NCBI GenBank assembly: GCA_016201205.1 | Contig: JACQDF010000049.1 | Coordinates: forward strand, 4,401 to 68,400 | DNA length: 64,000 nt | Reading direction: 5' to 3' | Source: Acidobacteriota bacterium | GTDB lineage: Bacteria > Acidobacteriota > Terriglobia > Bryobacterales > Bryobacteraceae | Made by a program: the position numbers and the translations under genes | Part shown: positions 1-64,000 of the stretch, one piece after another | Numbering within the stretch: position 1 is the first letter of the stretch | Layout of the letters: each line of letters begins with the position of its first letter | Notes under the pieces: model-generated | The model's input: the letters and a program-made list of their open reading frames with translations, nothing else | Database searches by the model: none | Told to the model about the DNA's origin: nothing

Positions 1-1857
1 CCAGCGGCCGCCCGGCCGCGCCACTTCCACATCGACAGCGGAAAGGATGCAGTTGCCGTAAAGGTCGCGGCCCGGACCGCCGCGCGGCAGGCTGGCATGC
101 GGAAGAGCTTCGATCCGCAAACCGGTCAGCTCCCGCAGATTCGTTCTCGATTCTATGACGTAAGTTTCGCGCTGCGGATTCTCACCCGATGCCAGCAGGG
201 CGCCATCCGTCGCCGCCGCCAGCGTCGTGCCGCCCGGTGCAGCCGCTTTCAGCGGGGCGAGTGTCTGCCAGTCGCGGCCCGCCGCCAGCACTTTCCGCTC
301 CCAGGCAGCCTGCTCGGCCTCCAATTCCGGCGTCGTGGTTTTCAGCTTCTGATCCAGCTCGCGAATACGGGTCGTCAGTTTCGTTCGCCGCGCTTCCTGC
401 TCCGGCGTCGCCAGGTCGATCTGCGGCTCGACGAATTTTGTCGAGGTGTCTCCGTACTGCTGCACTTCCTTTCGCACGTTGTTGAAGAAAGCCATCAGCG
501 AGTAGTAATCCCTCTGCGTGAACGGGTCGTACTTGTGGTTGTGGCACTGCGAGCAGCCGATCGTCGTGCCGAGCCATACCGCCGCGGTCGTGTTCACGCG
601 GTCCACCAGCACTTCAAAGTGCGCTTCTTCCTTGTCCACGCCGCCTTCCTCGTTGTACATCGTGTTGCGGTGGAAGCCGGTGGCGATCTTCTGCCCGGTG
701 GTGGCGTCCGGGAGCATGTCACCGGCGATCTGCTCGATGGTGAACTGATCGAACGGCATGTCCTTGTTCAGCGCCTGGATCACCCAGTCGCGGTATGTCC
801 ACATCGTACGCCGGCGGTCTTTTTCGTAGCCGTTGGTGTCGGCGTAGCGAGCCAGATCCAGCCAGGGACGCGCCCAGCGCTCGCCGTAATGCGGCGAGGC
901 GAGCAATCTCCCGACCAGCCGAGCGTAGGCATCCGGACGCGCGTCGGCGACGAATTCCGCCACTTCTTGCGGCGCCGGCGGCAAGCCGGTCAGATCCAGG
1001 CTCACGCGCCGGATCAGCGTTTCTTTCGAGGCCTCCGGCGAAAAGCTCAGGCCCTGCTTCTCGAGGCGCGCCAGCAGAAATGCGTCGATCGGATTGCGCA
1101 CCAGTGCACTGTTCTTTACGTGCGGGATCGGGGCGCGCACCGGCTTCTTGTACGCCCAGTGCTTCTCGACGCCGGCATCGGCCGCCTGCATCTTCGCCGC
1201 CGGCCACTTCGCCCCGGAATCAATCCAGCGTTTCAAAATGGCCATCTGCTCCGCCGGGAGCGGCTTGCCGTCGAGCGGCATCTGCTTCTCGCCGCCGCGG
1301 CCTTCGAGGCGGTGAATCATCCGGCTGGCCGCGCTGTTGCCCGGCACGATCACGGTGCCGCCCAGGCCGCCTTTCAGGGCAGACGCGCCCGCATCCAGCC
1401 GCAGTTGCGATTTGGGCTGAGGACCGCTGTGGCATGCGTAGCAGTTCGCCTTGAGGATGGGTTCGATGTGCTGGTCGAAATCGACGGCTGTCTGCAATGC
1501 AGGCAGTCCCTTCGCTCCCTGGTCGATCCAGTTGCGGAGGATGCGGATTTTGGATTCTTCCAGGGGAACGGCGCCAGGAGGCATGCGCAGGGCGGCATCC
1601 GCGATCACCAGCCGCTCGACGAGCTTGCTTTCCGCGCTCCTGCCCGGCGCCACCGCCGGCCCGGAGGCGCCTCCCCGCGCCAGCATGGCCAGCGAATCCA
1701 GTCGCAGTTTGCCATCCGCTTTCTGTGCGTTGTGGCAGGAAGCGCAGGAAACCGAAAGGATCGCCATGACCTGCTGATCGGGTCTGGGCGCGGGCGGTTT
1801 CTGCTGCGCCCATAGGATCCCTGAACAGGCAATCGCCGGCAAGATCTTCATTGGCAT
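1..1857 (-). CDS. Planctomycete-type cytochrome c (2x CxxCH) fused to DUF1549/DUF1553-like domains. The C-terminus runs off the left window edge.
   Basis: My own reverse-strand translation; the frame is absent from the ORF track because it has no stop inside the window. It reads MPMKILPAIACSGILWAQQKP..., with heme motifs SCASCH and NCYACH, then LDLTGLPPAPQEV..., YADTNGYEKD and GCSQCHNHKYDPFTQRDYY. The start is ATG at 1857 (alternative 1851). Confidence 0.8.
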   Translation of the reverse strand, partial: MPMKILPAIACSGILWAQQKPPAPRPDQQVMAILSVSCASCHNAQKADGKLRLDSLAMLARGGASGPAVAPGRSAESKLVERLVIADAALRMPPGAVPLEESKIRILRNWIDQGAKGLPALQTAVDFDQHIEPILKANCYACHSGPQPKSQLRLDAGASALKGGLGGTVIVPGNSAASRMIHRLEGRGGEKQMPLDGKPLPAEQMAILKRWIDSGAKWPAAKMQAADAGVEKHWAYKKPVRAPIPHVKNSALVRNPIDAFLLARLEKQGLSFSPEASKETLIRRVSLDLTGLPPAPQEVAEFVADARPDAYARLVGRLLASPHYGERWARPWLDLARYADTNGYEKDRRRTMWTYRDWVIQALNKDMPFDQFTIEQIAGDMLPDATTGQKIATGFHRNTMYNEEGGVDKEEAHFEVLVDRVNTTAAVWLGTTIGCSQCHNHKYDPFTQRDYYSLMAFFNNVRKEVQQYGDTSTKFVEPQIDLATPEQEARRTKLTTRIRELDQKLKTTTPELEAEQAAWERKVLAAGRDWQTLAPLKAAAPGGTTLAAATDGALLASGENPQRETYVIESRTNLRELTGLRIEALPHASLPRGGPGRDLYGNCILSAVDVEVARPGGRW

Positions 1858-1951
1858 GGTGGACACCAGGGTATTTCTTCTGATTGTGTCGCAGAATGAC
1901 GCCGGCGGCAAACGGCACTTTGGGCAGCCCGTACGGCGAGGGCAGGCGATG

Positions 1952-3250
1952 CTACGGCGGCTTGTCCTTCAACATACCCAGCAGCTCGTAAATCGAGCGC
2001 AGGCCGGTGTACAGCATCCGCTCACCAGCGCCGACCTCGACGAAGGTCGCGCTCGATGCGCCGTAGCCGCCGCGCACGGCAGCCGCAATCGTCGGGAAAT
2101 ACATGTAGCCGCCGTTGGCGTAGCCGAGCAAGAACGTAAACGGCAGGGGGCTGCGCGCGCGAAGTTGCATCTGGAAGTCGACAAACGGCTCGCCGGGCAT
2201 GGTGAGGAAAGCGTATTCGCTGCCGATGAGGAACACCGTTACGGGCAGCGAGACAGCCGGCTGGAGCAGCCGCGCCTTGCGTGCCGGGTCCATGGTGGGA
2301 AACTGGCGTTCGATGCTTTCACGCCACTTGTTCAGATCCCAACGGTTCTGCGCGGTCACCTGCTCCGTCTTCCACCGCAGTTCGCCATCCATGGCCCGTG
2401 TCTGGATGGTGCGCGTCACACGAACCGCTTCGGCGCCCAATTGCGCGCCGGTTTTGACCATCGCTTCCACCGCGTTGGCTTCGAGCGGCGTCTTGTCGAG
2501 GTTGGGGTTGATGTCGCCCGGCGCGCCTTGCAGGAAGAACGCCATGGTGGCTTCGCCGAACGCCTGTTCGATCGTTGTGCGCATGGCGCCGGGATAATCG
2601 GCGGAGTAGAGCAGGTTGTCGGGTCCGAACACGACAGGGTGGCAAGCGAAGTTGACAAGAATGGCCAGTGGCACGCCGTTTTCGCGATCGATACGAATCA
2701 CGCCCACGGTGGGATCGTAGGGCTGGGCCGGCACTTTGGTTTCGTTGCGCCACAGCATGTGGACTTCGCCGTTCGGAAGCGAATAGCGGCGGTTGTGGCC
2801 GAGGTAGCTGACGCCGAAACCGGCGCCGATTCTGGCCGGCGTCATGTTGCGGGCGGCGGCCAGCACCGCGAGCCTGGTCCGTTCGACGGCTTTCAAGTAC
2901 GCCGCCCGATCGGCCCCGTAAGTGGGCGCGGAGTGCGTGTGCGAAGCGTGAAAGATCACCTCATTCACGCCGCCTTCTGCGGCCGCGGCGCGTATCGCTT
3001 CCATCTCCGGGTTGTCGAACGGGAAGATCAGATCCAGGGTGACCAGCGCAATGGTGCGTTTGCCGTCAGAAAGAGCAAGCACGCGCGCCTCGACTGGATC
3101 GAGGACGCCCCGGGCAACGCCTGTGCGCGACGAGTAGCCGCTCATCGGCATTCCGAGCGGCGGATCGAGGCCGGCTTTGGCGGCGCCGGCGCGAAACTCC
3201 GCCCACAGAGAAGCCCCAATCCAGAACAAAGCAAGCGCGCGCATGCTCAC
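1952..3250 (-). CDS. Neutral/alkaline non-lysosomal ceramidase N-terminal-domain family hydrolase (secreted)
   Basis: 432-aa ORF with a signal-like N-terminus. Motifs MSGYSSRTG, HASHTHSAP and GAPGDINPN are typical of this family. The start is GTG 3250 or ATG 3244. Confidence 0.7.
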   Translation of the reverse strand: MSMRALALFWIGASLWAEFRAGAAKAGLDPPLGMPMSGYSSRTGVARGVLDPVEARVLALSDGKRTIALVTLDLIFPFDNPEMEAIRAAAAEGGVNEVIFHASHTHSAPTYGADRAAYLKAVERTRLAVLAAARNMTPARIGAGFGVSYLGHNRRYSLPNGEVHMLWRNETKVPAQPYDPTVGVIRIDRENGVPLAILVNFACHPVVFGPDNLLYSADYPGAMRTTIEQAFGEATMAFFLQGAPGDINPNLDKTPLEANAVEAMVKTGAQLGAEAVRVTRTIQTRAMDGELRWKTEQVTAQNRWDLNKWRESIERQFPTMDPARKARLLQPAVSLPVTVFLIGSEYAFLTMPGEPFVDFQMQLRARSPLPFTFLLGYANGGYMYFPTIAAAVRGGYGASSATFVEVGAGERMLYTGLRSIYELLGMLKDKPP

Positions 3251-4485
3251 GGCCCTCCATCGGGGACATCTTTCAACAAGCCGCGCAAGCGGAACAGATG
3301 CACGACGCCGCGATCAATCAGAGTTTCGCCGGCGCCGACTTCGACGCTGGTGTTGAAATCGGCGCCGTAGCCGCCTTCGACGGCGGCCAGGATCGTGGGC
3401 AGGTAGCCGGCCCAGACGCCCGGAGCGGAATAGGAGTAGCCGAACAGCATGGCGTAGCGGCATTCGCTCTTGGCGCGGAAGGTGATCTGGTGCTCGACGA
3501 AGGGCTCGCCGGGCAAGGCGAGAAAGCAAAGCTGGCGGCCCAGCAGACCGGCGGTGATGCCGATGTCGATCGACTCGGCAGGGTTCCAGCGGTGGCGCAC
3601 GCGCAGGGTCTCGGCGGCGGCTTTCAGCGGGACAGCGTCCATTCTGGCGGCGCGGCGGAGCAGGACAACCACACGCTCTCCGAGCGCTTTGCCCATTTCC
3701 TCGACGGCGGCGAACCCCTCGCCGCCGAGCTCCTTGTCGCGGTAGGGATTGATATCGCCGGCGGCGCCTTGAACGAACAAAGCCAGTGCGCCCGGGACTT
3801 GCGATTCAAGGTGGCGGCGCAGAGCGCCGGGGTAATCCGCGGACCAGGCCAGGTTATCCGGCCCGAGCACGGAAGGATGGCACGCGTAGTTCACCAGGAC
3901 AGCCCGCGTGCTGCCGGCCGCGTCCCGCACGCCAAGCACGTTGACAGTGGGGTCGAGCGGCGCGGAAGGCAGCCGCTCGGCGTTGCGCCACCACATGGTG
4001 GCGCGCCCGCCGGCGACTTTACGACGGTTGAAGCCCAGATAGATCTGGCCGCTTGAGAACGCGAGCCCGGCCGGGAAGAGATTGCTCTTTGCCTCGCCGA
4101 TGGCTCCGAGCATCTTGTCTTCGGCCTCGGCGTACCACCGGCTGCGCAATTCCCAGGTGAGCGGGCCGGAATGCGTGTGCGACGAGCTGAGGATGGTATG
4201 GCGAATCCCATGCTTCTCCCGGGCCTCGTCGACCACGCGCTGAGAGACGAACGAGCGCAGGTCGCAAGTCACCAGCGCCAGGCTGTTCGCGCCGTCGTCG
4301 AGCACGAGGACGGTGGCGTATAGCGGGTCGTGCCTGGCCGCGGCGCCTTCTTTCCGGGAAGCATAGCCGCCCATCGGATGGCCCAGGGGAGGCGTGATCT
4401 CGACGCGGGCCAGGCCGGCGCGCAGCTTGCTCTCCTGCGCTGGCAGGCAGGCTGCCAGGACAATCAGCCAGGCCAGAGAGCGCAT
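3247..4485 (-). CDS. Ceramidase-like hydrolase, tandem paralog of the downstream gene
   Basis: 412-aa ORF with the same motif set (MGGYASRKEG, SSSHTHSGP, GAAGDINPY). Its stop TGA (3249-3247) overlaps or abuts the start of the next paralog. Confidence 0.7.
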   Translation of the reverse strand: MRSLAWLIVLAACLPAQESKLRAGLARVEITPPLGHPMGGYASRKEGAAARHDPLYATVLVLDDGANSLALVTCDLRSFVSQRVVDEAREKHGIRHTILSSSHTHSGPLTWELRSRWYAEAEDKMLGAIGEAKSNLFPAGLAFSSGQIYLGFNRRKVAGGRATMWWRNAERLPSAPLDPTVNVLGVRDAAGSTRAVLVNYACHPSVLGPDNLAWSADYPGALRRHLESQVPGALALFVQGAAGDINPYRDKELGGEGFAAVEEMGKALGERVVVLLRRAARMDAVPLKAAAETLRVRHRWNPAESIDIGITAGLLGRQLCFLALPGEPFVEHQITFRAKSECRYAMLFGYSYSAPGVWAGYLPTILAAVEGGYGADFNTSVEVGAGETLIDRGVVHLFRLRGLLKDVPDGGP

Positions 4486-4493
4486 GGCGACTG

Positions 4494-6530
4494 CTATTCA
4501 CTGGACGGGCGCGAAGCCGGCTCGCCGTTCTTTTTCCTGTACTTCTCAAACCACGCCTGCAAATAAAGCTGCTGCAACAGACGGTGCGACGGTCGGCGCC
4601 AGCCGTGAAATTCATCCGGCATGCGCACCAGCAGCGTTTCTTTCTTCAGCATCTTCAGGGCGCGGTAGAACTCTTCGCTCTGCGTGATCGGCGTGCGCAG
4701 ATCCGATTCTCCGGTCATCACCATGGTGGGCGTGGTGACGTTGGCGACATAGTGCAGCGGCGATCGCAGGGCGTACTCCATGGGATCTTCCCAGGGGAGC
4801 TTGCTGAACTGGTCATACCAGGAGGAGCCATCCGTGGTGCCGACAAAGCTGTGCCAGTCGATGACGGGGCGCATCGAAACGGCGGCGCGGAAGCGATTGG
4901 TGTGGCCCACGATCCAGGCGGTAAGCACGCCGCCGCCGCTGCCGCCGCAGACAAACAGGTTCTGCTCGTCGATGAAGCCCTTCGAGACAGCGGTGTTCAC
5001 ACCGGCCATCAGGTCATCATAGTCCTTGCCAGGATAGGACTTTTGAATGCCGAGCACGAAGTCCTGGCCATAGCCCGTGCTGCCGCGGGGGTTGAGGTAC
5101 AGCACCGCGTAACCGTTGGCGGCGAAATTCTGAAACGGCCAACTGAAAGCGACGTTGTACATCGACCATGGCCCGCCATGAATGTGCAGCACCATCGGGT
5201 ACTTCTTGCCGGGCTCGAATTGAGCGGGTTTGATGAGCCAGCCCTGAAGCTGGAGGCCGTCCGGGGCGGTGAACCGCAGCTCTTCCACGTCGCCGAGCTT
5301 CACACCGGCCAGTACATCGTCGTTCACATCCACCAGCGTCTTCATGGGGCCGGGAGTCCTGGCGGAGAACGACACCAGAACGCCGGGATCATGGAAACTG
5401 GACCGCACGGCAACAGCGGCGCCGCTGTCGGCAATCGACACGCCGGACAGCGTGTGCGTGCCGTCGGTAATCTTGCGGGGCTTGCCGTGCACGGGAGCGA
5501 AGTACAGGTTCGATGTGCCCCGCTCTTCCATGAGGTAGTGGACGCCGGAGTTGTCATTCGACCAGGAGACCACCTGCGGAGCGCTGGCCAGATCCGCCGC
5601 CCACACACGCCGGTTGCCGCCGTTCTTGTCCATCAGATACAGGTTTGCGAGGTGGAACGTGTAGCCTTTGTGGTCGTAGCCGGTATAGGCGATCCAATCG
5701 CCATTCGGGCTCACTTGCGGATTCATGTCGGGGCCTTTGCGGCTGGTGAGTGTGCGAATGTCGCCGGTGGCAACATCCATCGCGTAGATCTCGCTGTCGC
5801 CCTTCAAGTATTCGGCGTCGGGCTTGCGGATGCCGGAGACATAGAGCGTCTTGCCGTCGGCGGACCAGGAAGGGCCGTTGTGATTGAACTTGCCGTCGGT
5901 GATCTTACGAGGGGTGCCGCCCAGCACGGCATCGACGGTGAAAAGGTGGGAGTAGCCTTTGGGGATGGGGCCGACGCCGTCGCGCGCCCAGCTCAGGCGA
6001 TCGACAATGACCGCCGGTTTCGCCCATTGCGCCCCCCGGGGCGCCTTCGGCAGTTTGACCGGCAGGATCGGATCTTCATCCGGCACATTCGCTGTGAAGG
6101 CGAGCCGCTTGCCGTCCGGGGACCAGGTGAGCCCGCTCGGCGAGTGCTGCATGTGCGTAAGCTGGGCGACTTCGCGCGTCTCCAGATACATCACGTGGAT
6201 CTGCATGGTGCCATCGCGGTCGGAGAGGAACGCGATGCGCTTTGCGTCTGGCGACCAGACCGGCGCCGTATCACGCCAGTTGCCGTGCGTCAATTCGCGC
6301 GGGCGGCTCCCGCCGGCATCGATGAGCCACAGATTGCTGCGCTCCTGATCCTTGATCTGGTCCGTCCAGGACCGGCTGAAAACGATCAGGCTTCCATCCG
6401 GCGAAATGCGCGGGCCGCTGATCGCTTCCATATCAAAGAAGGTTTCCGTGGTAAGCAGTTTCGGCTTGGGCGCGGACTGGGCGAATCCGGCCACCGAGGC
6501 CGCCAGCAACAGAAGGCAACGATAGTTCAT
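4494..6530 (-). CDS. S9 family serine peptidase with an N-terminal TolB/WD40-like beta-propeller
   Basis: 678-aa ORF with a signal peptide and repeated propeller strands (SPDG..IAF). The catalytic motif is CGGSGGG, with a C-terminal ESDLRTP...DEFHGW Asp/His region. Confidence 0.85.
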   Translation of the reverse strand: MNYRCLLLLAASVAGFAQSAPKPKLLTTETFFDMEAISGPRISPDGSLIVFSRSWTDQIKDQERSNLWLIDAGGSRPRELTHGNWRDTAPVWSPDAKRIAFLSDRDGTMQIHVMYLETREVAQLTHMQHSPSGLTWSPDGKRLAFTANVPDEDPILPVKLPKAPRGAQWAKPAVIVDRLSWARDGVGPIPKGYSHLFTVDAVLGGTPRKITDGKFNHNGPSWSADGKTLYVSGIRKPDAEYLKGDSEIYAMDVATGDIRTLTSRKGPDMNPQVSPNGDWIAYTGYDHKGYTFHLANLYLMDKNGGNRRVWAADLASAPQVVSWSNDNSGVHYLMEERGTSNLYFAPVHGKPRKITDGTHTLSGVSIADSGAAVAVRSSFHDPGVLVSFSARTPGPMKTLVDVNDDVLAGVKLGDVEELRFTAPDGLQLQGWLIKPAQFEPGKKYPMVLHIHGGPWSMYNVAFSWPFQNFAANGYAVLYLNPRGSTGYGQDFVLGIQKSYPGKDYDDLMAGVNTAVSKGFIDEQNLFVCGGSGGGVLTAWIVGHTNRFRAAVSMRPVIDWHSFVGTTDGSSWYDQFSKLPWEDPMEYALRSPLHYVANVTTPTMVMTGESDLRTPITQSEEFYRALKMLKKETLLVRMPDEFHGWRRPSHRLLQQLYLQAWFEKYRKKNGEPASRPSSE

Positions 6531-6587
6531 GGCATACTCCCGGGAACGGCGGTCGTTCTAATGTAGCGTAACACTGCCGCGGCCTGA

Positions 6588-7958
6588 TCAGGCCCACAGC
6601 TCGTGAAGCGGCCCGTAGAGGTCGCGATCGGCGAACGGGACGTACTCGAAGCCTCGGCCGAGCGGATCATCGCGGCGGATGGTGGTCCAGTCGATGCCGA
6701 GCGCCGAGTAGATCGTGGCCTCGATGTCCTCGGCGCGGATGTCGCGATCGCGCTGCCAGCCGGGGTTCAGGGTGGCCCGGCCCATTTCGTCCGTCGAGCC
6801 GATGATGCGCTTGCCGGGGATTCTCGCGCCGGCGAACAACGCTGTCTGTTGCAGATAATGATCGCGCCCGCCCGAAGCGTTCAGCGGACCGACGGTGCGG
6901 CCGAATTCACCCATGGCGAGCACCAGCGTCTCATCCAGCAGGCCGTCGGCTTTCAGTTCTCCCAGCAGCAACGCGAGGGCGGTGTCGAACTGCCGCGACA
7001 TGTTCTGCAATTGCACATTTGCCGCGTAGATGTTGGCGTGATGATCCCAACTGCCGAACGTGATCTGAATGAAGCGGGTCCCCATGTTGGCCCGCAGCAG
7101 ATTGCGCGCCGTGATGCAGGCGTTGCCGAACGCCGTGTTCCCATAGCGGTTGCGCTCGTTCTGATCGAAGGTGAAAATGCGGTCCACCGCCGGATTGTAC
7201 ATGAGCTTCCGCGCGTTGAGACCGAAGGCGAAGATTTCGTCCGGCTTGGCGCCGAGCTCCCCGGAATCACGAAGCTCGGCATCCAGCGCCTGAAGCAGCT
7301 CATACCGGCGTTCGAAGGCCGCCTGCCCGTCGCGGTGGGTCGTGTTGCCCAGACCGCCGCCGCCAGGATTCACATAAAACGGGCCATTGTCCGGCGGCAG
7401 GTAGCCGGCGCCCGGACCATTGTTGGTGTTCAGAGCGATGAATGCCGGCAGCGTACGGTTGGGGGATTTCGATGCCAGCTCGATGGAAACGACCGAGCCG
7501 ATGTGCGGCGCGATCTTGGCCTGGCCCGAGACCGGGTTGCGGCCGATCAGCAGCCACTGCCTCGCCAGATCGTGTACCGCGGCCCATGGCTTGATGGAAC
7601 GCACCAGTGCAATATTGTCAAGCTGGCCTGCCAGTTGCGGCATCAGCCCTTGCGGCCAGCGGATGTCGCCGTAGCTGGTGGGATTGAAATACGCCGGCAT
7701 CCAAGGGCCTTCTTTCAGATCGAAGGTGTCGATGTGGCTCGGCGCCCCAGCCATATGAATGAAGATGCAGTTCCTGGCCGTGTTCATCGGAGAAACACCA
7801 GCCTTGGCCACGGTTTCCATCGGGCGCGATGGCAGTAGATAGTAGCCGCCGACAGCGGAGGCGAGATGGCGGAAGAACACGCGCCGGCTGAAGTGCGGGT
7901 TGCGCCAGAACTCGGTCCCCGAAATCCCTGTCCAATCGAATCCGAACTTGTCTTTCAT
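6588..7958 (-). CDS. DUF1501 domain protein (sulfatase-fold, Tat-signal)
   Basis: 456-aa ORF with a twin-arginine-like N-terminus (FSRRVFFRHLASAVGG) and the motif GEFGRT...GRDH. It is paired with the upstream DUF1549/DUF1553 gene, as is usual for this family. Confidence 0.85.
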   Translation of the reverse strand: MKDKFGFDWTGISGTEFWRNPHFSRRVFFRHLASAVGGYYLLPSRPMETVAKAGVSPMNTARNCIFIHMAGAPSHIDTFDLKEGPWMPAYFNPTSYGDIRWPQGLMPQLAGQLDNIALVRSIKPWAAVHDLARQWLLIGRNPVSGQAKIAPHIGSVVSIELASKSPNRTLPAFIALNTNNGPGAGYLPPDNGPFYVNPGGGGLGNTTHRDGQAAFERRYELLQALDAELRDSGELGAKPDEIFAFGLNARKLMYNPAVDRIFTFDQNERNRYGNTAFGNACITARNLLRANMGTRFIQITFGSWDHHANIYAANVQLQNMSRQFDTALALLLGELKADGLLDETLVLAMGEFGRTVGPLNASGGRDHYLQQTALFAGARIPGKRIIGSTDEMGRATLNPGWQRDRDIRAEDIEATIYSALGIDWTTIRRDDPLGRGFEYVPFADRDLYGPLHELWA

Positions 7959-7973
7959 GATGACCCCCCTCGC

Positions 7974-9926
7974 CTAATAGCTGAACATGAACTCGACTTT
8001 GTTCATCAGCGCCCACGCCAGGTCTTCGATGGCGGTGTTGCGAGCATCCTGGCTGGCGGCGCGGCTGAGCAGACCGAGCGATTCGTTGCGTTCGAGGTCC
8101 GACGGCTTGCGGCCAAGGAAGAGCAGGAACATCTCTTCCACCACCGCGGGGTTGTTGGTGTTGGCGGCAAGAGCCCGCAACGCGGGCGAGGCGCCGACTT
8201 TGTTGCGGCTCAGCACCGTGTTGTCGTTCATCAGGTTGAGCTGCTGGAGGATGGACCCGGCCTGGCTGCGCTGCTGCGAGTCGCGGTTGCCCCGCACGAA
8301 CGCGCTCAGAAAAGTGACGACAGCGCCGCTGCTGCGCGGCTCACTGGGATCTGGCAATTGCAGCGCCCAATTCACCGGAGCGGGAAAATTCTGCACCGTG
8401 TAGGCAGGCATCACGCCAGTCGCTTTGGTGATGGCGTCATGAATCTCCTCGCCCTCCAGCCGCCGCGGATAATGTCTCGCAAACAGAGGCGTGTATTCAT
8501 ATTTCCAATCCGGCCCGTACCGTGAGCTGATCTGATAGGCGCTCGAATTCACCAGCAGTTTGAGGAAGCCGCGCAGATTGTACCCGTTGTTGCGCAGTTC
8601 CTGCGCCAGCTTTTCGAGTAAGGCCGGATGCGTCGCCTGCAAGGTCCACGGATCCGGCGGCGGGCTGCCGGGGTCCAGTCGCGCCGGGTCCATGGCGTCC
8701 ACCGGATCCACCAGCCCGAGATTGAACAGCTCCCGCCAGAACCGGTTGGCGAAGTTGCGGGCGAACATCGGGTCGGCGACCATGTTCCCGGCGAAGGCCT
8801 CGCGCCAATTCTGGCTGCTGCCCGGCTTCGCTCCCGGGGACTGGTATTCCGGCTCCAGATTCATCGTCGTGGTGCAGCGGTTATTGACCACTGAGGCGCC
8901 GGGAGCACAGCGTGGAGGGCGGTTGCCGTTCGTGGTGTTCAATGCGTAGTCGCCCGAGTCGCGGTCCGTCACCACAAGAGAGTTGAAGTAGAACGAGCTG
9001 TTGTCGCGGATCGCCGGGTGATTGCTGATCTGCTGGCGGGAGAAGAAGGCCGCCATCCGCTGCGCCCCGATGCGCGTACCGCTCCTCCCCCACAGACTGA
9101 GCTGGTCCAGGTGCCCACGCCCGTTGTGGCATAGCAGGCAATCGTAGTAGCCAAGGCCGAGGAAAGCGCTCGCTGTTTTCGCCAGCATCGTGTCGTATTG
9201 GTCTTGAATGGGGCCCATCGGCGTCGTCGAGTTGATCACGAAGTTGACGGCGCCGCTTTCCATCAGGTAGTTGCTGCCCGATGCCGACACCGCCTGGTAG
9301 GCAATGCCGCCAATGGAGGTGTTTTCGGCGACCTGGACCTTGATCCACTGATAGAATGCGTTCCGTCCGTTGATCTGGCGGTTGACGTTGGAGGCAGTGG
9401 CGTTCACCTGCAACAGGTCCGCGAACCACCAGGCCCACTTGTCGACGAATTCCGGCGAAGCGATCAGTTTGTCAATCAGAGCGGCGCGCTTGTCCGGATC
9501 GGCGCTCGAGACAAAGGCACGCACGTCCTCAGGGGACGGGATGCGGCCCGTCAAATCCAGCATGACACGTCGCAGGAATTCGTCGTCTCCGGCCAGCGGC
9601 GCCGAGCGGACTTGCATGCTTTGCAGCCTGCCGAAGATCTCCTCGTCGATGAAGTTGCGCCGCGGAATCGAGGCGGGGTCCACCGATGACGCCCTCTGAG
9701 CCGGCCGCTCCAGTTTGCTCGCCCGGGTGTGGGCCGCTTGCCGGGCGCGGCTCTGGCTCAGCAGGAACTCGTCCGGCTGCACGAGAAAACTGCAATCCGC
9801 CGCCGTGACAACTTTGTCATCAGCGGACGCTGGGATGCGAAGAGAAAGGATCGCCAAGGCTGCGCCCGTAAACAGGACCGCCTTCAGCAGCGGGTTTGTC
9901 AGCAACCTCATATCAGCCCCCGTCAC
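7974..9926 (-). CDS. DUF1549 + DUF1553 domain protein
   Basis: 650-aa ORF containing FLRRVMLDLTGRIPSPEDVRAFV...LIASPEFVDKWAWWFADLL (DUF1549-like) and YYDCLLCHNGRGHLD. An alternative start is at 9911 (MRLLTNPLL... signal peptide). Confidence 0.8.
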   Translation of the reverse strand: MTGADMRLLTNPLLKAVLFTGAALAILSLRIPASADDKVVTAADCSFLVQPDEFLLSQSRARQAAHTRASKLERPAQRASSVDPASIPRRNFIDEEIFGRLQSMQVRSAPLAGDDEFLRRVMLDLTGRIPSPEDVRAFVSSADPDKRAALIDKLIASPEFVDKWAWWFADLLQVNATASNVNRQINGRNAFYQWIKVQVAENTSIGGIAYQAVSASGSNYLMESGAVNFVINSTTPMGPIQDQYDTMLAKTASAFLGLGYYDCLLCHNGRGHLDQLSLWGRSGTRIGAQRMAAFFSRQQISNHPAIRDNSSFYFNSLVVTDRDSGDYALNTTNGNRPPRCAPGASVVNNRCTTTMNLEPEYQSPGAKPGSSQNWREAFAGNMVADPMFARNFANRFWRELFNLGLVDPVDAMDPARLDPGSPPPDPWTLQATHPALLEKLAQELRNNGYNLRGFLKLLVNSSAYQISSRYGPDWKYEYTPLFARHYPRRLEGEEIHDAITKATGVMPAYTVQNFPAPVNWALQLPDPSEPRSSGAVVTFLSAFVRGNRDSQQRSQAGSILQQLNLMNDNTVLSRNKVGASPALRALAANTNNPAVVEEMFLLFLGRKPSDLERNESLGLLSRAASQDARNTAIEDLAWALMNKVEFMFSY

Positions 9927-10141
9927 GCCGGAAGCAACTCCGGCGTCTTCTCGTGTATGAGATACACGCGGTCTTAGTCTAACACCGGCCGGCGCCAGCA
10001 GTTGCTTCCCGGAAACCCGTACCCGTCCTGCTACGTCAGTTCGTTTTGAGGAACACGCGCAAAACGGACCGCGCTCGCGGGAGGGACACTCCGGTGTTCC
10101 TCAACGGCTTGGCGCCGCGGGGCGCCGCCTTTGCGCTACAA

Positions 10142-10765
10142 ATGAGCGCAGCGGCCCTCCTCGTGATGACGCTCTCCAGCGTCCTTCCCGCTCAACAGGA
10201 TTACCGAAAGCACAACGTCAATCTCGGCGTCGGAGCAGGCCTTCCACAGGCAGACCTGAGCCGGTTCTTTGACCCTAAATTCGGCCTGGACATCGCGTAC
10301 GGCTACCGCTTTCATCGGAACTTCCAGGCGGATTTCGGTTTCGACACGGTGTTTGGCGCCGCCAACGTGAAGTACTTCCTGCCCACGCAGGTTGGCTACC
10401 TGAAGGTGCAGGATTATCAGTACTTTATCCCGATGGGTGGGCGAGTTATTCTGCCTTTGGCGTCCGGCCGGCTGATGTTGTTCGGCGGAGGAGGCGGAGC
10501 TCACATGCGCTATTCCGAGCACCTCAGCCAGCCCGATTCCTACTACCGCGTGGCATGCCCCACCTGCTCCTCCCGCAGTGGCTGGGGCTACTACGCCACA
10601 GCGGGCTTTACCCTCTTCGTCGATCGCTACCGGCATTTCCGGCTGGGATTCGCACCCAAGGTCTACCGCGGAAACACCGAGGGACAGCCGGTGGGCGCGG
10701 TCCCGGGCATCCGGACCAGAGACCACTGGATTCTTTCACTGGCCGAATTCGGCATCAGCTTCTGA
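10142..10765 (+). CDS. Outer-membrane beta-barrel protein (small OMP family)
   Basis: An internal ATG at 10142 gives the signal peptide MSAAALLVMTLSSVLPAQQ. The sequence has alternating amphipathic strands and a C-terminal aromatic residue (..EFGISF). The track ORF starts at 10046. Confidence 0.55.
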   Translation: MSAAALLVMTLSSVLPAQQDYRKHNVNLGVGAGLPQADLSRFFDPKFGLDIAYGYRFHRNFQADFGFDTVFGAANVKYFLPTQVGYLKVQDYQYFIPMGGRVILPLASGRLMLFGGGGGAHMRYSEHLSQPDSYYRVACPTCSSRSGWGYYATAGFTLFVDRYRHFRLGFAPKVYRGNTEGQPVGAVPGIRTRDHWILSLAEFGISF

Positions 10766-12998
10766 TTTCGTTCAGTGCTTCTTCGATTTCTTCCCAGGTG
10801 GCGTTTTGCGTGCACACCCAGTCGCCCGGCACAATCCGGCCGCTTCGGGCACACTCGATGACGCGACGGACCACGTCGCGGTCCGCTCGAGCTTCCAGGA
10901 ACTCGACCAGACGCCGGACATGAGACCGGAAAGCGCCTGTCTTCAGGCTGTGGCTCTCCTGGAGAAAAGCGAGGATTGCAAGCACCGTGGCCAGCACGCG
11001 ATCTTCCTCTTTGCGGCCCGGCATGCCGCCGTCGGCCTCAATGCGCGCAGCCAGTTCCAGGAGAAGGTCTTCTTCATTGGACTCGGACACCAGTCGTGCG
11101 GCAGGAGCATCCGGGTGCGCGAAGAGAGCCGCGCTGACACCCATGCACGCCGTCGCGTCCGCGTCGAGGCGGCGAGCGGCTGCGAAATAACCAGCAAAGG
11201 GTGTGTCCGCTGCCATGCCAACCGGCACAACCGATGTTTTCGGCACTTCGCCAGGCTGATCCCCGGCACGTGCAACCACCGCGACCAGCGACATTTCCCG
11301 GCTCGCCAGGCCGTATTCTTTGCTCAACTCTTTCAGCCGCTCCGCGATCCGGCTCTGCTCACGGCCCGTGTTGATCTGTCGGCTTTCCAAGTCCGTGATC
11401 ATCCGCGCGCCGCGCAGCAGCCGCACCATCTCTCCGATGCGCCGGCCGCAATCTCCGACCGGCAGGTCGAGAGAGCCGCCATCCCATTGAATTCGCAACT
11501 CGCCATCGGCTCCCTCGCCGGAGATCGCCAGCGGCGTGCCCGCAAAGACGCATGGGGGAGGGTCCGGCTGGATGTGGGCGCCTGTCACACGGATGCTCTC
11601 CGCAACGGGTTTTCCCAGGGATGCAAACAGATCCACAGCCGGCATATCAACCCTCTCCGTCGCCGTGACGAAGCGGCTTACGCCGCCGGTCTGCCGCGCC
11701 AGCAAAGCCAGGAAGCGATCCTGGCTGGCGCTGCCGATGCCCAGACAATGCAGGCGGACTCCAACAGCACGGGCGCGAGCCAGGATCTGCTCCGTGCCGT
11801 ACACTTGCCCATCGGTGAGGATGAACAGGTCGCTGCCCGTTCCGCCCAGGCCGGCGGCCTCTTCCACCGCGGGCGCCAGCTCCGTTCCGCCCCGCGCCTG
11901 CAGGCTCGCGAGGAATGCCCTGGCCGCGTCTCGGTTCTCGCGCGTGGCCGGCGACAACCTGGTCTGAAAGTGCTCGGTCTGGTCGCCGAACGCAACCAGA
12001 CCAAAGGAATCTTCGGCGCTCAAGGCGCCAAGGCAGGCCTCGATCGCCTTACGGGCCTGCTCCATGGGCAATCCTTGCATAGACCCTGAGCGGTCCAGCA
12101 CGAACACGACGCGCCGGGCGCCTTTGGGCTTTTCCCCAAAAGAGGTGGAAGGAACAATGGCGATGAAGTGTCGCTTCCCATCGAGACCTGTTCCGGCCAG
12201 CGCTTCCGGCCTGGCGTTGCAGTGCTGAACGTCGAGCACAAGGTCACGATTCGGAATATCGCGCTCGGCGGCCAGAAGCACGCGTACGCCGCCGGCATCC
12301 TGCACTTGAATGCGCACGCGATGCGACGGCGATCCGATCCCGTCGAAGCCGCCGGGCGAAGTCACTCGCAGATCGAAACCGACGGCGTGCAGGTTTGAGG
12401 AATCCTGCCGAAACTGCGGCAGCATGACATCGCCGAATTCATCTTCGGGCAGCTCGATCTCCCCGGCGCCCGGCGCGATCTCGAGCAGGCGCGCCCGCGG
12501 ATGATAACAGGGCGCCAGCGTGAAGGGGAAGCGAAGTCGGAAGCTGTCGTCGTGAAGCTCCACACCAGCCAGGATTTCCAGGCACACCGTCACCTTCTCC
12601 CGGGGACGGATATTGCCGACACTGAGATTCACGATCCCGTCGCCATGCTCGCGAGCCAGCGTCGACAACGATCCATCGCGAATGCCTCGCTCGTATTCCT
12701 CGACTGCTTCCCGGGTCGGACGCAGTTCCGAATGCGCGGTGAATCCCTCGCCTCGAATGACAAAACGGCGCAAGGCGGCGTCCCTCGGCAGGCCGAACGC
12801 ATAAACCGCCTCCATGGGCTTCTTTTCCTTGGACTGAAAAACGTGGTGCACCATCAGCCGGGCGCCCACCGGCAGGACGTGGCCGGTCAGCCACAGCCTC
12901 TGCATCGCAAGCTCGAGTTCCTCTCCTGTTTCGACCGCAACCGGCGCAAATCCCCGAACACTACTTGTTTCTGTCGCCATCTGGACTCCTTGTCTCAA
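10755..12998 (-). CDS. Cytoplasmic VIT domain + von Willebrand factor A (vWA) domain protein with an all-helical C-terminal region
   Basis: 747-aa ORF with a VIT-like N-terminus (LWLTGHVLPVGARLMVHHVF...EAVYAFGLPRDAALRRF) and the MIDAS motif VFVLDRSGSM. There is no signal peptide. The likely start is 12980 (MATETSS). Confidence 0.8.
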   Translation of the reverse strand: MRQGVQMATETSSVRGFAPVAVETGEELELAMQRLWLTGHVLPVGARLMVHHVFQSKEKKPMEAVYAFGLPRDAALRRFVIRGEGFTAHSELRPTREAVEEYERGIRDGSLSTLAREHGDGIVNLSVGNIRPREKVTVCLEILAGVELHDDSFRLRFPFTLAPCYHPRARLLEIAPGAGEIELPEDEFGDVMLPQFRQDSSNLHAVGFDLRVTSPGGFDGIGSPSHRVRIQVQDAGGVRVLLAAERDIPNRDLVLDVQHCNARPEALAGTGLDGKRHFIAIVPSTSFGEKPKGARRVVFVLDRSGSMQGLPMEQARKAIEACLGALSAEDSFGLVAFGDQTEHFQTRLSPATRENRDAARAFLASLQARGGTELAPAVEEAAGLGGTGSDLFILTDGQVYGTEQILARARAVGVRLHCLGIGSASQDRFLALLARQTGGVSRFVTATERVDMPAVDLFASLGKPVAESIRVTGAHIQPDPPPCVFAGTPLAISGEGADGELRIQWDGGSLDLPVGDCGRRIGEMVRLLRGARMITDLESRQINTGREQSRIAERLKELSKEYGLASREMSLVAVVARAGDQPGEVPKTSVVPVGMAADTPFAGYFAAARRLDADATACMGVSAALFAHPDAPAARLVSESNEEDLLLELAARIEADGGMPGRKEEDRVLATVLAILAFLQESHSLKTGAFRSHVRRLVEFLEARADRDVVRRVIECARSGRIVPGDWVCTQNATWEEIEEALNEIRS

Positions 12999-13380
12999 CG
13001 TCTGTGTTACTCAATCTTCCGGCCAACTCGGATAGAGCGGCCCGGATCTGCCGGATGCGCCAAGGGCTGGCGCCATCCCGAACCATCACCCGCACGTCTT
13101 CGCTCAGCGAGTATTGCAGCCAGGCTTCCGGCTGCGCCAGCCTCTGACCCTCCGGCGCCGGACGGAGTTTGACTGCGATCTCGGCGAGCATCGCCCCCTG
13201 GCTCTGCTGCTCGCGAATCCACTCGATGCGCCGCAGGTGCGCCGTGGTGTAGTAGGCGCCGCGTCCCGCCCGGGCAGGTCCATCCAGCAGACCACGAGCA
13301 ATGTAGAACCGGATGGTGCGCGCCGGCACTCCGGAACGCGCCTCCAACTCGGAGAGCGAAAACTGTGATTCGCCATCCAT
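12961..13380 (-). CDS. MerR-family transcriptional regulator
   Basis: 139-aa ORF with the HTH LSELEARSGVPARTIRFYIARGLL...YTTAHLRRIEWIREQQSQGAMLAEI. Its 3' end overlaps the start of the VIT-vWA gene. Confidence 0.8.
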   Translation of the reverse strand: MDGESQFSLSELEARSGVPARTIRFYIARGLLDGPARAGRGAYYTTAHLRRIEWIREQQSQGAMLAEIAVKLRPAPEGQRLAQPEAWLQYSLSEDVRVMVRDGASPWRIRQIRAALSELAGRLSNTDVETRSPDGDRNK

Positions 13381-13405
13381 CCAGTTCCAGAATGCGCCGT
13401 AAATT

Positions 13406-13426
13406 AGACAGTGTCAAGTACTGTCT
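13406..13426. promoter_or_regulatory. Candidate operator: 7-bp inverted repeat AGACAGT-N7-ACTGTCT upstream of the MerR gene
   Basis: Read directly from the sequence, 26 nt upstream of the MerR start (13380), in the MerR/ORF6N divergent intergenic region. Confidence 0.3.
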
Positions 13427-13504
13427 GGATGTTTTTCTGCCCCTCCGCCAAGATTCCGGGCGATTTTCAGTCGCCTGCGCGCACTAACTTACGAGAGGAA
13501 CCAT

Positions 13505-14149
13505 ATGCCGGCTACTGCTGCCGCCCTGAGCAAGAAAACGACGACGCTGCCCGTCGAGGCAATTCAGAAACGCATTTTCCTGGTTCGCGGGCAAAAGGTC
13601 ATGCTCGATAGCGACCTCGCCGAGCTCTATGGAGTTACGACGGGGAACCTGAACTTGGCCGTGAGACGCAATCCGAGGCGGTTTCCGCCAGACTTCATGT
13701 TCCGGTTGACACAGGAGGAAGCGCGTTTGATCTTGCAATTTGCAATATCAATCGTGGCCGAAAAACAGAGCCGGGGCGGGCGCCGCCATCTGCCGTTCGT
13801 CTTTACCGAGCAGGGAGTCGCGATGCTGTCGTCGGTGCTCAACAGCGACCGCGCCATCCAGGTGAACATCACCATCATGCGAGCGTTTGTGCAATCGCGC
13901 GCCATGGCGCCCACCCAGGAAGACCTCTCGCGGCGGATCGCGGAGATTGAGCTGGCGCAAAGAGGGCAAGGCGTCGAGATTGAAGCGATCTTCCAGGTAA
14001 TCGATGAGATCAAACGAGCGCCCGGGCCGGAAAGACGCTTCGGGTTCCGATCGGAGCAGCCGGCGAGTGCACCACCTGCTCCTTCTCCGGCTTCGCACGC
14101 AACCCGGGAATCGCCGGCGCCCACTCGCAGGAAAAACCGAGCGAGATAA
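13505..14149 (+). CDS. ORF6N/KilA-N-type DNA-binding domain protein
   Basis: 214-aa ORF containing IFLVRGQKVMLDSDLAELYGV...NLNLAVRRNPRRFPPDFMFRLTQEE...HLPFVFTEQGVAMLSSVLNSDRAIQVNI. The tail is P/A/S-rich. One 60-nt line (13681-13740) gave 30/60 G+C. Confidence 0.75.
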   Translation: MPATAAALSKKTTTLPVEAIQKRIFLVRGQKVMLDSDLAELYGVTTGNLNLAVRRNPRRFPPDFMFRLTQEEARLILQFAISIVAEKQSRGGRRHLPFVFTEQGVAMLSSVLNSDRAIQVNITIMRAFVQSRAMAPTQEDLSRRIAEIELAQRGQGVEIEAIFQVIDEIKRAPGPERRFGFRSEQPASAPPAPSPASHATRESPAPTRRKNRAR

Positions 14150-14228
14150 ACCGCGCCGGCCCGGGCCCGCGACATCGGAGTTCTTCGGATTCCCCATTCC
14201 CGTTGAATTCTGATAGCATCTTGAGACT

Positions 14229-15353
14229 ATGCTTATCGTCGCTGCGGTTCTGGCGATCTTCGTCTACGGAATGATCGCCGCCATGCTCGGCACCATCCTG
14301 CCGGATCTCTCCAAAAGGTTTCATCTCACCCCGAAACAGAACGGAAACATCGCCATGGCTCAGGCCATCGGTCTGATGATCGGATCCTTCTTTGGCGGGC
14401 CGCTGATGGATATCGAAGGCACCAAGACCGGGCTCCTGCTGGGGCTGGGGCTGATCGCCTTGGCTCTGTTCGGCCTCCGAGCCGCCGGCGGTTATGGCGC
14501 CGTCGCCGCCCTGATGGTGCTGCTGGGCACGGGCGGCGGAGCGGTGGTGGTGGGCGCAAACGGGTTGCCTCCGCACATCAAGCTGGAGGGGCTCTCCACG
14601 GCCGGCGTATTCAACGTGCTGAATCTGTTTTTCGGCCTCGGCGGGCTGGTGACCCCGCTGGTGGCTGCAAGGTTGTTCCAGAACAATTCGAGCAGGCTGC
14701 TCATCTTCGCCGGTTCTCTCGTGCTGGCCGGATTCGCGGTGAATGCGTCCACTCAAATGCCCGCTGCCAGCGGCCAGGTTGCCTTTGATCCTTCCCAAGT
14801 CGGATCGCTCCTGGCGGCCCCTGCGCTCATCCTGCTTGCGCTTACTCTCTTCGTCTACGTTGCCTCGGAAGTCGGAGTATGGAACTGGCTGGTGCGGCAC
14901 CTGATTGCGCAAGGCGTGCCGGAAGGCAGGGCGCTCACGATTCTCTCTTTGGGTTTTGCTCTGGGCTTGCTGCTGGGCCGGGTCGCCGTCTCTCCCATTC
15001 TCACCGGCGTCTCTCCGGAACATGTGCTGGTGGCTTCCGGCGCGCTGATGGCGGTCACGACGTTCCTGATGCTGCAAAGCAGCAGCCCGACGACTGCGTG
15101 GGTCCTTGTGTTCCTGGCGGGCATCGCCATGGCGCCGGTTTTCCCCACGACGCTTGCCATTGTCAGCGCTCGCTTCACGAACATGGCGGCGACCGCGACC
15201 GGAATCGCCGTGACTGCAGGCTGGCTCGGACTGGTGATAAGTTCGCCCCTCATCGGAGGCATCGCCGGCGACGATCCCGGACGCCTCAAGAAGGCTTTAC
15301 TGGTGCTGCCGGCGGCCTCGATCCTGATGATGGCCGTCTGCCTCGGCCTGTAG
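14229..15353 (+). CDS. MFS transporter
   Basis: 374-aa polytopic hydrophobic ORF with MFS-like loop spacing. Confidence 0.75.
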   Translation: MLIVAAVLAIFVYGMIAAMLGTILPDLSKRFHLTPKQNGNIAMAQAIGLMIGSFFGGPLMDIEGTKTGLLLGLGLIALALFGLRAAGGYGAVAALMVLLGTGGGAVVVGANGLPPHIKLEGLSTAGVFNVLNLFFGLGGLVTPLVAARLFQNNSSRLLIFAGSLVLAGFAVNASTQMPAASGQVAFDPSQVGSLLAAPALILLALTLFVYVASEVGVWNWLVRHLIAQGVPEGRALTILSLGFALGLLLGRVAVSPILTGVSPEHVLVASGALMAVTTFLMLQSSSPTTAWVLVFLAGIAMAPVFPTTLAIVSARFTNMAATATGIAVTAGWLGLVISSPLIGGIAGDDPGRLKKALLVLPAASILMMAVCLGL

Positions 15354-15360
15354 TGGTGCG

Positions 15361-16818
15361 ATGAACCGCCGCGCGTTCCTGAAGACTGTCGCCGGCTCGC
15401 TGGCGGCAAGCGCGTCGCTCCACGGCGGGCAGCGGCCCAATGTCCTGTTTGTTTCCGTCGACGACATGAATGACTGGGTGGGCTGCCTCGGCTACCAGGG
15501 TGTGCGGACACCGAACATTGACCGGCTGGCGCGGCGTGGAGTCTTGTTCAGCAATGCTCACTGCGCTGCGCCGCTGTGCAATCCGTCGCGCACCGCGCTG
15601 CTGACGGGCATGCGACCATCCACCACCGGCGTCTACAACAACGAGCAGTGGTGGCGGCCGGCGCTGCCCGGCGCGGTCACCTTGCCGATGCACTTCAAAC
15701 AGAATGGCTATCACGTGGCCGGCGCCGGGAAAGTGTTCCACCACGTGGCCGGATTCAACCCACCCGATCAGTGGCATGAGTTCCAACTCCAGATTTTCGA
15801 TGACCCATGGTACCGGCGCGTCGAGTGGTATCCATGGGTGAAGAAGATTCCGGCGCCGCCGGGCCATCCCTTCAACGGCCTGGAGAACTTCCCGGGCGAG
15901 TTTGACTGGGGCGTGCTCGACAAGCCCGAAGCCGAATATGGCGACGCCAAGGCGGTCGACTGGGCGAGCGGGTTTCTCGAGCGCCGGCACAAGCAGCCGT
16001 TCTTTCTGGCGGTCGGGCTGTGGCATCCGCACATTCCGATGTTCGCGCCCAAGTCCTACTTTGATCTGTACCCGGAAGTGCGCATGCCGGTGGCGCCGGA
16101 AGACGATCTCAACGACATCCCAAGAGTGGGCCAGGAGCTTGCCGCTTTCCGGCGGGAAGAACACAGGCGCATCGTCGCCGAGGGGAAATGGAAAGAGGCT
16201 GTGAGGGCGTATCTGGCCTCGATCAGCTTCGCCGATGCTCTGCTGGGACGAATGCTTGCCGCACTCGATCGGAGCGCTTATGCCCGCAACACAATCGTCG
16301 TTTTCTGGTCGGACAACGGCTGGCACCTGGGCGAGAAGCAACACTGGCACAAATCCACGCTGTGGGAGCGCTCGACCCACGTCCCACTGATCATCGCCGG
16401 CCCGGGCATACGGGCGCCAGGCGCGCCGCGCCGGCAGACTGTCAGCCTGCTCGACGTGTACCCGACGCTGTGTGAGCTGTGTGGACTCCCGATGCGCAAG
16501 GAGCTGGAAGGCGAAACGCTGTCGCCATTGTTGCGCGATCCGAAGGCGAGACATCGGCCCGTCATCTCTACCCATGAGCCTGGCAACCACGCCGCGCTCA
16601 CCGAGCGCTGGCGCTACATCCGTTACCACGACGGCGGGGAAGAGCTTTACGACCGTGTGAACGACCCGAACGAGTGGAAGAACCTGGCGGCCGATCCGCA
16701 GTATGAGTCGCTTAAGAAAGAGCTGGCACAGTGGATGCCCAAGAACAATGCCCGGCCAGTGCCGGAGCGCACCGCTTACGATTTTGACTTCGCCTCCCAC
16801 ACCTGGCGACGCAAGTGA
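15361..16818 (+). CDS. Sulfatase (formylglycine-dependent, Tat-exported)
   Basis: Contains MNRRAFLKTVAGSLAASA (Tat-like signal), VSVDDMNDW and the CxPxR motif CNPSRTALLTG. Confidence 0.9.
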   Translation: MNRRAFLKTVAGSLAASASLHGGQRPNVLFVSVDDMNDWVGCLGYQGVRTPNIDRLARRGVLFSNAHCAAPLCNPSRTALLTGMRPSTTGVYNNEQWWRPALPGAVTLPMHFKQNGYHVAGAGKVFHHVAGFNPPDQWHEFQLQIFDDPWYRRVEWYPWVKKIPAPPGHPFNGLENFPGEFDWGVLDKPEAEYGDAKAVDWASGFLERRHKQPFFLAVGLWHPHIPMFAPKSYFDLYPEVRMPVAPEDDLNDIPRVGQELAAFRREEHRRIVAEGKWKEAVRAYLASISFADALLGRMLAALDRSAYARNTIVVFWSDNGWHLGEKQHWHKSTLWERSTHVPLIIAGPGIRAPGAPRRQTVSLLDVYPTLCELCGLPMRKELEGETLSPLLRDPKARHRPVISTHEPGNHAALTERWRYIRYHDGGEELYDRVNDPNEWKNLAADPQYESLKKELAQWMPKNNARPVPERTAYDFDFASHTWRRK

Positions 16819-16835
16819 ATTGCAGCTTCCGGCGC

Positions 16836-19256
16836 CTATCCGTCCTCCAGCCAGTCCGGACGCCCCAATACTTCGCGCGGGCGGCTCCCATCGGGCGGGC
16901 CGATGATGCCCTCGTGGTGCATAATGTCGAGGATGCGCGCGGCTCGCCCATAGCCGAGGCGCAGCCGCCGCTGCAAGATCGACGTCGACGCCTTGCCCAT
17001 TTCGAGAACCACCCGCACCGCCTCCTCGTACGCCGGATCGCGCTCGCCGGATTCCTCGCCCTCCGACACTACCAGATCATCCTCCTCCGACGGTGGCGGC
17101 AGCAGGTAGCTCTGGTCGTAGTGCGGCAGCGCCTGGTCGCGCCAGTGCTCGACCACGCGGTTGATCTCGGTTTCGGTCACCAGCGCGCCATGCACGCGAG
17201 TAAGGCGGCTCGATGCCGGCGGCAGGTACAGCATGTCGCCTTTGCCCAGCAGGTGCTCGGCGCCCATCACATCGAGCACCGTGCGCGAGTCCACCCGTGT
17301 GGCCACGCGGAAGCTGATGCGCGAGGGGAAATTCGCTTTGATCAGGCCGGTGATCACATCCACGCTCGGACGCTGAGTCGCCAGCACCAGGTGCATGCCG
17401 ACCGCGCGAGCCATCTGCGCCAGCCGCGTCACTGAAGCCTCGACGTTGGCGCGCTCCAGCATCATCAAGTCCGCCAGTTCGTCGATGACGATCAGGATGT
17501 ACGGCAGCGGCCGCAGATCTTCCCGCTCTTCCCCCTCCTCTTCGTCTGCGAACAGGCTGCGCGGCTCGGCTTCCAGTTGCCGCATCTTGCGGTTGAACTG
17601 GTCGATATTGCGCACGCCTTGCGACGCCAGCAGCTTCAGCCGCCGCTCCATCTCGAGGACGGCGTTGCGCAGCGCATTGGTCGCCTGCTTGGCGTCGGTG
17701 ATCACCGGCGTCAGCAGGTGCGGAACACCCTCGTAGATTCCCATCTCGACGCGTTTTGGATCCACCAGGATCATGCGCGCCTCCTCGGGAGTTGACTTCA
17801 GGAGCACGCTCATGATCAGCGAGTTCAGCATGACGCTTTTACCCGATCCCGTCGAGCCCGCAATCAGCAGGTGCGGCATGGTCTCGAGCGCGGCTACTTT
17901 GATGCGGCCGTTGATGTCCTTGCCCAGGGAGATCGTCAGTCTCGACGGCGAATTCTGGAACTCCTCCGATTCCAGGATTTGACGCAGGCTGATCAGCTCA
18001 CGTCGCGAATTCGGCACCTCGATGCCCACCGTCGGTTTGCCCGGCAGCCGTTCGATAAAGATACTTTCGGCCTGCAAGCCGAGGCACAGATCGTCATTCA
18101 AGGTGACAATGCGGCTGTACTTGATGCCCGCCTCCGGCTTGAATTCGAAAGTGGTGACCACAGGCCCCGGGTTGATCTGCACCACCGAGCCCAGCACATT
18201 GAACTCTTCGAGCTTGGCCTTAATCCTGCCGGCAATCTCTTTGAGCTCGTCGCTGTCGTAGCCGCCCCGGGCGGTGGGCTCGTTCAGCAGCTCGGTGGAA
18301 GGCAACTGAAAGGCGGTCTTGCGCCGTGGCTCAGGTTTTACCTTTGCTTTCCGGGCGGTGTGCTCCGGGGTGCCCTGATCCGGCTGCGGTTCCATCTCCT
18401 CCAGCACCCGAATGGGGATTTCTTCCGCTGCCGGCGGAGGCTGCGGGATAGCAGGCTCCGCTTCCCAACGCGCCGGAGGGAAGGAGGATGGGGGAACCGT
18501 TTCCGGTTCCGCCGCGCGGGTGTCGGAAGCCCATGGGAGCTGCTCAGCACGCGGTTCGGATGCAGCCGGCGAAATCCGTTTCGCCTGCTCGCGGGCGGCC
18601 TTGGCGGCCGCTTTTTCCCGCTCTCTCTCTTCCTTCTGACGGCGGCGTGCCCCCCGCCGCAGCACGCGTTCCTGCCGCCAGCGCCGCCACCGCTCGCGCT
18701 GCGTCCCGGTCCAGCGGGCCGGGCCCTCGAACATGGCGGACGCCTTCGCCAGCGAGAAACTGGAAACCAAGTAGAGCGACACGAACAGGCACGTGCCGGT
18801 CAGCAGGGCCGCCCCGGTCGTGTTGAGCATCCCCACCAGGGAATCGGCCAGCAGCACGCCCACCATGCCGCCCGCAGGTAGTACTCCGGAGAAAGGACGG
18901 ACCAAGGGCAGCAGCGAGAGAGCCGTGCACAGGCCCAGCAGCAGCAGTGTGAAGCCCGAGGCTCGAACAAGCGGCAGCTCAATCGGCCGGGAGCGGATCC
19001 ATTTCAGCCCCAGCCCCGCCATCGCCGCCGGCAGCAGCCAGGCGGCCAGACCTAGCATCTGAAAGAGCAGATCCGAGGTATAGGAGCCAAACCTGCCAAT
19101 GAGGTTCTGCGCGCGCAGCGGCGTCGCCGTGTTCCAGGAGGGATCCAAAGGGTGGAAGGAGAAAAGACTCAGCCAGAGAACCAGCGCGCCGATGACGTAC
19201 ACGACACCGGCCGCCTCATTGAGCCGAGGGTGCCTCGTGGGTCCTAGTATGCTCAT
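16836..19256 (-). CDS. ftsK: DNA translocase FtsK
   Basis: An internal start at 19256 (MSILGPTRHP...) gives 4 N-terminal TM helices and a Pro/Glu/Arg-rich linker. Walker A is IAGSTGSGKS, and a gamma-domain follows (ILQRRLRLGYGRAARILD). The ATGA overlap with the uppP stop is at 19253-19256. Confidence 0.9.
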   Translation of the reverse strand: MSILGPTRHPRLNEAAGVVYVIGALVLWLSLFSFHPLDPSWNTATPLRAQNLIGRFGSYTSDLLFQMLGLAAWLLPAAMAGLGLKWIRSRPIELPLVRASGFTLLLLGLCTALSLLPLVRPFSGVLPAGGMVGVLLADSLVGMLNTTGAALLTGTCLFVSLYLVSSFSLAKASAMFEGPARWTGTQRERWRRWRQERVLRRGARRRQKEEREREKAAAKAAREQAKRISPAASEPRAEQLPWASDTRAAEPETVPPSSFPPARWEAEPAIPQPPPAAEEIPIRVLEEMEPQPDQGTPEHTARKAKVKPEPRRKTAFQLPSTELLNEPTARGGYDSDELKEIAGRIKAKLEEFNVLGSVVQINPGPVVTTFEFKPEAGIKYSRIVTLNDDLCLGLQAESIFIERLPGKPTVGIEVPNSRRELISLRQILESEEFQNSPSRLTISLGKDINGRIKVAALETMPHLLIAGSTGSGKSVMLNSLIMSVLLKSTPEEARMILVDPKRVEMGIYEGVPHLLTPVITDAKQATNALRNAVLEMERRLKLLASQGVRNIDQFNRKMRQLEAEPRSLFADEEEGEEREDLRPLPYILIVIDELADLMMLERANVEASVTRLAQMARAVGMHLVLATQRPSVDVITGLIKANFPSRISFRVATRVDSRTVLDVMGAEHLLGKGDMLYLPPASSRLTRVHGALVTETEINRVVEHWRDQALPHYDQSYLLPPPSEEDDLVVSEGEESGERDPAYEEAVRVVLEMGKASTSILQRRLRLGYGRAARILDIMHHEGIIGPPDGSRPREVLGRPDWLEDG

Positions 19257-20089
19257 CCCGTTCCCGCTAAGGGACCGCGGATGAAAGCCAGAGCGATTAC
19301 TATTATGCCAAAAATCACGCGGTAGTACACGAACAACCGCAATCCGTGGTTTTCGAGGTACCTCAGGAAGAAGGCGATCACCACCAGTCCAGTGAGCCCG
19401 CTGACTGCCATGCCGGCGAGAAAGGGCGCCATCATCTCGTCCGATATGCCCCCCTGCTTGCGCAGGTCGAGGAAGGCCTTCGCCGCCGCGGCGGCAATGG
19501 CCGGCGTGGACAACAGGAAGGAGAAGCGCGCCGCCGCCGGCCGCTCCAGCTCGCGGAACCGGCCCGCGACAATCGTGATGCCGCTGCGCGAGGTTCCGGG
19601 CACGACGGCCAGGGCCTGAGCCGCCCCAATCGTCATAGCATCCAGAAACGTGATGCCATCGATCTGTTTTCTTCGCGCGAACCCCTCGTCCGCCCACCAC
19701 ATCAGCAGGCCGACCGAGATAAACATCCCGCCGATCGACCACGGGTTCCGCAGAGCCGTCTCCGCATAGTCTTTCAGAAAGAGTCCCACCACGCCTACCG
19801 GCACGCTGGCCGCCGCCATCCACCACAACATCTGGGGTCTGCGGGCCATCACGGGATCCGGCCGGTACGGCAAGCCGAACCCCTGCGCCGCCAGTTGCAG
19901 CCAATCGCGGAAAAAATAAATCAAGACGGCCAGCAACGTGCCGAAATGCAAAGCGATGTCGAATGTCAGCCCCTGGTCTTTCCAGCCGAACAACCACGGC
20001 GCCAGCGCCAGATGCCCCGAGCTGCTGATGGGCAGGAACTCCGTCAGCCCTTGAATCACCGCCAGAGCCACTGCTTCGAAGATGGTCAT
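19253..20089 (-). CDS. uppP: Undecaprenyl-diphosphate phosphatase
   Basis: 278-aa ORF containing QGLTEFLPISSSGHL...GTSRSG, the typical BacA/UppP signature. Confidence 0.9.
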   Translation of the reverse strand: MTIFEAVALAVIQGLTEFLPISSSGHLALAPWLFGWKDQGLTFDIALHFGTLLAVLIYFFRDWLQLAAQGFGLPYRPDPVMARRPQMLWWMAAASVPVGVVGLFLKDYAETALRNPWSIGGMFISVGLLMWWADEGFARRKQIDGITFLDAMTIGAAQALAVVPGTSRSGITIVAGRFRELERPAAARFSFLLSTPAIAAAAAKAFLDLRKQGGISDEMMAPFLAGMAVSGLTGLVVIAFFLRYLENHGLRLFVYYRVIFGIIVIALAFIRGPLAGTG

Positions 20090-20123
20090 AATGACAAGAG
20101 GTCATCGTAGCGCATCGATTCCA

Positions 20124-21545
20124 ATGTCCACCACCAAGATCGTAGCCACGCTGGGCCCCGCGTCCCGGTCCGAGGCGACCGTCCGGAGCCTGATCCAGGC
20201 AGGCGCTGATGTCTTCCGCATCAATGCTTCGCATGCCCGCGATGGAGAGATTGAGGAGACCATCCGGCTGGTGCGGCGGGTCGCCGAATCCGTTGACGCG
20301 CTCACCGGCGTCCTGCTGGATTTACAGGGTCCCAAGATCCGCCTTGGATCATTTGAAAACGGAGGCGTCGAGCTAGCCACCGGCGCGCGGTTCATCCTGA
20401 CGACGGAACCAGTCCCCGGCAACCGGGAGCGCGCCTCGACCTCGTACGCCGGCTTGGCCGCCGATGTCCAGCCCGGAGACCGCATCCTGCTTGCCGACGG
20501 CGGCGTCACGTTGAGGGCGATTGACAGCGATGGCGTTCAGGTCGTGTGCGAAGTAGTCTCCGGCGGGGCGATCAGCGACCGCAAAGGGATCAATCTCCCG
20601 GGCGTCCAGGTCTCGACGCCCTCCCTGACGAAGAAAGACATGGCGGACCTGCGCGTGGCCCTGGAGAACGGCGCGGACTTGGTGGCCCTTTCCTTTGTGC
20701 GGCGACGCGACGATATCCTGCGGTTGCGGCATTTCCTGGAAGAGCACGAAGGGAACGTGCCGATGATCGCCAAGATCGAGAAGCCCGAGGGCTGGCGGAA
20801 CCTGGAGGAAATCCTTGATGAATCCGACGGCGTGATGGTGGCCCGCGGCGACCTCGGTGTCGAGATGGCGCTCGAGAAAGTCCCCCCGATCCAGAAAGCG
20901 ATCATCCAACGCGCCCGCCAGCACGGCAAGTTCGTGATCACCGCGACGCAAATGCTCGAATCCATGGTCGAGCATCCGTTCCCCACCCGCGCCGAAGTCA
21001 GTGATGTCGCCAACGCGATTTACGACGGCACGGACGCCGTCATGCTGTCGGCGGAAACCTCCACCGGCCGTCATGCGGTGGAGGCCGTGCGCATGATGGC
21101 GCGCATCGCCTCCGAAGCCGAATCATCGATTCGCGAGAAAGGCTTCCAGCCGCTTCCGAGCGCCGGCGAAATGGCGTTCCCCCGGATCATTGCCCAGGCC
21201 GCTTACGAGGCTGTGCAAATGGCGCGCGCCTCCGCCATCGTCGTCTTCAGCGTCAGTGGCTCCTCCGGCCGCCTGGTCGCCAGTTATCGCCCGCCGGTGC
21301 CCATCTACGTCTTCACCCATACACCGGAGGTCGCCCGTCAGTTGTCCGTTATTTATGGCGTCCATCCGATCCTCGCTCCTCAGACGGACAACACCGATGA
21401 GATGCTCGTACAGCTTGATCGGCTGCTATGCGAGCGCAACTCTCTGAAGCCGGGCGACACCGTGGTTCTGGTGGCCGGACAACCTGTCGGACGCAAGGGA
21501 ACTACAAATCTGCTGAAGCTGCATCGCGTCGGAGAACTGCGCTAA
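20124..21545 (+). CDS. pyk: Pyruvate kinase
   Basis: MSTTKIVATLGPAS...NASHA...MVARGDLGVE...TQMLESM. I chose the start at 20124, not the track start at 20082, which overlaps the uppP start. Confidence 0.9.
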   Translation: MSTTKIVATLGPASRSEATVRSLIQAGADVFRINASHARDGEIEETIRLVRRVAESVDALTGVLLDLQGPKIRLGSFENGGVELATGARFILTTEPVPGNRERASTSYAGLAADVQPGDRILLADGGVTLRAIDSDGVQVVCEVVSGGAISDRKGINLPGVQVSTPSLTKKDMADLRVALENGADLVALSFVRRRDDILRLRHFLEEHEGNVPMIAKIEKPEGWRNLEEILDESDGVMVARGDLGVEMALEKVPPIQKAIIQRARQHGKFVITATQMLESMVEHPFPTRAEVSDVANAIYDGTDAVMLSAETSTGRHAVEAVRMMARIASEAESSIREKGFQPLPSAGEMAFPRIIAQAAYEAVQMARASAIVVFSVSGSSGRLVASYRPPVPIYVFTHTPEVARQLSVIYGVHPILAPQTDNTDEMLVQLDRLLCERNSLKPGDTVVLVAGQPVGRKGTTNLLKLHRVGELR

Positions 21546-21554
21546 CCTCTCTCT

Positions 21555-23012
21555 ATGGTGCAGGAGCCTATCCCCGAAGGACTTACTTTCGACGACATCC
21601 TGCTGGTGCCAGCCCGCTCCAGCGTCCTGCCGGCGCAGGTGGATTCGCGGACCCGGTTCAGCCGCAACATCGCTCTCAATATCCCCATCGTCAGCTCCGC
21701 CATGGATACGGTCACCGAGTCTCATCTCGCCATTGCGCTGGCCCAGCAGGGCGGCATCGGAATCATTCATCGCAACATGTCCATTGACCGGCACGTCGAG
21801 GAAGTCGACCGCGTGAAACGCAGTGAAAGCGGCATGATCGTCGATCCGGTGACCATCGGCCCGGACGCCAAGATCTTCGAAGCGCTCGATCTGATGAAAC
21901 GTTTCCGCATCTCGGGTGTTCCGGTGACCCAGGACGGCAAGCTCGTCGGAATCCTCACCAACCGCGACCTGCGCTTCGAGACGCGGTACGAGCTGCCCGT
22001 GAACGCGGTGATGACCAGCAAGAATCTCATCACCGTGCCCGTGGGCACCACGCTCGAGCAAGCGCAGGAGATCCTGCACCAGCATCGCGTCGAGAAGCTG
22101 CTCGTGGTCGATGAATCTTACACTCTGAAGGGACTGATCACCGTCAAAGACATCCAGAAGAAGATGAAGTACCCCAATGCGGCCAAGGATTCGCAAGGCC
22201 GCCTGCGGGTCGGCGCCGCCATCGGCGCCACCGGGGATTTCCTCGAGCGCGCCCAGGAGCTGGTGCAGCGCAAGGTCGACGTGCTGGTGATCGACACCGC
22301 CCACGGCCACTCCGACCGGGTCATGCAGGCTATCAGCGCCGTCAAGAATGCCCTGCCGCAGGTCGATCTGGTGGCCGGCAACGTCGGCACCTACGAAGGC
22401 GCTCGAGACCTCATTGATCTGGGCGTTGATGGCATCAAGATCGGCATCGGCCCGGGCTCGATCTGCACCACTCGTGTCGTCAGCGGCGCCGGCGTCCCGC
22501 AGATCACGGCCATCATGGAATGCGCCAGGGCCGCGCGCGTTGCCCGCGTTCCGCTCGTCTCCGATGGCGGAGTCAAATACTCCGGCGATATCACCAAAGC
22601 CATCGCCGCCGGAGCTGATTCCGTCATGATCGGCAGCCTCTTTGCCGGCACCGACGAGAGCCCCGGCGAGATGATTCTTTACCAGGGCCGCACTTTCAAG
22701 AGCTATCGCGGCATGGGCTCAATGGGAGCCATGGCCCAAGGCTCCGTCGACCGTTACGGGCAGGATCCGAATTCCAAGCTGGTGCCCGAAGGCATCGAGG
22801 GCCGCGTTCCCTACAAAGGGCCGGTGTCGGAAATGACGTTTCAACTCGTCGGCGGCGTCAAGGCGGGCATGGGCTACTGCGGCTGCTCTACGATTGCGGA
22901 GTTGCAGGAGCGGGCTCGATTCTTGCGCGTCACCTTCGCCGGGCTGCGCGAGAGTCACGTCCATGACGTCATTATCACCAAGGAAGCGCCCAACTACCGG
23001 GTGGAGCAGTAG
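21555..23012 (+). CDS. guaB: IMP dehydrogenase
   Basis: [11 protein letters not shown], a CBS pair, [11 protein letters not shown] and GGVKYSGD. Confidence 0.95.
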
Positions 23013-23025
23013 CGTAGCGACTTCC

Positions 23026-26000
23026 TTAAAAATAGTACTTGAAGCCGAGCTGGACGTTGCGCGATCCGACCTTGGCGCCCGTGATCTGACCAAAGCTGCT
23101 TGAGCCGTAGCTCGTGGACGGGTCGCCAAAGATCGGTGTGTTGGTGGCGTTTGAGGCCTCGAGGCGGAACTCGAAGCGCTGCCCTTCCCTGATCGTGAAA
23201 CCCTTTAGCAAGGCCGCATCGACGGTGTTGATTCTTGGGCCTCGGTAGTTGAGGTAGCGAGGCGCCGTCCCGAACGTGTCGCGGTCCGGCCTCGAAAAAG
23301 CGCTGCTGTTGAAGTAGCTGTTCAGCCGGTCCTGCATCCGTCCGGTGGTCGAGGGATCGGCGATAAGGTTCGGCCGTTGCGTACCGTTCCAGAGCTGACC
23401 GCCGGACTGGCTGACCTGGAGCGGGTCCCCGCCCTGGAGGGTATAGAAGCCACTGACCTCCCAGCCGCCAACCAGGTAATTCATCCAGCGGTTCACGCCG
23501 GAGCCGATGGCGCGACCCCTGCCGAAGGGCAGCTCGTACGCGCCGCTCATGATGAAGCGGTGGGCGACGTCATGCGCCGAGAGCGCCCGCTCCAGGCGCC
23601 GGTTCAGCGGGTTCTGCAAGCTCGTGCTGCCGCCCAGCCAGGAAACGTTCCCCGACGAGATCGAGGAATCGTCGATCATCTTCGAAAAGGTATAGTGCGC
23701 GATCATCGTCACCCCACTCGAAAATCGCTTTTCGTATTTCATCTGGAGGGCGTGGTAGTTGGAGTTGCCGACAGGCGGTTCACCCGTTCCTACGCTGGCG
23801 CCGTCGAACTGCGGCATGGGCCGCAGCAGCCGGTACAGTTGCGCGGTGGGCCGGTTCAGGTTGAACGCTACCGGATCGGTGAGAACGCCGTAGAACGGGT
23901 TTGTCACCTGCCCTTCCAGCGCCGTGCGGCCGAGGCTCCAGTACTGCGGGTAAAGCGGCGTCAGGCTGGTGTACGGCACAAAGAGGTGGACCCCACGGCT
24001 GCCGGTGTAGTTGACCTCGAACACCGCCTGCCACGGCAGTTCACGCTGGACGGAGAAGTTCCACGAGTAGTATTCAGGGTTGCGGTTGTTTTCCGGGAGG
24101 ATGGTGCCCGCCCCCCGGCCAAGGTACGTACGATCGCCGAGCGAGTTGCCAGGCGGGAGCGGCATCCCTTGCGGATAGGGATTGCTCATGGTGGCGAAGC
24201 GGGTGATGCCGGAATCGATCGTCCAGGTGCCGTTGGAATCCATACTGAATCCCGAACCGGTGTGTCCGAAGACCGTCGACCGGGAGAGCTGATACAGGAT
24301 GCCGCCGCCGGCGCGAATGGAAGTCTTGCTGTTCAGAGCATAAGCGAATCCGACTCGCGGGCTCCAGTTGTTGTAATCGCCGTTGAACGGTGAACGGCGG
24401 TTGTCGTCAACAAACCGGAAGACGCCGCGAAGGTCGTACCCGGGCACGGAGACGGGCGCTTTCGCGTTCAGGTCCCAATAGCTCATGCGGTTCAGCGTCT
24501 CCCAGCGCGGCAGGTCGAACTCATAACGCAGGCCGAGGTTGATGGTAAGCTTGCGCGTAATCTTCCAGTCGTCCTGAAAGAAAAAGCCCATGTAGCGGGA
24601 GCGGGTGAATGCCTTCGGGTCGATGTGGAAGCTGTTGCCGCTGGGCCAGCCAAGCAGCATGCTGGCGAAGCCGTTCCCCTGATAGTTGTCACCGACATTG
24701 TTGAAGCGGCGTGTTTGCTGGGCGGAGAAGCCGAATTGGCTCGAGGGATAGCCGGGTTGCAGGTAATCCAGGAAATATTGGCGGAATTCCCCGCCAAACT
24801 TGAAGTTGTGCCCGCTCACGGTCTTGCTGACCGAGCCGGAGATCTGGTGAGCGCCCTCCTGGCGGTCCATGATGAGCCAGCCCTCCGTCCCGATGTCGGT
24901 ATAGCCTTCCGGAGCGAACGTCGGGAACACAAGGTAGTCGGCTTTCTGTTTCATGTACTGTGGCAACCCGAGTGTGGTGAGGTCGAATGGCTCCATTGCG
25001 TTGCGGAAGTAGCTGGAGTAGATCAGACCGTAGCGAAGAGTCCACAGCGTGGTGGGACTCTGCACCCGCGTGAAGTCGGCGACCGCGGACTGAGTGCGGG
25101 TCCCGCTGGGCCCGTCGTTGAACGTGTAAGCGGGATTCCCCTGGCCGAACAGGTTGGGCGGGCTGCCATCGCCGCGGCTGTAGCTGTATCGGCCCGTGAC
25201 CCGGGATTTTTCGTTGATATTGTGATCGAGTTTGATGTCTGTCTTGTGACTGGGACCCACGTTGATGCCCTGCTCGAACCAGTTGTTCGTATTGGTAATT
25301 GCGTTGGTCACCTGATTTGGTTTGGGGAAGAAGGCCATCGCCTTCGTCGAAATGGGATCGATCATCGACCTGGGAATGGCGTTACCGGGAAAGGGACGCC
25401 GCTCCACGACATTGCTTGCATTGGTGAATGTGTCAAACGGGTTGAAGATGGTGATCAACCGGCCGTCCGGGAAACGGGTCTGCGTGAAGTCCCCTTGCAG
25501 TTGTTCCAGTGTCGGGAAGGTGGCCGTGTAGCTGAGCGGGCTCTTGGACTTGGTGTACTCGTAATCCGTGAAGAAGAAGGTCTTGTTCTTGACGATCGGC
25601 CCGCCCAGGACGCCGCCAAGCTGGTCGCGGCGGTAGTACGGGATCGACCGGCCCGCCCGGTTCGAGAACCAGGAGTTTGCATTCAGGTCAGCGTGACGGA
25701 AAAAATAAAACCCGGTGCCGTGGAACTCGTTCGAGCCGGACTTGGTCACCATGTTCACCACGGCGCCGCCCGTCTGGCCGTACTCGGCCGGGAAGAAGTT
25801 CGTCTGCATCTTGAATTCCTGCACCGCGTCGACCGACGGCGTGTACTTGAGGTCCGTGATGCCGGAGTTCTGTTCGACGGTGGTCACAGTGACGCCGTCC
25901 ACCAGAATGTCGGAAGTGGAGTTGCGTGACCCGTTGGCGACAAAGTTGGTGCTGGTGTCGCCACGGCGACCGGCTGAGCCCACCACGCCGGGTGTCATAT

Positions 26001-26472
26001 AAATCAAGCCCAACGGATTCCGGCCGATGTTGGGGAGCGTAATCATATACTTGTTTTCCACCACCTGGCCCAAAGTGGAGATCGTTGTATTGAGCAGGGG
26101 AGCCGTGGCTTCCACCTCCACAGTGGCTGCAAGCTCACCTATCTCCAGTTGGACGTCGATGGTTGCCTGCTGCTGCACTGCCAGCGGAAAGGCCCCTCGC
26201 AAGTGCTTCTTGAAGCCGCTCGCCTCCACCGCGAGAGTATAGTTTCCAGGCGGCAAGGCGGTGACGACATAGCGGCCAACCTGATCGGTGATCACCGTGT
26301 GCGGCAGGTTCCGTTCGGCCTCCGTGATGGTGACCCTGGCGCCCGGAACGGCGGCTCCGCTGGCGTCGGTCACCAGGCCGCGAACCGCTGCCGTGTAGGA
26401 CTGCGACCAGACGAGAGCTGTCGTTAGAAGTGCAAGGCTGACAACTTTGCAAAAGTGAGAATGATCTTTCAT
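23026..26472 (-). CDS. TonB-dependent receptor with an N-terminal carboxypeptidase-regulatory-like domain
   Basis: The start at 26472 (MKDHSHFCKVVSLALLTTALVWSQ) gives a signal peptide. It is followed by GLVTDASGAAVPGARVTI...GNYTLAVEASGFKK, a plug and barrel, and a terminal ..QLGFKYYF. Confidence 0.85.
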   Translation of the reverse strand: MKDHSHFCKVVSLALLTTALVWSQSYTAAVRGLVTDASGAAVPGARVTITEAERNLPHTVITDQVGRYVVTALPPGNYTLAVEASGFKKHLRGAFPLAVQQQATIDVQLEIGELAATVEVEATAPLLNTTISTLGQVVENKYMITLPNIGRNPLGLIYMTPGVVGSAGRRGDTSTNFVANGSRNSTSDILVDGVTVTTVEQNSGITDLKYTPSVDAVQEFKMQTNFFPAEYGQTGGAVVNMVTKSGSNEFHGTGFYFFRHADLNANSWFSNRAGRSIPYYRRDQLGGVLGGPIVKNKTFFFTDYEYTKSKSPLSYTATFPTLEQLQGDFTQTRFPDGRLITIFNPFDTFTNASNVVERRPFPGNAIPRSMIDPISTKAMAFFPKPNQVTNAITNTNNWFEQGINVGPSHKTDIKLDHNINEKSRVTGRYSYSRGDGSPPNLFGQGNPAYTFNDGPSGTRTQSAVADFTRVQSPTTLWTLRYGLIYSSYFRNAMEPFDLTTLGLPQYMKQKADYLVFPTFAPEGYTDIGTEGWLIMDRQEGAHQISGSVSKTVSGHNFKFGGEFRQYFLDYLQPGYPSSQFGFSAQQTRRFNNVGDNYQGNGFASMLLGWPSGNSFHIDPKAFTRSRYMGFFFQDDWKITRKLTINLGLRYEFDLPRWETLNRMSYWDLNAKAPVSVPGYDLRGVFRFVDDNRRSPFNGDYNNWSPRVGFAYALNSKTSIRAGGGILYQLSRSTVFGHTGSGFSMDSNGTWTIDSGITRFATMSNPYPQGMPLPPGNSLGDRTYLGRGAGTILPENNRNPEYYSWNFSVQRELPWQAVFEVNYTGSRGVHLFVPYTSLTPLYPQYWSLGRTALEGQVTNPFYGVLTDPVAFNLNRPTAQLYRLLRPMPQFDGASVGTGEPPVGNSNYHALQMKYEKRFSSGVTMIAHYTFSKMIDDSSISSGNVSWLGGSTSLQNPLNRRLERALSAHDVAHRFIMSGAYELPFGRGRAIGSGVNRWMNYLVGGWEVSGFYTLQGGDPLQVSQSGGQLWNGTQRPNLIADPSTTGRMQDRLNSYFNSSAFSRPDRDTFGTAPRYLNYRGPRINTVDAALLKGFTIREGQRFEFRLEASNATNTPIFGDPSTSYGSSSFGQITGAKVGSRNVQLGFKYYF

Positions 26473-26563
26473 ATGCCTCTCCTTTTCTTGACCCGGTTGA
26501 CGTGTCCGCCGGGCCGCGATCGGCCCGTTTCCTTGTTTGCTAGAGGAAGTATATATCAGTTTC

Positions 26564-29500
26564 TCAAAGGGCGAGGGCAAGCGGGCTGATCCGGGGTCCG
26601 GGCAGCACGATGCCCGATAGATTCAGAGGGTCGGCCGGCGCCACAGGCCGGTCCGGTTCAGACGGAGCGGAACGCCGCACCGCCCGCAGCAGGTCGACCG
26701 CTTCCGGCAGCGCGAAGTGCTCCCCGACCAGCGCCGCGGCAAATCGTCCTCCGCGGATTTCGCCTCGCATCTCCATTCTTCGCAGCACAACCAGCAGATC
26801 GCGCCACGGCGGTGCGAGGACCTCCCGCGCCAGCACATCACGGCACAGCACGCCCCAGCGTCGCAGCAATACTTTGCCAAACCACTCCACGCCAGGTGTG
26901 GCGTTGCGATCCAGGAGCGCCCATCGCCCGGCAGCGTGGCGTGGCCGCGCCAGCCGCCCTCGCCCCTCTCCCCGGCGCCGCTTTTCGTCCACCAGCGCGC
27001 GGAGATTCTCGAAGCCGTCCGCAGTCACCAGCCCGGCTGCGATCAGCTCCCACAGCGCGTCTTCCACTTCACTGGCCAGATGCCCGGACCCGCGTTGCAG
27101 ATCAGCAAAGAAGGATGCTCCGCGGCGTTCGAGCACGGCCTTGACATCACACGCCGCATGCGACAGGAGCGGCTCCGCAATCGGCGCCAGCAGCGCTTCC
27201 GCGTCTTCGCGAGGAAAAATCGCCAGCGGAGTCAGCCGGTTGGGCCGCACACCGGGCCCGGAAGGCGGCGACAGCCGCGCCCACATCACTTCGCCGGAAA
27301 GACAAAGCTGATCGAGCAATTCCGGCGCATAGCCCGCCACCCGCCTCGCCAGCACCTGCGTCTCCCAGGCCGCGGCGGGCGCCTCGTAGCCTTCCAGTTG
27401 CCGGATCACCGCCATCAACCCGTCGGCGCCATGGAGTTGCGTCCCCGGCGCTGCGTGCTGCCAGGCATGCAGAAAACGCACAAACTCGCTGCTCGTGACC
27501 GGCTCGATCTCGCGGCGCAGCTTGCTCATCGTCAGCCGGTGAATGCGCGCCAGCAGGCGTCGGTTGCACCACTCGGCGGCGCCGCTCTGGGTGAACTGGC
27601 CGCGCAGCACTTGCCCGGCGGCCTCAAGACGCGCTAAGCCCGCTTCGACGAGCTTGCCGGGCAACGAGAGTTTTTCCGCCAGTGCGCTGCTGCTCGCCGG
27701 CCCGACGGACTCGAGCCAGCCGCCGATCAGTTGAGCCGCCGCCGCCTCGTCTTCCTTTTCGTAAACAAGCCGCGCCGCGTCCGCCCGCTCCGCCGGGACC
27801 CAAAAGCCGCGATAGACCAGGACACGCCGGTCTCGAGCCAGCGAGTGGAAATGCTCCTGCCATTCGCCGGCCGGCGGCAAAACGACCAGCGTCATCAGCG
27901 CGTCGTGAAGCTCATCGGCATCGCGCACGGCGGGCCAGGCCTCTTCAGCCACTGTGCGGATGGCTTCCGGATCGAGCATGCCGGGCGCGCCGGGCAGCTC
28001 GATGCCCGCGCTGCGGCGCAGTTGCACGGCGCGCGCGCGCCGTTCTTCCAGCGGAGCATCATCGAGAAACGCGAATGGATTCGCATTCACGATTTCGTGC
28101 GAGAACGGCGACGCGGCCGGCGTCTCAATGGCCACCGTGGCGATCGCGCCGCTCTCGATGCCGGCGAGCGCCTCGCCCAGGCCGTCCAGATCCATCGCCT
28201 CATGCAGGCAGTTGGATATCGTCTCGTTCACCAGCGGGTGAACCGGAATGCGGATCTCGCCGCTGAGATTCTCCGCGCAGGCGGCTTGATCCGGAAACAC
28301 GGCCGCAACCAGATCATCCGCTTTCATCCGCTGCAACGGAGCGGGGACTTTCCGGCCGCCGGCAAACCGGGGGATCGCCAGCGCACGCGTTGCGTTCCAG
28401 CGCCAGCGGACGGCGAACATCGGCGACGCCAGCAGAGCCTGTGTCAGCACCGGCTCCACCGTATTGCTCTTGAGAAACTCGAAGACGATCTCCAGGGGAA
28501 ACGAATGCTGCTCGCTGAGGGAGATGATGATGCCGTTGTCGGTCGCCGCCGCCTGCAATTCCACGTTGAACGAGCGGCAGAACCGCTTTCGCAGCGCCAG
28601 TCCCCAGGCGCGGGTGATGCGGGCGCCGAAGGGAGCATGAATCACAAGCTGCATCCCGCCCGATTCGTCAAAGAAGCGCTCGGCGATCACCCGCCGGCGG
28701 GACGGCACGGCGCCCAAAGCCGCGCGGCCCGCCTGCACGTAATCGACAACCTGCCCGGCGCCACGCGCATCGAGGCCGCATTCGCGCATCAGGAACTCCG
28801 CCGCATCGGCGCGTTGGGCGATCTGCTCCCGCAAGCCGGAGACATGCCCGGACAGCTCCGGCGTGCGACTGGGAGCTTCGCCGCGCCAGAATGGAATCGA
28901 CGGCGCCATCCCCTGTGCGTCCTCGACGCGCAGCCGCCCCGGCTCCACTCTCCGCACCCGCCACGAGCTCGCCCCCAGGATGAACACGTCGCCCACCATG
29001 CTCTCCATGGCGAAATCCTCATCCACGGTGCCGACCGTCGAGCCGTCCGGCTCGGCGACGACGTTGTACATCGTCGTGTCCGGGATCGCACCTCCCGAGG
29101 TGATCGCGGCGATGCGCGCCCCCCGGCGAGCGCGCACTTTGCCGTTGATGCGGTCGTGATGCAGGTACGCCGTGCTGCGCCCGCGCGAGGTCGTGATGCC
29201 TTCCGACAGCATCTCGAGCACCGCGTCAAAGGCCGCCCGCTCCAGCGATTCGTACGACCAGGCGGATTTGGCCAGCGCGAACAGGTCCTCTTGCTTCCAT
29301 TCGCCGGTGGCGCAGGCGGCGACAAGCTGCTGAGCCAGGATGTCGAGCGGCGCGCGCGGCTTGAGGAAGCAGTCGAGGTCGCCGCTGCGCATCCCTCGAA
29401 CCAGCGCCGCGCATTCGATCAGCTCGTCGCGCGTGGTGGGGAAGAACCGCCCTTTGGATTTCGCACCCACCCAATGCCCCGAACGGCCGATGCGTTGAAA

Positions 29501-30550
29501 CGCCACCGCCAGCGAGCGGGGCGAGCCGATCTGGCAGACCAGGTCCACCGTGCCGATATCAATGCCCAGTTCGAGCGAAGCGGTGGCGACCACCGCCCGC
29601 AATGCCCCCTTCTTGAGCTTCTCCTCGACCGACAGGCGTGTGCGGCGCGACAGGCTGCCGTGGTGCGGCATCACCAGATCCTCGCCGATGCGCCCGGCAA
29701 GGTGATGCGCCACGCGCTCCGACAGCCGCCGCGTGCTGACGAAGATCAGCGTGGTGCGATTCTCGAGCGCCAGTTCCGCCAGCCGGTCGTAGACTTCGGC
29801 CCACATCTCCGTGCTCGCCACCGGGCCCAGCTCGTCGCGGGGCGCCTCGATGGCGAGTTCCATTTCTCTGCGCTCGCCCGCGCGAACGATGCGCGTGGAT
29901 GGGCCCAGAAAGCGAGCCATCTCCTCGATCGGCTTTACCGTGGCCGACAGCCCGATCCGCTGCGGCCTGGATCCGGTCAGGGCGTCCAGCCGCGCCAGCG
30001 TCAGCGCGAGATGCGAGCCGCGCTTGTCCCCGGCGACAGCGTGAATCTCATCGACGATCACCGTGCTCGCCGTGGCCAGTGTGCGCCGCGACCCTTCCGC
30101 CGTCAGGAGAATGTAGAGCGACTCCGGCGTGGTGACCAGGATGTGCGGAGGCTCGCGCCGCATGCGCGCCCGCTCCCGCTGCTGAGTGTCGCCGGTGCGC
30201 ACCGCGGTGCGAATCTCCTGCAACGGGACTCCTTTTTCGGCGGCCAGCGCTTTGATTTCCGCCAAAGGCGCCTCGAGGTTCCTGTGCACGTCGTTGCTCA
30301 GCGCCTTCAGTGGGGAAACGTAAACGACTTCCGTGCGGTCAGCCAGCATGCTTTGCCGCGCCGCTTTCACCAGAGCGTCCACGCAGATGAGGAATGCCGC
30401 CAGCGTCTTGCCGGAGCCGGTGGGTGCCCAGATGAGCACATCGTGACCTGCTTGTATTTCCGGCCAGCCGAGCGATTGCGGCTCGGTCGGCGCCTTAAAC
30501 TTGCGCTCGAACCACTCACGCACCAATGGATCCAGCTCAGTCAGCGGCAT
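26564..30550 (-). CDS. lhr: Lhr-family large ATP-dependent DEAD/DEAH-box helicase
   Basis: 1328 aa. WAPTGSGKTLAAFL (motif I), VDEIHA (motif II), and a long Lhr-type C-terminal extension. Confidence 0.85.
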   Translation of the reverse strand: MPLTELDPLVREWFERKFKAPTEPQSLGWPEIQAGHDVLIWAPTGSGKTLAAFLICVDALVKAARQSMLADRTEVVYVSPLKALSNDVHRNLEAPLAEIKALAAEKGVPLQEIRTAVRTGDTQQRERARMRREPPHILVTTPESLYILLTAEGSRRTLATASTVIVDEIHAVAGDKRGSHLALTLARLDALTGSRPQRIGLSATVKPIEEMARFLGPSTRIVRAGERREMELAIEAPRDELGPVASTEMWAEVYDRLAELALENRTTLIFVSTRRLSERVAHHLAGRIGEDLVMPHHGSLSRRTRLSVEEKLKKGALRAVVATASLELGIDIGTVDLVCQIGSPRSLAVAFQRIGRSGHWVGAKSKGRFFPTTRDELIECAALVRGMRSGDLDCFLKPRAPLDILAQQLVAACATGEWKQEDLFALAKSAWSYESLERAAFDAVLEMLSEGITTSRGRSTAYLHHDRINGKVRARRGARIAAITSGGAIPDTTMYNVVAEPDGSTVGTVDEDFAMESMVGDVFILGASSWRVRRVEPGRLRVEDAQGMAPSIPFWRGEAPSRTPELSGHVSGLREQIAQRADAAEFLMRECGLDARGAGQVVDYVQAGRAALGAVPSRRRVIAERFFDESGGMQLVIHAPFGARITRAWGLALRKRFCRSFNVELQAAATDNGIIISLSEQHSFPLEIVFEFLKSNTVEPVLTQALLASPMFAVRWRWNATRALAIPRFAGGRKVPAPLQRMKADDLVAAVFPDQAACAENLSGEIRIPVHPLVNETISNCLHEAMDLDGLGEALAGIESGAIATVAIETPAASPFSHEIVNANPFAFLDDAPLEERRARAVQLRRSAGIELPGAPGMLDPEAIRTVAEEAWPAVRDADELHDALMTLVVLPPAGEWQEHFHSLARDRRVLVYRGFWVPAERADAARLVYEKEDEAAAAQLIGGWLESVGPASSSALAEKLSLPGKLVEAGLARLEAAGQVLRGQFTQSGAAEWCNRRLLARIHRLTMSKLRREIEPVTSSEFVRFLHAWQHAAPGTQLHGADGLMAVIRQLEGYEAPAAAWETQVLARRVAGYAPELLDQLCLSGEVMWARLSPPSGPGVRPNRLTPLAIFPREDAEALLAPIAEPLLSHAACDVKAVLERRGASFFADLQRGSGHLASEVEDALWELIAAGLVTADGFENLRALVDEKRRRGEGRGRLARPRHAAGRWALLDRNATPGVEWFGKVLLRRWGVLCRDVLAREVLAPPWRDLLVVLRRMEMRGEIRGGRFAAALVGEHFALPEAVDLLRAVRRSAPSEPDRPVAPADPLNLSGIVLPGPRISPLALAL

Positions 30551-30558
30551 GGGATCAG

Positions 30559-31040
30559 CTACGGCAAGGCAAATGCAATCAATGCGTCCGAATACACATC
30601 ATTGTACTTGTCGCCGCCGCCGGCGGCGACCACGACATATTGCTTGCTGTTCTTGCCGGGAAACATCATCGGCGTGGCGTGCGCGCTTGCCGGCAGCCGG
30701 TACGTCCATATCTGCCTGCCCGTGTCCTTGTCGAACGCCCGCAACCGGCTGTCATCGGTGGCGCCAATGAAGACGAGCCCGCCGGCGGTGACGATCGAGC
30801 CGCCGAGATTCGACGTCCCGGTCGGCGGCACTCCTTTCGCCAGCAAGAGCGTGCGTGTCTGGGGATCGAAGCTCGCCCCGCCCCAGTTGGCGCCTCCGTT
30901 GGTGCCCGGGAACAGCGCTGTGGGCTTCAGCCCCAGAGGCGTGTAGATGGGGCCGAACGCGGCGCCCTCCAGCAGCTTGCCGCAGAACGCGCACGATTCC
31001 GGCGTTAGGCCTGTCATCCGATTCCAGCCGCGTCGATGCC
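30559..31040 (-). pseudogene. C-terminal remnant (~155 aa) of a PQQ-dependent (glucose/sugar) dehydrogenase
   Basis: The lower part of track ORF 30559..31254 reads ..LTPESCAFCGKLLEGAAFGPIYTP...FPGTNGGANWGGASFDP...GGLVFIGATDDSRLRAFDKDTGRQIWTYRLPASAHATPMMF..KQYVVVAAGGG. The first ~80 codons of that ORF are only the antisense of the HEPN gene. Confidence 0.65.
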
Positions 31041-31095
31041 CACAACCGAATATAATTGTGGTTTCCATGCAATTCACAATGAGAGGATTCTGGCC
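31041..31095 (+). promoter_or_regulatory. AT-rich junction with a TATAAT hexamer. Possible promoter of the cassette.
   Basis: TATAAT lies at 31051-31056, and a 6-bp inverted repeat ATTGTG/CACAAT at 31055-31060 / 31075-31080. This is a locally low-GC stretch in a high-GC context. I could not find a convincing -35. Confidence 0.25.
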
Positions 31096-31106
31096 CGCCT
31101 CAAGCC

Positions 31107-31116
31107 GAGGTTCACC
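31107..31116. repeat. Left arm (GAGGTTCACC) of a 10-bp inverted repeat bracketing the three-gene cassette
   Basis: It is the exact reverse complement of 34296-34305. It lies immediately before the stop (31117-31119) that opens the HEPN frame. Confidence 0.4.
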
Positions 31117-31119
31117 TGA

Positions 31120-31527
31120 GGTCCCGATGACTATCCGGGCGCCGCCTCGAAACACGTCCTCGACGGCGAAGCCCTGCTGGCCGCACATCGTTTCGACGGC
31201 GCCGGATATCTGGCCGGCTACGCCGTCGAGTGCACAATCAAGACCGTGGCTCAAGTAGAGGGGAATGTGCTACGCGGCCATGATCTTGGCGGCCTCAGCC
31301 GCAGTGCTTTGGCGTTGGTGGCACTGCCGTCCGGTCGAACGGCTCGTTACCTAACCAATCCTAACCTCACCACCCTGACCTACGGTGATCCGCCGGGATG
31401 GAAGGAAACGATGCGCTATCAGGCAGCAGGATTCGTAAACCAGATTGATGCAGGTACCTGGGTTGCTGAGGCGCGTCGACTCCACGATGAAGTGATAGTC
31501 CAGATGAGGCTGAACGGAGACCTGTGA
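31120..31527 (+). CDS. HEPN-like domain protein; the start codon is unresolved
   Basis: My own translation of the open frame from 31120 reads ..AASKHVLDGEALLAAHRFDGAGYLAGYAVECTIKTVAQVEGNVLRGHDLGGLS...WKETMRYQAAGF... This shows the HEPN-like pattern GYAvEc.iK / .HdL..L / ..RY. The only in-frame ATG/GTG/TTG is GTG 31246 (the 93-aa track ORF). A well-placed GAGG (31118-31121) plus ATG (31127) is one nucleotide out of frame. Confidence 0.55.
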   Translation, partial: GPDDYPGAASKHVLDGEALLAAHRFDGAGYLAGYAVECTIKTVAQVEGNVLRGHDLGGLSRSALALVALPSGRTARYLTNPNLTTLTYGDPPGWKETMRYQAAGFVNQIDAGTWVAEARRLHDEVIVQMRLNGDL

Positions 31528-32822
31528 CGATGCACTTCGGACAAGCACGCCAGGCGGCGGCAACTGTGTTGCAGCAGAATGAGTCGCTCCTCGACCGAGC
31601 AGTTCTGATCGACGATGTCTTCGGCAAGATCCGAGTCGTTGCTTGGTTCACCGCAGATGTTCCGCCGAATGCGGAGAACGGCTTGCGAGGTTCGCTGAAG
31701 GAAGCATCTGGCCCATTCTGGTCGGGCGATCTTTGGGTGGCCAACGGGGCGTCTGCTGCAGATCTCGAGGTCTATGAGACGGCATGGAAGGAGGCCGGCG
31801 AAATCACGCCCAAATTGCGAAGGTCGTCACGTCGGCGGACACGTGGCTTCTGGCTCGAAGCACCGGGCGAACCAGCGTGGCGGCTTCCCGATGACGGCGG
31901 AGCCACGCCGATCGTCGCCTTCTATTCCTTCAAGGGCGGCGTCGGACGCACAACTGCCCTAGCATCATTCGCCGTTCTACGCGCCCGGAAAGGCGAGCGA
32001 GTCGCGGTACTCGACCTTGACTTGGATGCCCCTGGGGTAGGCTTGTTGCTGGATCCGGGCGAGTTCGCCCAACCCTCGGCGTGGGGCGTCGTGGACTATC
32101 TGCTGGAAGCGCCACTGCTTGAACACCTTGATCTTGAGGACTACTACCATGTCTGCGCCCGTGAGGCTCTGACTGGCGCGGGAGAGATCCTGGTCTTCCC
32201 GTCGGGGCGCCTGGAATCCGATTACGTGGCCACCCTCGCACGACTCGACTTGGAGCCTCCACATCCCCGTAAGCAGCATCCCCTTCTGCGGTTATTGGAA
32301 CAAGTTCGGGACGAGTTGCGACCAGAGTGGATATTGCTGGATTGCCGAGCTGGCCTGTCAGAAGCCGCCGGCTTCGCCCTCAGTGGCTTGGCGCATCTTA
32401 CCGTGTTGCTCGGCACGACATCAAATCAGAGTTGGGCGGGCTTGCGTCTTCTCCTCGATCGCCTCGGCGCAGAGCGCGTTCGCAAATCGATATCACAGTC
32501 CGAGTGCTTGATCGTACAGGCGATGGTACCGGATGACCCAACGGTCGGTGGGTTGGCCAGGGAACACTTCGCAGAACGCGCCGCAGAAGAGTTTGAACAG
32601 GCCTATTATGCGGAGAACCCTACAGACCCGGACGAAGACGCCTACTGGTATATGCGCGACATGGATACGGACGACGCACCGCACGTGCCGGTAGTGATCT
32701 CTTACAAGCCTCGGCTGGCGTTTCTGCGGTCGATAGAAGATGCCGTACCCGTCTTCCAAGATTCCGAATACGGCGCCCTGGAGACGCGCATCTCAAGCCG
32801 TTTCGGGAAGGAGGGGGAATGA
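31524..32822 (+). CDS. ParA/MinD-class ATPase with variant Walker A 'KGGVGR', carrying an unassigned ~125-aa N-terminal domain
   Basis: IVAFYSFKGGVGRTTALASFAVL (deviant Walker A with Arg in place of the P-loop Lys), VAVLDLDLDAPGVG (A' box) and EWILLDCRAGLSE (Walker B). The start is GTG 31524 (GTGA overlap with the HEPN stop) or ATG 31530, preceded by GGAGA at 31516-31520. Confidence 0.8.
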   Translation: MTMHFGQARQAAATVLQQNESLLDRAVLIDDVFGKIRVVAWFTADVPPNAENGLRGSLKEASGPFWSGDLWVANGASAADLEVYETAWKEAGEITPKLRRSSRRRTRGFWLEAPGEPAWRLPDDGGATPIVAFYSFKGGVGRTTALASFAVLRARKGERVAVLDLDLDAPGVGLLLDPGEFAQPSAWGVVDYLLEAPLLEHLDLEDYYHVCAREALTGAGEILVFPSGRLESDYVATLARLDLEPPHPRKQHPLLRLLEQVRDELRPEWILLDCRAGLSEAAGFALSGLAHLTVLLGTTSNQSWAGLRLLLDRLGAERVRKSISQSECLIVQAMVPDDPTVGGLAREHFAERAAEEFEQAYYAENPTDPDEDAYWYMRDMDTDDAPHVPVVISYKPRLAFLRSIEDAVPVFQDSEYGALETRISSRFGKEGE

Positions 32823-34300
32823 GCCGCCTTCAACAAGAAGAACGTATTGTGTTGCTGAGTGATCTGGCGAGCATGGGCAGCAGTGGCATCGCCGAGAATG
32901 AAAATGCCGCCACGTTCCGTCAGACCTTCTATCCGGTCGCCGAGCACAGTCGTGCATTTGATCCCGACGTTGCCCTCGTTGTCGGAAGTCGCGGTTCCGG
33001 AAAGAGTGAGCTGTTCCGAGCAGTGGTGCGTGAGAAACTGTTACCTGCAATCGCGCGCGTGAGCGGCGGGCAACTGAGCCGGTTGATGCCGCAGCAAATC
33101 GATTGGGTCGCTGGCCATCCACTCGAGAGGGAGTTCCCGGACATGAGTGGATTACGGCGATACTTCAGCGAGCATCAGTCGGATCCGGATGCGTCCGTTG
33201 ACCTTTGGCGCGCCTATCTTCTTCGGACACTGACAGGACATCTGGACTTGGCCGGTTTCAGAAGCCGGAGCCTTTTTGAATCACAAGGCGCTGACGTCGA
33301 GGCCATAGTGAGGAACTTGGGCGATCTCGGAAATCAGCCGGTGCTCGCGCTTGACCGATTGGACCAGACCTTGGAGGGCAGCCAACGCTGGATCATCGTC
33401 AGCTACGACGAACTCGACGTGATCGGTGGCTACGATTGGCATTCCATGGTCCAGTCTATTCACGGGCTGATCTCATTTTGGGCCAACAACGCCCGGCGCT
33501 GGAAACGTATCCGGCCAAAGATCTTCTTGCGAACGGACCTGTTTCGCCGGCATGCCCAATCGTTCGGCGCCGATCTCATCAAACTGGCCGCCAACCGGGC
33601 CGAGATCACATGGAGCGATCGCAACCTGTACGGCATGCTGGTGAAGCGGCTGGCGAATGCCAGTGAAGACCTGCGCCGCTACTGCGAGGCTGCTCGTGTT
33701 CGGTTTGAACAAGACGTTGATCTCGCGCTGATTCCATTGATAGGAAAATCCCCCGATGCGCGCCCGCTGATTGAGAGGATTGCCGGGCAGTACATGGGTG
33801 CCAACCTCAAAAAGGGTCGTACGTTTGCTTGGTTACTCACTCACATTCGCGACGGGAATGGTCACGCCATGCCGCGCGCCCTCGTCCGGCTGATCGAGAA
33901 GGCTGCGAGCCAGGAACTTGAGCGACCTCTGGCGACTTACAATCGGTTGCTCGACCCCCGCAGTCTCCGCCGCGCGCTGGACGATGTGTCCAAGGAACAC
34001 GTATTGGAGGTGAACACCCACGAGCTGCCCTGGTTGCCTGGTGTCAAGGATCGATTGGAGGGTTCTGGCGTTCCTATGCTGCGCCGAGAAGCCGAGCGAC
34101 TGCTCAGCCGCGGATGGGACGACTCGTGGAATATAACGCAACCCTGCGCGCGCCCGCCAGCGAACGCGGCCACCGAACTGGTTACGCAGTTGACTGAGAT
34201 TGGTGTTTTCCGGGTGCGCCCAGATGGCCGAATCGATGTCCCCGACCTGTTCATGGCGGGCCTCGGGCTCTCACGTAAGGGCGGCGTGCGAAAACGGTGA
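32819..34300 (+). CDS. P-loop NTPase of unassigned family (STAND/Sll1717-like is only my impression)
   Basis: Walker A is DVALVVGSRGSGKSELF and Walker B is RWIIVSYDELD, followed by RPKIFLRTDLF and AEITWSDRNLYGMLVKRL. The C-terminus is basic: ..IGVFRVRPDGRIDVPDLFMAGLGLSRKGGVRKR. GGAGG lies at 32810-32814, and there is an ATGA overlap with the upstream stop. Confidence 0.8.
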   Translation: MSRLQQEERIVLLSDLASMGSSGIAENENAATFRQTFYPVAEHSRAFDPDVALVVGSRGSGKSELFRAVVREKLLPAIARVSGGQLSRLMPQQIDWVAGHPLEREFPDMSGLRRYFSEHQSDPDASVDLWRAYLLRTLTGHLDLAGFRSRSLFESQGADVEAIVRNLGDLGNQPVLALDRLDQTLEGSQRWIIVSYDELDVIGGYDWHSMVQSIHGLISFWANNARRWKRIRPKIFLRTDLFRRHAQSFGADLIKLAANRAEITWSDRNLYGMLVKRLANASEDLRRYCEAARVRFEQDVDLALIPLIGKSPDARPLIERIAGQYMGANLKKGRTFAWLLTHIRDGNGHAMPRALVRLIEKAASQELERPLATYNRLLDPRSLRRALDDVSKEHVLEVNTHELPWLPGVKDRLEGSGVPMLRREAERLLSRGWDDSWNITQPCARPPANAATELVTQLTEIGVFRVRPDGRIDVPDLFMAGLGLSRKGGVRKR

Positions 34301-34305
34301 ACCTC
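34296..34305. repeat. Right arm (GGTGAACCTC) of the 10-bp inverted repeat bracketing the cassette
   Basis: Exact reverse complement of 31107-31116. It contains the stop codon (34298-34300) of the last cassette gene. Confidence 0.4.
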
Positions 34306-34332
34306 AACAGGAGTCTTGCTACGCGAGCCACG

Positions 34333-34353
34333 CACCTGCCTTTTGGGCAGGTG
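34333..34353 (+). terminator. Hairpin CACCTGCC-TTTTG-GGCAGGTG downstream of the cassette
   Basis: 8-bp perfect stem read from the sequence, 33 nt after the stop of the P-loop NTPase gene. There is no downstream T-tract, so function as an intrinsic terminator is uncertain. Confidence 0.3.
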
Positions 34354-34384
34354 AGCTGCCAATTGACCCACTGAAAACACTCGC

Positions 34385-34655
34385 TAGGACGTCGGCGCGA
34401 TCCGCCGACCAGCACTTTTGACGGAAAGCACCGGCCGCCCTGCCGAAGCTGTCCGCGGGCTTGCCGGTGGCTGCATCAATCGCCCAAAGCTGCCCGTCGA
34501 GCGTGCCGTAGAACAGGCGCCGCAGCTTGCCGCCGGCCCAAGCGGTAGATCTGATCGAGCCGGGAATAACGCGTGCCGCCCGCGTCGCCGCCGTAGACAG
34601 GCCATTGCTGCGCGCCGGCGTGGATCGGCAGAAAAAGAGCAGCCACCAGAAGCAT
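34385..34655 (-). pseudogene. N-terminal remnant of the PQQ-dependent dehydrogenase, internally disrupted
   Basis: My own translation gives MLLVAALFLPIHAGAQQWPVYGGDAGGTRYSRLDQI (signal peptide plus the typical PQQ-dehydrogenase start). After a frame change it reads KLRRLFYGTLDGQLWAIDAATGKPADSFG (a propeller-blade motif). The frames are broken and about 70 aa are missing between the two pieces. Confidence 0.6.
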
Positions 34656-34720
34656 GTACCATACCCTTATCCCAGTTGGAGGATCGCGGAGGCGCCATCT
34701 GGCACAATGAGTAGTGGACC

Positions 34721-35257
34721 ATGACATTTCACCCTCATGCCTACGGGCCGGCCATCGCGAACATCCTCGCTCTGGATGGCAACGGCGCGCGGCTGATGCC
34801 GCTGGCCGGTGGCACGTGCTCTTCCCCGCAAGCCCGGGCCCGTCTCGGCAAGCTTCGCCCGGAAGATCTGTTCCCCGGCAGCCGCGCTCCGGAAGCCGCC
34901 TTCAGCGGTCTCTGGCTCTATTTTTCCTGTCTCGACGAGTCGCACCGGCTTTCGCAAGACATCGCGACCCCGGAGGGCAGTTTCTGGCACGGCATTATGC
35001 ACCGCCAGGAGCCTGATCCAGACAATTCTTCGTATTGGTTTCGCCGCACCAGCTCGCATCCGGTGTTTCCGGAATTGGCCGAGGACGCCGCCGCGCTCGG
35101 ATACGGCGCCGGCCCGCGCTGGGATCCGTTCGCCTTCATCGACTTCGTCGAGCAGGCGCGCCGCAGACCGGGTTCCGATGAGGAACATCTGGCGCTCGTG
35201 GTGCAGTGCGCCGAATGGCAGCTTCTGTTCGATTACTGCGCGAGCCCTGCCGGATGA
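34721..35257 (+). CDS. Hypothetical protein
   Basis: 178-aa ORF with non-shadow composition (…SFWHGIMHRQEPDPDNSSYWF…). There is an ATGA overlap with the downstream adaptor gene. I recognise no family. Confidence 0.5.
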   Translation: MTFHPHAYGPAIANILALDGNGARLMPLAGGTCSSPQARARLGKLRPEDLFPGSRAPEAAFSGLWLYFSCLDESHRLSQDIATPEGSFWHGIMHRQEPDPDNSSYWFRRTSSHPVFPELAEDAAALGYGAGPRWDPFAFIDFVEQARRRPGSDEEHLALVVQCAEWQLLFDYCASPAG

Positions 35258-36474
35258 AGCGACTCCTCTGGTTGTTCCCGCTCGCTGTGCTCGGCGGCCT
35301 GGCCTACTGGGGCTACAAGGTGAAGAGCGCGCCGCCGCAAGTCGCCTTCACCAAAGCCAATCGCCAGAACCTGGTCAGCAGTGTTCTTACCAACGGCAAA
35401 GTCGAGCCGCTCGAGTGGGCCGCCGTGCGCGCCGGGCGCGAAGGCGCCGTGATCCGGCTGGCGGTGGACAAAGGGCAGACCGTCTCCCAGGGCGCCATCC
35501 TCGTCGAGTTGGACGCCACCGAAGCCAGAAACGAGCTGGCCGCCGCCGAAGCCCGCATCGCCCAGGCCAAAGCCGAACTCGACGTCCTCCGCTCAGGCGG
35601 CCGGGCGCGCGAGATCGCCGAATTGAACGGCGCCATCGAGCGCGCCAGGGTGGATCTTGTCATTCTCCAGCGCCAGATCGACTCGCTTGCCCGCCTGGTC
35701 GAGAAGAAAGCCGCCACCCGCCGCGAATTGGAAGACGCCATCGAGCGCAAGGAGAAAACGGAAACCGAGATTCGCACCCTCGAAAAGCGCCGCTCCGCGC
35801 TCGTCTCCCAGCCTGATTACGCGATTGCCGAAGCCAGGCTGCGCGATGCCGAGATCGCCGGAAACGCCGCCAGACGCCGCATCGAGATGAGCGTGATCCG
35901 CGCCCCCATCCCCGGCGCGCTCTATCAGCTCGACATCCGCACAGGCGCCTATCTGCGGCCGGGCGATCTGATCGGCCAAATCGGCCGGCTGGACCGCGTT
36001 CGCGTGCAAGTCTATGTCGACGAGCCCGAGCTGGGCAGCATCCGCAAAGGGCTGCCGGTCACAATCACCTGGGACGCGCTCGCCGGCAAGCAGTGGGCCG
36101 GCGTCGTGGAGCGGCTCCCGGCGCAGATTGTCGCCCTCAACTCGCGCCAGGTCGGCGAAGTCACCTGCATCATCGAGAACACGGACCGCCTGCTGATCCC
36201 GCAAACCAACGTGAATGCCGAAATCCGCACCAGCGTCGTCGAGAACGCGCTCACCATCCCCAAGGAAGTGCTGCGGCGCGAACGCGAGGAGACGGGCGTG
36301 TTTGTGTTGCATGGAGATGCAGTGGCCTGGCGCGCAATCCGTACCGGAGCCGCCAGCATCACCCACGTCGAGGTGCGGGAAGGCCTGAATGGCGAAGAGC
36401 AGATTGCTCTGCCCACAGACCTTCCGCTGAAAAACGGAATGCGGGTGCGCGTTATTCTGAAGTCCGGCTCCTGA
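35254..36474 (+). CDS. Efflux transporter periplasmic adaptor subunit (HlyD/MacA family)
   Basis: The start at 35254 (MKRLLWLFPLAVLGGLAYWGY) gives a TM anchor, followed by a coiled-coil hairpin (AEARIAQAKAELDVL...) and beta-barrel/MP domains. The track ORF begins at 35206. Confidence 0.85.
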   Translation: MKRLLWLFPLAVLGGLAYWGYKVKSAPPQVAFTKANRQNLVSSVLTNGKVEPLEWAAVRAGREGAVIRLAVDKGQTVSQGAILVELDATEARNELAAAEARIAQAKAELDVLRSGGRAREIAELNGAIERARVDLVILQRQIDSLARLVEKKAATRRELEDAIERKEKTETEIRTLEKRRSALVSQPDYAIAEARLRDAEIAGNAARRRIEMSVIRAPIPGALYQLDIRTGAYLRPGDLIGQIGRLDRVRVQVYVDEPELGSIRKGLPVTITWDALAGKQWAGVVERLPAQIVALNSRQVGEVTCIIENTDRLLIPQTNVNAEIRTSVVENALTIPKEVLRREREETGVFVLHGDAVAWRAIRTGAASITHVEVREGLNGEEQIALPTDLPLKNGMRVRVILKSGS

Positions 36475-36551
36475 CGCCGGCGGTCCGCAGCAGGTTCAGG
36501 AAGGCCTCTTCCTCCAGGTGGCGGAAGGGCCGGGTCTGTTACAGTCGTCCC

Positions 36552-37325
36552 ATGACCCGACGACGCTCCCTGCTCGCCGTGCCGGCCGCCGCCTCCATCC
36601 CCGCCGCCGGACGCTCCCCTGTCCTGTTCGAATTGCGCTATTTCCTCTTGCGCAACAGCCCCGACGCCCAACCGCAGCGCAGCGGCGATTTCCTCCGTGT
36701 ATCCTACCTGCCCGCCTTGTCCCGCGCCGGCGGCAAAGTCGAGGGCGTGTTCGGCAGCCTCATCGCGCCCGACGGCCCGTTCCTGCTCGTGCTCTCCAGC
36801 TTCCCCGGTCTGGCGGCGTGGGAAAGCGCTCTCGACAAGCTCGCCGCCGACAGGCAGTATCAAAAGGACCTCGAAACCCTCGATGCCAAGCCGGGTCTCA
36901 GCTACGTGCGCGTGGAAAACTCACTGCTGCGCGCCATTCCCACCATGCCGGAGGCCGAGCTTCCGCCAGTCGAATCCGGCAAGCCGCCGCGCATTTTCGA
37001 ATTACGCACCTACGAATCGAACAGCCCGCTCACTCTGCGCCGCAAGATTGCCATGTTCGAGCAGGGCGGCGAGCTGGCCGTCTTCCGCCGCGTGGGCCTG
37101 ACGCCGGTCTTTTTTGGCGAAACACTCGTTGGCCGGCGGATGCCGAATCTTACGTACATGCTGGCCTATGACAGCCTCGCGGCGCGGGAAAAAGCGTGGG
37201 CCGCCTTCGGCGCCGATCCGGAGTGGCAGAAGCTTCGCGCCCGGCCCGGCCTGAGCGACGCCGAAATCGTCTCCAATATCTCGAACACGCTGCTGCGGCC
37301 GCTGCCGTTCTCGCAGATTCGTTAG
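36552..37325 (+). CDS. NIPSNAP family protein (two NIPSNAP repeats, Tat-like N-terminus)
   Basis: An internal ATG at 36552 gives MTRRRSLLAVPAAAS..; VLFELRYFLL and IFELRTYESN repeats follow. The track ORF from 36093 overlaps the adaptor gene. Confidence 0.7.
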   Translation: MTRRRSLLAVPAAASIPAAGRSPVLFELRYFLLRNSPDAQPQRSGDFLRVSYLPALSRAGGKVEGVFGSLIAPDGPFLLVLSSFPGLAAWESALDKLAADRQYQKDLETLDAKPGLSYVRVENSLLRAIPTMPEAELPPVESGKPPRIFELRTYESNSPLTLRRKIAMFEQGGELAVFRRVGLTPVFFGETLVGRRMPNLTYMLAYDSLAAREKAWAAFGADPEWQKLRARPGLSDAEIVSNISNTLLRPLPFSQIR

Positions 37326-37873
37326 CGCCGGGTGCCTGCCTTCCACACCAACAGCGCAACCGCGAACAAGAGCCCTGAGACCGCCTTCCACTCCTGATTG
37401 CGCCGGTAGAGCGGCCAGCGAAACGGCCGGGCGGCGCCCGCCGGCTTCAGACGCGGCCAAAGCGAAGGCACCCGCCGCGCATATTCGCCGAACTCCGGGA
37501 ACAGCCTGCGCAGATGCTCCTCTTCGAGTTGAATCACCGGCAGGTAGACCAGCAGAATGGCGGCGGCGAAGACAGCCGCAAGGCCGGCGTGCCGTGAGGC
37601 AATCACCACACCGGCCGCCGCCAGCAGCGACCCCACGTACAGCGGATTGCGTACATAGCCGTACGGCCCCGATTGCGCCAGTTGCTCGTTCTTGGCCAGA
37701 TGCCCGGCCGCCCAAGCCCGGATCAGCATGCCCGCCAGACACACCGGCATGCCGATCCCGATCGAACGCCACGTCGGCTGCGACAGCCAGACGAATACGG
37801 CCAGCAGCACAAAACCGCCCGGCACGCGAAACCGCTGCACGAAATCGGCGTAAGGTTTGGGAAACGGCATCAC
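37322..37873 (-). CDS. Isoprenylcysteine carboxyl methyltransferase (ICMT/PEMT) family membrane methyltransferase
   Basis: 183 aa with multiple TM segments and the motif GPYGYVRNPLYVGSLL. Confidence 0.7.
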   Translation of the reverse strand: MMPFPKPYADFVQRFRVPGGFVLLAVFVWLSQPTWRSIGIGMPVCLAGMLIRAWAAGHLAKNEQLAQSGPYGYVRNPLYVGSLLAAAGVVIASRHAGLAAVFAAAILLVYLPVIQLEEEHLRRLFPEFGEYARRVPSLWPRLKPAGAARPFRWPLYRRNQEWKAVSGLLFAVALLVWKAGTRR

Positions 37874-38802
37874 AGCTCCAAACTCTCCAATACGGTCTCG
37901 GGTGTAATGGCCAGCATGCCGGGGTCCGGCGTCTTGCGCCGCCGGTAGCTGGTGATTGCGTTCTCGGATCGCAACACGCGCATGACGCCGCCATAGGGCC
38001 CGTTGCGCGCCGGATTCGTCGGTCCGAAGATCGCCACCCCCCGCTTTCCAAGCGCCGCCGCCAGATGCAGCGGCCCGCTATCGACGCCGACCACAGCCCG
38101 CGCTTGCCGGGTGGCGTGGATGAGACCTGGGATCGAGGAGACACGCGCCACAACATGCGACGCCCCGCGCAACACCGCTTCCGACGCCGGCGGGCCATCG
38201 AGCACCAGGCGCAGCCCGGTCTTCCGCTCGAGCAGTTCTCCGAGCCGCGCGTAGTTTTCGAGCGGCCACTCCTTGGCCGGCCATCCGGCAAACGGGCTCG
38301 CCAGCACGAAGCCGCCGGGAGGCAATTCGCCTTCCGGCTTTCCCGCCGGCAACGGGAATTCCTTCACCTGCGTGGTCGCGCCGCAGGCTGCCGCCAGCTC
38401 CAGGTGCCGGTCCACGATGTGGGCGGACTGCGCTTTCAGGTGGATCGAGTAGAACAGGGTGGCGGCGCGCTCGCGCAACTGGCTGGTATGATAGCCGGCC
38501 GTCTCCCGCGCCCACGACGCTCCCGCAACCAGCGCTGACTTCAGCAGACCTTGCAGATCGACCGCGAAGTCATAACGCTCCTCGCGCATCGTCCGCCACG
38601 CGGAGCCCAAGCCGGTCCAGCTCCTCGGGTTCAGCGCCAGCACGCAATCCACGTGCGGGTTGTTTTCCAAAAGCGACGCCCACCGCGGCTCGATCGCCCA
38701 CTCGATTCGCGCGTGCGGGAAACTTCGCCGCAGGCTGGCAACGGCCGGCAGCGCATGGATCACGTCCCCCATCGCGCCCAGCCGGACCACCAGAATGCGC
38801 AT
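37870..38802 (-). CDS. waaC: Glycosyltransferase family 9, LPS heptosyltransferase I-like
   Basis: MRILVVRLGAMGDVIHALPAVASLRRSFPHARIEWAIEPRW, with a C-terminal VGVDSGPLHLAAAL. Confidence 0.7.
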   Translation of the reverse strand: MRILVVRLGAMGDVIHALPAVASLRRSFPHARIEWAIEPRWASLLENNPHVDCVLALNPRSWTGLGSAWRTMREERYDFAVDLQGLLKSALVAGASWARETAGYHTSQLRERAATLFYSIHLKAQSAHIVDRHLELAAACGATTQVKEFPLPAGKPEGELPPGGFVLASPFAGWPAKEWPLENYARLGELLERKTGLRLVLDGPPASEAVLRGASHVVARVSSIPGLIHATRQARAVVGVDSGPLHLAAALGKRGVAIFGPTNPARNGPYGGVMRVLRSENAITSYRRRKTPDPGMLAITPETVLESLEL

Positions 38803-38803
38803 G

Positions 38804-39199
38804 TCAGCTCTGCCTGGCGCGTTCCCGCACCCGCCGCATCCACTCGGCGCGCTGTCCGGCTTCCCGCGTCAGCTCGTGAAGGATCTCGTCAGCCTGAAGC
38901 GCCGCTGCCGCCTGTTCCGGATCGCCGTCGCACACCAGGACCGCACGCACGAACGACATCGCCGCCGCCAGCTCCGCCCGCGCCCGTGCGTCGAGCAGCG
39001 CATCCTCCACCGGCGCCAGCACCACAAACAGGCTTTCCTCGCCGGCAAGATCCCGCAGCCGCTCGATCTGCGCGGGCAGCAGCGGATCGAAATAAGCGAT
39101 CACCGCGCGGACGCGCCGGCCCTCACCGCGCAGCACGGCCGCGAGCCGGCGGGCTTCAGCCATCGTCAGGATCTTGTTGCGGGAATCGAACAAGCGCAC
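38804..39199 (-). CDS. HldE/RfaE domain-II-like (cytidylyltransferase-fold) protein lacking the HxGH motif
   Basis: 131 aa. It is collinear with RfaE-II (KILT..EA..., G.FD.L, ..VD.V..), but the nucleotide-binding FD.lHaGH is replaced by YFDPLLPAQ. Confidence 0.45.
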   Translation of the reverse strand: MRLFDSRNKILTMAEARRLAAVLRGEGRRVRAVIAYFDPLLPAQIERLRDLAGEESLFVVLAPVEDALLDARARAELAAAMSFVRAVLVCDGDPEQAAAALQADEILHELTREAGQRAEWMRRVRERARQS

Positions 39200-39209
39200 T
39201 CCAAGATGT

Positions 39210-40274
39210 TTATTTCAACAGTTCGAGAGCGGTGTGCGCCACCCGCTCGGCCGGCACGCGGGTCATGCAGCGATGGTCGATCGGGCACTCGCGCAGCAGG
39301 CACGGGCTGCACTCGACCGGCTCGCGCACGATGCGCGCCAGCGGCCCCGCCGGCCCGGTCGCTTCGTGATCCGTGGCTCCGAACACGGCCACCGTGGGCA
39401 CTTCCAGCGCCGAGGCGATGTGCATCGCGCCCGAGTCATTCGTCACCATCACCGCGCAGGCCGCCGCCAGGTCGATAAATTCCTTAAGCGAGGTTTCACC
39501 AGCCAGGTTGCAGCAAGGCACGCCCAGTCGCTCGATCTGCCGGCCGACCGCTTCGCACAACTCGCGCTCGCCGGCGACGCCGAACAGCGCCACCGAGGCG
39601 CCCCGTGTGCTCGCAACCATCGCCGCCGCCTCCGCGAATCGCTCCGGCAGCCACCGCTTGGCGTTCCCGTAGGCGGCTCCGGGACTCACGCCGACCACGG
39701 CGCCTTCGAGCCCGCGCGCTCTCAGTGCTTCGACGCCCGCCCCCCGTGCAGCCGCGGCGCCTTCCAGCCGGATGAGCGCTTCCCGGGGCAGCTTTTCGAG
39801 CAAACCGGCGCGCCGCAGCAGCTCCAGATAATAGAAGCTCTCGTGCCTCGGGATCTCGTCCTTCCCGGGGACGTCGATCGCGTGCGTCAGCAGGAGCCTG
39901 CGCCCGTCGCGGTTATATCCGATGCGGACCGGAATCCGCGCCATCCACGCGATCAGCGCCGCCTCGAACGCATTCTGAAGCAGGATCGCGCCCTCGAACC
40001 GCCGCTCTCGCAGTTCCGCCGCCAGCTTCCGCTTGCCGCGCCAGCCCTGCCTTCCCCGCTCGGCCGTGTACGGGATGACTTCATCGGCAAAGGACTCGCG
40101 TCCATACAGATCGCCCACCCGGTCGAGCGCCAGCACCGAAATCCGCGCCTTCGGGAACCGCTCGCGGATCGCGCGCAACGCCGGCAGGCTCATCACCGCG
40201 TCGCCCACCCAGTTGGTGGCGCGCACCAGCAGCCGGTTCATGTCGGGGATTTGCGATGGCAACGTTACAATCAT
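39210..40274 (-). CDS. waaF: Glycosyltransferase family 9, LPS heptosyltransferase II-like
   Basis: LLVRATNWVGDAVMSLPALRAIRERFP..., and a C-terminal VTNDSGAMHIASAL. Confidence 0.75.
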   Translation of the reverse strand: MIVTLPSQIPDMNRLLVRATNWVGDAVMSLPALRAIRERFPKARISVLALDRVGDLYGRESFADEVIPYTAERGRQGWRGKRKLAAELRERRFEGAILLQNAFEAALIAWMARIPVRIGYNRDGRRLLLTHAIDVPGKDEIPRHESFYYLELLRRAGLLEKLPREALIRLEGAAAARGAGVEALRARGLEGAVVGVSPGAAYGNAKRWLPERFAEAAAMVASTRGASVALFGVAGERELCEAVGRQIERLGVPCCNLAGETSLKEFIDLAAACAVMVTNDSGAMHIASALEVPTVAVFGATDHEATGPAGPLARIVREPVECSPCLLRECPIDHRCMTRVPAERVAHTALELLK

Positions 40275-40316
40275 TTCACGACGCGGCTATGCTCCGAGGA
40301 TTTAGAATAACCGGTA

Positions 40317-41471
40317 GTGGGACGCTACTTTCCGCTTGTCTGGAAAAACGCTTCCAGAAACCGCCGCAGGAGTCTGCTCACCATCTCGAGCCTGGCGCTT
40401 TCCTTGTGCCTGCTGGGCCTGATGATGGCGATCTACCATGCTTTGTACCTGAGCGAAACTGATCCCGCACAGGCCCTGCGTCTGTTCACCCGCAACCGCG
40501 TCTCGATCACCTTGCCGATGCCCGCCTTCTACCTTCAGCGCATCCTCGCCGTGGGCGGCGTCAAGCAGGCCATGGAGTTTCAGTGGTTCGGCGGCGCGTA
40601 CAAGGATGCCCGCGACCCGAAGAACTTCTTTGCACGCTTCGGCATCGACCCGAACAAGATTTTCACCCTCTACGCCGAGATGCGGATGCCGGAGGACCAG
40701 AAAAAGGCCTTCCAAAGCGAGCGCACGGCCTGCATAGTCGGCAGACGGCTGGCCGAGAAACATAACTTCCGCCTCGGGGACCGCATTACCCTTCAAGGCA
40801 ATATCTACCCCATGGCGCTCGAGCTGGTGGTGCGCGGAATCTACGACAACGAGCTGGACCCGGAATCGCTCTATTTCCACTGGGAGTATGTGCGTCAGGC
40901 GATGCCAGGGCGCGACCAGTTGAGCGCGATCAGCATCCTTGCTGATTCGCCGGATTCCGTCCCGCGCATCATCCACGCCGTCGACGAGCAGTTCCGCAAT
41001 GCAACCGTGCAGACGCGCACGGAAACCGAGCGCGCTTTCGGCCTCAGTTTCCTCCACATGATGGGCAACGTGAAGCTCATTCTCTTCAGCATTTGCGCCG
41101 CCGTCACCTTCACCATCATGCTGGTCTCGGCGAACACCATGGCCATGAGCGTCCGCGAGCGCGTCCGCGAAATCGGCATCCTCAAAACGCTCGGATTCCG
41201 CCCCTCCGCCATCCTCGGCATCATCTTGAGCGAAGCGATGCTCATCGCACTGATGGGCGGCATTGCGTCCTACTTCCTGGCCCGGGCCCTGTGCGGCGTG
41301 ATCCGCAGCGGGCCGGCCTTCAGCAGCGAGCTGATGACGCTCACCATCCGGCCGCAGGTGGCCCTGGTGATGCAGCTCGCCGCTGTCATGATCGCCTTCG
41401 TCAGCTCTTTCGTGCCCGCCTGGTCCGCGGCGCGCATCAACATCCTGGAAGCCCTGCGGCGCACGGACTGA
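40317..41471 (+). CDS. ABC transporter permease (FtsX/MacB-type)
   Basis: 384 aa: an N-terminal TM segment, a large periplasmic domain and a C-terminal FtsX 3-TM bundle ([11 protein letters not shown]). Confidence 0.85.
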
Positions 41472-41475
41472 GCCT

Positions 41476-42639
41476 ATGAAGATCCCCTTGGCCTACAACC
41501 TGCGGAATCTCGCCGTGCGCAAGGCGACCACGCTGATGACCGCTCTCGGCATCGCTCTTACGGTGGCCGTGCTGCTCACCACGATGGCGATGGTGGAAGG
41601 TCTGAACTCGCTGTTGCGATCGAGCGGCAATCCTTTGCACGTGCTGGTGATGCGTAAGGGCTCCTCGGACGAGCTCAGCAGCAACCTGAACCGCCAGGTG
41701 TTCCAGGATCTCAAGTTCAAATCCGGCATCGCCCGGGGGAAAGGCGGCGATCCGCTGGCTTCGCTGGAAATGGTCATCGTCGTCAACCTGCCGAGTGTAG
41801 ACAATCCCGACGGTTCCAACGTCACCTTCCGCGGCGTCTCGCCAGCCGGACTGGAAATGCGCGATCACATCCGGCTGGCGAGCGGGCGCTGGTTCCAGCC
41901 TGGGCGCGCCGAGCTGGTAGTTGGCAAGTACATCGCCAGCCGTTTCCCCGACGCCCGCCTCGGCAAGAAGATCCGCCTTGCCCGCGCCGACTGGGAAGTG
42001 GTCGGAGTGATGGACGCCGCAAACTCCGCTGCCAATAGCGAGGTCTTTGCCGACGTGAACCAGTTGAGCGCCGACAACAACCGCACCGAAGTGCTCAGCT
42101 CCGCGCTCATCCGCGCCGCCGATGAAGCGGCCGCCCCGGCGCTGATCCGGGATCTGGAAGCCGACCGGCGCCTCAATGTCACTGCTCTGACCGAGAAGGA
42201 GTACTACGAGTTGCAGATGCGGTCGGGCGATCTGTTCCGCTATCTGGGCCTCTTCGTCTCCCTCATCATGGCCGTCGGAAGCGCGTTCGCTGCCATGAAC
42301 ACGATGTATGCGGCGGTGGCGCGGCGCACCCGTGAGATCGGCGCCCTGCGCGTGCTCGGCTTCTCCCGCGCCAGCATCCTGACGAGCTTTCTGATCGAAT
42401 CCCTGCTGCTGGCGTCTTTGGGCGGGTTGCTGGGAGTCCTGCTTGTTTTGCCGCTGAACGGCTTCTCCACCGGAATCAGCACGATCACTTTCAGCGAGGT
42501 GGCGTTTCACTTCCGCGTGACCCCGCCGGTGATGGCGGCGGGGATTCTCTTTGCCCTCGTGATGGGCACGATGGGGGGCCTGCTTCCGGCGGGAAATGCC
42601 GCGCGGAAACAAATCCTGACGGCTCTCCGCGACATCTGA
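41476..42639 (+). CDS. ABC transporter permease (FtsX/MacB-type), second copy
   Basis: 387 aa with the same architecture ([11 protein letters not shown]). Confidence 0.85.
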
Positions 42640-42647
42640 GCCGCTCA

Positions 42648-43991
42648 ATGCCGGAAGACCTTCAAAAGCTGCGAATCGCCCGCCCTGAAGAGCGGCGGAG
42701 CTCCGGCTGGGCCGCCAAATGGATCATCGGCGGCGTTCTGCTGTTCCTGCTGTTCGGCGCGGCGCGGTTCGTCTATAGCCGTGTCAGCGCGGCGATCGAG
42801 GTGGACATCGTCCGCGTCACCGCAACCACGCCGGCCGCGGGCGGCTCGTTCGCTCAAGGCGATGTGATCCTGAACGCCACCGGCTACATCATCGCCCACC
42901 ACAAGATCCAGGTCGCCTCGAAAGTGGTCGGGCGGGTCGCCTGGATCGGCGTCGAGAAAGGCGACCGCGTGAAGGAAGGCCAGGTGATCGTCCGCCTCGA
43001 AGACGATGAATACCGCGCGCAATCGCAGCAGGCCAACGGCCAGGTGCAGGCGCTCGAGGCCAGGCTTCAGGAATTGCTGGCCGGATCACGCCCGGAGGAG
43101 ATTGCAGTGGCCAAGGCAAATCTCGAAGTCGCCCATGCCGATCTCGCCAACGCAAAGATCAATCTCGATCGCGTCAGGAAGCTGGCTTCCGAAGGTGTGC
43201 TCTCGAGGCAGATGCTGGATGACGCCGGGGCGCGCTATGACAGCCAGGCGGCCCGCGTAGCCTCGCTCGAGAAGACCTACGAGCTGGTGCGCATCGGTCC
43301 GCGCCAGGAGCAGATCGACGCCGTCCGCGGCCAGATCGAAGAGGGCAAAGGCCGGGTCGCCTTCTTCGAGACGGCGCTGTCCAACACCGTGATCCGCGCC
43401 CCGGTGACCGGCACCATCCTCGAGCGTGCCGTCGAGAAAGGCGAATTCGTGACCACAAGCTTCGTCGGCGAACGAGGCGCCAAAGGCTATGTCGTCTCGC
43501 TGGCCGATTTGAACGACCTGCAAGTCGAGCTGGACATCAACCAGAACGATTTCGCCCGGCTGGGTCCGAAACAGAAGGGCATCATCACGACAGACGCATA
43601 TCCGGACCGCAAATACGAGGGCTTCATTTATGAGGTTTCGCCGGAAGCCAATCGCCAGAAAGCGACCGTGCAGGTCAAAGTGAAGGTGGTTACGCCGGAC
43701 GACTATCTGCGGCCGGAGATGAATGCCAGCGTCGCATTCTTCGCCGAGAGTAAGCCCTTGGCCGGCGCGACGCCGCCCAGGCCCGCCATCATCGTGCCGC
43801 CCTCGGCAATCAGGAATGGATCGGTGTTTGTGATGCTGGGCGGCAAGGCGGTCCGGCGTCCGGTGAAGACGGGCGCTTCGCTTCCGCAAGGGGTGAAGAT
43901 CGAAGAGGGGCTGTCGGGAGGCGAGGATCTGCTTGTCCGGCCGCCGGCGGAGCTGAAAGAAGGAGACCGCGTCAAGCGCAAAGAAGGATGA
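42648..43991 (+). CDS. Efflux transporter periplasmic adaptor subunit (HlyD/MacA family)
   Basis: 447 aa: TM anchor, coiled-coil hairpin ([25 protein letters not shown]) and barrel domains. Confidence 0.85.
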
Positions 43992-44052
43992 AGCGATGAG
44001 CGAAACTGTCGAAGCGATGAGCGAAACTGTCGAAGCGATGAGCGAAACTGTC
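43990..44052 (+). repeat. Three perfect tandem copies of a 21-bp unit (GAAGCGATGAGCGAAACTGTC) spanning the ABC ATPase start codon
   Basis: Read directly: 43990-44010, 44011-44031 and 44032-44052 are identical. They encode [19 protein letters not shown]. Confidence 0.9.
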
Positions 44053-44736
44053 ATTGATACGCGCCATCTGACCCGCGAGTACTCGCGCGATGAATACAAG
44101 GTGGTGGCGCTGAAGGATGCCTGCCTCGAAGTGCAAAAAGGCGAATTCCTGGCGCTGATGGGGCCGTCGGGATCCGGCAAATCGACGCTGCTCTACCTGA
44201 TCGCAGCCATGGAACGGCCGACGGCCGGCGAGCTGCGCGTGCTCGGGCAGGATCTGAACAGGCTTTCCGACGGCGAGATCGCCCATTGGCGCAACGCGCA
44301 CATCGGCTTCGTCTTTCAATCGTTCAACTTGATTCCGGTGCTGACGGCGCTCGAAAACGTCGAGCTGCCCTTGAAACTGACGCACCTCAAGAAGAGGGAG
44401 AGGCATGAGCACGCCGAGACAGCCTTGAAGCTGGTGGGACTCAGCGATCGTTTGAAGCATTTCCCGAGGCAGCTTTCCGGCGGCCAGGAACAGCGAGTCG
44501 CCATCGCCCGTGCCCTGGTGACCGACCCCGACCTGATCCTCGTCGATGAGCCTACCGGCAACCTCGACGCGAAATCGGCCAACGAAGTGCTCGAGATTCT
44601 GGCGAAGCTGAACAAGGATTACAGCAAGACCATCCTGCTGGTGACGCACGATCCGCACGCCGCGCGTTTCGCCACCAAGGTGCGGTACCTGGACAAAGGC
44701 GAGCTGTTGCCCGAGGGGCAGAAGCCGGCCGACTGA
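43996..44736 (+). CDS. ABC transporter ATP-binding protein (MacB/LolD-type)
   Basis: Walker A is GPSGSGKST, the signature is [15 protein letters not shown] and Walker B is [12 protein letters not shown]. Three in-frame ATGs lie at 43996, 44017 and 44038. Confidence 0.9.
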
Positions 44737-44791
44737 CTGGCGGCCTTGTAGCTCTCCATCGGGGAACGCCGCCCCGGCTACACTGAAAGCG

Positions 44792-46009
44792 ATGCGCGCG
44801 CTGGCGGCGGAGATCGTCTTCATCTTTTCCCTCCAGGGAGCCACCTTCCATGAAGACGTGCTCCCGATCCTCGAAAAGCGCTGCCAGCGCTGCCATCGGC
44901 CCGGGGAAGCCGCACGCCCGTTCCTCACCTACCGCGACGTCCGGCCATGGGCGAAAGCGATTCGCGAAGCGGTGCTGAGCAGGAAGATGCCGCCCTGGTT
45001 CGCCGAATCCGGCTCCGTGCGTTTTGCCAACGACCCGCGGCCGAGCGACGCGGAAATCGCCGCCATCGATGCGTGGGTGCGGGCAGGCGCGCCCGAAGGC
45101 AAGCCGTCTCCGTCTCCCCCAGTGCACTGGACGGCGGCATGGAATATTCCCCCTCCTGATCTGCGTTTGGCGATGCCGGAGCCTGTGCGAGTGCCTGCCC
45201 GAGGCGAGCTGAAGTACCAGTTCATCATTCTGCCGCTGAATCTGACGGAGGACCGCTGGGTGCGGGCCGCCGAAATCCGTCCCGGCGCCCGCGAAGCGGT
45301 GCATCACGTCGTGGCTTACATCCGCGAGCCCGCCCATGACTGGCTCCGCGACGCGCCGGCAGGCAAGCCGTTCTCCCATGCGGGCACAACCACCAGCGAC
45401 ATTCTCGCTCTCTACGCTCCTGGCCAGCAGCCGATGACGTGCCTTCCGGGCATGGCGAAGAAGATTCCCGCCGGCTCGGATCTCGTCTTGCAGATCCACT
45501 ACACGCCGGCCGGCCGTGTTCTGGAAGACCGCACCTCGATCGGCCTGGTCTGGGCAAGACACGCTCCCGACAAGCGCGTGCTCACCTTGCAGATCGCCGC
45601 CACCGAACTCCGGATTCCTCCGGGAGAGCGGGACCACCGCGTCAGCGCGTCGGGCACTCTTCCCAATGATTGCCTTCTGCTCGGCCTGTTCCCTCATATG
45701 CACTTGCGCGGCAAGGCCTTCGAATACGCCGTCATCGAGCCCGGCGGCCGCGTGGAAACACTGCTCCGAGTGGCGCCCTATGATTTCTATTGGCAGCTCT
45801 GCTACCAGCTCGCGACGCCGCTCCTGCTCAGCAAGGGCACACGCCTGCGCGTGACCGCATGGTACGACAATTCCCCGAACAACCCCCGCAATCCCGATCC
45901 CACTGCCGAGGTCGCCTACGGCGAGCAAAGCACGGAAGAGATGATGGTGGGTTTCTTCGACGTGGCCGTGCCGGCGGGAATGGATAAGGCGGCGTTTTTT
46001 GTGAGGTAA
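44792..46009 (+). CDS. Mono-heme cytochrome c motif protein with a PHM/DBH-like (copper monooxygenase-like) C-terminal domain
   Basis: FHEDVLPILEKRCQRCH (CxxCH)...HHVVAY...FPHMHLRGKAF...YDFYWQ...WYDNSPNNPRNPDP...EEM. The family assignment is from memory of similar Planctomycete/Acidobacteria proteins. Confidence 0.55.
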   Translation: MRALAAEIVFIFSLQGATFHEDVLPILEKRCQRCHRPGEAARPFLTYRDVRPWAKAIREAVLSRKMPPWFAESGSVRFANDPRPSDAEIAAIDAWVRAGAPEGKPSPSPPVHWTAAWNIPPPDLRLAMPEPVRVPARGELKYQFIILPLNLTEDRWVRAAEIRPGAREAVHHVVAYIREPAHDWLRDAPAGKPFSHAGTTTSDILALYAPGQQPMTCLPGMAKKIPAGSDLVLQIHYTPAGRVLEDRTSIGLVWARHAPDKRVLTLQIAATELRIPPGERDHRVSASGTLPNDCLLLGLFPHMHLRGKAFEYAVIEPGGRVETLLRVAPYDFYWQLCYQLATPLLLSKGTRLRVTAWYDNSPNNPRNPDPTAEVAYGEQSTEEMMVGFFDVAVPAGMDKAAFFVR

Positions 46010-46012
46010 GCG

Positions 46013-46726
46013 TCAGCGGGCGAGTGGCCGGCGCCGCCACCACCCAACACCCGCCAGAATGCCGGCTCCCAGCAGCAGGAACGTGGACGGCTCAGGCAAG
46101 GTGTGTGCGTCGCCCTGGGCGAAGCCGTCTACGTAAAATTGAACCGTTTGTCCAGGCGGAATCGAGATGAAGAAGACGACGGGCGGCGGGGCCACCAGGC
46201 TCGAATTGGTTCCGCACTCCACGCAGTTGATCGTGAGCGAGCTGCCGAAAAAGGGGGCAAACGAGCCTCCCCCGCCTCGGAAGACCAGGAAGTCGTATCC
46301 CGCCGACGCACTTTCCAAAGGTCCCGCGGTGGCCGTCAGACTCCACGTCCAGGCGACAGAGAAAAAGAAGTCAGCCGGATCGACTCCAATGTTGGTGAGC
46401 GAAAGCATGTCGCTCGGCCCGAAGGAATTCGCAAAAGCGGACCCGATTCCCGGGCCGCTCGAGCCGATAACCGCTCCCGCTGTGTAGGTCAAAGTATTTG
46501 GCGCAAAAAGGGAGGTGGGTGGCGGACAACTCGTAACACTCGCGAAGCCGGAGGTCGTGGAAAAGCAGCCTGCGCCAATTCCCGGCGCCAGCGCCGGAAT
46601 GATCGTCGGCGGAAACGGCACGGGGAAGATCAAATCGACAATCACCGCTGCATCGAACGACGCCGCCGATGACAAACCGCACCCGAGGGCCAGCAGGATC
46701 AGCACTCGCCCTGTCCTCATCAGCAC
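46013..46726 (-). CDS. PEP-CTERM sorting-domain protein
   Basis: Signal peptide and a C-terminal LPEPSTFLLLGAGILAGVGWWRRR. Confidence 0.8.
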   Translation of the reverse strand: MLMRTGRVLILLALGCGLSSAASFDAAVIVDLIFPVPFPPTIIPALAPGIGAGCFSTTSGFASVTSCPPPTSLFAPNTLTYTAGAVIGSSGPGIGSAFANSFGPSDMLSLTNIGVDPADFFFSVAWTWSLTATAGPLESASAGYDFLVFRGGGGSFAPFFGSSLTINCVECGTNSSLVAPPPVVFFISIPPGQTVQFYVDGFAQGDAHTLPEPSTFLLLGAGILAGVGWWRRRPLAR

Positions 46727-46817
46727 ACCTCCGCGCTCTCTCTCCGGCCAAAACAGCTACTCGATACGCTAATCGGAGGCGCGGCCGGTGTCAAGGGGTG
46801 GTACACCCAGTACACGG

Positions 46818-49550
46818 CTACGCCGTGCGCATTGCCTCCGTCTTGTCCCCGCTGATCGCCGCCTGCGCAGCCGCCAGCCGGGCGATCGGCACCCGGTAGG
46901 GCGAGCAGCTCACGTAATTCATGCCGGCGCGAAAGCAGAACTCGACCGAGCTCGGCTCGCCGCCGTGCTCGCCGCAGATCCCCACTTCGAGATCCGGCCG
47001 CGACCGGCGACCCAGCTCGACCGCCATCTTCACAAGCTTGCCCACGCCTTCCTGGTCCAGCACGGCGAACGGATCCGCCTTGAAGATCTTCTTCTGTTCG
47101 TAATCCTTCGAGAACTTCGTGTAGTCGTCGCGCGACAGGCCCATGGTGGTCTGCGTCAGGTCGTTGGTGCCGAAGCTGAAAAACTCCGCTTCCTTGGCCA
47201 CCTGGTCGGCCGTCAGCGCCGCACGCGGGATCTCGATCATCGTGCCGATCATGTAGTGCAGATTCTTCATGCCTGCTTTGGCCAGCACTTCCTCGGCGAC
47301 CCGCTTGACGATCGCCTTCTGATGTTCCAGTTCCTGCACGCCGCCCACCAGCGGGATCATGACTTCCGGAATCACCTTGACGCCCTTGCCGGCCACCTGC
47401 ACGGCCGCCTCGAAAATCGCCCGCGCCTGCATCTCGGTGATCTCCGGATACGTGATGCCGAGCCGGCAGCCGCGATGGCCGAGCATCGGATTGAACTCGT
47501 GCAGTTGCTCGACGCGCTTCAGCAGCTCGGGCAGCCTCTTCTTCAGATCGGCCGCTTTCATCCGGTAGCGCGCCGCCATTTCCTTCCTGGCGGCCGCGTC
47601 CGCGCCAGGCAGCTTCGCAAGATCCACCATCAACTCTTCGCGCTTGGGCACGAACTCGTGCAGAGGCGGATCGAGCGTGCGGATCACGACCGGGAAGCCA
47701 TCCATCGCTTTGAACAGCCCGGCGAAGTCGGCCCGCTGCATGGGCAGCAGCCTGGCCAGCGCTTTTCGGCGGTCTTTCTCATTGTCGGAAAGGATCATCG
47801 CCTGCACGTGCGGCAGCCGGTCTTCGCCGAAGAACATGTGCTCCGTGCGGCACAGCCCGATGCCTTCAGCGCCGAACTTGCGAGCGGCTTTTGCGTCCCG
47901 CGGAATGTCGGCGTTCGCCCGAACGCCGAAGCTGCCGCGGAACTCATCGGCCCAGCCCATGAACCCGGCCAGATAGCCGGACGTGGGATCGGCTTCCCTG
48001 GTCGCCGCCTGGCCCGAGTAGATATCGCCGGTGCCGCCATCGATCGAGAGCCAGTCGCCCTCCTTCAGCGTGACCTTCCTGCCGTCAGCGCTCACCGACA
48101 GCGAGCGGCCGCGCTCGTCCACCTGCATCATTTCCGCACCGGCCACGCACGGCGTGCCCATGCCGCGGGCAACGACGGCAGCGTGGCTTGTCATTCCTCC
48201 GCGCGAGGTGAGAATGCCTTTCGAGACCTCCATGCCGTGGATATCGTCGGGCACGGTTTCCTTGCGCACCAGGATCACCGGCCCGTTCGCCGACTGCTCG
48301 ACCGCATCCTCAGCCGTGAACACGATCCTGCCCACCGCCGCGCCCGGTGACGCGGGCAAGCCCCTGCCCAGCCTGGCCAGCGACTTAAGCGATTTGACAT
48401 CGAGCGTCGGGTGCAGCAACTGGTCCAGTTGCGAAGGGTCTACGCGAAGGACCGCGTCTTTCTTGTTGATGAGCCCCTCGCGCACCATATCGACAGCGAT
48501 CCGCACCGCCGCCGGCCCCGTTCGCTTGCCGTTGCGCGTCTGCAGCATGTAGAGCTTGTTTTCCTGGACGGTGAATTCGAAGTCCTGCACATCGCGGTAA
48601 TGCTTCTCGAGCATCGCCGTGATCTCGCGCAACTGCTGATAGACCTCGGGCATCACGGTTTCCAGTTCGGCGATCGGACGCGGCGTGCGGATGCCGGCGA
48701 CCACGTCTTCGCCTTGCGCGTTGACGAGAAACTCGCCGTAAAAAACCCTCTCTCCCGTGGCCGGATTGCGCGTGAAGCCCACGCCGGTGGCCGACGTCTC
48801 TCCGAGGTTGCCGAACACCATCGCCTGGACATTCACCGCGGTGCCCAAATCATCGGGAATCTTGTTCATCCGGCGGTAGTGAATGGCGCGGTCGTTGTTC
48901 CAGGAGCGGAAGACAGCGTCGCGGGCCATCTCGAGCTGCCGCCGCGCGTCCTGCGGAAAATCCCTGCCGGTCTTTTTCTTCACGAGCTGCTTATAGCCGG
49001 CGATGACCGCCAGCCAGTCGGAGGCGTCGAGGTCCGTGTCCAGCCTGGCGCGCGCTTTCTTCTTGCGCGCTTCGATGAGGCGCTCGAATTCGTTCTTTTC
49101 AATCTCCAGGACAACGCTGCCGAACATCTGGATGAAGCGGCGGTAGCAGTCGCAGGCAAAGCGGTCGCCGCCTTTGCCGGCCAGCGACAGCGCCGTCTCG
49201 TCGTTCAGGCCGAGGTTGAGGATGGTGTCCATCATGCCGGGCATCGAGAACTTGGCGCCGCTGCGGACGCTGACCAGCAGCGGGTTTCCGGGGTCTCCCA
49301 GCTTCTGTCCCATCCGGCCTTCGAGCATCCCGAGCGCTTTGTACATCTGCCCGTTGATCTCTTCCGGAACGCGGTTGCCTGCCTCGAAATAAAGATTCGA
49401 GACCTGGCAGGCAATGGTGAAGCCGGGAGGAACCGGCACGCCAGCGCGGCTCATCTCCGCAAGCCCGGCGCCTTTGCCGCCGAGGATGTCTTTCATTTTG
49501 CCGTCGCCGTCGGCCGTGCCGCCGCCGAACGAATACACGTATTTCTTCAT
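46818..49550 (-). CDS. ppdK: Pyruvate, phosphate dikinase
   Basis: MKKYVYSFGGG...GGKGAGLAEM..., GGMTSHAAVVARG (phospho-His) and a C-terminal PEP-utilising TIM barrel. Confidence 0.95.
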   Translation of the reverse strand: MKKYVYSFGGGTADGDGKMKDILGGKGAGLAEMSRAGVPVPPGFTIACQVSNLYFEAGNRVPEEINGQMYKALGMLEGRMGQKLGDPGNPLLVSVRSGAKFSMPGMMDTILNLGLNDETALSLAGKGGDRFACDCYRRFIQMFGSVVLEIEKNEFERLIEARKKKARARLDTDLDASDWLAVIAGYKQLVKKKTGRDFPQDARRQLEMARDAVFRSWNNDRAIHYRRMNKIPDDLGTAVNVQAMVFGNLGETSATGVGFTRNPATGERVFYGEFLVNAQGEDVVAGIRTPRPIAELETVMPEVYQQLREITAMLEKHYRDVQDFEFTVQENKLYMLQTRNGKRTGPAAVRIAVDMVREGLINKKDAVLRVDPSQLDQLLHPTLDVKSLKSLARLGRGLPASPGAAVGRIVFTAEDAVEQSANGPVILVRKETVPDDIHGMEVSKGILTSRGGMTSHAAVVARGMGTPCVAGAEMMQVDERGRSLSVSADGRKVTLKEGDWLSIDGGTGDIYSGQAATREADPTSGYLAGFMGWADEFRGSFGVRANADIPRDAKAARKFGAEGIGLCRTEHMFFGEDRLPHVQAMILSDNEKDRRKALARLLPMQRADFAGLFKAMDGFPVVIRTLDPPLHEFVPKREELMVDLAKLPGADAAARKEMAARYRMKAADLKKRLPELLKRVEQLHEFNPMLGHRGCRLGITYPEITEMQARAIFEAAVQVAGKGVKVIPEVMIPLVGGVQELEHQKAIVKRVAEEVLAKAGMKNLHYMIGTMIEIPRAALTADQVAKEAEFFSFGTNDLTQTTMGLSRDDYTKFSKDYEQKKIFKADPFAVLDQEGVGKLVKMAVELGRRSRPDLEVGICGEHGGEPSSVEFCFRAGMNYVSCSPYRVPIARLAAAQAAISGDKTEAMRTA

Positions 49551-51550
49551 ATGTGAGCATCTCCTGATGAACTGGCAACAATCTCCGAAAAGTCAGCGAT
49601 CGAGGAAAACTCCGTGAGCAGGTTGGCCAGAAGCGTGAGACGGTTGCGCCGCACCTTCTCGTCGGGCGCGTTGACGAGCACCTTGTCAAAGAAAAGGTCC
49701 ACCCGCGGGCGGATTCGTGCGATTTCTTCCAGCGCCGCCTGATAAGCCAGGCTTTGGATCGTGTCGCGGACGTGGCGGAAGCCGTCGTGAAGCTCGCGCT
49801 CCGGCCCGCCTTCCAGCAGCGCCTCGTTCACCGCTCCGCCTTCATAAAAGTCCGCCTGCCGCAGGATGTTCTTGATGCGCTTGAAGCTGGCGGCCAGCGG
49901 CTCGAAGTGCTCCGTGGGGCGGACGGCCTGCAACGCCGCCAGCCTCTCGGCCACGTCGGGTAAGTCGTCGCAGCCGGCGGTCAGCACGGCGTTGACTTCG
50001 TCGTAGGCGTAGCCGCGAACATCGCGGAAATAGTAGCGGACGCGGTCGACAAGGAATTCGCTCAACGCGGCGTCGCCGGCGGCGACTTTGGCCAGCGGGA
50101 ACTGAATCCCGCCTTCCACCAGAATCTTTACAATGCCCTGCGCGGCCCGCCGCAGCGCAAACGGGTCCTTCGAACCGCTTGGAATCATGCCGATGGCGAA
50201 GCAGCCGCGGAGCGTGTCGATCTTATCCGCCAACGCAACGATCCGCCCTTCCGCCGTCGAAGGAATCGCGTCCTCCATGCCGGCCGGCTTGTAGTGATCA
50301 TAGATGGCCTTGGCCACCGCTTCCGGTTCGCCTTGCGCGCTCGCGTACAGCCCGCCAACCACGCCTTCGAGCTCGGTGAACTCCTTCACCATTTCCGTCG
50401 CCAGGTCGCACTTGGAAAGCAACGCCGCCCGCTCGGCGTCCGCGTTGCCGCCCAGTTCCTTGACCAGCGCCACCATGCGATTCGTCTTATCAAGATACGA
50501 GCCCAGCCGCGCCTGAAACGTAACATGGGCAAGATCCGGCACGCGATCCGCCAGCTTCTTCGGTTGATCGAATTCCCAGAAGAAACGCGCGTCATTGAAC
50601 CGCGCGCTCAGCACGCGCTCATTGCCGCGCCGCACCATGCCTTCCGGATCACCGGCGATGTTCATGACGGCGAGGAAATGCGGCGCCAGCTTGCCGCCCG
50701 CATCCAGCACCGAGAAATACTTCTGGTGATGGCGCATCACCGTGATGAGCACCTCTTCCGGCAGCGTCAGGTAGCCGGGATCAAAGCTGCCGAGGATCGG
50801 CGTCGGGTATTCGGTCAGATAGACGAGCGTATCCAGAAGCGCATCGTCGCTCTTGATGTGTACATTGATGCCGCTCAGAATGCGCTCGCGGCGTCTGGTC
50901 GAAGACACGAGGACGCCATTGGCGGCGAGCTGCTGCTCGTAATTGCCGGCGTGCACGGGAAAACATCCCGAGCCCATGCCGCGGTGGCCCATGGTCTTAT
51001 TGCCGGAATGGACGCCCGCCAGCTCGAACGGAATCACCTCTTCGCCCAGCACAGCCACCAGCCAGCGGATGGGCCGGATGAAGCGCGGCCCGTTCTTCCC
51101 GGTCCAGTACATCGTCTTGGGAAAGTAGATCTTCAGAATCAGCTCCGGGAGCTCGACGGCGAGGATGTCCTTCGCGGCGCAGCCTTCGACCTTCCTGAGC
51201 GCCGCCACATATTCGCCTTTCGGCGTCGCTTCGATGCGAAGCTGCCCGACGTCGACGCTGTTCTTCCTGGCAAAGCCCACGGCCGCCGCGGTGGGCTTGC
51301 CGTCTTTGAACGCAGCCGCTTTCGGCGGGCCCATCACGAGCTGTTCGCTGTCGGCCTGGCGCGCAAGCACTTCGTCGATGATGAGGGCGATCCGGCGCGG
51401 AGTCGCGTCGGCGAAACGCGTCGTGCCTCCCAGCTTCTGCTCGCCGAGCATGCCTGTCACCAGATCGCGAAAATTCTCCACCGCCGGGCGGATCATCCAA
51501 TCAGGGATCTCTTCCGTGCCGATCTCCACCAGCAGGGCAAGCGCGCCCAT
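49547..51550 (-). CDS. glyS: Glycine--tRNA ligase beta subunit
   Basis: The start at 51550 ([16 protein letters not shown]) overlaps the glyQ stop by 1 nt. There is an ATGA-type overlap with the ppdK start. Confidence 0.9.
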   Translation of the reverse strand: MGALALLVEIGTEEIPDWMIRPAVENFRDLVTGMLGEQKLGGTTRFADATPRRIALIIDEVLARQADSEQLVMGPPKAAAFKDGKPTAAAVGFARKNSVDVGQLRIEATPKGEYVAALRKVEGCAAKDILAVELPELILKIYFPKTMYWTGKNGPRFIRPIRWLVAVLGEEVIPFELAGVHSGNKTMGHRGMGSGCFPVHAGNYEQQLAANGVLVSSTRRRERILSGINVHIKSDDALLDTLVYLTEYPTPILGSFDPGYLTLPEEVLITVMRHHQKYFSVLDAGGKLAPHFLAVMNIAGDPEGMVRRGNERVLSARFNDARFFWEFDQPKKLADRVPDLAHVTFQARLGSYLDKTNRMVALVKELGGNADAERAALLSKCDLATEMVKEFTELEGVVGGLYASAQGEPEAVAKAIYDHYKPAGMEDAIPSTAEGRIVALADKIDTLRGCFAIGMIPSGSKDPFALRRAAQGIVKILVEGGIQFPLAKVAAGDAALSEFLVDRVRYYFRDVRGYAYDEVNAVLTAGCDDLPDVAERLAALQAVRPTEHFEPLAASFKRIKNILRQADFYEGGAVNEALLEGGPERELHDGFRHVRDTIQSLAYQAALEEIARIRPRVDLFFDKVLVNAPDEKVRRNRLTLLANLLTEFSSIADFSEIVASSSGDAHI

Positions 51551-52443
51551 TAAGCTGCCTCCTCGCCTGTGGAAGCATTCTGCTCGATCCACAGCCCGGC
51601 CACGCCAACCGCCAGCTTGCGCACCCGCCCGATCACACCGACGCGCTCGGTGACGCTGATCGCGCCTCGCGAGTCCAGCAGGTTAAACAGATTCGAGCAC
51701 TTCAGCACCTGGTCGTAGGCCGCAAGCACCGGAAAACGGCTCTTCTCCGGATAGCTCTTATAGGCGTCCATCAGCCGCCGGCATTCCTTTTCGTGCAATT
51801 CGAACAATTGCCACAGCGTGGGGATGTCGGCCAGCTCGAAGTTGTAGACCGACTGCTGGAGCTCTTCGGCATGCCGCACCTCACGGTACTTCACCTCCCG
51901 GGTCCAGTCGATGTCGAACACGCTGGATTTGTTCTGCAGGAAGGCCACCAGCCGCTCGATGCCGTACGTCAGCTCAGCGGGAACCAGCTCGAGATCGACG
52001 CCCCCGCACTGCTGAAAATAGGTGAATTGCGTGATTTCCAGGCCATCCATCATCACCTGCCAGCCAATGCCCCACGCGCCCAGCGTCGGCGATTCCCAGT
52101 TGTCCTCCTCGAACTTGAGATCGTGTTTGGAGAGCTCGATGCCGATGGCCTCGAGGCTGCCGAGATATTGATCGACGATGTCGGCCGGCGACGGCTTCAG
52201 GATCACCTGAAGCTGCTGGTGCTTGTAAAGCCGGTTCGGGTTCTCGCCATAGCGGCCGTCCGCCGGCCGGCGGCTCGGCTGCACATACGCAACGCGATAC
52301 GGCCGCGGGCCAAGCACGCGCAGAAACGTCTCCGGGCACATGGTGCCGGCGCCGACCTCCACGTCGTAGGGCTCCTGAATGATGCAGCCGCGGTCCGACC
52401 AGTATTGCTTCAGCTTGAAGATTGTTTCCTGGAAAGTGTCCAT
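51550..52443 (-). CDS. glyQ: Glycine--tRNA ligase alpha subunit
   Basis: [17 protein letters not shown]...[18 protein letters not shown]... Confidence 0.95.
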
Positions 52444-52458
52444 CGGTCGCTTACAGCT

Positions 52459-53109
52459 TCAGAGGGCTTCGAGCAGCGGCGCGCTTTGCAGGCGCTTTTC
52501 GATCTGCTCCTCGATCAGACGGTGGAGCGTCTGGCGCAGATCGGCCGCCGTCTGCCGCGTCCATTCGCGGGGCGTTAAGTCCTTGATCGGTTTCTCGAAC
52601 ATCTCCTGCGCGATCGCCAGGGACTCGGGACGCACCCGCAGGCCCGGCAAAAACCCCGACAGCCGCACCCCCCAGAGCGCGAAGTACAGCGCCGCCGGCC
52701 AAATGGAGGCGGGCCTCTCCTTTGCGCCCGCCTGCAAGAAATCGAGGACGGCCACCAGCAGACGAAAGAATCGCTCGCTCGGCTCGCCCGGCGGCAGCAG
52801 CTCGTCGGTCACTTCCGCGATGTAGTCCAGCGCGACCCCGGCTTCGTAATTCGCAAGCAGCGAAAACTGCGACCGCATCAGTTCGCACGAATCGAGATTG
52901 ACGAGCTCGCGGTTCTCGCGCTGAAAATAGCTCATCCGCACCAGCGACAGCCGCTCCAGGCCCGCGCCGAAGCTGCTCTTGAGGCGCCGGGCCCGTTTGG
53001 CCACGCCCCGGAGCTTACCCTGGTCCCGGGTGAGGAAGCTGACCACCAGATCCGCTTCTCCAAAGGGATAGGTTCTGAGAACGAATGATTCGCTGACATG
53101 CGCCGGCAT
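52459..53109 (-). CDS. recO: DNA repair protein RecO
   Basis: SESFVLRTYPFGEADLVVSFLTRDQGKLRGVAKRARR... Confidence 0.85.
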   Translation of the reverse strand: MPAHVSESFVLRTYPFGEADLVVSFLTRDQGKLRGVAKRARRLKSSFGAGLERLSLVRMSYFQRENRELVNLDSCELMRSQFSLLANYEAGVALDYIAEVTDELLPPGEPSERFFRLLVAVLDFLQAGAKERPASIWPAALYFALWGVRLSGFLPGLRVRPESLAIAQEMFEKPIKDLTPREWTRQTAADLRQTLHRLIEEQIEKRLQSAPLLEAL

Positions 53110-53169
53110 ACCGGCAACCGGCCAATTCTCAAGAGTATCACAAGGGCACAGCCTGCGTGTTTCCCTCGC

Positions 53170-54429
53170 TCAAAACGCCGCTCCGTAGACGGCCCGCTCG
53201 AACTCGCGCAGCAGTCCCATCGCTTCGCTGTCGCAGAACGGCAAAAACTGCATCAACAGAACGGCGCACACCCCGCGCCTCGGGTCGATCCAGAAGAACG
53301 TGTTGTACAGGCCCGCCCATGCAAGGCTTCCGGCGGACCTGCCGCCTTCGTACGCCGTCGCGTTGATCAGGAATCCGTAACTGAACCCATCCCTGTGGCC
53401 CGGGTGGAAGTCGACGTCGCTGGACCGGTCGGGCCTGACACTCTTCATTTTTCCGGCGCTCAGCTCGCCGATCTGGTTGGACGCCATCTGCTCGACCGAT
53501 CCGGAAGACAGAATCCGTTGCTTGCCGGCGCCCAGCCCGCGTCTCAGAATCATTTGCAGGAAGCGCACGTAGTCCGCGGCGGTCGAGTACAGCCCGCCGC
53601 CGCCGCTGAAGACCTTCGGCGCGGCTGGAGGCGTTCGCGGATTCTCTTTCAGAGATCCATCGCCTTGCCTCTGATGCGTGCTCACCAGACGCTCGAACTT
53701 CTCCGCCGGCAGAATGTATCCGGTGTCCTTCATGCCCAGAGGTTCAAAGACGTTTCGCTGGAAATATTCCTCGAGCGTCTGTCCTGCGATGGCCTCCACC
53801 AGCCGCCCCGTCCAGTCGGTATTAGTGCCGTATTCCCAGCGCGTACCCGGCTCGAACATCAATAGGGGAACTGCCGCGCTTGTGCCGGATGGGGCCGGAG
53901 CAGACTGCTCCGTGTACCGCAGCAGATTCCCGTTCCAATTGGCGTAGGCAAAACCCGCCGTGTGCGTCAGCAGGTGCTTCAGCAGGACCGGCCTGCGAGC
54001 CGGGCGCAGCACCGGCTTACCGGTTTCCTTCTCAAAGCCCTCCAGAACCTGCAACCCGCCCAGTTCGGGAAGATGCCTGGCGACGGGTTCGTCGGGTTTC
54101 AACAATCCCCGCTCGACGAGTTGCATCGCCGCCACCGTGGTGACCGCCTTCGTCATCGAGGCGATTTGGAAGATCGAGCCGGTGGTCGCACCCACTCCGG
54201 AAGTCGAGCCCCGCCCGCCAAACGCGCCCTCATAAATGGTTTTCTCGGCGGCCGCGACCGAGGCGACCGCCGCCGGGATCGCTCTTCGCTTCACGGCCGT
54301 TCGCAAAGTGTCATCCGGACCCGCAGCACCTCGCGGACCCGAAGCGCCTGCCTGTGCGAACGTCATACCGCAGAAGGCTCTGCGTCGCAGCCGCGCACCC
54401 TGATCAAAACCCGGCTGCTTCGATTGCAT
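53170..54429 (-). CDS. Serine hydrolase, beta-lactamase/transpeptidase-like (class C-related) family
   Basis: The SxxK motif is [11 protein letters not shown], with YSTAADY and a HPG region. The start is uncertain (alternative Met at 54366). Confidence 0.8.
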
Positions 54430-54703
54430 AGGACCGCTCCAGATTCTGTTTGATTTCCTCCAGCGTGAACCAGCTCGGCTTGAACTGCCGGCTCGCGTAA
54501 AGCTGCGCCTGGTCGAAATAATGCGGCGAGTGCGGATCGCCGCTCACGCCGAATTGCAGAATGCTCGAGGCGCGCGGGCGCGCTCCGAATTGCACCAGCG
54601 CAACATAGGAATGGCCGGCGACGCCGTAGCGGCGCTTCTGGCCGCCGGCAGTTGCCAGCAGGAGCAATGTTTGCATTGTGATCAACCTTCTGCACAATAA
54701 CAC
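54404..54703 (-). pseudogene. C-terminal remnant (~75-85 aa) of an Ntn-hydrolase acylase (penicillin acylase / PvdQ-AHL-acylase family)
   Basis: [55 protein letters not shown] matches the conserved extreme C-terminus of this ~800-aa family (..S.DP.SPHY.DQ..L...). No upstream part is present. Confidence 0.5.
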
Positions 54704-54711
54704 GTCTTAAA

Positions 54712-55689
54712 ATGAAGACAACCGAGGTGCTTCACATGCCGTTCGCTTTGATTTGGCTCTCCTGCCTTTCCCTGGCCGCCCAGACCATCAAGGAATGGCC
54801 CATGCCCACGCCAAATTCCATGCCGCACTGCGTCGTGGCCGACTCCAAAGGGAGGATCTGGTACGCCGCGATTGGAGCCGACCTCATCGGGCGGTTTGAC
54901 CCGCAGACGGAGGAATTCATCGAGATCAGGATTCCGACGCCGAACGCGAATCCGCACGGCATCGCGGTCAGCCCCGGAGACGTGATCTGGTTCACCGAGC
55001 AAGGCGCCAACAAGATCGGCCGCATCAACCCGGACACGCTGGAAATCACCGAGTTTCCCGTCCCCACGCCTCAAAGCAGCCCGCATACGCCGATCTACGA
55101 CAACCAGGGCGCCATCTGGTTCACCGAGCAGTCCGGCAACCGCATCGGGCGGCTGCATATCGAGTCGGGATACATCGAAGAATTCGTGATTCCGACCCCG
55201 AACTCCGGCCCGTACGGCATCATCGCCGACAAGGACGGGAACGGGTGGTTCTGCTCGTTCGGCATCGGGTCGAACCGCATCGGACGCATCGATGCGCGAA
55301 CCGTCGAGATCAAGGAGTACCGCACACCGAGCGTGAATTCAGGGCCGCGCCGCCCGTCGATCGATTCCAAGGGCCGGATCTGGCTAACGCTGAACCGCGG
55401 CAATATGCTGGCGGTGTTCGACCCGGCAACCGGGGAATTCAAGGAATGGAACACCCCGACCGAGGATGGGCAGCCCTACGGGATCGTCGTCGATCAGAAC
55501 GACAAGGTCTGGTACAACGAGTTTGTCGGCAATACGATCGTCAAGTTCGACCCCGAGACAGAGCAGTTCTCGGTCACCCCGCATCCGAATCCACGGGCCA
55601 ACGTGCGCATTGTGGCGGTGGACTCGCAGGGACGGATCTGGTACGGGAACAATCGCGAGAGCAAGATCGGCGTGCTGATTCCCGAGTAG
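54712..55689 (+). CDS. Vgb-like (streptogramin-lyase-type) beta-propeller protein, secreted
   Basis: 325 aa with a signal peptide. Repeated blades read P.GI..D..G.IWFTE...N.IGR.D..T.E..E. An alternative start is at 54736. Confidence 0.65.
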   Translation: MKTTEVLHMPFALIWLSCLSLAAQTIKEWPMPTPNSMPHCVVADSKGRIWYAAIGADLIGRFDPQTEEFIEIRIPTPNANPHGIAVSPGDVIWFTEQGANKIGRINPDTLEITEFPVPTPQSSPHTPIYDNQGAIWFTEQSGNRIGRLHIESGYIEEFVIPTPNSGPYGIIADKDGNGWFCSFGIGSNRIGRIDARTVEIKEYRTPSVNSGPRRPSIDSKGRIWLTLNRGNMLAVFDPATGEFKEWNTPTEDGQPYGIVVDQNDKVWYNEFVGNTIVKFDPETEQFSVTPHPNPRANVRIVAVDSQGRIWYGNNRESKIGVLIPE

Positions 55690-55793
55690 CGGCGGACCAA
55701 AGCCATCGGTGCGCCCGGCTGCCCAACTGACTCGGCGCCCTCTCCATGGGGTGTTAGGATGGCATCAGCGGCTGCACACCACGGCTGCGCCCC

Positions 55794-56612
55794 ATGAACC
55801 GCCATCGACTGGAAGCCAACCTCGAGCAGCTTTGCGCCGACTTGGTGTCCTACGCCGAGAAAAAGAGAATCGCAGTCCCCAACCCGGTTCCGGGTGAAGC
55901 GGCGAGGCTGAGCAAAGTCTTGTACCTGGCGCACTCGACTTCCACTGCGAACTTCCTCGCCATCTGCACGAACGGACGCGTGCTGTCGAAGGCTCAACTT
56001 GCCGCCTCGGGCCAATTGACGCTGAGGGCGAATTCCGCGGAAGTAACGTTGGGCACCGCCGATGCCGTATTCTTCTACCTCGCGCCGTTTCGATATCCAG
56101 CCACCAGTGCCGGCTTGCTGTTCGCGCACACTCTGGAAGAGGATCGTCGCCATGACGGCGTAGCCACTCCGTTCGATTCCGGCGGACTTGTCCACATATT
56201 CACGCGCCATGATCCAGCGGAATCCCCACGCCAATTCCTCTCGCGTCACCAGTTGCCGATCCCCGATCACCGCGACTATCTCGGGCGTTCCCTCAGCGTT
56301 TTGTTTCACTCACCGGCGGACTACCTCGACGGTAAGGAACCTCGGTGGCCGGGCCCGATTGGTCTGACCGGGGGAGATCAGCGGCGGTGGACACACGAGG
56401 TGCGGATTCCATCGCAGGTCTGGGTTCGGACCGGACATTTGCAGGCCGTCTTCGCCCCCACGGCCCTGGTTGCCGACAGTGAGGTCGAGCGTCTCTTGAG
56501 CTGGTGCGAAAGCCAGGGTGTGGACCTCATCACCTTTGACACCCCTGGCAATAGCGGCTTCGAAACGCTACAGCGAGAGTGTCTCGATTATATTCGCCGA
56601 AAGCTACAATAG
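55794..56612 (+). CDS. Hypothetical protein (first gene of the second KGGVGR locus), with a weak ART-fold-like motif order
   Basis: 272-aa ORF in a lower-GC stretch. The ordered motifs are VLYLAHSTSTANFLAICTNGRVLS, ADAVFFYLAP and RRWTHEVRIPSQVWV. I recognise no family. Confidence 0.55.
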   Translation: MNRHRLEANLEQLCADLVSYAEKKRIAVPNPVPGEAARLSKVLYLAHSTSTANFLAICTNGRVLSKAQLAASGQLTLRANSAEVTLGTADAVFFYLAPFRYPATSAGLLFAHTLEEDRRHDGVATPFDSGGLVHIFTRHDPAESPRQFLSRHQLPIPDHRDYLGRSLSVLFHSPADYLDGKEPRWPGPIGLTGGDQRRWTHEVRIPSQVWVRTGHLQAVFAPTALVADSEVERLLSWCESQGVDLITFDTPGNSGFETLQRECLDYIRRKLQ

Positions 56613-56619
56613 TCTTCTT

Positions 56620-57276
56620 ATGCGAACACCCTGGAACTTGGATGACCTGGAAGTCATTGGGTACGCGAATGTTCTGACCGAATCCACGCTGCCTTCCATT
56701 GTGCCTCCCGTGTTCCGTTTAAAGGCCGATCACACGAGGGCCTTCCTTCCTCCGTTTTCGATTAGTGAGGGTTTCTTATGGAACGCCACGGAAGTACCGG
56801 TGACTGAACTTGAGGAGCTCAGGGACGCTTCCGAGATCACGCTTTTCCACAGCGCATTCCCCGCTCAGGGTGATTACGAGCTCTGGGTTGATCAGGCTTT
56901 TGAGTACCATTACCAGCCGTCCGGTGACGCTAGGCAAGCCCTGAGCCGTATCGCGGCGGAAAGCATCGGCAACGCGGAGGCCGCGCTGGCGCGAGGTGAC
57001 ATTGAAGAAGCGGATCGTCTCAGCGGTGTCGCCATCTCGGCGGATTCCAGGCGAGTGGAACCGCTGGCGATCAAAGCAGCCATCAGGCGGATGAAGAAGG
57101 ACGCCAACGCCGAACATCTGATGGCCAAACTGGCCGCGCGTGCATTGGACGAGGGGTCGTTCGCACTCCTGGTGGGGGGCTACTGCCGGATGACCCAAGC
57201 GAAATCTGCGCCAGTGATGCATCAATTGCCGGCTCAAAGTGCAATGTGTGGAATGGCCGCGTTGTCGGTGAACTAA
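56620..57276 (+). CDS. Hypothetical protein (second gene of the locus)
   Basis: ATG 56620 lies 7 nt after the upstream stop (MRTPWNLDDLEVIGYANV...). The track ORF from 56518 overlaps the upstream gene. The C-terminal half is helical (AEAALARGDIEEADRL...). Confidence 0.5.
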   Translation: MRTPWNLDDLEVIGYANVLTESTLPSIVPPVFRLKADHTRAFLPPFSISEGFLWNATEVPVTELEELRDASEITLFHSAFPAQGDYELWVDQAFEYHYQPSGDARQALSRIAAESIGNAEAALARGDIEEADRLSGVAISADSRRVEPLAIKAAIRRMKKDANAEHLMAKLAARALDEGSFALLVGGYCRMTQAKSAPVMHQLPAQSAMCGMAALSVN

Positions 57277-57282
57277 ACCTTA

Positions 57283-59223
57283 ATGCCATTCCCGTATATC
57301 TTCACCTTCTACAGCTACAAGGGCGGCGTCGGCCGGAGCATGGCGCTGCTGAATGTGGCCTACACGCTGGTGGGACGCGGCCGGCACGTGCTTGTGGTTG
57401 ACATGGACCTGGAGGCGCCGGGCCTCAGTAGGTTCCTCAGTCGAAGTAAGGAACTCGCGCCTCCTGCGGCGGCACACCCGAAAGATATCCTGACCTTGCT
57501 TCGGGAGGCGATGGCTGCACTCGGCGCCGGGGGCGAGGTCACCGAGAAGGCGAAGAACCTGCCGCCTGTATCCAACTACATCCGCGTGGTCGCCGAGGGA
57601 AAACTGACGGCCCTCCGGCCGCGAATGGGACAGTTAGGACACTTCGATGTCCTGGGCACTGATCTCACACCCGGTTACTATGGACGCCTGGCTGAACTTG
57701 GATTGGCGGTGCTGCCCCCACAGCAGTTGATTGATCTCAGTCGCATCCTTCACCACTATTTCAAGGGGCAGGAATTCTCTCACCGGCCACTTGGGCTGGA
57801 GGAATTCGAACCGTCCCTTCCGACGCACTACGACTATGTTCTGGTGGACAGCCGTACGGGGGTCACTGAGATCGGGGGGTTGTGCGTTGGGCCATTGGCG
57901 GACCGTTTGGTAGTCATCACCGCGCTGAATGACCAAAACGTGTACGGTACTTGCGATCTTCTGAAGGAAGCTGGCGTTGAGCCCGCGCCGCGACCCGTGG
58001 GTGCTGCCGCTTGGGATGAAGCGGACCTCCACGCGGGCGATCCTGAAAACCCGAGCCTTGGCCCGAAGCCGACGATCGTGGTGGCAAGTCCGGTCCCCGC
58101 TGGCGAGATCGGCTACAAGCGGGAGCGACTGGCAGAGTTGGAGAAAGTGCTCGGCATTCGCCCGGTTCCCCTCTCTTATCACCCGCAGATGGCGCTGATG
58201 GAGAGCGTATTTGTGCGCGATTACCGGGAAGAATACCTGGCCGCGGAGTACGAGAGACTGGCGACACGGATCATGGCGCAGGTCTGCGATGATCCGCAGC
58301 GCCTGGCTTTGAAGAGCGCTGTGTTGTGGAACGAGAAGAAGCAACCGGCCGCAGCCATCTCGTGCGTGTTGAGGCTGGCGCCGCACGAGCCGGCTCTAGG
58401 CGTTCCACTCTTACAAGGACTGGGGAACGTGAGTGCTGCTTCTGACTACGATTTCTGGGCGGTGAGGCAACTCTACGCTTTTCTGTCGCAGGACCGGGAG
58501 TCAAGGCCCATCGCGATGAACAACTGGGGCAATGCGCTGTCGGACCAGGCGAAGACGAAGTCGGGGGAGGAAGCCGGCCGCCTCTTTGAGGAGGCGGGCC
58601 GCAAGTATGCCGAAGCCATCCGGCTGAAGCCGGACAATCCCGAAGCGTTGAGCAACTGGGGCGCTGGGCTGTTGGGCCAAGCGAAGACGAAGTCGGGGGA
58701 GGAAGCCGGCCGGCTCTTTGAGGAGGCGGGCCGCAAGTGTGCCGAAGCCATCCGCCTGAAGCCGGACTATCCCGAAGCGTTGTACAACTGGGGCAATGCG
58801 CTCGTGGGCCAAGCCAGGACGAAGTCGAGGGAGGAAGCCGGCCGGCTCTTTGAGGAGGCGGGCCGCAAGTATGCCGAAGCCATCCGGCTGAAGCCGGACG
58901 ATCCCAAAGCGTTGAGCAACTGGGGCGGTGCGCTCTTGGACCAGGCGCAGACGAAGTCGGGCGAGGAACGCAACCAGTTGATGCAGGAAGCGCGGCAAAA
59001 GCTTATCGAAGCCGAACGCGTTCTCGCTGGCGCGGGGGCTTTCAACATGGCTTGCCTCGAAGCCTTAGCAGGGGATGCCAAGGAAGCGGTTCGCTGGCTG
59101 AGGGTATTGGATTCTTTCGGGGAGCGGATTTCGAAAGCGCGGCTCGCGGCGGAAAAGGACTTTGACGGCGTCCGCGGTCAGCCGGATTTCGCGGGCTTCG
59201 CAGCGTCGCTGCCAGAAGCGTGA
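57283..59223 (+). CDS. KGGVGR-variant ParA/MinD-class ATPase fused to C-terminal TPR repeats
   Basis: IFTFYSYKGGVGRSMALLNVAYTL, VLVVDMDLEAPGL and DYVLVDSRTGVTE. Four 44-aa TPR-like units follow (NWGNAL..QAKTKSGEEAGRLFEEAGRKYAEAIRLKPD.PEAL), with a capping helix region (..DFDGVRGQPDFAGF). Confidence 0.85.
   Translation: MPFPYIFTFYSYKGGVGRSMALLNVAYTLVGRGRHVLVVDMDLEAPGLSRFLSRSKELAPPAAAHPKDILTLLREAMAALGAGGEVTEKAKNLPPVSNYIRVVAEGKLTALRPRMGQLGHFDVLGTDLTPGYYGRLAELGLAVLPPQQLIDLSRILHHYFKGQEFSHRPLGLEEFEPSLPTHYDYVLVDSRTGVTEIGGLCVGPLADRLVVITALNDQNVYGTCDLLKEAGVEPAPRPVGAAAWDEADLHAGDPENPSLGPKPTIVVASPVPAGEIGYKRERLAELEKVLGIRPVPLSYHPQMALMESVFVRDYREEYLAAEYERLATRIMAQVCDDPQRLALKSAVLWNEKKQPAAAISCVLRLAPHEPALGVPLLQGLGNVSAASDYDFWAVRQLYAFLSQDRESRPIAMNNWGNALSDQAKTKSGEEAGRLFEEAGRKYAEAIRLKPDNPEALSNWGAGLLGQAKTKSGEEAGRLFEEAGRKCAEAIRLKPDYPEALYNWGNALVGQARTKSREEAGRLFEEAGRKYAEAIRLKPDDPKALSNWGGALLDQAQTKSGEERNQLMQEARQKLIEAERVLAGAGAFNMACLEALAGDAKEAVRWLRVLDSFGERISKARLAAEKDFDGVRGQPDFAGFAASLPEA
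58519..59046 (+). repeat. Tandem 132-bp coding repeats: three near-identical copies plus one diverged copy
   Basis: Units are 58519-58650, 58651-58782 and 58783-58914. These three are nearly identical at the nucleotide level by eye; a more diverged fourth unit starts at 58915. Confidence 0.85.
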
Positions 59224-59295
59224 TAGTTTGTTCCGATGGTGCGTGGTACAAAACGGAGCCGCGCGCGCCGGCAACTGGCATTTCTCGTCGTGCCG

Positions 59296-61383
59296 CTACG
59301 GCAACAGCACCACCGACGAACGCGGGAAAGCGAACCGCTTGCCCACCTCATCAATCAGCGTCAGTTGACATGTGTACGGCCCCGTCACGAGTTTCTCCAG
59401 CGGCACTTCAAACTGAACGGGGTAGACTCCCGGGCGCCTGGCCAGAGCAGCCGTCACTCGCACCGGACTGGACTCGAGGGCTTTGGTTCTCCCCCGATAG
59501 AAGCTCAATGTTGTGAACAGGCTTGCCTTCTGATCGCCCGGATCGGCCACCGCGTCGTAGACTTCCAGGTAGACATAGAGGCTCTGATTCCTGCGGAACA
59601 CCCGCGTGATGCTGGGAATCAGCTTCTGATCCTGGTCCACCAGCGGATTCGAGGCCAGCAGCCGCCGGTTGTTGGAAGCGGCGCCAACCGCCGCCTTCAA
59701 CGGCTCCCGCTGGGCGGCTAACACCACTGAGCTGATGCGCAGGCGGTTGACTGCCGCTTGCAGGTCCGGAACGTTGAATGACGTCTCGAACGTGCCGATC
59801 TTCCCGTTCTGATTCTCCCGGGCCAGGAACTTCAGCTTGTAGTCGCCGGGCGCCAGGGTAAAGCCGGTGTCGTACTGGAAGTTTTTCCGCTCCAACTGCC
59901 CGGCGTCGGCCGCCGACAGTTTCACGCGAATGCCGTCACGGACAGTGCCCGCCAGTCTGCCTTTTGCATCCCGCACCTGCCCGATGAAATCCAGTTCGGC
60001 GGTCTCATTGGCCCCCTTCTTGGTCAGGATAATCTCGCTGCCCGGGATTTTCACGGCGATGGGCACGAAGTATCTGTCTCTCGCCAGGCGGAAATAATTC
60101 ACTTCGAGTGCAATCGGAAGGTCGGTCACCGGGTCGCCCAGCGACAGCGCTTCCTGAAGCTGCTGCTCCTTATCCGAGCTGGTGAACTTGGCGAAATCCT
60201 TCGGGGCGAAATAGCCGCTGCGGTAGTCCAGTTTCGCCTGTAGTTGCCGGTTGAGCCTGACCTGAATGCGGCGGAAACGGCCATCGGCGGCGGGATTGGC
60301 GCTGTAGTAGCCAACGATGTAGTAGCTTCGGATATCGCCCTGCGCCTGCGCAATGCCCAGACTTAAGTCATTGCTGTCGAGGAATGCTTTCCCGCCGGTA
60401 TCGGCTGCCAGCGACACCAGCGTCTCCTGCTGGTCCTGAACCCTGGATGCCTGCTGGCGCTGCGATTGCCCGGAGAACAGTCCTGAGCCGCGCGGGGCCG
60501 CCTTGCTGGCATCACCACCGGGAACCATCGCCATCAAGCCGCGCGCATCGATCGGATAGAAGGAGATATTGGCGCGAACCGCCGCATTGACGGTCGAGCG
60601 AAGCTGTGACTGGTTTTCCATGCCCGTCTTGCCGGCGCCGCTCGAGAAATAAACAAGAGCCTTCTTCTCCGGCAGCGCCGCGAGCATCTTGGCGGCCGAC
60701 TCCAGCGCGCTCAGCTTGCGGTCGGTATTGAAGACGTTGAACTCGCTTTCGTCAGCTTGAAAGGCGGCGCCCGTGTCCTCGTCGTTCTCATCTCCGGTGG
60801 TCGCTTCAGCGGCGAGTTCGCTGGCTTCCCCGGTGCGAATCGAGTTCAACACCCCGGTCAGCCGCTCCCGATCGTCGGTGAAATCCTGTTCGACTTTCAG
60901 AGTGGTGGCGAAGGTCATGATGGCCACTATGTCGGCGGGCCTCATCTGCTGCTCGATGAACTTCTGGGCGGATCGCCCGGCGCGAATCTGATCCGCGGGC
61001 GGCATCGAGGAGAGGTCGAAGAACAGCACCATCAGCCGGCGGTCTTGATACTGGATTTTTCCGGGCGCCGCTGTCGTGATAGTCTGTGGACGAGCCTCCG
61101 CGGGACGGGCGGGGGCGGCCGGACGCGCGGCCGGCGGGCTGCCCGGCGCCGGCGCTTCCGGATCCAGCTTCTGAAACTCGAAAATCGAGATCTGTTGCGG
61201 CTTTCCGTCTTCGAGAATCGTGAAGTCCTCTCTGCCGAGCCCGGCCAGGTCCTTTCCGCCGCGGTCGCGGACGAAGACATCGACGATGACCAGCCTAGTA
61301 GTGGCGCGGAACACCACGTCAGATTGCTGAGCAACAGCAGCCAGCGAAACCACAACGGCGGCAAACACACGGCGGGAAAACAT
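59296..61383 (-). CDS. VWA domain protein of the acidobacterial VWFA-related type
   Basis: 695 aa with a signal peptide. VFRATTRLVIVDVFVRDRGGKDLAGLGREDFTILEDGKPQQI and a vWA core (MVLFFDLSSM). Confidence 0.85.
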   Translation of the reverse strand: MFSRRVFAAVVVSLAAVAQQSDVVFRATTRLVIVDVFVRDRGGKDLAGLGREDFTILEDGKPQQISIFEFQKLDPEAPAPGSPPAARPAAPARPAEARPQTITTAAPGKIQYQDRRLMVLFFDLSSMPPADQIRAGRSAQKFIEQQMRPADIVAIMTFATTLKVEQDFTDDRERLTGVLNSIRTGEASELAAEATTGDENDEDTGAAFQADESEFNVFNTDRKLSALESAAKMLAALPEKKALVYFSSGAGKTGMENQSQLRSTVNAAVRANISFYPIDARGLMAMVPGGDASKAAPRGSGLFSGQSQRQQASRVQDQQETLVSLAADTGGKAFLDSNDLSLGIAQAQGDIRSYYIVGYYSANPAADGRFRRIQVRLNRQLQAKLDYRSGYFAPKDFAKFTSSDKEQQLQEALSLGDPVTDLPIALEVNYFRLARDRYFVPIAVKIPGSEIILTKKGANETAELDFIGQVRDAKGRLAGTVRDGIRVKLSAADAGQLERKNFQYDTGFTLAPGDYKLKFLARENQNGKIGTFETSFNVPDLQAAVNRLRISSVVLAAQREPLKAAVGAASNNRRLLASNPLVDQDQKLIPSITRVFRRNQSLYVYLEVYDAVADPGDQKASLFTTLSFYRGRTKALESSPVRVTAALARRPGVYPVQFEVPLEKLVTGPYTCQLTLIDEVGKRFAFPRSSVVLLP

Positions 61384-61386
61384 GGG

Positions 61387-64000
61387 CTAAAACCTCAGAC
61401 GCAGCACGGCGCTGGCGCTGCGCATGGGAGCGGTGGCCGTGGGCAGGCCATAATTGATGGCATTCACCACCGTCCCCAGACTGGTAAAGCTCACATGGTT
61501 GGTCACGTTCTGGCTCTCCATGCGGAATTCAATGCTCCTCCGATCGGCAAGACGGAACGAGCGGCCGAAGGACAGATTCAAGCTGATGCGGCTGGGCCCG
61601 TCGATGATGTTGCGGCTCGAGTTCCCGAACGTGCCCGGCCGCGGAATGGCGAACGCCGCTGGATTGAAGAAGGCGGAGCCTGCGTAGAGCGGCGCCCCGG
61701 TGGCGTCGGCGCGGCCGCTTCCGGTCGAGCCGGTGCCGGCCGTGTCCGCCTGATTGCCCAGCACTCTGGCCGTCAGCGGCGTCCCCGACGTGGCCGTGAG
61801 GCCTCCGCTCAAAGTCCAGTCGCGGGTCAGGCGCGCGACTCGAGGAGAATTCGCCAGCAGCGTCCCGGTCTGCCGCACCGGAGAGCTCAGCACAAAGAAC
61901 ATGTTCAGCGTGTGCCGCTGGTCGAAGCTCGACCGCCCGCGCTCGGCTCGAAGATCCTTGTCGTTTTGCGCCACCGCCGCTGCCCCGCCGCCCAGCGTGG
62001 ATGCGTTGTCGATCGATTTTGAATACGTGTAGATGAAGTTGCCCGAGAGGCCGCGCGTAAACCGGCGAGTCAGCCGCGCCTGGCCCGCGTGGTAGATGGA
62101 ATTGCCGTCCGAAGTGTCCCAGGTGAACCCGACAGCGTTGCCGATCTGCCGCCGCTGCTCGGCCGTCAGCGGCGAACCGGCCGGCGCCCGATTGGGCAGC
62201 CGCTGCAAATCCAGACGCGTCCCTTTCGTTCCGAGGTATACCACCTCGGCGACCAGATGATGCGGCAGCCCCTGCTGAAGAGAGAAGTTCCAGGTCTGCG
62301 CGTATCCCACTCGATAGCGACGGTCCACCGCATAGGTGTTTGTGATGCTCTGCGAAGGGGTGGCGGCGAATCCGTTCTGAATCGTCAGCGGGCGGAGGAC
62401 GCTGGAGTTCAGCGTCGCGGTGTTTGCGAACGGCGGCTGCGCTGCCAGCCGGCCCGGGAACTGGTTGTAGATGCCGCCGTTCTGGAAAATGCCGTAACCG
62501 GCCCGCACCTGAAAGGACTTCTTCGGGAGCGGCCGCCACGCCGCGGCGGCACGCGGCGAAAAATTGTTCGGGTCCGGGTCCACCAGCCCGCTTGGGAACA
62601 CGCCCGTAAACGGCCCCGCCTGCCCTGGCGTCACTACGGCCACCGCATTCCATTGCGGCGAAATGTCGAGGTTGGCGAGATGGTTGTACTTCTCGTGGAA
62701 CGGCCGGAAGTACTCATAACGCACTCCGAGGTTCAGTGTCAGGTTGCTGCGAATGCGCCAGTCGTCTTGCGCGAACCAGTTCACGACACTGCCGCGGAAA
62801 TAGTTGCTGCTGCTTCCGAAGCGCACCGAGCTCGATTGAGGCAGGCCCAGCAGGAAGTCGGCAAAGTCGAAACCGGTGCCCGTCTGCGGCTGGCCCTGGC
62901 TGTTGAGCGCACTGGTGGCGAGACCGCTGAACTGGAATGTGCCCCTGGCGTTCTGGTCCGTCCGCGTGTTTTGCTGCATTCTCCGATATTCGCCGCCATA
63001 CGTGAGATTATGTGTTCCGCGGACCCACAGCAGGGACTCGGAAAGGCTCGCCGCCTGATCGCGACGCAATAGCGGGCTGGCATCCGATAACGAGCCGAAA
63101 TTGGTGAACATCAGATTGGGCGGGCCGTAATTGACCGGGTCGCTCGAAACTCCTTTGATGCCGAGTTGCCCGGCGACATCTGTCTTGAAGGCAAAGAAAG
63201 GCAGAATCTCGCTTCGATTGCGGCTGAAGCCGGTCCGCATCGTGTTGATGAGCCTCCGGCTGAAATTGTGTGTCCAGCCGAGGCCGATGCTGTTGCCAAG
63301 CCCGCTGGTCCCGTCGAGGAATCCGAAGAGCTGCGAGCTGTTGGAGTCGCGCCACTGGAAGTTGGCGTTCACATCGAACCGGTCTTTTCTGGAAATGCTG
63401 CGATTGACACGCACTCCGAGCTGCTGGCTGTTGTTGCCGACCGAGGTGAAGTATTGATAATTCTGCACCGACCCTGACTGGTTGGGGTACGGGAAAAAGT
63501 CCAGCAGCCCTCGAGCCGCCGGGTCGATTCGGGACGCCGGAATACGGTTCCCGGGAAATGGATTGCGGCCGGACGGATCGAAGATCTGCGCCGGGAACCC
63601 TGAGCCGGAGAAATCGCCGGAGCGTGCGGCGGAGTTGGGCAGCGTCGAGATGGCATGATACGGGTTGCGCCCCGCCGAGCCGGTGTAGTTCAGAAACAGG
63701 AACGTCTTTTCACTCTTGATCAGCTTCGGGATCTTCAGAGGCCCCCCAACGCTGGCGCCGAAGCGGTCTCGTGCATAGGAAGGCTTGTCCACGGTCTGCC
63801 CGTTCAGCGAGTACGGTCGCGCATCGAGAGCAGAGTTGCTGAAGGAAAAGAACAAGGACCCATGCATGCTTTGCTGCCCCCGGCCCGCACGATTGCCAAA
63901 GGAGCCTTCGGGGCGATATCTTCCGCCGGAACTGCGTCCGCCTGGGCCTCGCGCGCCAGGTTCTCCTGGACCCCCACGACCGGAAAAGCCGCCTGGACCG
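61387..64000 (-). CDS. TonB-dependent receptor-like outer-membrane protein. The N-terminus runs off the right window edge.
   Basis: The track ORF (61387..63867) continues open upstream: my translation of 63868-64000 gives a Gly/Arg-rich linker ..GRGGPGEPGARGPGGRSSGG... The beta-barrel C-terminus ends ..AVLRLRF. Confidence 0.85.
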   Translation of the reverse strand, partial: GPGGFSGRGGPGEPGARGPGGRSSGGRYRPEGSFGNRAGRGQQSMHGSLFFSFSNSALDARPYSLNGQTVDKPSYARDRFGASVGGPLKIPKLIKSEKTFLFLNYTGSAGRNPYHAISTLPNSAARSGDFSGSGFPAQIFDPSGRNPFPGNRIPASRIDPAARGLLDFFPYPNQSGSVQNYQYFTSVGNNSQQLGVRVNRSISRKDRFDVNANFQWRDSNSSQLFGFLDGTSGLGNSIGLGWTHNFSRRLINTMRTGFSRNRSEILPFFAFKTDVAGQLGIKGVSSDPVNYGPPNLMFTNFGSLSDASPLLRRDQAASLSESLLWVRGTHNLTYGGEYRRMQQNTRTDQNARGTFQFSGLATSALNSQGQPQTGTGFDFADFLLGLPQSSSVRFGSSSNYFRGSVVNWFAQDDWRIRSNLTLNLGVRYEYFRPFHEKYNHLANLDISPQWNAVAVVTPGQAGPFTGVFPSGLVDPDPNNFSPRAAAAWRPLPKKSFQVRAGYGIFQNGGIYNQFPGRLAAQPPFANTATLNSSVLRPLTIQNGFAATPSQSITNTYAVDRRYRVGYAQTWNFSLQQGLPHHLVAEVVYLGTKGTRLDLQRLPNRAPAGSPLTAEQRRQIGNAVGFTWDTSDGNSIYHAGQARLTRRFTRGLSGNFIYTYSKSIDNASTLGGGAAAVAQNDKDLRAERGRSSFDQRHTLNMFFVLSSPVRQTGTLLANSPRVARLTRDWTLSGGLTATSGTPLTARVLGNQADTAGTGSTGSGRADATGAPLYAGSAFFNPAAFAIPRPGTFGNSSRNIIDGPSRISLNLSFGRSFRLADRRSIEFRMESQNVTNHVSFTSLGTVVNAINYGLPTATAPMRSASAVLRLRF

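Follow-up and report, generated by a model that had tools for sequence, protein, structure and literature searches.

Gene content and borders of the cassette

The window, by which we mean the whole 64,000-nucleotide stretch of DNA analysed here, from an acidobacterial metagenome-assembled genome, carries a compact three-gene cassette set into an interrupted host gene. The features are as follows.

30559..31017, minus strand: C-terminal fragment of a PQQ-dependent (alcohol/glucose-type) dehydrogenase gene, interrupted by the cassette
31018..31119, plus strand: conserved 5' leader of the cassette
31120..31527, plus strand: gene A, HEPN-like, PDC-M28A family (PADLOC), 5' end damaged
31530..32822, plus strand: gene B, KGGVGR-motif ParA/MinD-class ATPase, PDC-M28B (PADLOC; NCBIfam NF047398)
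32819..34300, plus strand: gene C, Sll1717-family P-loop ATPase, PDC-M28C (PADLOC; NCBIfam NF047389)
34333..34353, plus strand: hairpin after the last gene, with a perfect 8-bp stem and a 5-nt loop, CACCTGCC-TTTTG-GGCAGGTG
34354..34435, plus strand: conserved 3' non-coding tail of the cassette
34440..34727, minus strand: N-terminal remains of the same dehydrogenase gene

A block of ~3.4 kb with lower GC (58-62%, vs 65-70% in the flanks) stands in place of ~1 kb of the PQQ-dehydrogenase gene, which is absent between its two fragments. The C-terminal fragment corresponds to residues ~380-540 of quinoprotein dehydrogenases of 565-600 aa (phmmer against PDB), and Pfam PQQ is found on the L001 gene call there; the N-terminal remains, assigned from their translation and from the residue mapping of the other fragment, comprise a signal peptide with WPVYGGDAGGTRYS followed by a frameshifted PQQ-repeat piece. 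Similarity to the related loci L002 and L085 starts at CCGATTCCAG (31018), though the final ~30 nt ahead of this point may already be cassette DNA, and a three-way alignment of the window with these two relatives defines the 3' tail and places the right border at ~34435. Only ~31018-34435 is common to the three, which lie in three unrelated contexts.

A TATAAT box at 31051-31056 in the leader, part of an ATATAAT that the window shares unchanged with L002, L003 and L004, is probably the cassette's own promoter; it escaped a consensus promoter scan owing to its poor -35 element. The stem of the hairpin is kept in L002 and L085, and a terminator scan did not call it as an intrinsic terminator because no T-run lies behind the stem.

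An earlier note on this DNA had described three packed same-strand ORFs, followed by a hairpin, in a lower-GC block within a destroyed host gene. The hairpin, the GC difference and the dehydrogenase fragments on either side are all present, as are the reading frames with their overlapping junctions; the first ORF, however, is not intact, its start codon having been deleted.

The three proteins

The frame of gene A is open from 31120 to a TGA at 31525-31527, and has no ATG, GTG or TTG upstream of GTG 31246. In its closest relatives (L002, L003, L004 and L085) the gene starts at ATGCCGCC(C/T)GATGAC, giving MPPDDYP, and by comparison with these the window has lost 11 nt (GTGTGATGCCG), ATG included, between 31122 and 31123. 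A product initiated at GTG 31246 would be without the family-invariant D20, D31, G32, Y35, G38, Y39, E42 and K46. Given that the 11-bp deletion took the start codon, the cassette seen here is probably an effector-dead remnant, in which the presumed HEPN effector has been inactivated and two intact ATPase genes are retained.

Gene A encodes a small HEPN-T-like protein. The window sequence scores 15.4 bits against Pfam HEPN (PF05168), under the cut-off, while 37 of 40 members of its family match this model (best 4e-9). Invariant in the family are E42-x3-K46, H59 and R104-Y105, which fit two features reported for HEPN-T by Anantharaman et al. (2013; PMC3710099), namely an Ex3[KR] motif and an “alternative H”. 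The canonical Rx4-6H motif was not found in the family, and RNase activity is therefore not assured: the earlier note's proposal of a HEPN RNase effector is weakened by this, and the copy in the window has lost its start codon.

Gene B begins at ATG 31530, preceded by GGAGA, or alternatively at GTG 31524, which overlaps the stop codon of gene A. Its product (430 or 432 aa, depending on the start) contains the motifs FKGGVGRTT, LDLDLDAPG and ILLDCRAG and the linker KLRRSSRRRTRG, all of which had been listed previously and were recovered here. It scores 161.7 bits (cut-off 90) against NF047398, named by NCBIfam the KGGVGR-motif variant AAA ATPase. The AF2 model (pLDDT 83.6) matches Soj, ParA, MinD and BcsQ in Foldseek (E ~2e-8, TM ~0.72), and predicts a ParA/Soj-fold ATPase core (aa 126-430, P-loop FKGGVGRTT at 31929-31955) behind a family-specific N-terminal domain of ~100 aa and a disordered, Arg-rich linker (aa ~101-126). 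This N-terminal domain, considered unplaceable in the earlier note, indeed has no Pfam or PDB match; it spans aa 1-104 (31530-31841) and is found only at the N-terminus of the gene B family. The P-loop lysine is always an arginine in this family (KGGVGR), so that protein B may bind ATP without hydrolysing it, or may use another ligand.

The start of gene C (ATG 32819) overlaps the stop of gene B (TGA 32820-32822), and its 493-aa product has the Walker A sequence GSRGSGKS, Walker B YDELD (in IIVSYDELD) and a basic C-terminal tail, as had been noted before. Conserved among its relatives are a basic block, RRWxRIRxKIFLRTD, and the C-terminal GLGLxRKGGVR. The protein scores 95.6 bits (cut-off 75) against NF047389, the Sll1717-family P-loop ATPase of NCBIfam. 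Its AF2 model (pLDDT 87.3, pTM 0.87) matches archaeal ORC2/Cdc6 (Foldseek E ~2e-5), as well as PAB2304 and the N-terminal region of BrxC, and indicates an AAA+ ATPase of the ORC/Cdc6-like type; both of its Walker motifs, A and B, are intact, and its basic tail is conserved. Both ATPase genes can be taken as real, since each has at least ~970 homologues at E <= 1e-5.

Conservation and mobility of the triad

We retrieved 80 loci, of which 76 were informative. The order HEPN, KGGVGR ATPase, Sll1717-type ATPase is kept in 70 of the 76, across more than 20 phyla and including the archaeon Methanothrix, with stop/start overlaps at 58 of 65 A-B junctions and 58 of 71 B-C junctions. The three genes are thus inherited together and translationally coupled in bacteria and archaea, and this shared order with overlapping junctions identifies the triad as a self-contained, horizontally moving module. 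Embedding in BREX and Hma loci aside, the flanks are unrelated even among near relatives, and plasmids from Calothrix PCC 7716 and Burkholderia glumae, one of them conjugative, carry the triad with 25-30% identity. The suggestion that the module is self-contained and horizontally acquired is borne out by these data, which show the three families as conserved neighbours across phyla.

The folds of the two ATPases could also be read as a housekeeping function, namely ParA-type positioning or segregation of a DNA or protein complex with no link to conflict, given that the ParA/Soj/MinD and ORC/Cdc6-like classes both act on chromosomes or replicons. We regard this as very improbable: a partner such as ParB, MinE or a centromere is absent, the module's patchy occurrence amid unrelated flanks clearly reflects horizontal transfer, the ATPases are strictly linked to a HEPN gene and embedded in defence systems, and host genes are destroyed by insertion of the module.

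Association with defence loci

In 13 loci the triad is directly flanked by PglX, BrxC and PglZ, or by HmaB and HmaC; it sits in the brxC/pglX gap, in a split pglX, after pglX or in the hmaB/hmaC gap, often with overlapping junctions. Among 139 immediate neighbours there were 11 PglX, four HmaB and three HEC-01A, and in this crude neighbour survey ~63 of the 76 loci had no adjoining recognised defence system. The repeated embedding in BREX and Hma loci supports a role in conflict or defence.

Such embedding would also be expected of a non-autonomous accessory, or “backup effector,” of BREX and Hma (DUF499), in keeping with the standalone HEPN modules to which PMC12839542 ascribes an auxiliary effector role at BREX and BR loci, and with the structural likeness of protein C to the BrxC ATPase domain (9zll and 9zdx, Foldseek E ~5e-3). 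BrxC and HmaC are STAND/ORC-Cdc6-type ATPases sharing the ORC/Cdc6-like AAA+ architecture of protein C, and some HmaC proteins have a HEPN domain fused to the ATPase. However, they reach ~1100-1200 aa against the 493 aa of protein C, which has no sequence match to the BrxC or HmaC models in PADLOC, and the cassette has no methyltransferase or PglZ partner of its own. Neither BREX nor Hma genes were seen in the flanking DNA covered for the window, L002, L085, B. glumae and the majority of the other loci, and the cassette has its own conserved promoter-like leader, making dependence on these systems improbable.

Identity with the candidate PDC-M28

The triad had been proposed as an undescribed system, which does not hold: all three proteins have a matching model in PADLOC-DB, namely PDC-M28A (E = 2e-10), PDC-M28B (E = 7e-58) and PDC-M28C (E = 4e-71). 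PADLOC-DB v2 lists PDC-M28 as a “phage defence candidate”, found by guilt-by-embedding and derived from the three-family cassette CAS_00115 (Payne et al., 2024; bioRxiv 10.1101/2024.01.29.577857). The PADLOC matches therefore equate the cassette with a system that already has a name, though one with candidate status; PDC-M28 is a computational candidate absent from the PDCs assayed in PMC12881386, and no paper found by our literature search mentions it.

The window shares with PDC-M28 the three families in the order A-B-C on one strand, and, like the defining examples of that candidate, its relatives lie within BREX, RM-like or Hma loci. It differs in belonging to a divergent, mostly uncultured branch of Acidobacteria, with scores far weaker than the 1e-131 and 3e-166 reached by B. 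glumae, in lying outside any defence system and in having an A gene without a start codon.

Proposed function

Two kinds of HEPN-based toxin-antitoxin pair resemble the cassette. In HEPN-MNT (type VII) systems a PF05168/HEPN-T-like small four-helix protein is joined in a tight operon to a nucleotide-using partner, but here the partners are two ATPases rather than a minimal nucleotidyltransferase, and NTP_transf_2 was matched by none of the three proteins. In dyads of the MAE_18760 family a small HEPN is coupled to a SIMIBI ATPase of ParA/Soj type, the proposed regulator, and such dyads are predicted toxin-antitoxin systems with the ATPase as antitoxin (PMC3710099). That HEPN family keeps Rx4-6H, whereas the PF05168-like HEPN of the cassette does not; its ATPase is described as taking the 5' position, as MNT does in MNT-HEPN, whereas HEPN comes first in the cassette; and the third, ORC-like ATPase is always present in the cassette.

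By extension, the cassette could be a toxin-antitoxin or addiction module, not a dedicated anti-phage system, that stabilises the mobile DNA carrying it, with the ParA-like ATPase neutralising a HEPN toxin and the AAA+ protein as regulator or chaperone. Its presence on plasmids is consistent with this, as is the specific loss or damage of the HEPN gene in some copies, as would befall a toxin. The toxin-first order is nevertheless the reverse of the described dyads, and recurrent BREX/Hma embedding is the signature used for finding defence genes; toxin-antitoxin and abortive-infection roles can, moreover, coexist. We consider addiction alone a less likely, though credible, explanation.

On balance we favour the view that ~31018-34435 is a mobile, horizontally acquired three-gene operon of PDC-M28 type that most likely acts in defence, by abortive infection or as a toxin-type system, and whose effector is probably dead in the window. 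By analogy, invading nucleic acid might be sensed by the ORC-like ATPase, which has a winged-helix-like region at its C-terminus, and the ParA-like ATPase might serve as an ATP-dependent dimerisation switch that holds or releases the HEPN protein, much as proposed for the MNT or ParA/Soj “antitoxin” of other HEPN dyads. The HEPN protein would be the toxic effector, acting through RNA cleavage at an alternative His/Arg/Glu site or through RNA binding. Besides the damaged gene in the window, HEPN is deleted in frame in L036, and in L073 a Swt1-type HEPN is fused to the ParA-like ATPase; this loss or swapping of the effector points to a functional link between HEPN and ATPase and to a cost of carrying HEPN.

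The cassette and its place in the PDC-M28 family

Three successive reading frames can be read from the sequence on the forward strand between 31120 and 34300, and the frames, overlaps, motifs and hairpin listed by the earlier note were all found where it had placed them.

Features of the cassette
31525-31527, + strand: TGA ending the frame of gene A, HEPN-like (sequence)
31524, + strand: GTG start of gene B, overlapping the gene A stop; the next ATG is at 31530, with GGAGA upstream (sequence)
Protein B, + strand: 430/432 aa, with FKGGVGRTT, LDLDLDAPG and ILLDCRAG, and the linker KLRRSSRRRTRG (translation)
32820-32822, + strand: TGA stop of gene B, overlapping ATG 32819 of gene C (sequence)
Protein C, + strand: 493 aa, with GSRGSGKS, IIVSYDELD and a basic tail (translation)
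34333-34353, + strand: hairpin with a perfect 8-bp stem (sequence)

The hairpin was passed over by the terminator scan because no T-run lies 3' of its stem, and consensus scans detected neither a canonical sigma-70 promoter nor an intrinsic terminator at the cassette ends. GC content is 58-62% within the block and 65-70% outside it, which agrees with the lower GC noticed earlier.

The three genes are adjacent, on the same strand and in the order A>>B>>C, and they therefore have the layout of PDC-M28, a PADLOC-DB "phage defence candidate". Since the models PDC-M28A, PDC-M28B and PDC-M28C are all matched, and the candidate is defined in Payne et al. 2024 (bioRxiv 10.1101/2024.01.29.577857), the system cannot be called undescribed, as had been proposed: in that study CAS_00115, FAM_01482>>FAM_02546>>FAM_01036, carries the entry "Assign as candidate PDC-M28" and a listed count of 121, the meaning of which is not shown. 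It belongs to a set of 145 candidates, untested, that were detected inside BREX, DISARM or type I RM loci (Payne et al. 2024). The authors of DefensePredictor likewise described the PDCs as untested and excluded them as unvalidated, and PDC-M28 is not among the eight candidates assayed in PMC12881386. Our literature search returned nothing relevant on PDC-M28, KGGVGR, Sll1717, or anti-phage systems combining HEPN and ParA-like proteins. The window cassette is a new, partly decayed member of this catalogued candidate family.

The separation from HEPN-MNT and Septu, proposed earlier, is borne out. Septu pairs the ABC ATPase PtuA with the HNH nuclease PtuB, whereas the cassette has no PtuB and the PtuA models match the P-loop region only (E 0.01-0.06), and this system was rejected; for MADS and other named systems the matches were marginal and confined to the P-loop. 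Type VII HEPN-MNT toxin-antitoxin systems have a minimal nucleotidyltransferase next to the HEPN gene, whereas none of the three cassette proteins has a nucleotidyltransferase match. A toxin-antitoxin or addiction module is nonetheless a rival reading of the cassette: Anantharaman et al. 2013 (PMC3710099) noted dyads of HEPN and ParA/Soj proteins and proposed the ATPase as the antitoxin. In the MAE_18760-HEPN dyad of that study, Rx4-6H is kept and the ATPase takes the MNT-equivalent 5' position, whereas the cassette lacks Rx4-6H and has the HEPN gene first, and is thus set apart by motif and by gene order.

The HEPN-like protein and its lost start codon

Protein A matches PDC-M28A (PDLC04558) with E = 2.2e-10, residues 3-123 aligning to profile positions 3-127 of 138. 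Against the Pfam HEPN family PF05168 the window protein scores 15.4 bits (cut-off 22), and 37 of 40 family members from related loci match the same profile at E <= 0.1, the best at 4e-9; in the PDB the best sequence match is that to the HEPN protein 1wol (E = 0.69). Fourteen positions are invariant in the 40 sequences (H17, D20, D31, G32, Y35, G38, Y39, E42, K46, H59, L64, W99, R104 and Y105), among them E42 and K46 (VECxxK), which form the Ex3[KR] motif of HEPN helix 2 described in PMC3710099. The Rx4-6H motif is absent from the family: R104 corresponds to its Arg, and no His or Asp follows 4-6 residues later. The invariant H59 (HDL), which precedes R104, resembles in position the "alternative" His of HEPN-T and AbiV (Anantharaman et al., PMC3710099). 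Judged from these motifs, RNase activity of protein A is plausible; it is not assured, because Rx4-6H is left incomplete with no His after R104.

Gene A had been described as one of three ORFs, and in the window it is not an intact one: its first ATG, GTG or TTG is GTG 31246. The close relatives L002, L003, L004 and L085 begin the gene at ATGCCGCC(C/T)GATGAC, giving MPPDDYP; compared with these four loci, 11 nt (GTGTGATGCCG), the ATG included, are missing from the window between 31122 and 31123. A product initiated at GTG 31246 would be without half of the invariant residues of the PDC-M28A family. The sequence is identical in L001, an independent Logan assembly, where the gene caller gives 86 aa only, though this assembly may stem from the same reads. 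The ATG proximal to the Shine-Dalgarno sequence, at 31127, lies in another frame, which is closed by TAG 31256-58; after the deletion the old Shine-Dalgarno GAGG precedes this ATG, creating a 43-codon nonsense ORF (31127-31258, + strand), the translation of which could affect coupling to the downstream ATPase gene. The window copy is decayed, with a gene A that has no start codon and a host gene that is dead, an ordinary finding.

The KGGVGR ATPase

The assignment of the core of protein B to the ParA/MinD class holds at both sequence and structure level. NCBIfam NF047398 (KGGVGR-motif variant AAA ATPase) is matched over residues 126-312 with 161.7 bits (cut-off 90), PDC-M28B (PDLC04559) with E = 6.8e-58 (residues 2-408 on profile positions 4-411 of 438), and the AlphaFold2 model (pLDDT 83.6) superposes in Foldseek on Soj, ParA, MinD and BcsQ, with E values from 2e-8 to 1e-6 and TM(target) of about 0.7. 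The signature K135, D162 and D164 of Walker A' and D271 of Walker B are invariant, and in 32/32 aligned homologues the P-loop Lys is Arg (R140; SFKGGVGRTT).

A partition-like function is a further rival reading. The fold, Walker A' and Walker B are common to protein B and the ParA/MinD/Soj ATPases, whereas the deviant Walker A of the latter, KGGxGK[ST], has both Lys and protein B keeps the signature Lys only. A partner of the ParA type (ParB, MinE or a centromere) was found neither in the cassette nor among its conserved neighbours.

The N-terminal domain, earlier called unplaceable, has found no sequence relative outside its family: the first ~104 aa gave no Pfam match with 20 members searched and no PDB sequence match, and an exhaustive search of 1.84 billion representatives recovered the domain only at the N-terminus of its own family. 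In the AlphaFold2 model residues 1-104 have the topology alpha-beta-beta-alpha-beta-alpha-beta-beta; H2, D29, F31, R35, W39, W64 and W86 are invariant.

The Sll1717-family ATPase

Protein C matches PDC-M28C (PDLC04561) with E = 4e-71 (residues 26-492 on profile positions 23-478 of 480) and NCBIfam NF047389 (P-loop ATPase, Sll1717 family) with 95.6 bits (cut-off 75), the best-matching segment spanning only residues 158-470. Because its sequence matches in the PDB are confined to the P-loop, structure was needed to place it. In Foldseek the predicted model (pLDDT 87.3, pTM 0.87) comes nearest to ORC2/Cdc6 from archaea, to PAB2304 and to the ATPase portion of BrxC; 1w5t, 1fnn and 2qen match with E values of 2e-5 to 8e-5 and TM of only 0.3-0.5. 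For this reason we place protein C as a putative AAA+ ATPase of the ORC/Cdc6-like type, with a helical region resembling a winged helix at its C-terminal end, the winged helix being taken from the span of the structural alignment only. Walker A (G56-S63) and Walker B (D197-E198) are invariant, and little or no variation is seen in the basic block RRWxRIRxKIFLRTD or the tail GLGLxRKGGVR. The tail (34243-34297) echoes the KGGVGR P-loop of protein B (31929-31955), and by analogy it may be an activating peptide of the ParB/MinE kind, or else the likeness is coincidence.

Insertion into a host gene

The sequence common to the window and its nearest relatives spans only ~31018-34435, and the three copies (the window, L002 and L085) lie in three different contexts; L002 has 84% nucleotide identity to the window, and the KGGVGR ATPase of L085 has 87% protein identity. 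The shared block includes a 5' leader of ~100 nt with an invariant TATAAT box (31051-31056) and a 3' tail of ~135 nt that contains the hairpin. Judged from this sharing, the cassette is probably a discrete moving block of ~3.4 kb with its own promoter.

Flanks of the cassette
26564-30550, - strand: Lhr-type helicase, 1328 aa (DEAD, Helicase_C, DEAD_assoc, Lhr winged-helix), adjoining the broken PQQ gene upstream
30559-31017, - strand: PQQ-dependent dehydrogenase, residues ~380-540 (sequence match)
34440-34727, - strand: PQQ dehydrogenase signal peptide, first ~45 residues, and a frameshifted repeat (translation)
34721-35257, + strand: 178-aa ORF with no Pfam family, directly downstream of the host-gene remnant

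The cassette thus sits, as had been noticed, inside a destroyed host gene: with residues ~380-540 on one side and the first ~45 residues and the repeat on the other, ~1 kb of the PQQ dehydrogenase gene has been replaced. The gene is a multiply damaged pseudogene, with ~335 codons gone and a further frameshift separating the RYSRLDQI segment from the FYGTLDGQLWAIDAATGKP repeat, and its N-terminus is overlapped on the opposite strand by the start of the 34721-35257 ORF.

Mobility of a transposon- or integron-like kind was rejected, as the block ends have no terminal inverted repeats, direct repeats or target-site duplications; there is no tRNA nearby, and no integrase, transposase or recombinase in the flanks. 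An RNA component (antitoxin sRNA or riboswitch) was also rejected, with 0 Rfam matches at E <= 1 in 30800-34700. The neighbours in the window are housekeeping genes (Lhr helicase, HlyD/MacB efflux, glycosyltransferases), and this copy lies outside any defence island; the Lhr-type helicase probably serves housekeeping DNA repair and is not part of the cassette.

Conservation of the triad and its neighbours

An alignment of protein C, run against one genome per species, identified 186 relatives. The 80 loci retrieved belong to Acidobacteriota, Verrucomicrobiota, Planctomycetota, Chloroflexota, Myxococcota, Desulfobacterota, Spirochaetota, Nitrospirota, Pseudomonadota, Gemmatimonadota, several candidate phyla and Methanothrix archaea. 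By tblastn, the order HEPN, KGGVGR ATPase, Sll1717-type ATPase on one strand is conserved in 70 of the 76 loci that extend far enough upstream, the outcome of the synteny check suggested for homologues of the 493-aa NTPase. Stop and start codons overlap at 58/65 A-B junctions and 58/71 B-C junctions; translational coupling of the genes is nearly universal. On plasmids of the cultured Calothrix PCC 7716 and Burkholderia glumae the triad is found at 25-30% identity, and 3/3 PADLOC models are strongly matched there. The triad occurs in >20 phyla as well as Methanothrix, a range far beyond that implied by the RefSeq-based definition, and is abundant in soil and groundwater Acidobacteria. A phage origin was rejected, there being 0 homologues in 50,697 phage records.

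The neighbours that recur are defence genes: PglX, BrxC and PglZ in 8 loci, HmaB and HmaC in 5, and also HEC-01A; the immediate neighbours (n=139) include 11 PglX and 4 HmaB. Together with the conserved triad, these neighbours favour the earlier reading as a conflict system, if not an undescribed one. Another rival reading is a BREX/Hma accessory. The flanks are otherwise almost wholly unrelated, the largest cluster among 616 flanking ORFs spanning 8 loci. The cassette lies in the brxC-pglX gap in one locus (L013), 3' of pglX in two (L067, L081) and between pglX halves in three (L024, L026, L066), and these differing positions suggest several independent insertions into BREX/Hma loci.

In the Desulfobacteraceae-type BREX of L024 (4189-12196), and likewise in L026 and L066, the cassette is flanked by two PglX-matching ORFs. 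These match consecutive profile positions, 65-457 and 621-832 of 1174, and PglX has therefore been split into two polypeptides by the insertion; the junctions around the cassette all overlap or abut. In another locus, L031, the PglX halves enclose the Sll1717-type ATPase alone.

L036 and L073 depart from the triad at the HEPN gene. In L036 (6649-7989) an in-frame deletion has removed this gene except for its first ~12 residues (NGDDYPEAALK), which are joined directly to the N-terminal domain of protein B; this makes a second independent HEPN loss. In L073 (6397-8004; 10591-13935) the PDC-M28A gene is replaced by a Swt1-type HEPN domain with the canonical RNSWAH (Pfam E = 4e-36), which reads in frame into the KGGVGR ATPase. 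The first 26 residues and the FSGDDAYRALDSAGRLLTA segment of the fusion recur unchanged at the N-terminus of the downstream HmaC, and the arrangement represents a scar of recombination or else a natural fusion of HEPN and ATPase.

Proposed function and possible lineage-specific additions

The best-supported reading, we infer, is an abortive-infection or toxin-type module, in which the ORC-like ATPase (protein C) would act as the sensor of nucleic acid, protein B, the ParA-like KGGVGR ATPase, as a nucleotide-dependent switch or scaffold, and the HEPN protein (A) as the effector. Three events specific to the effector, namely the start-codon deletion in the window, the in-frame HEPN deletion in L036 and the Swt1-HEPN/ATPase fusion in L073, lend indirect support to a module of this kind with HEPN as the effector.

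A more elaborate form, which we consider improbable, is a two-ATPase relay (C to B to HEPN) unlike any characterised defence system. Foreign DNA would be recognised by the ORC/Cdc6-like ATPase, the basic tail of which, GLGLxRKGGVR, would act in trans on the ParA-like ATPase much as ParB and MinE peptides act on ParA and MinD; the latter ATPase, its catalytic P-loop Lys universally replaced by Arg (KGGVGR), would be a dimerisation switch and, through its family-specific N-terminal domain, would free a HEPN protein without Rx4-6H, leading to cell arrest. If validated, PDC-M28 would unite in one defence system a ParA-like switch carrying the Lys-to-Arg change, an ORC-like ATPase and a HEPN of non-canonical type, a combination that is mechanistically unexplored.

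On plasmid p2 of Calothrix sp. PCC 7716 (locus L082), two more genes on the same strand follow the triad at 6543-8294; the products, of 297 and 281 aa, have no PADLOC match, and the genes may be lineage-specific additions to the operon.

Follow-up and report, generated by a model that had tools for sequence, protein, structure and literature searches.

What kind of system is encoded by the three closely spaced genes at positions 55794 to 59223 of the window (the whole stretch of 64,000 nucleotides of an Acidobacteriota bacterium contig that was analyzed)? A first, sequence-only reading had described three same-strand open reading frames 7 and 6 nt apart and had proposed that they form a sensor, switch and effector module. 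The coordinates were confirmed, with the two gaps at 56613-56619 and 57277-57282 (Table 1). ORF1 and ORF3 start with ATG in the ORF listing. For ORF2 the listing uses an upstream GTG (56518); the ATG at 56620 is backed by 46 of 46 homologues, which open with M..PWN..DLEIVGY. The GC content had been called markedly lower, and the two 60-nt lines quoted for this were correct (31/60 G+C in 56641-56700 and 28/60 in 57721-57780), but the drop is small, 60.8% for the operon versus 63.4% for the window. GC3 was 0.66 to 0.74 in the operon versus 0.76 to 0.84 in the six adjacent genes, a modest yet consistent compositional offset. The truncated acylase gene reported nearby (54404-54703) is indeed what remains of the C terminus of a PvdQ-type acylase (profile positions 684 to 753 of 763, E value of 6.8e-10).

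Table 1. Positions of the features of the three-gene locus in the window
Feature	Position	Strand	Description
ORF1	55794-56612	+	272 aa; uncharacterized protein of predicted ADP-ribosyltransferase fold, DarT/OspC/Tpt1-like; putative effector or toxin
ORF1 His47 codon	55932-55934	+	L-A-H-S-T-S motif, end of strand beta1 (predicted structure); proposed H of the H-Y-E ART triad
ORF1 Tyr95 codon	56076-56078	+	D-x-V-F-F-Y-L strand; proposed Y of the triad
ORF1 Glu202 codon	56397-56399	+	R-R-W-T-H-E-V-R-I, start of strand 202-206; proposed catalytic glutamate
ORF2	56620-57276	+	218 aa; obligate partner; predicted beta domain (1-100), three-TPR-like helical domain (101-193), disordered tail
ORF3	57283-59223	+	646 aa; KGGVGR-variant MinD/ParA-type P-loop NTPase fused to TPR array; putative sensor or switch
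Deviant Walker A, K13-G-G-V-G-R18-S	57319-57339	+	MinD/ParA signature Lys retained; canonical P-loop Lys replaced by Arg
TPR-pair repeats	58513-58968	+	132 nt (44 aa), 3.5 copies in tandem (TRF, Pfam)
"TPR end-of-group" capping domain	59038-59190	+	aa 586-636; NF047558, 32.6 bits (cutoff 32)
Hairpin	59257-59279		Separates ORF3 from the convergent VWA gene (VWA end 59296); terminator-like matches on both strands

ORF1 and ORF2, which the sequence-only reading had left unassigned, gave zero matches among the Pfam, NCBIfam and PADLOC models. For the AlphaFold2 model of ORF1 (pLDDT of 95.4, pTM of 0.92), the best nine Foldseek PDB matches were all ADP-ribosyltransferase (ART)-fold enzymes. DarT 7omw was the top match (E value of 6.4e-5, target-normalized TM-score of 0.54), followed by 8baq, 7yk3, OspC3 7wr4, CopC 7wzs and Tpt1 7yw4 (E value of 4.9e-3); the TM-scores of 0.4 to 0.54 are modest, with RMSDs of 6 to 10 Å. 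Our best reading of the model is that ORF1 is an ART-fold enzyme from a previously unannotated family, nearest to the DarT/OspC/Tpt1 group by structure, and the predicted fold is effector-like. The family comprises 437 representative clusters at E values of ≤1e-3. Among 96 diverse members, position 47 was His in 82, position 95 was Tyr in 61, Phe in 27 and Trp in 4, position 202 was Glu in 93, and R204 was present in 88, while D128, G130, R160 and Y177 were invariant. Some homologues have Asn in place of His47.

The three proposed triad positions correspond to gap-free motif matches at H13, Y71 and E160 of DarT2, and the roles of these residues (E160/E152 in DarT) are described in PMC11543638. 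The His47 motif was in register with DarT2 H13 by both HMMER and hhalign (residues 42-73 versus DarT 8-37), the part aligned by hhalign being this 32-residue N-terminal motif only, with a pairwise P value of 0.002 and a probability of 14%. Comparing the sequences directly, we matched the Tyr95 motif to DarT2 D-Y-V-P-F-Y71-F and the pattern E-h-x-h-x12-A-V-[YF] to E160-F-L-V...I-A-V-Y. Additionally, ORF1 shares with DarT the H...Y...E arrangement and the basic residues directly before the catalytic Glu. However, a sequence relationship with DarT was not detected by Pfam (PF14487 included) or by a PDB profile search. ORF1 also differs in carrying extra helices at both termini and a large conserved insertion (residues 113-200), and DarT2 R51, the proton-abstracting Arg, has no conserved counterpart, Glu83 being conserved in the same loop instead. 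The Tpt1 match raises the possibility of a housekeeping or regulatory module, in which ORF1 would act either as an NAD+-dependent RNA 2'-phosphotransferase similar to Tpt1/KptA or as an ADP-ribosyltransferase with a reversible regulatory role, and ORF2 and ORF3 would form a substrate-targeting scaffold, but the DarT matches outranked the Tpt1 matches in Foldseek.

ORF2 was modeled with a pLDDT of 89.3, falling below 50 in the tail (residues 197-218), where M209 and A213 are nonetheless nearly invariant. Its helical half resembled the TPR domains of Hip, IpgC, Sec72 and RPAP3 (Foldseek E values of 0.06 to 0.3); the N-terminal beta domain, for which Foldseek found zero matches, appears to be novel. 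Foldseek on the predicted model found neither a macrodomain or NADAR fold nor that of any other ADP-ribose hydrolase, and by this model ORF2 is not a hydrolase-type antitoxin such as DarG or NADAR. In every locus with sufficient sequence, ORF2 lay directly 3' of ORF1. The locus is similar to DarTG (DarT with a DarG macrodomain or NADAR) in starting with a gene for a small protein of predicted ART fold whose best structural matches are DarT structures, in the tight coupling of this toxin-like first gene to the next one, and in a sporadic accessory distribution, whereas the fold of ORF2 and the presence of a third, much larger ATPase-TPR gene set it apart.

ORF3 had been described as a KGGVGR ParA-class ATPase fused to TPR repeats, and this was borne out. 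It matched NCBIfam NF047398 ("KGGVGR-motif variant AAA ATPase") with 121 bits (cutoff 90) and Pfam AAA_31 and CbiA above the cutoff, with ParA and VirC1 below it, and its repeats were matched by Pfam TPR_11 and TOM20_plant. TRF gave the array a period of 132, 3.5 copies, 88% matches and a score of 716, and the copies (repeat family D1) share 84 to 90% DNA identity. Orthologues range from 495 to 1314 aa because their TPR repeat numbers differ, and most of them keep the TPR end-of-group domain at the C terminus. No intact third gene of the trio, and none of 71 relatives at greater distance, deviates from the KGGVGR motif; D40-x-D42-L-x-A-P-G and D189-x-R191-x-G193 were likewise invariant in the ORF3 family, and an insert of about 135 residues separates switch I from Walker B. 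The comparison with STAND-like sensors that had been drawn earlier holds as an analogy of logic only, since the NTPase is of the MinD/ParA (SIMIBI) type and not a STAND protein.

As in MinD, ParA and Soj, the signature Lys (K13), the D-x-D of switch I and the Walker B Asp are kept in ORF3. Its closest solved sequences were Borrelia PF-32 and MinD, with similarity confined to the surroundings of the P-loop, where VirC1 matches as well. A role in ParA/MinD-type positioning or partition, with ORF3 as a spatial ATPase and ORF1 and ORF2 as its cargo, or a role in cell division, would explain this lysine and the CbiA, ParA, MinD, MipZ and VirC1 profile matches near the P-loop, but we consider it highly improbable. 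The equivalog scores were far under the cutoffs (ParA_partition, 21.5 versus 180 bits; MinD, 19 versus 213 bits), the Lys of GK[ST] is Arg in every member of the family, and the insert and the TPR fusion are further departures from these ATPases. Moreover, the examined loci showed neither ParB nor centromere-like repeats nor a MinE/MinC partner, and the cassette is chromosomal, occurs in variable contexts and was not found among plasmids.

The order ORF1, ORF2 and KGGVGR ATPase on one strand recurred in all five metagenome contexts, and among 36 genome loci, scanned with HMMs, it was kept in all but one of those with three assessable positions. Gaps between the genes were -4 to +10 nt, with frequent ATGA-type overlaps. 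In the reciprocal search from the ATPase, ORF1 and ORF2 lay upstream at all nine metagenome loci whose ATPase was at least 56% identical. At one Holophagaceae locus, ORF1 is followed by a longer ORF2 but the ATPase is missing. The loci belong to Acidobacteriota, Verrucomicrobiota, Planctomycetota, Lentisphaeria and Desulfobacula and span five bacterial phyla; ORF1 and ORF2 fall in no housekeeping family. Neither of the two findings that the sequence-only reading had named as speaking against its module, scattered homologues or housekeeping assignments of ORF1 and ORF2, was thus made. Recurring in dozens of independent loci, the three-gene arrangement is beyond chance. The flanks, mostly metabolic genes, differ and are unrelated in every locus, one MAG contains two cassettes (L023 and L029), and at another locus (L001) an integrase lies 850 nt upstream. 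Some copies are pseudogenes, with frameshifted or fragmentary loci in L019, L028, L034-L036 and L043, and within Bryobacterales the distribution is sporadic, not universal. No defense family recurred in the sequences flanking 30-odd loci, and searches of phage, plasmid and IMG/VR viral collections did not recover the cassette. The trio is a conserved, horizontally spread module that is accessory in character. The metabolic neighbors, and the frequency with which TPR proteins serve as scaffolds, would suit the housekeeping or regulatory role raised by Tpt1; however, the sporadic occurrence, the new context each time, the duplication and pseudogenes, the departing GC3 and the pairing of ATPase relatives with TIR domains argue against this role, which we regard as quite unlikely.

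At 69 loci of more distant KGGVGR ATPases, the same-strand upstream gene matched MqsA-antitoxin (21), TIR_2 (16), HTH_31 (11), TIR (9), DUF4062 (6), ThsB_TIR (2), EAD1 (2) and TCAD9 (1), with overlapping counts, and the ATPases themselves were found fused to TPR, to a C-terminal TIR_2 (11) or to nSTAND1 (6). Thus, the ART gene holds a position equivalent to that of the TIR genes upstream of the related ATPases. Alternatively, the effector could be the KGGVGR domain itself, acting for instance as a pseudo-enzyme that poisons MinD/ParA machinery of the host, as Kaur et al. 2020 suggest for conflict systems, with ORF1 and ORF2 as regulators or sensors. In the six nSTAND1 fusions the domain is N-terminal to the NTPase, the usual position of an effector or adaptor, and Kaur et al. 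2020 (PMC7159879) name a MinD/ParA-like domain as one module of NTP-dependent conflict systems and place it with the effector domains, predicted to be catalytically inactive. We give this explanation little weight, since all 70+ divergent members preserve the residues of Walker A, switch I (D-x-D) and Walker B, which argues for retained nucleotide binding and against a decayed pseudo-enzyme, and the enzymatic TIR or ART gene directly upstream suggests that this gene, not the KGGVGR domain, is the effector.

The ternary conflict systems of Kaur et al. 2020 and STAND sensors resemble the trio in linking a sensor made of a repeat array to an NTPase and to an enzymatic effector that is fused or separately encoded, and the relatives of the trio ATPase are linked to EAD1, TCAD9, TIR and nSTAND1 modules. 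In contrast, the trio NTPase is of the SIMIBI class (MinD/ParA), neither STAND nor MoxR, the vWA, MoxR and EAD adaptor are all absent from the trio, and the searched passages of that paper name neither the ORF1 ART family nor ORF2. Kinship of logic had also been claimed with a cassette of the window at 31 to 34 kb that has other partners, and this stands: the cassette (31524-34300) is a copy of PDC-M28, an untested "guilt-by-embedding" PADLOC candidate (Payne et al., bioRxiv 10.1101/2024.01.29.577857), with matches to PDC-M28B (8.9e-59, full length) and PDC-M28C (4e-71). Both have several genes on a single strand and an ATPase of the same KGGVGR-variant family. However, the match of ORF3 to PDC-M28B (4.9e-24) covers the ATPase core only, the TPR array of ORF3 is absent from the gene at 31524, and the trio has no PDC-M28C/Sll1717-family ATPase partner.

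Most likely, the trio represents an undescribed type of regulated toxin or immune module. More specifically, we hold it slightly more probable than its negation that the three genes make up a horizontally mobile, self-contained conflict module of the toxin-antitoxin or abortive-infection type, with ORF1 as the effector, ORF2 as its partner and ORF3 as the regulator. Several observations weigh against this reading: the lack of sequence similarity to DarT beyond the short motif, the modest TM-scores, the Asn at position 47 in some members, the missing R51 counterpart, the absence of a hydrolase fold from the ORF2 model, the metabolic flanks, the negative searches of phage, plasmid and viral collections, the Holophagaceae locus that lacks the ATPase, and the prediction by Kaur et al. 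2020 of an inactive MinD/ParA-like domain. The sensor, switch and effector scheme of the sequence-only reading agrees with the predicted ART fold of ORF1 and with the NTPase and variable TPR array of ORF3; this assignment and an anti-phage or immune role are ones that we infer. ORF1 would use NAD+, through H47, Y95 and E202, to modify a target, either cellular or belonging to an invader, and thereby cause growth arrest, and the target would most likely be a nucleic acid because of the nearest structural relatives and the abundance of conserved Arg and His. ORF2, translationally coupled to ORF1, would bind it as an inhibitor and/or adaptor. ORF3 would be a regulatory subunit whose TPRs bind a ligand or peptide, and this binding, coupled to nucleotide-dependent dimerization of the ATPase domain, would release or activate ORF1. 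The gene structure, family assignments, predicted fold, conserved residues, gene order, distribution and the partners of the related ATPases are observed, and we likewise infer the NAD+ use, target, toxicity, direction of inhibition and trigger. Read in this way, the trio would follow a known toxin and defense logic, with ORF2 holding an ART effector under the control of an NTPase-TPR sensor.

A plain toxin-antitoxin addiction module without an immune role is unlikely, though less so than the other alternatives. ORF1 would then be the toxin, ORF2 a direct-binding antitoxin and ORF3 an accessory chaperone or stabilizer, in the manner of the third partner in tripartite toxin-antitoxin systems, and the cassette would persist as a selfish element. 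The tight translational coupling with a toxin-like gene first, as in darT-darG, the patchy distribution with variable contexts and pseudogenes, the lack of a defense-island association at the trio loci, and the MqsA-like/HTH antitoxin-type genes that are the commonest upstream partner of the related ATPases all agree with this. However, profile searches and Foldseek found no DNA-binding or HTH domain for autoregulation in ORF2, a variable TPR array in a protein of 500 to 1300 aa is costly for a mere chaperone, and the TIR, EAD1, TCAD9 and nSTAND1 links of the related ATPases indicate regulated conflict systems. The addiction module overlaps with the regulated conflict module that we favor, and the main difference between them is the trigger of the toxin.

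Downstream of ORF3, the hairpin is possibly a bidirectional terminator, a candidate by consensus match only; six terminator-like matches were observed versus 3.4 expected.

The ORF listing of the window confirmed three same-strand ORFs separated by 7 and 6 nt, as the sequence-only reading had described them (locus tags HY235_04825 and HY235_04830 of the source, an Acidobacteria MAG). For ORF2, the GTG start at 56518 given by the listing was dropped for the ATG at 56620, which is the correct start because 46 homologues all begin at the corresponding Met. No sigma-70-like promoter was found by a scan that is ill-suited to Acidobacteria. The same reading had called the stretch markedly lower in GC; the two 60-nt lines that it quoted do hold 31 and 28 G+C, and GC3 of the operon genes was 0.66 to 0.74 versus 0.76 to 0.84 in six neighbouring genes. 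The overall offset is small (60.8% GC in the operon versus 63.4% in the window), so "markedly" was an overstatement, and the idea of a markedly low-GC island was discarded.

Positions of the features discussed, in the window and in related loci
Feature	Sequence	Position	Strand	Length	Match or remark
ORF1, ART-fold protein	window	55794-56612	+	272 aa	
ORF1 codon 106	window	56109-56111			Ala
ORF2, partner protein	window	56620-57276	+	218 aa	
ORF3, KGGVGR ATPase-TPR	window	57283-59223	+	646 aa	
KGGVGR motif of ORF3	window	57319-57339			
PDC-M28B gene	window	31524-32822	+	432 aa	PDC-M28B full length, 8.9e-59; NF047398, 161.7 bits
PDC-M28C gene	window	32819-34300	+		PDC-M28C, 4e-71; NCBIfam Sll1717-family P-loop ATPase; 4-nt overlap with PDC-M28B gene
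Vgb-like (streptogramin-B-lyase type) beta-propeller	window	54712-55689	+		165 bits versus 600-bit cutoff
PvdQ-type acylase remnant	window	54404-54703	-	99 codons	profile 684-753 of 763 (last ~70 residues), E 6.8e-10
Apparent large DEAD/DEAH Lhr-type helicase	window	26564-30550	-		reading of translation only
Apparent glycyl-tRNA synthetase alpha subunit	window	51550-52443	-		reading of translation only
Apparent RecO	window	52459-53109	-		reading of translation only
Phage_integrase-family gene	L001	5224-6147			~850 nt upstream of cassette
ORF1-ORF2 locus with other third gene	L041	6983-9575			Holophagaceae MAG JADJVL010000029.1
Divergent ORF1-family locus	L053	324-3780			
Divergent ORF1-family locus	L054	604-4216			
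Divergent ORF1-family locus	L120	249-4788			

The trio is a genetic unit. Dispersal of the homologues had been named beforehand as a possible refutation; the neighbourhood analysis instead found the order ORF1-like, ORF2-like, KGGVGR-TPR repeated in five independent metagenome contexts with completely different flanks. With each species represented by a single genome, a scan gave 36 loci, from Bryobacterales/Solibacteraceae, Holophagaceae, Prosthecobacter and other Verrucomicrobiota, Phycisphaerae/Planctomycetaceae, Lentisphaeria and Desulfobacula. In the HMM scan, the full trio was present wherever the sequence sufficed, with gaps of -4 to +10 nt and an invariant KGGVGR[ST]. The exceptions were truncated contigs, six frameshifted, fused or fragmentary copies (L019, L028, L034, L035, L036 and L043, in several Bryobacterales MAGs), which may reflect either genuine decay or faulty assembly, and the Holophagaceae locus L041. 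There, an ORF1 of 297 aa and an ORF2 that is longer, at 298 aa, are followed by an unrelated low-GC ORF of 258 aa in place of the KGGVGR ATPase; this may be a form of the cassette with two genes, or with three genes of which the third is of another kind. A reciprocal search from the ATPase side matched roughly 570+ metagenome loci, 80 of which were examined. All nine examined loci with an ATPase at least 56% identical carried ORF1 and ORF2 upstream, and about 67 with an ATPase 28 to 39% identical had neither. Three loci (L053, L054 and L120) had a divergent ORF1-family gene (E 1e-14 to 1e-25) upstream of a KGGVGR ATPase (36 to 49% identity), with an intervening ORF of 460 to 820 nt that the ORF2 profile did not recognise and that may be a replaced adaptor.

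Neither ORF1 nor ORF2 matched anything in Pfam, NCBIfam or PADLOC, and the first two proteins thus stay as unassigned by family as they were at first reading. Each has many relatives: 238 homologues for ORF1 and 160 for ORF2 at E<=1e-3, mostly 50 to 63% identical, and an exhaustive profile search extended the ORF1 family to 437 representative clusters (50% identity) in five phyla. Modelled by AlphaFold2 from the family alignment, ORF1 reached pLDDT 95.4, and its fold is that of the ADP-ribosyltransferase (ART) superfamily, for which a split beta-sheet core is characteristic. The top nine Foldseek matches in the PDB were all ART-fold (probability 0.99-1.00, E 6e-5 to 5e-3), with modest TM-scores (0.26-0.44 query-normalised, 0.25-0.54 target-normalised) and a sharp fall to noise beyond them. 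They included DarT of Thermus, E. coli and M. tuberculosis, the ADP-riboxanases OspC3 and CopC, and yeast Tpt1; in a viral structure library the matches were uncharacterised proteins, including a DUF3626 protein. The Tpt1 match is the point of contact with a reading of the trio as housekeeping genes of Tpt1-like function, which, set beside the changing flanks of the cassette, is improbable.

The ART class motif consists of H-Y-E (or R-S-E) at strands beta1, beta2/3 and beta5, and the triad of DarT2 is H13, Y71 and E160 (PMC11543638). Three ORF1 segments aligned ungapped with the DarT2 sequence taken from the PDB: L-A-H47-S-T-x3-N-F-x2-I-x3-G-R-V-L-S with Y-H13-I-T-x3-N-L-x2-I-x3-G-K-L-L-A, D-x-V-F-F-Y95-L with D-Y-V-P-F-Y71-F, and E202-V-R-I-x12-A-V-F with E160-F-L-V-x12-A-V-Y. 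The first was in the same register in HMMER and hhalign, weakly so (hhalign pairwise P 0.002, 14% probability). H47, Y95 and E202 follow one another as expected, each on a predicted strand, the mapping to DarT2 coming from sequence and secondary structure, and they were conserved among 96 diverse family members (H47 in 82, Y/F95 in 88 and E202 in 93), in which D128, G130, R160 and Y177 were essentially invariant. Thus, we conclude that ORF1 is an ART-fold protein with a plausible H-Y-E site. Because the proton-abstracting Arg51 of DarT2 has no conserved counterpart, its target may differ from that of DarT2.

Membership in the DarT family itself (PF14487) was ruled out. Even at E<=10, PF14487 matched neither ORF1 nor any of 56 close and 10 distant homologues; Pfam searches at that threshold on 57 members gave scattered single-member chance matches alone (E >= 0.037, below cutoffs), and 10 distant representatives had no Pfam domain. 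Comparison by hhalign with a single DarT and with 3-sequence and 120-sequence DarT profiles recovered at most a 32-residue N-terminal motif, and a profile search of the PDB with ORF1 gave chance matches to ClpB and SAS-6 only. We therefore conclude that ORF1 represents a new family outside PF14487. Residue 106 of ORF1 is Ala; its close homologues almost always show Cys at this position, in T-G-C-G-L-L-F, and 50 of the 96 diverse members also have Cys. A separate protein of 337 aa (P0415) is a genuine PF14487 DarT with several precomputed TPR Pfam domains, an independent DarT-TPR association in the form of a fusion.

The AlphaFold2 model of ORF2 (pLDDT 89) has an N-terminal beta-rich domain with no Foldseek structural match and no family in Pfam, NCBIfam or PADLOC. 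Residues 101-193 are predicted to form a three-TPR-like helical domain resembling the peptide-binding TPRs of Hip, Sec72, RPAP3 and IpgC (Foldseek E 0.06-0.3), and in the disordered tail two residues, M209 and A213, hardly ever vary. Whereas the antitoxin of DarTG is an ADP-ribose hydrolase (DarG macrodomain/NADAR), the recognisable part of the ORF2 model consists of TPR-like helices only, with no macrodomain or NADAR among its Foldseek matches and none in Pfam. Type II toxin-antitoxin systems are defined by neutralisation by direct binding, and the trio shows tight coupling and strict co-occurrence. A plain addiction module is a rather unlikely reading.

ORF3 belongs to the NCBIfam family NF047398 ("KGGVGR-motif variant AAA ATPase"; 121 bits versus a cutoff of 90, E 7.3e-35), with the Walker A sequence K-G-G-V-G-R-[ST] as YSYKGGVGRS at residues 10-19. 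In Pfam, it matched AAA_31 and CbiA above cutoff and ParA and VirC1 below cutoff; the closest solved sequences were Borrelia PF-32 and MinD, the match being confined to the P-loop surroundings. The C-terminal half matched tandem 34-residue helix-turn-helix repeats by TPR profiles (TPR_11, 57.4 bits, cutoff 26.8; TOM20_plant, 52.9 bits, cutoff 20.6) and the NF047558 "TPR end-of-group" domain, which bears out the initial description of a KGGVGR ParA-class ATPase fused to TPRs. That half contains a tandem 132-nt (44-aa) repeat in 3.5 copies with 84-90% DNA identity. Orthologues have the N-terminal ~400 residues in common and range from 495 to 1314 aa in total because the repeat number differs.

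An alignment of ORF3, its orthologues and the window's other KGGVGR gene showed invariant F-Y-S-x-K-G-G-V-G-R, D40-x-D42-L-x-A-P-G and D189-x-R191-x-G193, and the same features, KGGVGR included, were kept in 71 more distant relatives. The MinD/ParA signature Lys (K13) and the acidic Mg2+ and Walker B residues are retained, and the canonical P-loop Lys (GK[ST]) is Arg (R18) in every member, a departure from the MinD/ParA Walker A pattern. We read the strict conservation of the Walker and switch residues as evidence that the nucleotide site is probably functional; a passage in Kaur et al. 2020 calls the MinD/ParA-like domain of conflict systems "predicted to be inactive" (PMC7159879). The earlier likening to STAND NTPases did not hold: ORF3 matched CbiA, ParA, AAA_31, MinD and VirC1 types only and no NACHT, NB-ARC, AAA_16 or nSTAND model in Pfam or NCBIfam, and it is therefore not a STAND NTPase. 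The MinD/ParA-type matches could also belong to a ParA-type positioning system. ORF3 scored far below the equivalog cutoffs (ParA_partition, 21.5 bits versus 180; minD_bact, 19.2 versus 212.9), and the trio neighbourhoods held no ParB/centromere or MinE/MinC partner and no centromere-like repeats; such a system is highly improbable.

The more distant KGGVGR ATPases (L055-L123) had other partners. In 69 of the 71 examined, a same-strand gene, often of ~200 aa, ended just upstream. Counting genes that can match several models, Pfam identified MqsA_antitoxin in 21 of these 69 genes, TIR_2 in 16, HTH_31 in 11, TIR in 9, DUF4062 in 6, ThsB_TIR and EAD1 in 2 each and TCAD9 in 1. Fusions of the ATPases themselves comprised TPRs (about 16 of 71), a C-terminal TIR_2 (11) and an nSTAND1 NTPase (6), the last an add-on that ORF3 does not have. 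Like the TIR genes of the relatives, the ART-fold gene of the trio, with NAD+ use predicted, is found upstream of the ATPase. The proposed kinship with the 31-34 kb cassette, with other partners, also stood: both ATPases belong to NF047398, and the partner there is PDC-M28C. That cassette matches both the B-type and the C-type ATPase of the PADLOC candidate PDC-M28 in full, whereas the trio has no match to a C-type partner, ORF3 matches PDC-M28B only in part (83 bits, core motifs) and ORF1 and ORF2 match nothing in PADLOC. Systems labelled PDC are untested candidates of the "guilt-by-embedding" kind (bioRxiv 10.1101/2024.01.29.577857). From the partners of the relatives and the PDC-M28 cassette, the KGGVGR domain is a recurrent module of conflict-type architectures. 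A role of this domain as the effector itself, set beside its conserved nucleotide site and the TIR-type genes upstream of many of the relatives, is quite unlikely. The distant ATPases with their upstream genes form a large family of two-gene systems that has seemingly gone unsurveyed.

Architecture, fold, residues and synteny are what is directly established for the trio, and we infer each functional step. ORF1 would be an NAD+-dependent transferase with a harmful activity; ORF2, made stoichiometrically through translational coupling, would bind ORF1 as an inhibitor and/or adaptor; and the TPR array of ORF3 would sense a signal, upon which nucleotide-dependent dimerisation in the manner of MinD/ParA would release or activate ORF1. 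As a whole, this three-part mechanism has a slightly better than even chance of being right. We propose more tentatively, and with some doubt, that the trio is an undescribed three-component immune/Abi class, in which ORF2, as a novel-fold adaptor/inhibitor, links a new DarT-like family of NAD+-dependent nucleic-acid ARTs to the element that controls it, a non-STAND, Arg-P-loop ParA/MinD NTPase whose fused TPR sensor varies rapidly, and that KGGVGR ATPases are a general switch to which NAD+-targeting effectors of either kind, TIR or ART, can be coupled interchangeably. Each element is already known by itself: ART toxins, TPR sensors and, in candidate defence systems, KGGVGR ATPases. The combination of a new ART-like family, a partner with an unmatched N-terminal domain and a ParA-type ATPase-TPR, conserved as a trio across five phyla, was absent from Pfam, NCBIfam, PADLOC and searchable papers, and a literature search gave nothing relevant on KGGVGR or PDC-M28 and no DarT-like work describing the trio.

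ORF1 and ORF2 each found a sizeable protein family that has no Pfam, NCBIfam or PADLOC entry. If active as an ART, ORF1 would add a further branch to the DarT/OspC/Tpt1 enzyme group, which modifies DNA, RNA or proteins and is already a source of genome-editing tools. If the KGGVGR ATPase-TPR regulates ORF1, it would be a sensor-switch parallel to STAND immune receptors on a ParA/MinD scaffold, an idea that is testable because related ATPases adjoin TIR, EAD1 or antitoxin-like genes. Conflict systems have received little study in the hosts of the trio, which are soil Acidobacteria and PVC bacteria.

The trio cassette is not a defence-island resident, and standard discovery pipelines would thus miss such systems. 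Among the 102 nearest flanking proteins of ~35 loci, mostly metabolic, no Pfam or PADLOC family recurred, and PADLOC matches in the flanks were single proteins, mostly to helicase-type models (DpdF, GajB). ORF1 was not found in plasmid or phage collections (tblastn) or in IMG/VR (pattern scan), and no direct or inverted repeats flank 55.7-59.3 kb. An integrase gene lay beside the cassette in L001 alone, a 5.56-Mb Bryobacterales chromosome. The cassette is accessory and mobile, as seen from its varied contexts, its presence twice in one MAG, the pseudogenes, this integrase and the lower GC3. In the window, the convergent neighbour is an acidobacterial VWA gene. The acylase gene reported as truncated is indeed a remnant matching the C-terminal end of the PvdQ-type profile only. 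Other genomes have a different gene upstream of the trio, so the Vgb-like gene, in which DNA repeats recur internally every ~129 nt (family D2), probably has no link with the cassette. If the helicase, glycyl-tRNA synthetase and RecO readings are right, the window is ordinary chromosomal backbone with two inserted KGGVGR cassettes.
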